The translations under genes were made by a program, and so were the position numbers. Shown here piece by piece: positions 1 through 18,561 of a stretch of DNA of 18,561 bases. Within the stretch, counting starts at the first letter, position 1, and the number at the start of each line of letters is the position of its first letter. This stretch comes from Elusimicrobiota bacterium (GTDB lineage: Bacteria > Elusimicrobiota > Elusimicrobia > Elusimicrobiales > UBA9959): assembly GCA_037137395.1 (NCBI GenBank), contig JBAXKK010000051.1, forward strand, positions 1 to 18,561. Reading direction: 5' to 3'. The notes beneath the pieces are model-generated. The model made no database searches. It saw nothing but the letters and a program-made list of their open reading frames with translations, and was not told the DNA's origin.

Positions 1-41
1 GGACCTCACCCCGTCTACTAGACCACTGCTGAGTTGTTAAA
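1..41. repeat. Terminal inverted repeat of the IS3-family element (transposase-distal end)
   Basis: GGACCTC-ACCCCGTCTACTAGACCACTGCTGAGTTGTTAAA aligns with the reverse complement of 1159-1200, GGACCTCCTCCCCGAAAACCGGACCAGTTGAAAGTTGTTAAA (about 30/42 identical by hand, one gap). Confidence 0.9.
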
Positions 42-881
42 TTCTACACTTCCTACTGCCCTCGCCGCAAACTCCAGCGGCGTTAAATCATCCAGCGAGC
101 TGTGCGGGCGGAACCCGTTATATTCGTTCCGCCACTCCTCGATAATCTCCCTTGCTTCCTCAAGGCTCATGAACCAGTGCTCATTCAGGCATTCGTTCCG
201 GAACTTGCCGTTGAAGCTTTCGATATACGCGTTCTGCGACGGTTTCCCTGGATCAATGAAGTCCAGCTTAACATGATTCTTAAACGCCCACTCATCGACA
301 GCCTTTGAAATGAACTCAGGGCCGTTATCCATCCGTATAGCGGCCGGCAGCCCGCGCAAATCCTTAAGCCGGTCCAACACTTCTACAACACCGACACCGC
401 GGATAGATTTGTCGACTTTTATGGCAAGACATTCCCGGGTAAAGTCATCAACGATGTTGAGGCACTTTAACTTCCGGCAGTTATAGAGAGCATCATGGAC
501 AAAGTCCATAGACCAACACTGATCCGCCGCCGTCGGAGCCGGGAGCGGGATTCTAGGTGCCGCCCTGAACTTCTTACGCGATCGCCGCCTCAGGCTCAGC
601 TTTAAAACCTTATAGTAAATCCGTTCAGTCCGCTTATGGTTCTTAACCAGCTTTTCCCGCTTCACTACGCTGTGAATCATGGCCGCGCCCCAGCGCTTCT
701 TTTTTCTGGCGAGTTCAATGATGCGCGCCGTTAGGGCGGTGTCGTCACGCCCTATCGCCTTATAGTAAAGCGTTGATCGCCAGAGGCAGATCAACCCGGA
801 GGCCCTTCTGTAGCTGAGTCCGAAGGTATCCCTGATAACAACCAGAGCGGCCTTTTTAGCCTTGGACCCTACCAGTTTTTT
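18..881 (-). CDS. IS3-family transposase OrfB (integrase-core DDE domain), made as an OrfAB frameshift fusion
   Basis: WSMDF...MDNGPEF...QNAYIESFNG gives a DD(35)E triad. The frame is open upstream of the ORF-track start (794) to the A6 run and reads KKLVGSKAKKAALVVIRDTFGLSYRRASGLICLWRST, typical of IS407-type OrfB. Confidence 0.93.
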   Translation of the reverse strand, partial: KKLVGSKAKKAALVVIRDTFGLSYRRASGLICLWRSTLYYKAIGRDDTALTARIIELARKKKRWGAAMIHSVVKREKLVKNHKRTERIYYKVLKLSLRRRSRKKFRAAPRIPLPAPTAADQCWSMDFVHDALYNCRKLKCLNIVDDFTRECLAIKVDKSIRGVGVVEVLDRLKDLRGLPAAIRMDNGPEFISKAVDEWAFKNHVKLDFIDPGKPSQNAYIESFNGKFRNECLNEHWFMSLEEAREIIEEWRNEYNGFRPHSSLDDLTPLEFAARAVGSVEFNNSAVV

Positions 882-1135
882 GAGTTTATCAGCTTAAGCG
901 CCTGGTTATCCAGGGTCAGATCGGCCACGATCTGTTTAAGCCGCCTGTTTTCGTCCTCAAGGCACCGGAGTCGCCTGACGTCGCTGACCTCCATACCGGC
1001 GTATTTCTGCCGCCAGTTATAGAACGTATTGGTACTTACGTTATATTTGCGGCACAGGTCTTCTGTCTTGATGCCGGTTTGCGCCTCTTTAAGGATGCCG
1101 ACTATCTGTTCTTCTGTGAACCTCTTTTTTGCCAT
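869..1135 (-). CDS. IS3-family transposase OrfA (HTH + coiled coil)
   Basis: MAKKRFTEEQIVGILKE...LCRKYNVSTNTFYNWRQKY...LEDENRRLKQIVADLTLD...KNW. GGAGG RBS upstream on the minus strand (1145-1149). Confidence 0.95.
   Translation of the reverse strand: MAKKRFTEEQIVGILKEAQTGIKTEDLCRKYNVSTNTFYNWRQKYAGMEVSDVRRLRCLEDENRRLKQIVADLTLDNQALKLINSKNW
875..881 (-). other. -1 programmed ribosomal frameshift site A AAA AAC
   Basis: Minus strand reads TCA AAA AAC TGG TAG in OrfA and AAA AAA CTG GTA in the OrfB frame. This is the established IS3-family mechanism. Confidence 0.85.
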
Positions 1136-1158
1136 ACCAGTTGCCCTCCATGGGATAT

Positions 1159-1200
1159 TTTAACAACTTTCAACTGGTCCGGTTTTCGGGGAGGAGGTCC
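1159..1200. repeat. Terminal inverted repeat of the IS3-family element (upstream of orfA)
   Basis: Reverse complement matches 1-41. The similarity starts with GGACCTC at 1200. Confidence 0.9.
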
Positions 1201-1940
1201 CCGGAACCAACGACTTCGTCCGAATATTTTTACAACTCAGCCTCATTGCGCATGAACTCGCCCATCCATTCATTGGCAGGATGCGTCACAAAAGCTGTCC
1301 TACTACACCACCCACATCGGACCCATTCCAGCGCAATGTCAGGAATTTGACAAGATTAATGATCGATGAATATTTCGCGGATATAATCTCTGATATCATT
1401 GTCGGGATATCATCCAAAAGTGTCAGTTCCGACGGAAAGACATCCCTGCATGTTTGGGACATCTTTGGGGGAAACCATCTAAGCTCCATCAAAACCTACC
1501 TTTCGGAAGGATGCACCGAAATCCCCAATTATGTGGCCGAATATAAAGCCAATAAGATTTCGTATGAGACAATGTGGGAAAAGGCAATGTCTTCAATCTT
1601 TCACTTATTCACCCAATATATTCATGCAAGAGCTTTTGCAGACTGTATGCCAACTGAAATCCTTATATTTGACTCCCCCGAAGTAAAATCGCTCCCTTTC
1701 GTCCAGAAATACATCCCTAAATCATTGTCTGACTTTTTACAGCAACTTAGGAATTATCCAGCCAAGATGACCCTAATAGAATGGCGGGACATGGAAACCA
1801 AATTATTCCCTTTAGGGGAAAAGTGTTTCTCGGAAATATGGGATCGCTTAGAAGCGCCCAAAACCCCAAAGCCGCCAGAGGCACCCTTATTCCTACGATT
1901 ACTTTCATATCTACTTAAACAGGAAGGGGGGCATGCCTAA
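1201..1940 (+). pseudogene. 5'-truncated HExxH (zincin-like) metallopeptidase-domain gene, interrupted by the IS3-family element
   Basis: The frame of ORF 1281..1940 is open back to the IS junction and reads GTNDFVRIFLQLSLIAHELAHPFIGRM. HELAH is at 1251-1265, and a candidate third ligand motif EYFAD lies about 35 aa downstream (E at 1368). Confidence 0.65.
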
Positions 1941-1965
1941 GTGGGAGAAGCTAGGGGATAGACTA

Positions 1966-2010
1966 TTTACGCTCGTATAGCATTGCTATATATTTGCGAA
2001 GTAATATAAA
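1966..2010 (+). promoter_or_regulatory. Candidate sigma70 promoter(s) of the BREX operon, with an overlapping palindrome
   Basis: TTTACG(1966)-N17-TATATT(1989) and TTGCTA(1983)-N16-TATAAA(2005). The palindrome TATAGCA-T-TGCTATA lies at 1976-1990, in an AT-rich intergenic gap. Confidence 0.45.
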
Positions 2011-2102
2011 AAGTAGCGCCCGGTAGTTTAAAGATGTAAAATTTAAACATGGGGTCGGCATTTTTCTGATAATCCAGCCCTTTAATCGCTTTGCTTATAA
2101 AT

Positions 2103-2900
2103 ATGATGCACGACTCTGAGCTCTATACTGACAACAACAAAGAAAAACTTACCTCTTTTGGCATCAAGCTGGACCAGCGCGGGGCACACTCCAGTCGCAC
2201 TTTGATGTTGACGGAAATTGCATCTTTGCTTCATGCCACTCCCAGAAATTCCACTGCGGAAGTATATCGGGACGCGATAGTTGCCCAAAATGTTCTCAAT
2301 AAGGCCACTACGGCCACCCGAATAGAGTCTTACGAGCGGCTTAGTGTTCTATATGGCCTTTCCACGTGTCCGCCAATACATTCAATTTACAGAAGCCTTG
2401 TCGAAATAGATCCGGCTTCCCTGCCACTTCTATCTTTTTTGTTAGCTTGGGGCCGCGACTCGCAACTCAGGGGAACAACCGAGGCGATATCTTCCGCAGC
2501 CCCTGGTACTTTAGTGAAATCCCAAATGCTGGAAGTAGCTTTAAAAGCTTTCGCGCAGAATCAGTACGGAGATGGCACAATTTCCAGAATCGCATCAAAT
2601 GCGATTTCTTCCTGGACACAAGCAGGCTACCTCACCGGCAGGGTAAAGAAAACCCGCCAAGCAATAAAGCCCACCCCTGCCGTAATCACCTTGGCTTTAA
2701 TTATCAGCGATGTTGCAGGCTTCCACGGGGCACAGGCCTTTACTTCGCCCTGGTGCCGTCTATTAGACTTGACGGCTTCCACCGCCAGCACGTTAGCTTC
2801 TCAGGCACATGGGATGGGCTTTATAACACTTAGATCTTCCGGGGCCGTGGTTGAACTTAGTTTCCCAAAATTCTCTGAAACAATGCAAAACACCTTATGA
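2103..2900 (+). CDS. BREX-associated protein in the BrxA position (BrxA-like, putative DNA-binding)
   Basis: First gene of the operon, ATGA-coupled to brxB. It contains the segment AIVAQNVLNKATTATRIESYERL, reminiscent of BrxA-type proteins, and ends in a helical/winged-helix-like region. The start is uncertain (TTG 2091, ATG 2103 or ATG 2106). Confidence 0.65.
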   Translation: MMHDSELYTDNNKEKLTSFGIKLDQRGAHSSRTLMLTEIASLLHATPRNSTAEVYRDAIVAQNVLNKATTATRIESYERLSVLYGLSTCPPIHSIYRSLVEIDPASLPLLSFLLAWGRDSQLRGTTEAISSAAPGTLVKSQMLEVALKAFAQNQYGDGTISRIASNAISSWTQAGYLTGRVKKTRQAIKPTPAVITLALIISDVAGFHGAQAFTSPWCRLLDLTASTASTLASQAHGMGFITLRSSGAVVELSFPKFSETMQNTL

Positions 2901-3451
2901 GCCAAATAGACAATTTGCTATCGAACTATAAAGATTTTATTGCCCTTCCCTGGGCGGATAAAATCCATGGGGCTCAAAAAGTATTATTTGCCGTCTATCC
3001 GCCCACGGAAGAACGCAGACTTCGCACTAAAATGCCCGAGTTCGAGATTGTCACACGCGATACCAAACGGGAATGGCACCTTGTCGATCTAACGAATTGT
3101 CCAGCAGAGTGGCTTGGCGAACACGAATACAAGGACGGCTACTTCGCAGACCCTTCAGCTGTTGAGAACATTAACCACGAGTTAAAAGAAAAACTTGTTT
3201 CGCTCTTAACAAAGGAATGCGACTCGCATAATGGCCCGGACACTGTGCTTGCTATTCTTGGTATCGGCAGCCTATTCGGGTTTATCCATATCTCCAGTGT
3301 TCTCACAGAATTAGATAATAAGATCAAAGGCCGCTTATTGGTGTTTTTTCCCGGAGTCTATGAACAGAACCGTTATAGGTTCCTGGACGCACGGGACGGA
3401 TTTAATTATATGGCAATGCCCATCACCTGTGAAGAAAGGATGAAAATATGA
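2897..3451 (+). CDS. brxB: BREX protein BrxB (DUF1788)
   Basis: 184 aa with VYPPTEE, GIGSLFGF, LLVFFPGVY and a C-terminal NYMA, typical of DUF1788. Located directly before brxC. Confidence 0.88.
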   Translation: MSQIDNLLSNYKDFIALPWADKIHGAQKVLFAVYPPTEERRLRTKMPEFEIVTRDTKREWHLVDLTNCPAEWLGEHEYKDGYFADPSAVENINHELKEKLVSLLTKECDSHNGPDTVLAILGIGSLFGFIHISSVLTELDNKIKGRLLVFFPGVYEQNRYRFLDARDGFNYMAMPITCEERMKI

Positions 3452-6400
3452 AGAATAAAGAAGTTTACCTCAAAAATCCTGACTCTTTTGAATTGGTAAA
3501 CAATGGTGTTTCCAAGCTGGCGGAGATGGATGGGGATGCCCAGCAGTTGAAAACGCTAAGGTTTGAACTTGAAAATTTTGTCTGTTCCGGAGAATACGCC
3601 CGCGGACTGGAGCGCATATTGAATGCCTACCTCGGCGGAATGAATAAGCTAGAGCAACAGGCAGTCTGGGTCAGCGGCTTTTTTGGTAGTGGCAAATCTC
3701 ACCTTGTTAAAATGCTCCGGTACATGTGGGTAGACTACAAATTCCCCGACGGTGCCTCGGCAAGTTCCCTTGCTCATATAACTCCAGACATAAAAGCAGC
3801 TTTGATCGAGCTTTCAAACCGCGCAAAGAAATATGGGGAATTAAGAGCTGTCGGTGGGACCTTAGGCGCTGGCAACACTGATGATGTAAGATTGGCATTC
3901 CTGCAACTTATTTTCAAGGCAGAGGGGCTTCCGCAGAGCCTCGCAGCCGCCAAGTTTGTTCTTTGGCTTAAACAGAACAGTTATCTCGCCCCTGTCATTG
4001 CCCATATAAAGAAAAACAAAAAGAACCCAGAAAGTGAGCTTCCACACTTTGCTGTATCTACTGTAATTGCAGAAGCTTTATTAAATCTTGATCCAAAATT
4101 CAACACAATTTCAAACACCCAGCAAGCACTTCGGCATCAATTCGTAAAAGAATCACCCACTATCGATGAGGTTATGCAGTTGATCCACCAGATATTCGCA
4201 GTAAATGATGTAATGCCCTGCACGCTGATAGTGATCGATGAAATCCAGCAATTTATCGGCGGCGAGGTTAAACGCGCCATGGACGTGCAGGAATTGGTGG
4301 AGAGGTGTTCTCAAAAGTTCAACAGCCGCCTGCTCATAGTCGGCACCGGGCAATCCGCTCTTACAGGAACCCCCAATCTGCAAAGGTTGCAGGCCAGGTT
4401 CACAGTTAAAGTGCCGCTGAATGACACCGACGTGGAGAATGTAATCAGGCAGACAGTGCTTGCAAAAAACCAAACCCACACGAAAGATATTGAAAAAGTT
4501 ATACAAGCTAATCAGGGCGAGATAAGCAGACACCTGCAGAATACCCGCATAGCCCCTACCGCCGACGACGATAAATATTATGTTCCGGACTATCCCTTAC
4601 TGCCGGCCCGCCGCAGGTTTTGGGAAAGACTTCTGCGGAACGTGGACTCCACTGGCACCACCGCGCAGCTTAGAACGCAATTAAGGATAGTCTATGACGC
4701 GGTAAAGCACACCGCCAACATGGAACTTGGTCAGGTTGTGCCCGGCGATTATATCTACGACCAGATTGCAGTGGACTTGTTAAATTCTGGAATACTTTTA
4801 AAAGAATACCACGAAACCATAATGCGCCAGCGTGAGGAGAAGGACGGCGATCTTAAATCCCGTCTATGCGCCCTGGTATTTCTCATCCATAAATTACCCC
4901 GCCAAGCGGGGGCCGATGATGCTGTTCGTGCTACGGTAGAAACATTGGCAGACCTTCTTGTTCAAGACCTTTCCAAAGACGGCTCGACACTGCGCTCGAA
5001 ATTGCCTGGGCTCCTTGGAGACCTAGTTAAACAAGGCAAGTTGATGTTGCTGGAGGGCAACGAATACCACCTGCAAACCCGTGAGAGTGCGGCCTGGAAC
5101 AATGATTTCTCCCGCAACCGCACTAGGATACTGAATGATGAGTCACATCTAAGTTCCGAACGCGAAGAGTGTTTCCGCACCTCCATGGAAAGCGTTTTTC
5201 GGGGCGTTAGGCTTCAGCAGGGCTTAAGCCTGGAGCCGCGCGATATTGAAACATCTTTTTCCAACACCCAGCCTTCACAGCCTGCCGACAAAGTCCTTTT
5301 CTGGATACGCCACGGTTGGGCCGAAGACCGGAAAACAGTATTGGACGACGCCAGGAGGGCCGGGCAAAGCAACCCAATGCTCTACGTGTTCCTGCCTCGT
5401 GAGCGCCATGATGAATTTAAACAGGCAATAGCCACTATGCTAGCCGCTAAAGACACTATTGAACACCATGGCGTACCATCAACGGCTGAAGCTATTCAGG
5501 CCAAAAACGCCATACAAACGCATTATGAAACTGCAAAGCAAAAGGTTCAAGAATGTGTATCTGAAATCCTTGAGAAAGCGGAAGTCCTTTTAGGCGGGGG
5601 GAGTAACGCCAATGGTGTGCAACTCATTGACAAATTAAAGGACGCTGGCAATAATGCTGTTATTCGCATGTACCCTAAGTTTTCTGACGCAGATAACCCT
5701 GGCTGGGCTAATGTGCATAAAAAGGCCAAGGTTGGCGATAATGGGGCACTAGGCGCCATTAATTACGCCGGGAACCCGACCGACCATCCTGTTTGCAAAC
5801 AAATTTACGCTTCTATTGGCTCCGGCAAAAAAGGCAAAGAGGTAAGAGAGCTGTTTACCACCACCCCTTATGGCTGGCAGCAGGATGCTATTGATGCAGC
5901 GCTGACGGTTTTAACCTTAAGTGGCAATCTTAAAGCCGTAAGTAATGGCCAGCCGATGAAGGTGGCTGATTTGGATCACACTAAAATATCCAATATTGTT
6001 TTTTCAGTGGCCGTCCCGGCCCTCAGCACGACTCAAAAGGTAGAGCTACGTGCCCTTTTTCAGAAATTGGACGTAAAGACAAATTCAGGTAATGAGTCCA
6101 GTTCTGCTGGAACTTTTCTCGAAAGGTTAAGAGAGTTGGCAGATACTTCCGGCGGCTCAGCCCCGCGGCCGGAGACCCCCGACGCAGCAATTATCGGAGA
6201 GCTCCAGTCAAAGAGCGACAATGAGCAGCTTTTATGCATCCATCAGCAAAAGGCTGACATTGAGAAGAAGATAAAAGACTGGAAAGATTTGGCTCATAAG
6301 ATAAGCCTTCGTTTCCCAAAATGGGAGAAACTAAATCTTCTCTGCAATCTTGCTGCGGACTTGCAAGACTCGAAAGATGTTTGCACGGCACTTGGGGCTA

Positions 6401-6885
6401 TTGAATCAGGGCGTTCTTTGCTTGTAGATCCCGACCCCATCCCGCCGCTCATGCAAAAGCTTGTAAATGCTGCGCGCCATGCCATAAACGAGGTGCATAC
6501 AAAGCTTGGCACTGAGCATACGGAAGAGACCTCCCGCCTTGAAAAGAATGAAATATGGAAGAAGCTTTCTCAGCCGCAGAGGGACCAGATATTTGCGGCC
6601 AATGGTTTGGCGGCGCCAACTGCGCTAAAAGTATCAACCGAGGACGAGGTTATAGCGACCCTCCAATCCGCCTCGCTTGAGAACCGGCGCACTTTAATTC
6701 AGGCCTTGCCTCAGAAATTCCGTTCTGCCTTGGAAGAAGCATCAAAACTACTTGAGCCTAAAGCCTCCACTGTTAAACTTCCCTTTGCCACGGTACGCAA
6801 TGCTGAAGAGCTGGATAAATGGATAGGGGATGTGAAAAAGACTGTTAACGACAAACTTAAGGACGGGCCAGTAATATTAGGCTAA
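3448..6885 (+). CDS. brxC: BREX P-loop ATPase BrxC
   Basis: 1145 aa with Walker A (WVSGFFGSGKSH), Walker B (LIVIDE), GTGQ, YPLLP and PYGW motifs, in BREX gene order. Confidence 0.93.
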   Translation: MKNKEVYLKNPDSFELVNNGVSKLAEMDGDAQQLKTLRFELENFVCSGEYARGLERILNAYLGGMNKLEQQAVWVSGFFGSGKSHLVKMLRYMWVDYKFPDGASASSLAHITPDIKAALIELSNRAKKYGELRAVGGTLGAGNTDDVRLAFLQLIFKAEGLPQSLAAAKFVLWLKQNSYLAPVIAHIKKNKKNPESELPHFAVSTVIAEALLNLDPKFNTISNTQQALRHQFVKESPTIDEVMQLIHQIFAVNDVMPCTLIVIDEIQQFIGGEVKRAMDVQELVERCSQKFNSRLLIVGTGQSALTGTPNLQRLQARFTVKVPLNDTDVENVIRQTVLAKNQTHTKDIEKVIQANQGEISRHLQNTRIAPTADDDKYYVPDYPLLPARRRFWERLLRNVDSTGTTAQLRTQLRIVYDAVKHTANMELGQVVPGDYIYDQIAVDLLNSGILLKEYHETIMRQREEKDGDLKSRLCALVFLIHKLPRQAGADDAVRATVETLADLLVQDLSKDGSTLRSKLPGLLGDLVKQGKLMLLEGNEYHLQTRESAAWNNDFSRNRTRILNDESHLSSEREECFRTSMESVFRGVRLQQGLSLEPRDIETSFSNTQPSQPADKVLFWIRHGWAEDRKTVLDDARRAGQSNPMLYVFLPRERHDEFKQAIATMLAAKDTIEHHGVPSTAEAIQAKNAIQTHYETAKQKVQECVSEILEKAEVLLGGGSNANGVQLIDKLKDAGNNAVIRMYPKFSDADNPGWANVHKKAKVGDNGALGAINYAGNPTDHPVCKQIYASIGSGKKGKEVRELFTTTPYGWQQDAIDAALTVLTLSGNLKAVSNGQPMKVADLDHTKISNIVFSVAVPALSTTQKVELRALFQKLDVKTNSGNESSSAGTFLERLRELADTSGGSAPRPETPDAAIIGELQSKSDNEQLLCIHQQKADIEKKIKDWKDLAHKISLRFPKWEKLNLLCNLAADLQDSKDVCTALGAIESGRSLLVDPDPIPPLMQKLVNAARHAINEVHTKLGTEHTEETSRLEKNEIWKKLSQPQRDQIFAANGLAAPTALKVSTEDEVIATLQSASLENRRTLIQALPQKFRSALEEASKLLEPKASTVKLPFATVRNAEELDKWIGDVKKTVNDKLKDGPVILG

Positions 6886-6888
6886 ACC

Positions 6889-9800
6889 ATGTTTTTATCT
6901 AAAGAACAGCGCAACCAACTCTCACGCATAGTCCTTGAGGCCCGCGACGTTGCGGAGCAGGCCGCTACCAAGGCGCTTTGTTCTATTGGCGTACATGAGC
7001 CGGATGCTTACGGCCATTTATCCGAGGAGCAGCGCATTTTAAGGCGCGCGCTCCGTGCCCAGGCCCGCCAATTAGGCGACACTGAGGACGTTTCCAAACG
7101 CGGCCGTTACCATATAAAGAAGCTTTCAGAGAAATGCGCCTATGACCATTGGCATAGGATGCTTTTTGCCCGCATCCTTGCCGAGAATAATCTGCTTATA
7201 CACCCTGACAATGGCGCCAATGTGACCATGGAGGAGTGCCGGGAGCTGGCCGACGAGGGACTGGGGAAGAACGCCTGGGACGTTGCGCAACGCTTTGCCG
7301 CGCAGATATTACCGCAGGTGTTCCGCCCAGAGGACCCCGCAGGGAAAATAGCTTTCGCCCCGGAAGATCAAAAGAATCTAGAAGACCTTGTGCAATCTTT
7401 GCCGGCTGACACATTCAAAGCCGACGATACTTTGGGCTGGATGTACCAATTTTGGCAGGCAAAGAAAAAAGACCAGGTAAACGACACCGGCACAAAAATT
7501 GGGGCGGATGAACTACCCGCAGTAACTCAGCTTTTCACCGAAGACTATATGGTGCTTTTTCTTCTGCATAATAGTCTCGGCGCCTGGTGGCTTGGGAAAT
7601 TTGATTTAGAGAAAAAGCCTAGGCCGTCCAAAGAAGAAATACAAAAACGCTTCCCATATCTCCGCCTGAAGGAAGACGGGGTCCCAGCGGCTGGATGCTT
7701 TGAGGGTTGGCCCAGACACGCAAAAGAAATCAAGTTTCTAGACCCCTGCATGGGCAGCGGACACTTCCTCGTAGCAGCACTGCCAATACTTGTCCGCTTC
7801 CGGATGGAAGAAGAAGGGTTTTCCGAAGCAGATGCCTGCTCCGCAGTGCTTGGCGAAAATATTTTTGGGCTTGAATTAGATCCACGTTGCACGCAGATAG
7901 GGGCCTTTGCCGTAGCTGTCAAAGCCTGGAAGCTAGGAGGCTACCGCACGTTGCCGCAGCTTAACATTGCGTGTTCCGGCCTTGGTCTTAATGCTGCAAA
8001 AGAATCCTGGCTCAAATTGGCTGAGGGGGAAAACAAATACAGGTTTGGGATGGGCCAACTTTATGACCTTTTCCAGAAAGCCCCTATTTTGGGCAGTCTT
8101 ATTGATCCTAAAAATATTGAGTTGGGCTTTGCTGTTTTTCAAGAATTGCAACCGATATTAGACAAAGCTCTAAAGCGAGAAGAAGCGCGGCATGATGAAA
8201 ATGCAACAGAAATGGCAGTTGTAGCTAAAGGCATTGCGCAAGCAGCAGCAATACTTGCGGGCAAATACACATTAGTAGCCACAAATGTTCCATATTTAGG
8301 GCGTAGTAATCAGAATGAAGAATTAAGAGATTTTTCCACAAAATACTATCCGGACTCTAAAGCTGATCTTGCAACTTGCTTTATTGATAGAGCACTAGAG
8401 TTTTGTGGTGATAACTCTAGTATCGCCCTCGTTACGCCTCAGAACTGGCTTTTCCTTGGTGCCTACGCCAAGTTGCGTGTACGCCTTCTCAATTCAGAAT
8501 CCTGGAATTTCTTGGCAAAATTAGGAGCACACGCTTTTGAAACTATTGGGGGAGAAGTTGTGAATGTCTCATTGTTTTCAGTGACTAAGAATAACCCCAA
8601 CGATACACATGATTTTTTCTGCTTAGATGTTTCTGATTGTAAAACGGTCGAAGAAAAGAAAAAAACACTTTTAGAAAAGAATCTTTTCATAGACAGGCAG
8701 GCGCAGCAATTAGGCAATCCTGACGCAAGAATTGTATGTGAGCGTATTAAAACTGATGAACTTTTAAGCATGCATGCTAATAGCCTATGGGGCCTGAGAA
8801 CTGCTGATAATTTACAATTCCTGCGGAAATTTTGGGAACTTCCAGTCATTCATAGCGATTGGATATTTTTTCAAGGTTCAGTCGATTTATCTAGACATTA
8901 TGGTGGCAGAGAAGATGTTCTCCTTTGGGAAAATGGGGTTGGACGATTAAATCATTACTCGGAAATTGGTCTTGCAAGTTTGCAAGGCCAAGGGGTATGG
9001 GGAAAACGGGGAATTGCCGTAAGCCTTATGGGCAAGTTGCCAGCAACGATTTACACCGGGGAGGCTTTTGCCAATTCCGTTGCAGTAGTATGGCCAAAAA
9101 CGCCTGATGAATTATTGGCCTTTTGGGCATTTTGTTCATCAGACGAGTACTCAAAATTAGTTAGGCAGATTGACAGCAAGATGCTCGTAACGAATCAAAC
9201 ATTACTTAAAGTTGGATTTAATGCGGGATATTGGAAAAAGATTGCCTCGGAAAAGTATCCCAATGGTCTTCCTAAGCCACACTCAAGTGACCCGACCCAA
9301 TGGCTTTTTAATGGCCATCCCAAAGACTCATATAGCCCGCTACACGTCGCTGTTGCCAGACTTTTAGGTTACAAATGGCCGCGCCAGACAGGCTCAGAGT
9401 TCCTCGACTGCATAAAACTAAATTCTGATAGTTTGGAACAATATGCAGATGACGATGGAATCGTCTGCATTTCAGCTATTAAGGGAGAGCCACCGGCAGA
9501 AGAACGTCTTCGCGCATTATTAGCTGCTGCTTATGGTAAAGATTGGGGACCTGAGAAACAGGCAGAATTATTAGCCCAAGTAGATTATGCTGAAAGCACG
9601 CTCGAAGATTGGTTACGCAACGGTTTTTTTGCACAGCACTGCAAATTATTTATTCAAAGGCCTTTTATCTGGCATGTATGGGATGGACGTAAAGATGGTT
9701 TTAGCGCTTTAGTTCATTATCATCGGTTGGATAAACCCACTTTAGAGAAACTTGCATTCACGTATCTAGGTGATTGGATTTCCCGTCAGAAAGCCGCAGT

Positions 9801-10149
9801 AGCGGCCAATCAAGAAGGTAGTGACGCGCGCCTGCAAGCGGCAAAAGAGCTACAAGACAAGCTCCGCCAAATAATAGATGGTGAAAGCCCTTATGACATT
9901 TTTGTTCGGTGGAAACCCCTTGCGCAGCAGCCTAACGGTTGGGATCCGGACTTAAATGATGGTGTTCGTATGAATATTCGACCTTTTGTAGCCGCCGCGG
10001 TTCTACGCAAAGATCCTAAAATAAATTGGAGACTGGACCGCGGCACTGATGCCAAAACTGCCCCGTGGGTCCATAAATTCAATGGCGAGCGCATAAATGA
10101 CTATCATTTAACCCTCGCTGAAAAGAAAAAAGCCGCTGTCCCTAAATAG
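6889..10149 (+). CDS. pglX: BREX adenine DNA methyltransferase PglX
   Basis: 1086 aa with TQLFTEDYMV, SAM-binding motif I (LDPCMGSGHF), catalytic motif IV (TNVPY) and C-terminal RPFIWHVWDG / PDLNDGVRMNI. Lies between brxC and pglZ. Confidence 0.92.
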   Translation: MFLSKEQRNQLSRIVLEARDVAEQAATKALCSIGVHEPDAYGHLSEEQRILRRALRAQARQLGDTEDVSKRGRYHIKKLSEKCAYDHWHRMLFARILAENNLLIHPDNGANVTMEECRELADEGLGKNAWDVAQRFAAQILPQVFRPEDPAGKIAFAPEDQKNLEDLVQSLPADTFKADDTLGWMYQFWQAKKKDQVNDTGTKIGADELPAVTQLFTEDYMVLFLLHNSLGAWWLGKFDLEKKPRPSKEEIQKRFPYLRLKEDGVPAAGCFEGWPRHAKEIKFLDPCMGSGHFLVAALPILVRFRMEEEGFSEADACSAVLGENIFGLELDPRCTQIGAFAVAVKAWKLGGYRTLPQLNIACSGLGLNAAKESWLKLAEGENKYRFGMGQLYDLFQKAPILGSLIDPKNIELGFAVFQELQPILDKALKREEARHDENATEMAVVAKGIAQAAAILAGKYTLVATNVPYLGRSNQNEELRDFSTKYYPDSKADLATCFIDRALEFCGDNSSIALVTPQNWLFLGAYAKLRVRLLNSESWNFLAKLGAHAFETIGGEVVNVSLFSVTKNNPNDTHDFFCLDVSDCKTVEEKKKTLLEKNLFIDRQAQQLGNPDARIVCERIKTDELLSMHANSLWGLRTADNLQFLRKFWELPVIHSDWIFFQGSVDLSRHYGGREDVLLWENGVGRLNHYSEIGLASLQGQGVWGKRGIAVSLMGKLPATIYTGEAFANSVAVVWPKTPDELLAFWAFCSSDEYSKLVRQIDSKMLVTNQTLLKVGFNAGYWKKIASEKYPNGLPKPHSSDPTQWLFNGHPKDSYSPLHVAVARLLGYKWPRQTGSEFLDCIKLNSDSLEQYADDDGIVCISAIKGEPPAEERLRALLAAAYGKDWGPEKQAELLAQVDYAESTLEDWLRNGFFAQHCKLFIQRPFIWHVWDGRKDGFSALVHYHRLDKPTLEKLAFTYLGDWISRQKAAVAANQEGSDARLQAAKELQDKLRQIIDGESPYDIFVRWKPLAQQPNGWDPDLNDGVRMNIRPFVAAAVLRKDPKINWRLDRGTDAKTAPWVHKFNGERINDYHLTLAEKKKAAVPK

Positions 10150-10160
10150 CACCGGATGAT

Positions 10161-12506
10161 ATGGCAAAAAAGAACACAACTATCCTTGATAAACTTTCCG
10201 AAAGCCTGAAAGACATAGCTATTGCTACGCCGGGGGACCAGGAAAAGCCCTGCGCTGTTTTGTGGACTGATCCGGACAAACAATGGGAATCCTCTTTGGA
10301 TTGCCTAAAAAAAAGCATCCCCGAACTTTTTGTTCTAGGAAAAGACTACTCGCCTGAAAATAAAACCGGCCCTGCAATATGGCTTAGATGTATCGAAGGC
10401 CGCACTATCGATCCTAAACTAGAGAAAAACAAAACTCCGATTTTCTACTTGCCGGGGTATAGCAAGTTTGATTTACAGGATTTAAAGAACTGCCCAGCTG
10501 AACTTCAACCCATAGCGGAAATGCAATTCCGCGGCGCAATATGGCTGCACCCTAACGGCAAAGACTGGACCCCGATGGGCTTTCTTGTTTCGGACCATGG
10601 CGGTTTGGGCCTGGACGTTGCAAAAGACGAGGCTACAGCTATTGCCTTAAAAAACGCACTTGCTGAAGTTTTAAGTGAACCGGTTTCAGATTTACATGGG
10701 AAACGGCTTGATGCAGATTACTTCAATGGCTTGCTTGCCCCTGACCTTATAAAACAAATCCTGGCCTGGCTGGATTCGCCGCAAAAAACGAAGGCGGCAA
10801 AAGATGCCCGTGCATGGCAGGCATTCTGTGAGCAGTGCAAAAAAGAATATGGCTTTCATCCGGATAAGGACGGGGAACTCCACGCGGCCGAGCTGCTTGG
10901 TAAGCGTGAAGATGGTTGGGTAGAGGTCTGGAAAAGATTTTGCGATGCCCCTGCAAAATATCCTGGGATAGAAGACCTTTTAGATAAAGCATCCCCGGCG
11001 AAGAAGGGGATTATGCTTGAACTCCCCGAGGGCTCCTGGCCGAGCGCGAATAAAACCGATGAGAAGCACTTACAAGATGGGTTGAAAGCTCTTAAGAATT
11101 TGCCTCATGATAAAGCGGCAGAAGAGATATTAGCTTTAGAGAAAACGAATGCTAAGAGGCGCGATTGGGTTTGGGCTCACTTGGGGAAGGCGCCTCTTGC
11201 CCAGGCGTTAAGAAGCCTCTGCATACTAGCTGAAGCCGCCAGAAAACCGCTCTCTGCACCCTCGGCGGCTGAAATAGCTGAACTTTATACTGAGTCGGGC
11301 TGGGAAGTGGATTCCGCAGCCATTACAGCTCTTTCTGCCGTTTCTGCACCGGAAGACGTGAAAGCGGTATGTATTGCTGTGCGCTCTGTTTATTTAAACT
11401 GGCTTGAGGAGTCTGCCCGCAATCTACAGCGCTTTGCGAACAGTGCCCCTGCAAGTGTAACGCCCGAAGATACGCCGATAGAATGTAAAGATGGGCGCGT
11501 GATCTTGTTTGCCGACGGCCTCCGCATGGACGTGGCTCGGCGTTTAGAGAAAAGGTTGAAAGAGGAAGGCTTAACCATCCAGTTTGATTGGGACTGGTCG
11601 CCTTTCCCAAGCATTACCGCTACTGCTAAATATTTTGTTTCTCCTGTAAAAGACAAAGTTAAAGCGGCTGCAACCTCCGAAGATTTCGGGCTGTTGGCGG
11701 CGGATAGCAATAAGCCGGTAACCAAAGACAGGTTTGTCGGGCTCATGAATGATGCCGGAGTCGGCCCAATTTATAACGCCGGGAATTCTATCTCCGAGAA
11801 GACAGGCTGGTTTGAAACTGGCACTATTGATGAACATGGCCATAACGACGGCTGGAAACTGAGCAAGTCCATTGAAGAAGAGGTTTCCGCAATAGTCGCA
11901 CACATCAAAACCCTGCTGTCAAAAGGCTGGAAAGAAGTTTTAATTGTTACCGACCATGGCTGGCTTATGATGCCTGGCGGCTTGCCTAAGATTTCCCTGC
12001 CGGCTTTCCTTACGGAAAACCGCTGGGGCCGCTGCGCTGCCATTAAGGACGGGGCGAATGTGGAAATGCCTACCCTGCCGTGGCATTGGGACAACCGGGT
12101 AAGGGTTGCCTACCCTCCGGGCGTAGGTTGTTTTAAAGCCGGGCTAGAGTATGCCCACGGCGGCGTATCGCCCCAGGAAATGGTTGTGCCGCGGATTTTA
12201 ATTACGGCCGGGGCCGGAACCGCAGCAGAATCACGGATTGCTTCATTGAAATGGGTTGGCTTACGCGGGAAAATGACTGTTGAAGGTATGTCCGCTGGAC
12301 TAACTTTAGACATACGCCAACGCCCTGCCGATCCATCAACCAGTTTGATAGAGGGGGGAACTGCAAAACCCATCGGGGCGGACGGCACCGTTTCCATTTT
12401 TATCAGCGACGATAGAAATAACGGGATTGCGGCTATTGCTGTGCTTATTTCATCCAACGGCGCCGTTATTCATTCATTGCCGACAGTAATAGGAGAAACC
12501 AAATGA
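10161..12506 (+). CDS. pglZ: BREX PglZ (alkaline-phosphatase-superfamily phosphodiesterase), 'type B'-like
   Basis: 781 aa with an N-terminal GPAIWLRC and metal-binding motifs ADGLRMD, PSITATA, IDEHGH, VTDHG and HGGVSPQE. Confidence 0.93.
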   Translation: MAKKNTTILDKLSESLKDIAIATPGDQEKPCAVLWTDPDKQWESSLDCLKKSIPELFVLGKDYSPENKTGPAIWLRCIEGRTIDPKLEKNKTPIFYLPGYSKFDLQDLKNCPAELQPIAEMQFRGAIWLHPNGKDWTPMGFLVSDHGGLGLDVAKDEATAIALKNALAEVLSEPVSDLHGKRLDADYFNGLLAPDLIKQILAWLDSPQKTKAAKDARAWQAFCEQCKKEYGFHPDKDGELHAAELLGKREDGWVEVWKRFCDAPAKYPGIEDLLDKASPAKKGIMLELPEGSWPSANKTDEKHLQDGLKALKNLPHDKAAEEILALEKTNAKRRDWVWAHLGKAPLAQALRSLCILAEAARKPLSAPSAAEIAELYTESGWEVDSAAITALSAVSAPEDVKAVCIAVRSVYLNWLEESARNLQRFANSAPASVTPEDTPIECKDGRVILFADGLRMDVARRLEKRLKEEGLTIQFDWDWSPFPSITATAKYFVSPVKDKVKAAATSEDFGLLAADSNKPVTKDRFVGLMNDAGVGPIYNAGNSISEKTGWFETGTIDEHGHNDGWKLSKSIEEEVSAIVAHIKTLLSKGWKEVLIVTDHGWLMMPGGLPKISLPAFLTENRWGRCAAIKDGANVEMPTLPWHWDNRVRVAYPPGVGCFKAGLEYAHGGVSPQEMVVPRILITAGAGTAAESRIASLKWVGLRGKMTVEGMSAGLTLDIRQRPADPSTSLIEGGTAKPIGADGTVSIFISDDRNNGIAAIAVLISSNGAVIHSLPTVIGETK

Positions 12507-14554
12507 GTTTCCAGCTAGACGACCTTGATAATATTTCCGCCAAAGCCTTTGAAGGCGTGGTTGTACGCAAAGACCTGATACGGAAATTTAAGGGCCAATA
12601 TCCTGTGCCCACCTATGTGGCTGAATTTTTACTTGGCCGCTACTGCGCGTCCACCGACGACGCGGAAATACAGGAAGGCTTAAAGATAGTTGAAAGGCAG
12701 CTTGGTGAGAAAACAGCGCGAGCCGGAGAGCAGGAACTATTTAAAGCTAGGGCAAAGGAAAAGGGTTCCGTGCGGCTAATAGACATTATTACCGCCAGGC
12801 TGGATACCGAAACTGATTCTTTTGTGGCCCAGCTCCCCAGCCTTCAGCTAAAGGAAGTCCGCATTGCCGCCGCGCTCGTCCACGCTAATGAGCGCATGCT
12901 TACCGGCGGTTTTTACGCCGAAGTAGAGCTTTCGTATGACCCGGAAATAGCCCATGAGCAGGATGGCCGTGCCTTCGGCATCACTGATCTGCGCGAGATA
13001 CAGATCTCCAAGCGCGACGTACTTACTGGCTTATTCCGTGGCCGTGAGATGTTCAGCCTGGACGAATGGAAGAAATTTTTAATACGCAGCACCGGCATGG
13101 AGCCGACTAAACTTTCAGAAAGGGCAATAGATGCAATGCTGCTTAGGATGGTTCCGTTTGTAGAGCCCAACTACAACATGGTTGAGCTGGGCCCCCGCGG
13201 CACCGGGAAGAGCCACTTATACCAGCAGGTTTCGCCTTATTCACACCTTGTGTCCGGAGGTAAAGCGACTGTCGCCCGCATGTTTGTAAACAACTCAAAC
13301 GGCCAGCGCGGCCTTGTTTGCCAGTACGATGTTGTCTGCTTTGACGAAATTGCCGGTGTTTCCTTCGACCAGAAAGATGGCGTAAACATCATGAAGGGCT
13401 ACATGGAGTCCGGCGAATTCAGCCGCGGTAAAGAAAGTATACGCGGTTTCGGCAGTATAGTCATGGTGGGTAATTTTGAAGTGGATGTTCAACACCAGCA
13501 GCGCATCGGGCACTTGTTCGGGCCAATGCCGGACGATATGCGCGATGATACAGCTTTCATGGACCGCATACATTCGTATATGCCGGGCTGGGATATTCCT
13601 AAAGTAAGCCGGGATATCTTAACTGATCATTTCGGATTGGTAAGCGATTTCCTTTCAGAATGCTGGAACCAACTCAGGAAGCAGCCGCGCTACGCCGCTT
13701 TGCAGGGCCGTGTTCACTTCGGGCCAGCCTTAAGCGGCAGAGACACAACCGCAGTGCAAAAGACTGTCAGTGGCCTTTTAAAGCTTATTTATCCTAATCC
13801 GGAAACCCCTATCCCCGACGAGGCGCTAGAATGGGCGGTAAGGCTGGCGCTTGAATGCCGCAGGCGTGTAAAAGAACAGCAGAAGCGGATTGGTTCCGCT
13901 GAATTTAGGAATACACATTTCAGCTACCAGCTAGGCGCTGAAGGTGTAGAAAAGTTTGTCTCCACCCCGGAGTTATGCAGTGAGGACAGCATAGGCACCG
14001 ACCCGCTGCCTCCCGGCCAGGTTTGGGCCATATCGCCCGGCGGCCAGGATGAGAACGGCGGTTTATATCGTATAGACGTTAACGAGGGCCCCGGTTCCGG
14101 TGTAAAAGTATTAAACCAGCCCACCCCGCCGCCATTCCGTGAAAGTGTGCGCTGTGCGGAGCAGAATCTCTATTCCAGGGCCAAATTGTTGGTTGGCGAC
14201 AGGGACCCGCGGGCACATGAGTTCTCAATACAGCTTAGGGCCTTTGACGCATCAAAAAGCGGCGCAGGCGTAGGCATGGGCGTTTTAATGGCCCTTTCCT
14301 CAGGTCTCTTGCAGAAAAGCCTCCGCGGCGGGATGATAATAGTTGGCAGTTTGAACCTGGGCGGTTCTATTGACCCGGTATACAATGCCGTCAATCTCAT
14401 AGAAATTGCCATAGAGAAAGGTGCAACAAGCGTCCTTATGCCTGTAAGCGCAAGAAAGCAGCTCAATGACTTGCCTGACGACCTGGCAACAAAAGTGACA
14501 GTGCTTTATTATTCCGACGCTAAGGATGCACTCTTAAAGGCATTAGGGGAATAG
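12503..14554 (+). CDS. brxL: BREX AAA+/Lon-like protein BrxL
   Basis: 683 aa with VPTYVAEFLLGRYC, Walker A (ELGPRGTGKSH), Walker B (VVCFDE), MKGYMESGEFSRG and DRIH motifs, plus a Lon-like C-terminal domain. ATGA-coupled to pglZ. Confidence 0.95.
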   Translation: MSFQLDDLDNISAKAFEGVVVRKDLIRKFKGQYPVPTYVAEFLLGRYCASTDDAEIQEGLKIVERQLGEKTARAGEQELFKARAKEKGSVRLIDIITARLDTETDSFVAQLPSLQLKEVRIAAALVHANERMLTGGFYAEVELSYDPEIAHEQDGRAFGITDLREIQISKRDVLTGLFRGREMFSLDEWKKFLIRSTGMEPTKLSERAIDAMLLRMVPFVEPNYNMVELGPRGTGKSHLYQQVSPYSHLVSGGKATVARMFVNNSNGQRGLVCQYDVVCFDEIAGVSFDQKDGVNIMKGYMESGEFSRGKESIRGFGSIVMVGNFEVDVQHQQRIGHLFGPMPDDMRDDTAFMDRIHSYMPGWDIPKVSRDILTDHFGLVSDFLSECWNQLRKQPRYAALQGRVHFGPALSGRDTTAVQKTVSGLLKLIYPNPETPIPDEALEWAVRLALECRRRVKEQQKRIGSAEFRNTHFSYQLGAEGVEKFVSTPELCSEDSIGTDPLPPGQVWAISPGGQDENGGLYRIDVNEGPGSGVKVLNQPTPPPFRESVRCAEQNLYSRAKLLVGDRDPRAHEFSIQLRAFDASKSGAGVGMGVLMALSSGLLQKSLRGGMIIVGSLNLGGSIDPVYNAVNLIEIAIEKGATSVLMPVSARKQLNDLPDDLATKVTVLYYSDAKDALLKALGE

Positions 14555-14556
14555 CC

Positions 14557-15498
14557 ATGCCTGCAATGACAAAAGACGAGTTTGATGCGTACCTGAAAAG
14601 CGGGAAAACCACACCTGTTTGGACCAAAACAGGAAGTTGGAGTCAGTTCAAGGTACATGCGAAAAAAATAGAGGAGGCTACTGCGTATCTTCAGGAATGT
14701 CAGGGCACAAGTCCATCGGGTCAGCGCAAATGGACGCCGCTTTACCGTGGGCACAGAAATTCCTCATGGAAGGTTCAAAGCACATTTGACCGGACCGATA
14801 ATAAGTTAACGCTGTCAGAGTATCACGATTTGGTCCTGAAAGCCCAGCAGGAATATAAGCAGCTACTTAGAGCTGCAACCTTAGACGCCAAAGAAATAGA
14901 CAATTATCCCTACGACAATTCCAGTGCGCTTAAAATTTCAAAAATACTTGCAGACTCCAATGAAATCAACATTCTCCCAGAAGAGCTTAGATTTTGGGTG
15001 TTTCTGCGTCATTATGGTTTCCCGTCTCCACTCTTAGATTGGACCAAAGACTATCAAGTTGCAGCCTTTTTCGCGTTTCAGAACAAATCCGACGAAGAAT
15101 TTATTTCGATTCATACGATGATCCCGGCACTATGTGGCTCTACGGGTGCCAACCTAATCACTATCAACGACTCCTCAATGCAGACTGATGCAGCAGCGAG
15201 CTTAAAGCCGCTTATCAGACGCCATGCCGAACAGAAATCTGTCTATACCCTGTTTTACAAAGAACGCTCAGATGGCCGCGGCAGCAAGCCACAAAGTTTT
15301 GAAAAACACGAGGATATGTTTAAAGAAAATTCCGCCCATGGTGGTTCGTGGGGCCTATACTTCAAATTCAACATACTGGCCTCAGAAAGGGAACGTGTAC
15401 TAAAAGAACTCGACCAGATAGGCATCAATTCGGCAAAGATTTTAGCCAATACCGATGCCCGGCTAGAAACAATCCAAAATCGATTATTCTTATTCTGA
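14557..15498 (+). CDS. FRG-domain protein
   Basis: LYRGH...STFDR and LRHYGFPSPLLDWTKDYQVAAFFAF match the FRG signature (FRG...QHYGxPTxLLDWT...ALFFA). Starts 2 nt after the brxL stop. Confidence 0.88.
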   Translation: MPAMTKDEFDAYLKSGKTTPVWTKTGSWSQFKVHAKKIEEATAYLQECQGTSPSGQRKWTPLYRGHRNSSWKVQSTFDRTDNKLTLSEYHDLVLKAQQEYKQLLRAATLDAKEIDNYPYDNSSALKISKILADSNEINILPEELRFWVFLRHYGFPSPLLDWTKDYQVAAFFAFQNKSDEEFISIHTMIPALCGSTGANLITINDSSMQTDAAASLKPLIRRHAEQKSVYTLFYKERSDGRGSKPQSFEKHEDMFKENSAHGGSWGLYFKFNILASERERVLKELDQIGINSAKILANTDARLETIQNRLFLF

Positions 15499-15522
15499 TG
15501 TATTTAAGGGGAATCAAACTGT

Positions 15523-16029
15523 ATGGCACTATTTAAAATAGATGGGGCGACCGTCAAAAAGATTATCTCAAAGGATTTAGACCTAGAAAAGAGTCTTCAG
15601 AAGCTTTTCGAACAGAACTTGGACGAGATTTTAAACATAGTATTTATTGCGCACGAACATCCCACCAGTTTCGGTGGGAGAATAGATACCCTCGGCATAG
15701 ACCGGAACGGTTCCCCGTGTATTATTGAATACAAGAAAAGCCAGAACGACAACGTCATCAACCAGGGCCTTTCTTATCTTAAATGGCTGTTAGATCATAA
15801 AGATGCTTTTGGAGTTTTATGCCAAGTCCGGAAAGTTAATATTGAAATAGATTGGGATTCGCCACGTGTCATCTGCATTGCCGAAAGTTACAGCAAGTTT
15901 GACCTCGACACTGCCGACATACTGCCAATAAATATTGAATTATTACGGTACAGGCTTTACGATGACAATATTCTTTTTCTTGACCCTGAAAACTATCAGA
16001 AAGTAAATGTCCTGTCCAGTTCAATCTGA
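15523..16029 (+). pseudogene. NucS/EndoMS-like PD-(D/E)xK endonuclease-domain gene, 3'-truncated by IS insertion at 16008
   Basis: Motif residues E22, RID55, IIE69YK71 and Q81xxxY85. RBS AAGGGG upstream. The first 161 codons are native, and the last residues and TGA come from the IS end. It resembles the N-terminal half of roughly 300-aa DUF91/DUF5655-type proteins. Confidence 0.75.
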
Positions 16030-17064
16030 GATATTTTCTTGCTTAGATCTGTTGACAATTCTAGCATCTTCCGGTACTTCTTCCCACTCCTCCAATAACG
16101 TCCACTTCAATAACAGCTGTCTTACCGCTTTCCGGTGGATACGGCGGTTTTCTGCCCAGCCGTTCCAGCCCAACTGACATTTTATGTCCTCTAGGTTTAG
16201 TGCTAGCCACTCCCGGTCCATTTCTTCAGTCGCACCGTCGCCATTTAAATAAACCTCGGCTGATTTACGATAACCGAGGACCGCACGCGGTTTTACATAG
16301 TTCAATATCAGCATCCCTTCGTCTACTTCCCGCCGCAACTCCTCCCGGCTTATCTCCCGGCCCTCCAGCGTCAGTAACCAGTTCTCGATCTCCTGGTTAT
16401 CACGCTCGGTCCGCCCGTTTACCCAGGGCGCATGGGGCGGGATCGGGTACGGGATTATCTTGTGCTTTGCCAGAAAGTCCTGGAACATCTGGCTCTTAAA
16501 CGCGCCGCCATTGTCAAACTTCCAGACCAACGGCGCCCGTCCCATGGATCCCACTATTCCTTCCGCGTGCTTTACCAACTCTTCGGCACTCTCCGAATCC
16601 ACTATATCCCACCCCAGTTTATATATCGACATCTCGTCGAGCGTTTTAAGAAGCTTTCCGCCGGGGATCGCAAGAAAATCCGAGGACCACATTACATCCC
16701 GGTAATTGATATGCGTCCGGCCATTATGCGGGCGTTCGGTCTTCTTCGGCCTCGGCCCGCGCGCCTCACGGACTATCTTCGCCACACTATTATGGCCGAT
16801 GCCGATCACATGCGCGATAGAACGCACATCCCAGGTCGACCGGTATCGCCGGTCCAGCTCTATAACGCGCTGTTTTACTGCCTCGGATATTTTCATCACT
16901 TTCTTCCTGCCCTCGCTACACTTCCCGCTTACCCACCGCCAATGAGTGCCGGTACTTATTCCCCAGCATTCAGCAAAAACCCCGGCACGGGTCCCAGCGG
17001 CTTTCTCTTTTAGCCATTCGGTAAAGTATAGCCCGCGGGTTTCCTTGGACGCATATCTTTTTTT
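16021..17064 (-). CDS. Second DDE transposase/integrase domain (OrfB-like), probably fused to 17010..17432 by a -1 frameshift
   Basis: WSSDF...KFDNGGAF...NGRTERDN gives DD(35)E. The frame is open 55 codons upstream of the ORF-track start (16899) up to a TAA at 17065-17067, and that extension encodes HTH-like AGVFAECWGISTGTHWRWV. Confidence 0.8.
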   Translation of the reverse strand, partial: KKRYASKETRGLYFTEWLKEKAAGTRAGVFAECWGISTGTHWRWVSGKCSEGRKKVMKISEAVKQRVIELDRRYRSTWDVRSIAHVIGIGHNSVAKIVREARGPRPKKTERPHNGRTHINYRDVMWSSDFLAIPGGKLLKTLDEMSIYKLGWDIVDSESAEELVKHAEGIVGSMGRAPLVWKFDNGGAFKSQMFQDFLAKHKIIPYPIPPHAPWVNGRTERDNQEIENWLLTLEGREISREELRREVDEGMLILNYVKPRAVLGYRKSAEVYLNGDGATEEMDREWLALNLEDIKCQLGWNGWAENRRIHRKAVRQLLLKWTLLEEWEEVPEDARIVNRSKQENISD

Positions 17065-17432
17065 TTAACGTCTGCTTTGGGGAACGGCCCCCAGGCATTA
17101 CGCCGGATTATGCGCTGCGCAGTTTTCACCACCAGCTTCAGGTAATTGCGCTCCTTGCGTAACTTCGCCAGCTCCGTTCCCTGCCGATTCACTTGCGCCT
17201 CGAGCTTCTGTAACTGCTTCTCCGGGAACGGTGACAGGGTTTTCGGCCCTGGAAGCTTGGCTTCCAACACACGCAGCGCCGCCGCCTGCACCAGCTTCAT
17301 CCACCGGTAAAACAGCTCCCGCGATACTCCCGCCTGTTTGCACAGGTGTTCCACCGTCTGCTGGCGCCCTATCCCCAACAGGATCAGCTCCAGCCGCTCC
17401 TGCGGACTCGATAATTTTGTCTGCTTCCCCAT
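17010..17432 (-). CDS. OrfA-like HTH/coiled-coil transposase subunit
   Basis: TVEHLCKQAGVSRELFYRW HTH followed by a heptad-rich LQKLEAQVNRQGTELAKLRKERNYLK segment. Strong RBS GGAGGAG at 17440-17446. Confidence 0.85.
   Translation of the reverse strand: MGKQTKLSSPQERLELILLGIGRQQTVEHLCKQAGVSRELFYRWMKLVQAAALRVLEAKLPGPKTLSPFPEKQLQKLEAQVNRQGTELAKLRKERNYLKLVVKTAQRIIRRNAWGPFPKADVKKKDMRPRKPAGYTLPNG
17058..17066 (-). other. A9 slippery run, predicted -1 frameshift (or transcriptional slippage) site
   Basis: GTT AAA AAA AAA GAT in the 0 frame. The -1 frame reads TAA AAA AAA AGA TAT and stays open to 16021. Confidence 0.75.
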
Positions 17433-18525
17433 GTTCTTTCTCCTCCGTCGCCGTGACCGGCGCGCTTAGTGTTACTTCCGCGTCTTTGGCCACCAGCCGC
17501 AATTCTCTCCCGCCGATATTTCCTACAAGGTACGTCGGCGGCGTATAGCCTGCTGCTGTCGGCATGGCTTCCTGTACCGCCGCCGTATTCCCGGCGATTA
17601 TCTGCTTCACCTGACCAGCCACGCCGTAGTACCGGTCTGACGGGATCAGATTCCCTATTCCCTGGTGCGGACGCTTGAAGTTGTAATACTCTATGTATTC
17701 TCCTATTTTCGCCTCGGCTTCTTCAAACGTCGCCAGCGGCACCTTCGTCAGGCACTCCTGATACAGATTCCGCCAGAACGACTCGATCTTGCCGCACGTC
17801 TGCGGATGATACGGCCGACTACGGATATGCCGTATCCCCAGCTTCGTCAGCATCGTGGTGAATTTACTCTTACCGCGCCAGGTGTGATACTGCCGCCCGT
17901 TATCGCTCAGCACTTCCTTTGGCATTCCGCGCTTCTCAATAGCCGCCCGGAACACTTCCTGCACGTTGTCACCCTTCTGGAACCGGTATAGCCCCCAGCC
18001 CACCATGAACCGGCTGTTATCGTCCATGAATCCGATCAGGTATACCCGGTACTGCCCTTTCAGCATGAACGTCATAATGTCCGTCTGCCAGAGGTCATTG
18101 GGACAGGCGCGCTCGAAGCTTTTTACTTTTACCGGCTTGTTACGACGCTTCAGCTTTACTTCCTGCGGCTCCACGCCGTTGCGCCGCAGCAGTTTTCTTA
18201 CCGTTTCCCGTGCCATCTTCAGGAAACCGTGCCGGTACAATGTCCCCTGCACCTTTCCTATGCCGGCTTCTGGCTCCGCCTTTACTATTTCTTTGACTAT
18301 TTGCTCCGCCGCCGTTACTTTGGGACTGAACTGCCGCGTTCTGCCCCTGGGCCCGGCTTCCAGCCCGGCTATCCCGTTGCGCTCATAGGCACATGTCCAT
18401 TTTGAAACCATGGTCGGATGCACGCCGTACATCTTTCCCACATCGCTCAGGGAAAGGCCCTGCTGCCGGGTCTGGACTATTTCCAGCTTCCCGGCTACGC
18501 CTAATGTACCTTTTTTCGTTTTCAT
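17098..18525 (-). CDS. IS481-family transposase (HTH + integrase core)
   Basis: N-terminal HTH (VGKMYGVHPTMVSKW) and DDE motifs LWQTD, MDDNSRF, SDNGRQY, PQTCGKIESFW and YNFKRPHQGI. RBS AGGAGG at 18532-18537. Confidence 0.92.
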   Translation of the reverse strand: MKTKKGTLGVAGKLEIVQTRQQGLSLSDVGKMYGVHPTMVSKWTCAYERNGIAGLEAGPRGRTRQFSPKVTAAEQIVKEIVKAEPEAGIGKVQGTLYRHGFLKMARETVRKLLRRNGVEPQEVKLKRRNKPVKVKSFERACPNDLWQTDIMTFMLKGQYRVYLIGFMDDNSRFMVGWGLYRFQKGDNVQEVFRAAIEKRGMPKEVLSDNGRQYHTWRGKSKFTTMLTKLGIRHIRSRPYHPQTCGKIESFWRNLYQECLTKVPLATFEEAEAKIGEYIEYYNFKRPHQGIGNLIPSDRYYGVAGQVKQIIAGNTAAVQEAMPTAAGYTPPTYLVGNIGGRELRLVAKDAEVTLSAPVTATEEKEHGEADKIIESAGAAGADPVGDRAPADGGTPVQTGGSIAGAVLPVDEAGAGGGAACVGSQASRAENPVTVPGEAVTEARGASESAGNGAGEVTQGAQLPEAGGENCAAHNPA

Positions 18526-18561
18526 TCTTGTCCTCCTGACTTGATTTCCGGAGGCCAGAAT

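Follow-up and report, generated by a model that had tools for sequence, protein, structure and literature searches.

IS481 elements normally carry one transposase ORF between their inverted repeats (IRs), and elements of the IS1202 group make long target duplications. Tn7 contains two catalytic proteins, TnsA and TnsB, with a likely division of labour; TnsA is a restriction-type nuclease rather than a DDE enzyme, and the heteromeric Tn7 pairs its DDE enzyme with this unrelated nuclease and also requires the TnsC ATPase and target selectors. The second protein of IS21 is an AAA+ ATPase, not a DDE enzyme. To our knowledge, DDE transposases and retroviral integrases are homomeric enzymes. In the available portions of the published descriptions, an IS481 member has 49-bp IRs, a length of about 1.3 kb and a single transposase ORF (PMC11708052). 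IS481 terminal IRs start with 5'-TGT, the IS1202 group has a TGT right end and, in one subgroup, a Ta/gT left end, and circle junctions have been observed for ISKpn21 (10.1101/2022.12.17.520857, available portion). IS2 is described as having a TA-3' left end together with a junction promoter of 17 bp (PMC3219604).

The window, which is the whole stretch of 18,561 nucleotides that was analysed, is an entire contig (G000:C51) and ends exactly 50 bp before the left end of an element with two DDE transposases. The three co-oriented, interlocked ORFs of the first-pass annotation are present on the minus strand (A, 18525-17098; B, 17432-17010; C, 17064-16021). The features are as follows.

15523-16007, plus strand: interrupted target gene, a NucS-like nuclease, cut after about 161 of about 305 codons
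16008-16057, minus strand: IRR (right terminal inverted repeat), 50 bp, reading ACA at its tip on the element strand
16021-17064, minus strand: frame C, second DDE transposase, 347 codons, with D129 at 16680, D184 at 16515 and E220 at 16407
17010-17432, minus strand: orfB, OrfA-like HTH and predicted coiled coil, 140 aa, with its own GGAGG ribosome-binding site
17058-17067, minus strand: slip site T-A9, where B is joined, in the -1 frame, to C
17098-17433, minus strand: dual-coding stretch, where TnpA residues 365-475 are encoded in the -1 frame relative to orfB
17098-18525, minus strand: tnpA, IS481-like DDE transposase, 475 aa, with D149 at 18081, D208 at 17904 and E248 at 17784
18526-18561, minus strand: 5' leader lying immediately inward of the left IR, with a GGAGG site
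L033:705-754, just past the contig end: left IR, 50 bp, starting TAT, with TATAAT at positions 13-18

The element is a genuine insertion sequence of about 2.6 kb, a single unit with two distinct, intact-looking DDE transposases. It is 2,604 bp long, with the missing left end supplied by the near-identical locus L033, and has one pair of imperfect IRs of about 50 bp. A, B and C are its only content in the window, and no AAA+ ATPase is encoded between the ends. The TGT end first noticed at 16008 is the right end of the element, scoring 29.8 against a weight matrix made from the ends of the element family. In runs X2, X4 and X5, near-identical copies are bounded at the same positions by different flanks, and at 16008 the other flanks begin within 1-2 shared bases (runs X4 and X5). 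In the IRR a -35-like hexamer, TGGACA, points outward 5 bp from the tip, and an inner box, TCTGTTGACA, is common to the left end; the inner IR boxes are identical at both ends. An inverted copy of the right end had been expected at the other end, and the inverted repeat was indeed recovered at L033, but its tip in this copy is TAT and not TGT. Neither a second copy nor a left end was found elsewhere in the 174 contigs of the source genome.

Both ends are present in 67/112 loci, with lengths of 2,554-2,833 bp. The tips of 72 distinct left ends are TAT (60) or TGT (12) and the right tips are TGT, counts that lean toward T[AG]T and ACA because the end-detection patterns demanded these tips. Some distant copies have a TGC left tip. 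No internal end was found in the window, where the best score is -2.3 between 16100 and 18561 and -9.1 between 17380 and 17600; the earlier statement that no end copy lies near 17430-17520 is therefore correct. In none of 36 two-ended representatives does an internal score exceed 11.5, and 71 of the 72 terminal scores fall between 11.9 and 35.1. An internal IR bounding one transposase, which would have spoken for a nested pair, was thus absent from both the window and the representatives.

The order proposed at first pass, a D-D-39-E enzyme, an OrfA-like HTH protein and a D-D-35-E enzyme, agrees with the Pfam domains (rve in A, HTH in B, rve in C) and with the location of both triads. TnpA has the triad D149/D208/E248 with 39 residues separating the second D from the E, and frame C, numbered from 17064, has D129/D184/E220 with 35 residues in the same interval. 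TnpA scores 205.4 bits against the IS481 model NF033577 (cut-off 224), a near miss, and C scores 60.4. The structure model of TnpA is of low confidence (pLDDT 52.9) and its fold matches are therefore weak, the top one being IstA (8b4h, E 4.6e-07). The model of frame C (pLDDT 84) has an integrase fold, and the layout of the protein is HTH-HTH-integrase core-C-terminal helices.

The tail of TnpA is Gly/Ala/Glu-rich, acidic and predicted to be disordered. In 44 representatives the TnpA frame contains 1 stop across orfB where 114 would be expected, and in 14 clusters at 70% it contains 1 where 43 would be; the +1 frame over the same overlap is unconstrained. Two distant copies (L215 and L219) have no overlap and still have an acidic tail of their own. 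These stop counts indicate a new feature, a TnpA frame that is held open across orfB and yields a selected acidic tail. The tail, with about 110 dual-coding codons, is a clear bacterial example of a selected overlapping frame.

The orfB product is basic, with a mean net charge of +11 up to the slip site. A T followed by at least 8 A and the -1 relation are found at this site in 72/72 clean copies, and runs of A8-A10 occur at the matching B-C junction in Myxococcota-group copies. B and C are thus predicted to be joined by a programmed -1 shift at T-A8/9, either by ribosomal frameshifting or by transcriptional slippage, and the frame C product is expected to arise as a B-C fusion of about 469 aa. 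In-frame B-C fusions occur naturally in 20/149 distant proteins. No stimulatory structure or SD-type element was found beside the slip site (mean z +0.17; 2/44 below -1.5). This site, at 17067-17058, and the TAT left end of this copy are additions to the first-pass annotation. An independent start of C at residue 57 was considered, but ATG or GTG is present there in just 24/44, hence it is not universal. A read-through A-C fusion is unlikely because the stop of A lies 6-84 nt ahead of the slip-site TAA in 37/72 copies, which thus have two or more stops. A search for a single-chain A-C fusion, which is a weak test, found none.

The two enzymes occur together across genomes in the order that was first suggested. 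The A-B-C order is present in 71/80 loci found via A, with the remainder at contig edges (7) or broken off by foreign DNA (2), and in 20/28 loci found via C, with the remainder contig-limited (4) or 5'-truncated without a left IR (4). One locus, L137, terminates at a contig edge. Both DDE triads are intact in 72/72 clean full-length copies over tree lengths of 10-12 substitutions per site, and dN/dS is 0.145 for the A core, 0.113 for the C core and 0.175 for the first 115 codons of C. By these measures both catalytic triads are kept under purifying selection. Every copy with both ends and clean frames has an intact TnpA upstream, and no intact element with the two ends of the family but one enzyme alone was found among the loci examined. 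Candidate counter-examples that have A without B-C (L093 and L101) or no intact A (L008, L012, L013, L028 and L214) are truncated copies with one end each. It is therefore very probable that this is one element that needs both enzymes, and we infer from these patterns that TnpA and B-C cooperate. Independent homologues, which would argue for the opposite, were found in part: distant single-ORF relatives of C at 25-30% identity, with intact-looking DDE residues, exist without A (L162-L166) and count against a need for two enzymes, but no intact two-end element with one enzyme was seen.

A and C share 16% identity between profiles and fall in separate clades of a quick tree. Their own trees share 24/63 splits and 14/33 strong A splits conflict, a partial conflict which suggests that modules have been swapped, yet the pair has been retained. 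The same layout is found in Myxococcota-group genomes at about 40% (A) and 25% (C) identity. Of the regions fetched from the phylum of G439, 6/9 show it. No relatives were found in viral contigs, and a tblastn search of C against 72,556 plasmid records gave no match. Since the enzymes are of different lineages and C has single-ORF sisters, the element probably originated by merger of such a pair of IS481/IS3-like elements. It is very improbable, however, that it is still such an old nested or tandem pair with lost inner ends, in which either enzyme can move the unit, leaving the second as a redundant passenger: there is no inner-end relic, neither triad decays in the 72 clean copies, another phylum retains the layout at 25-40% identity and the dual-coding overlap is actively kept. 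The single IR pair, the lack of an internal IR, the fixed gene order and the conserved triads support the original view of one element and not two nested ISs.

The right end of the element interrupts a gene with a weak NCBIfam match to NucS, of which an intact homologue in L188 has 308 codons from stop to stop. Searches for duplications (2-12 bp exact, 4-60 bp with mismatches, and all-against-all cross-matching) stayed at chance level and found none in 56/57 two-flank loci, although flanks were rarely matched. The lone 4-bp match (1/57 loci) joins two different genes, and left-right flank cross-matching is at or below chance. The identifiable flanks derive from different genes, and one copy is flanked by two sites of an IS21 element that are separated by 1.9 kb. 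Absence of a target duplication is not established, because mis-joined assemblies would also explain the unmatched flanks. Searches for an empty site, with the two flanks side by side, found none. Separately, the right flank of run X4 and the left flank of L033 together read as one short open frame with zero bases duplicated; this reading was made by eye, found no homologue and is expected 1 in 3 times by chance.

These flanks would suit a TnsA-like role, in which one enzyme is the working transposase and the second DDE enzyme serves to cut the non-transferred strand or to trim the target, giving blunt insertion without duplication and with adjacent deletions. The 56/57 loci, the cross-matches and the copy that spans 1.9 kb are consistent with such a role, but flanks from different genes also fit mis-joined assemblies and both proteins retain full HTH arrays and transposase-type cores. 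This role is therefore improbable.

The ends also carry a possible promoter in two halves. TAnAAT is present at positions 13-18 in 61/72 distinct left ends, TGGACA, TAGACA or TTGACA is at the matching place in 64/66 right ends, and no -10 consensus was found at positions 13-18 of right ends. Ends joined into a circle would form a promoter. No circle junction was found in the contigs of eight runs, although contigs drop rare forms.

In the mechanism that we propose, TnpA and the slip-made B-C act in a mixed complex through a circular intermediate, with one enzyme for each of the two unlike ends; we hold the chances for and against it to be about equal. A and B would each be translated from a ribosome-binding site of its own, and at A8/9 a minority of B would be extended into C, so that B-C would be limiting. 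Both enzymes may bind the shared inner IR boxes via their HTH domains and then pair the ends. The right end (CA-3') would be the first donor and would be joined to the left tip, leaving 0-1 bp between the two. The joined tips would place TGGACA or TAGACA 17-18 bp upstream of TAnAAT to give a strong junction promoter, as in IS2. The junction may then be opened by one type of active site per end and insert with a stagger that is small or absent. The acidic tail of TnpA could be a tether or a DNA-mimic switch for the basic B and HTH domains, which is the weakest step.

The asymmetric tips, with mostly TAT (TGC in some distant copies) on the left and TGT on the right, are in line with one enzyme per end. 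However, identical inner boxes do not demand two end-specific binders, 12/72 left ends start TGT as the right end does, and in the available portions of the reports IS2 and ISCth4 reach end asymmetry with one enzyme (PMC3219604, PMC7780238). A split by step, in which circle formation (copy-out) falls to one enzyme and integration (paste-in) to the other in separate homomeric complexes, accounts for the same conservation data without a heterodimer. It is consistent with the junction-promoter signature and with the apparently different expression of the enzymes, one directly and one via the slip site, and according to the text on IS2, inherently different transpososomes have been put forward for the two steps (PMC3219604). 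On the other hand, the single enzyme of ISCth4 performs both steps according to the part of that study available (PMC7780238), and the same promoter would drive both enzymes. Nothing here sets the split by step directly apart from the mixed complex, but we consider the split rather unlikely. With single mutants, the basis of end asymmetry and of step order could be read out directly. If insertion is blunt, the element would be of interest for engineering as a scarless DDE integrase system.

A search of papers found no description of an IS with two DDE transposases. The element likely moves by a two-enzyme mechanism, which is not described in the papers searched. Annotation pipelines call these ORFs ordinary IS3/IS481 or 'InsO' transposases, so the family would stay hidden. 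We suggest tentatively, at somewhat less than even confidence, that the element represents a widespread undescribed IS class with an obligate hetero-transpososome of two catalytic DDE enzymes, blunt duplication-free insertion and tuning by an alternative-frame acidic tail.

The element resembles IS481 in the HTH and integrase core of TnpA, the imperfect IRs of about 50 bp and the TGT right tip. It differs in its additional DDE enzyme and its OrfA-like gene, in a length about twice that of the 1.3-kb member in the available text of PMC11708052, in a left tip that is mostly TAT, and in the lack of a 4-bp duplication in the loci seen, where flanks were rarely matched. As in IS3 and IS2, a -1 shift on a run of A appears to fuse an HTH-coiled-coil ORF to a D-35-E core, and the TA-type left tip and predicted 17-bp junction promoter are similar to those in the accessible part of PMC3219604. 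Against the IS3 model NF033516 (cut-off 160 bits) the chains, each scored singly, reach 159.7 (A), 48.7 (C) and 30.8 (B). Unlike IS3 and IS2, C has two extra HTHs, a whole second transposase upstream overlaps orfB, no stimulatory structure was found at the slip site and OrfAB is not the sole transposase. The IS1202 group has a related DDE domain, but the available part of its description mentions no second transposase (10.1101/2022.12.17.520857), and duplications of up to 60 bp were searched for in loci of the element, whose flanks are rarely matched, and none was found. The element is a two-gene IS in the manner of IS21 (IstA/IstB), and IstA is the suggested top match of the low-confidence TnpA model, but its second protein is a DDE enzyme and not an AAA+ ATPase. 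In contrast to Tn7, it pairs two DDE enzymes and has no ATPase inside its ends.

The three co-oriented reading frames described in the first-pass annotation are confirmed, all on the minus strand, with the following coordinates and Pfam domains:

18525-17098, minus strand: A (tnpA), 475 aa, HTH and rve
17432-17010, minus strand: B (orfB), 140 aa, HTH_Tnp_1
17064-16021, minus strand: open frame C, rve

The NCBIfam scores of A are 205.4 bits for IS481 (cut-off 224) and 159.7 bits for IS3 (cut-off 160), and those of C are 60.4 and 48.7 bits, respectively, each below its family cut-off. The insertion lies at the 3' end of a BREX island and breaks a NucS-like gene at 16007; an intact homologue of this gene has 308 codons from stop to stop. 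The other end of the element was recovered at the related locus L033, whose proteins are 100% identical to A, B and C of the window and whose sequence continues beyond the window's contig end. The full element there is 2,604 bp, and its left end repeats the end at 16008 imperfectly and in inverted orientation (37 of 51 aligned positions match); the window lacks exactly the 50 bp of this left end. Both ends are present, spaced 2,554-2,833 bp apart, in 67 of the 112 loci in the combined sets from the searches with A and with C. Neither the window nor any of 36 representatives showed an internal end when scanned with a weight matrix derived from the ends, and with one pair of ends at L033 the earlier suggestion of one element, not two nested ISs, is borne out. 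Near-identical copies in public runs X2, X4 and X5 have different flanks starting at the same boundaries, showing that the unit has moved recently; run X1, which may be the source sample, was left out of this count. The element is single, mobile and real. The 76-bp stretch at L033:1-76 matches many family genomes at 78-95% and may be a repeat or an RNA; ARAGORN called no tRNA in it.

The remainder of the contig, which the window covers in full, carries these features:

2091-14554, plus strand: BREX-1-type island with BrxB-like (2897-3451), BrxC, PglX, PglZ type B and BrxL
14557-15498: FRG-domain gene adjoining the island downstream
18-1135, minus strand: ordinary IS3-family element at the other contig end, with orfA at 869-1135 and orfB scoring 199.7 on NF033516

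The PglZ type B scores above its cut-off, and a 269-aa ORF at the BrxA position has no assigned family. With the IS3-family element on one side and the two-transposase element on the other, the BREX island is flanked by ISs that are unrelated to each other. At another locus (L194), the right end of the copy abuts a reading frame presumably resembling Cas8c of type I-C CRISPR.

Whether both proteins co-occur in this order had been raised earlier, and A, B and C are found together in 71 of the best 80 of 138 loci confirmed by the A-based search and in 20 of the 28 counted from the C-based search (32 loci, with four distant ones at 24-31% set aside). Among the other A-found loci, the contig stops 19-147 nt past B in five and inside A in two, and L093 and L101 have the family left end followed by foreign DNA with no right end. 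The 20 C-found loci include L023, in which A is interrupted by another IS, and L024, which begins within A; four of the remaining loci are contig-limited and four are 5'-truncated without a left end. The two-enzyme architecture is firmly supported. Named hosts of the C-found loci are Elusimicrobiota, two bins excepted, and C matched in 16 of 401 genomes of this phylum (E<=1e-20). Matches also occurred in 8 of 350 further genomes from the phylum to which G439 (Myxococcales record L018) belongs, with only six candidates scored per genome. The nine regions fetched comprise six A-B-C regions (two from one genome), one truncated copy and two ordinary single elements. The distant A-B-C regions are 37-41% identical to the window in A and 23-28% in C, and the ends of distant copies retain GTTGAC about 45-50 bp inward.

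Both enzymes look active. Of 91 loci with all three matches, 72 were kept as full-length copies with regular frames (three others have indels), so visibly broken copies are excluded from this set. In all 72 filtered copies, A retains D149/D208/E248 and C retains D129/D184/E220. Close pairs, which are non-independent, give a dN/dS of 0.145 (A core) and 0.113 (C core), and the predicted structure of C has a confident integrase-type core (pLDDT 84). At the triad positions, 139 C-like distant proteins have D in 121, D in 130 and E in 129, with gaps in 15, 9 and 10. A and C are collinear with just 16% identity, and a quick tree puts them in different clades, with C as sister to the single-ORF proteins L162-L166. 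Their gene trees are partly congruent (rho 0.50; 24 of 63 splits shared), which indicates swapping of modules while the architecture was kept. The copy at L036 is a mosaic relative to the window (A 96%, B 93% and C 69% identical), as recombination close to the slip site that joins B to C would produce.

The sister-clade ORFs at L163, L164, L165 and L166 have 304-315 codons, DDE-like residues and a short conserved 5' motif. They recur at the same position, with a rhodanese-like gene and a gene for a large surface protein downstream, and in some loci with Rhs/YD-repeat sequence upstream; no inverted right end was found at these four loci. They are possibly a domesticated transposase. The relative at L162:4068-5146 starts immediately behind the ATG at the left end of a two-transposase element, and is inserted into, or fused with, it.

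Frame C is -1 relative to B, and in 72/72 copies the junction has a T that leads into a run of at least 8 A. A conserved HTH is encoded by the 56 codons upstream of the annotated C start and natural B-C fusions make up 20 of 149 distant proteins, so that a fusion of ~469 aa is the likely predicted product. No downstream structure was found at the slip site. According to PMC5009743, A_AAA_AAC is less shift-prone in E. coli than A_AAA_AAG, runs of 9 A slip during transcription, and slippage is used by many ISs.

The A frame is open through B, and in 71 of 72 copies its end lies 0-33 nt upstream of the slip site. TnpA thereby has a tail of 96-134 aa with a net charge of -5 to -20 that is disordered by prediction. 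In 44 representatives, one A-frame stop is observed across the first 105 codons of B vs 114 expected under synonymous recoding. Third-position T before AA/AG/GA occurs at 1/830 sites vs 170/2,051 elsewhere in B, G at four-fold sites is 69% vs 51-54%, and the +1 frame is unconstrained. Four distant copies likewise read through B, finishing in a Trp/acidic motif, and two without the overlap carry their own acidic tail. The tail is under selection, and it might serve as a tether or DNA-mimic switch for the basic B/HTH domains.

The left ends carry TAnAAT at positions 13-18 (61/72), and the right ends a hexamer resembling a -35 box, 5 bp from the tip (64/66); joining the ends without a spacer would place the two hexamers 17 bp apart. 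IS2 has the same design, its TA-3' left end being target-only in step I (PMC3219604). No circle junction was found in eight runs searched as contigs, which drop rare forms. No target duplication was seen in 56 of 57 loci, by cross-matching or in three distant copies. Flanks, wherever identifiable, come from different genes, a pattern consistent with mis-joined repeats or with frequent deletions next to the element; therefore, blunt insertion is no firmer than plausible. The flanks of L046 correspond to positions ~1.9 kb from each other within a single IS21-family element (L009:606-3005), through adjacent deletion or a mis-join; this IS21-family element carries an additional small ORF upstream, with Cys motifs. 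Short right-end remnants with the rest of the element absent occur at L136/L169 and L125, and the match of L169 to an intact copy is limited to ~100 bp.

The favoured mechanism, given about an even chance, is a mixed complex in which TnpA and the B-C fusion would each act on one end through a circle. However, the inner boxes are common to both ends and some copies have TGT at both tips. End asymmetry is also handled by single enzymes (PMC7780238), and single-ORF sisters of C exist. Enzymes specific to different steps are ranked second, as a tentative alternative to the mixed complex. A strand- or target-processing role for the second enzyme is improbable, and it is very unlikely that one enzyme is a redundant passenger. 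Of the proposal in the first-pass annotation, the single element with two enzymes stands, and their cooperation is something we infer.

The literature searched, which did not extend to subscription papers or ISfinder, held no description of a two-transposase element of this kind, and an existing catalogue entry is rather unlikely. The element resembles an IS2-type IS3 element in its working, but a full IS481-like enzyme is added. The IS3 and IS481 families have a single transposase each, and the element departs from both.
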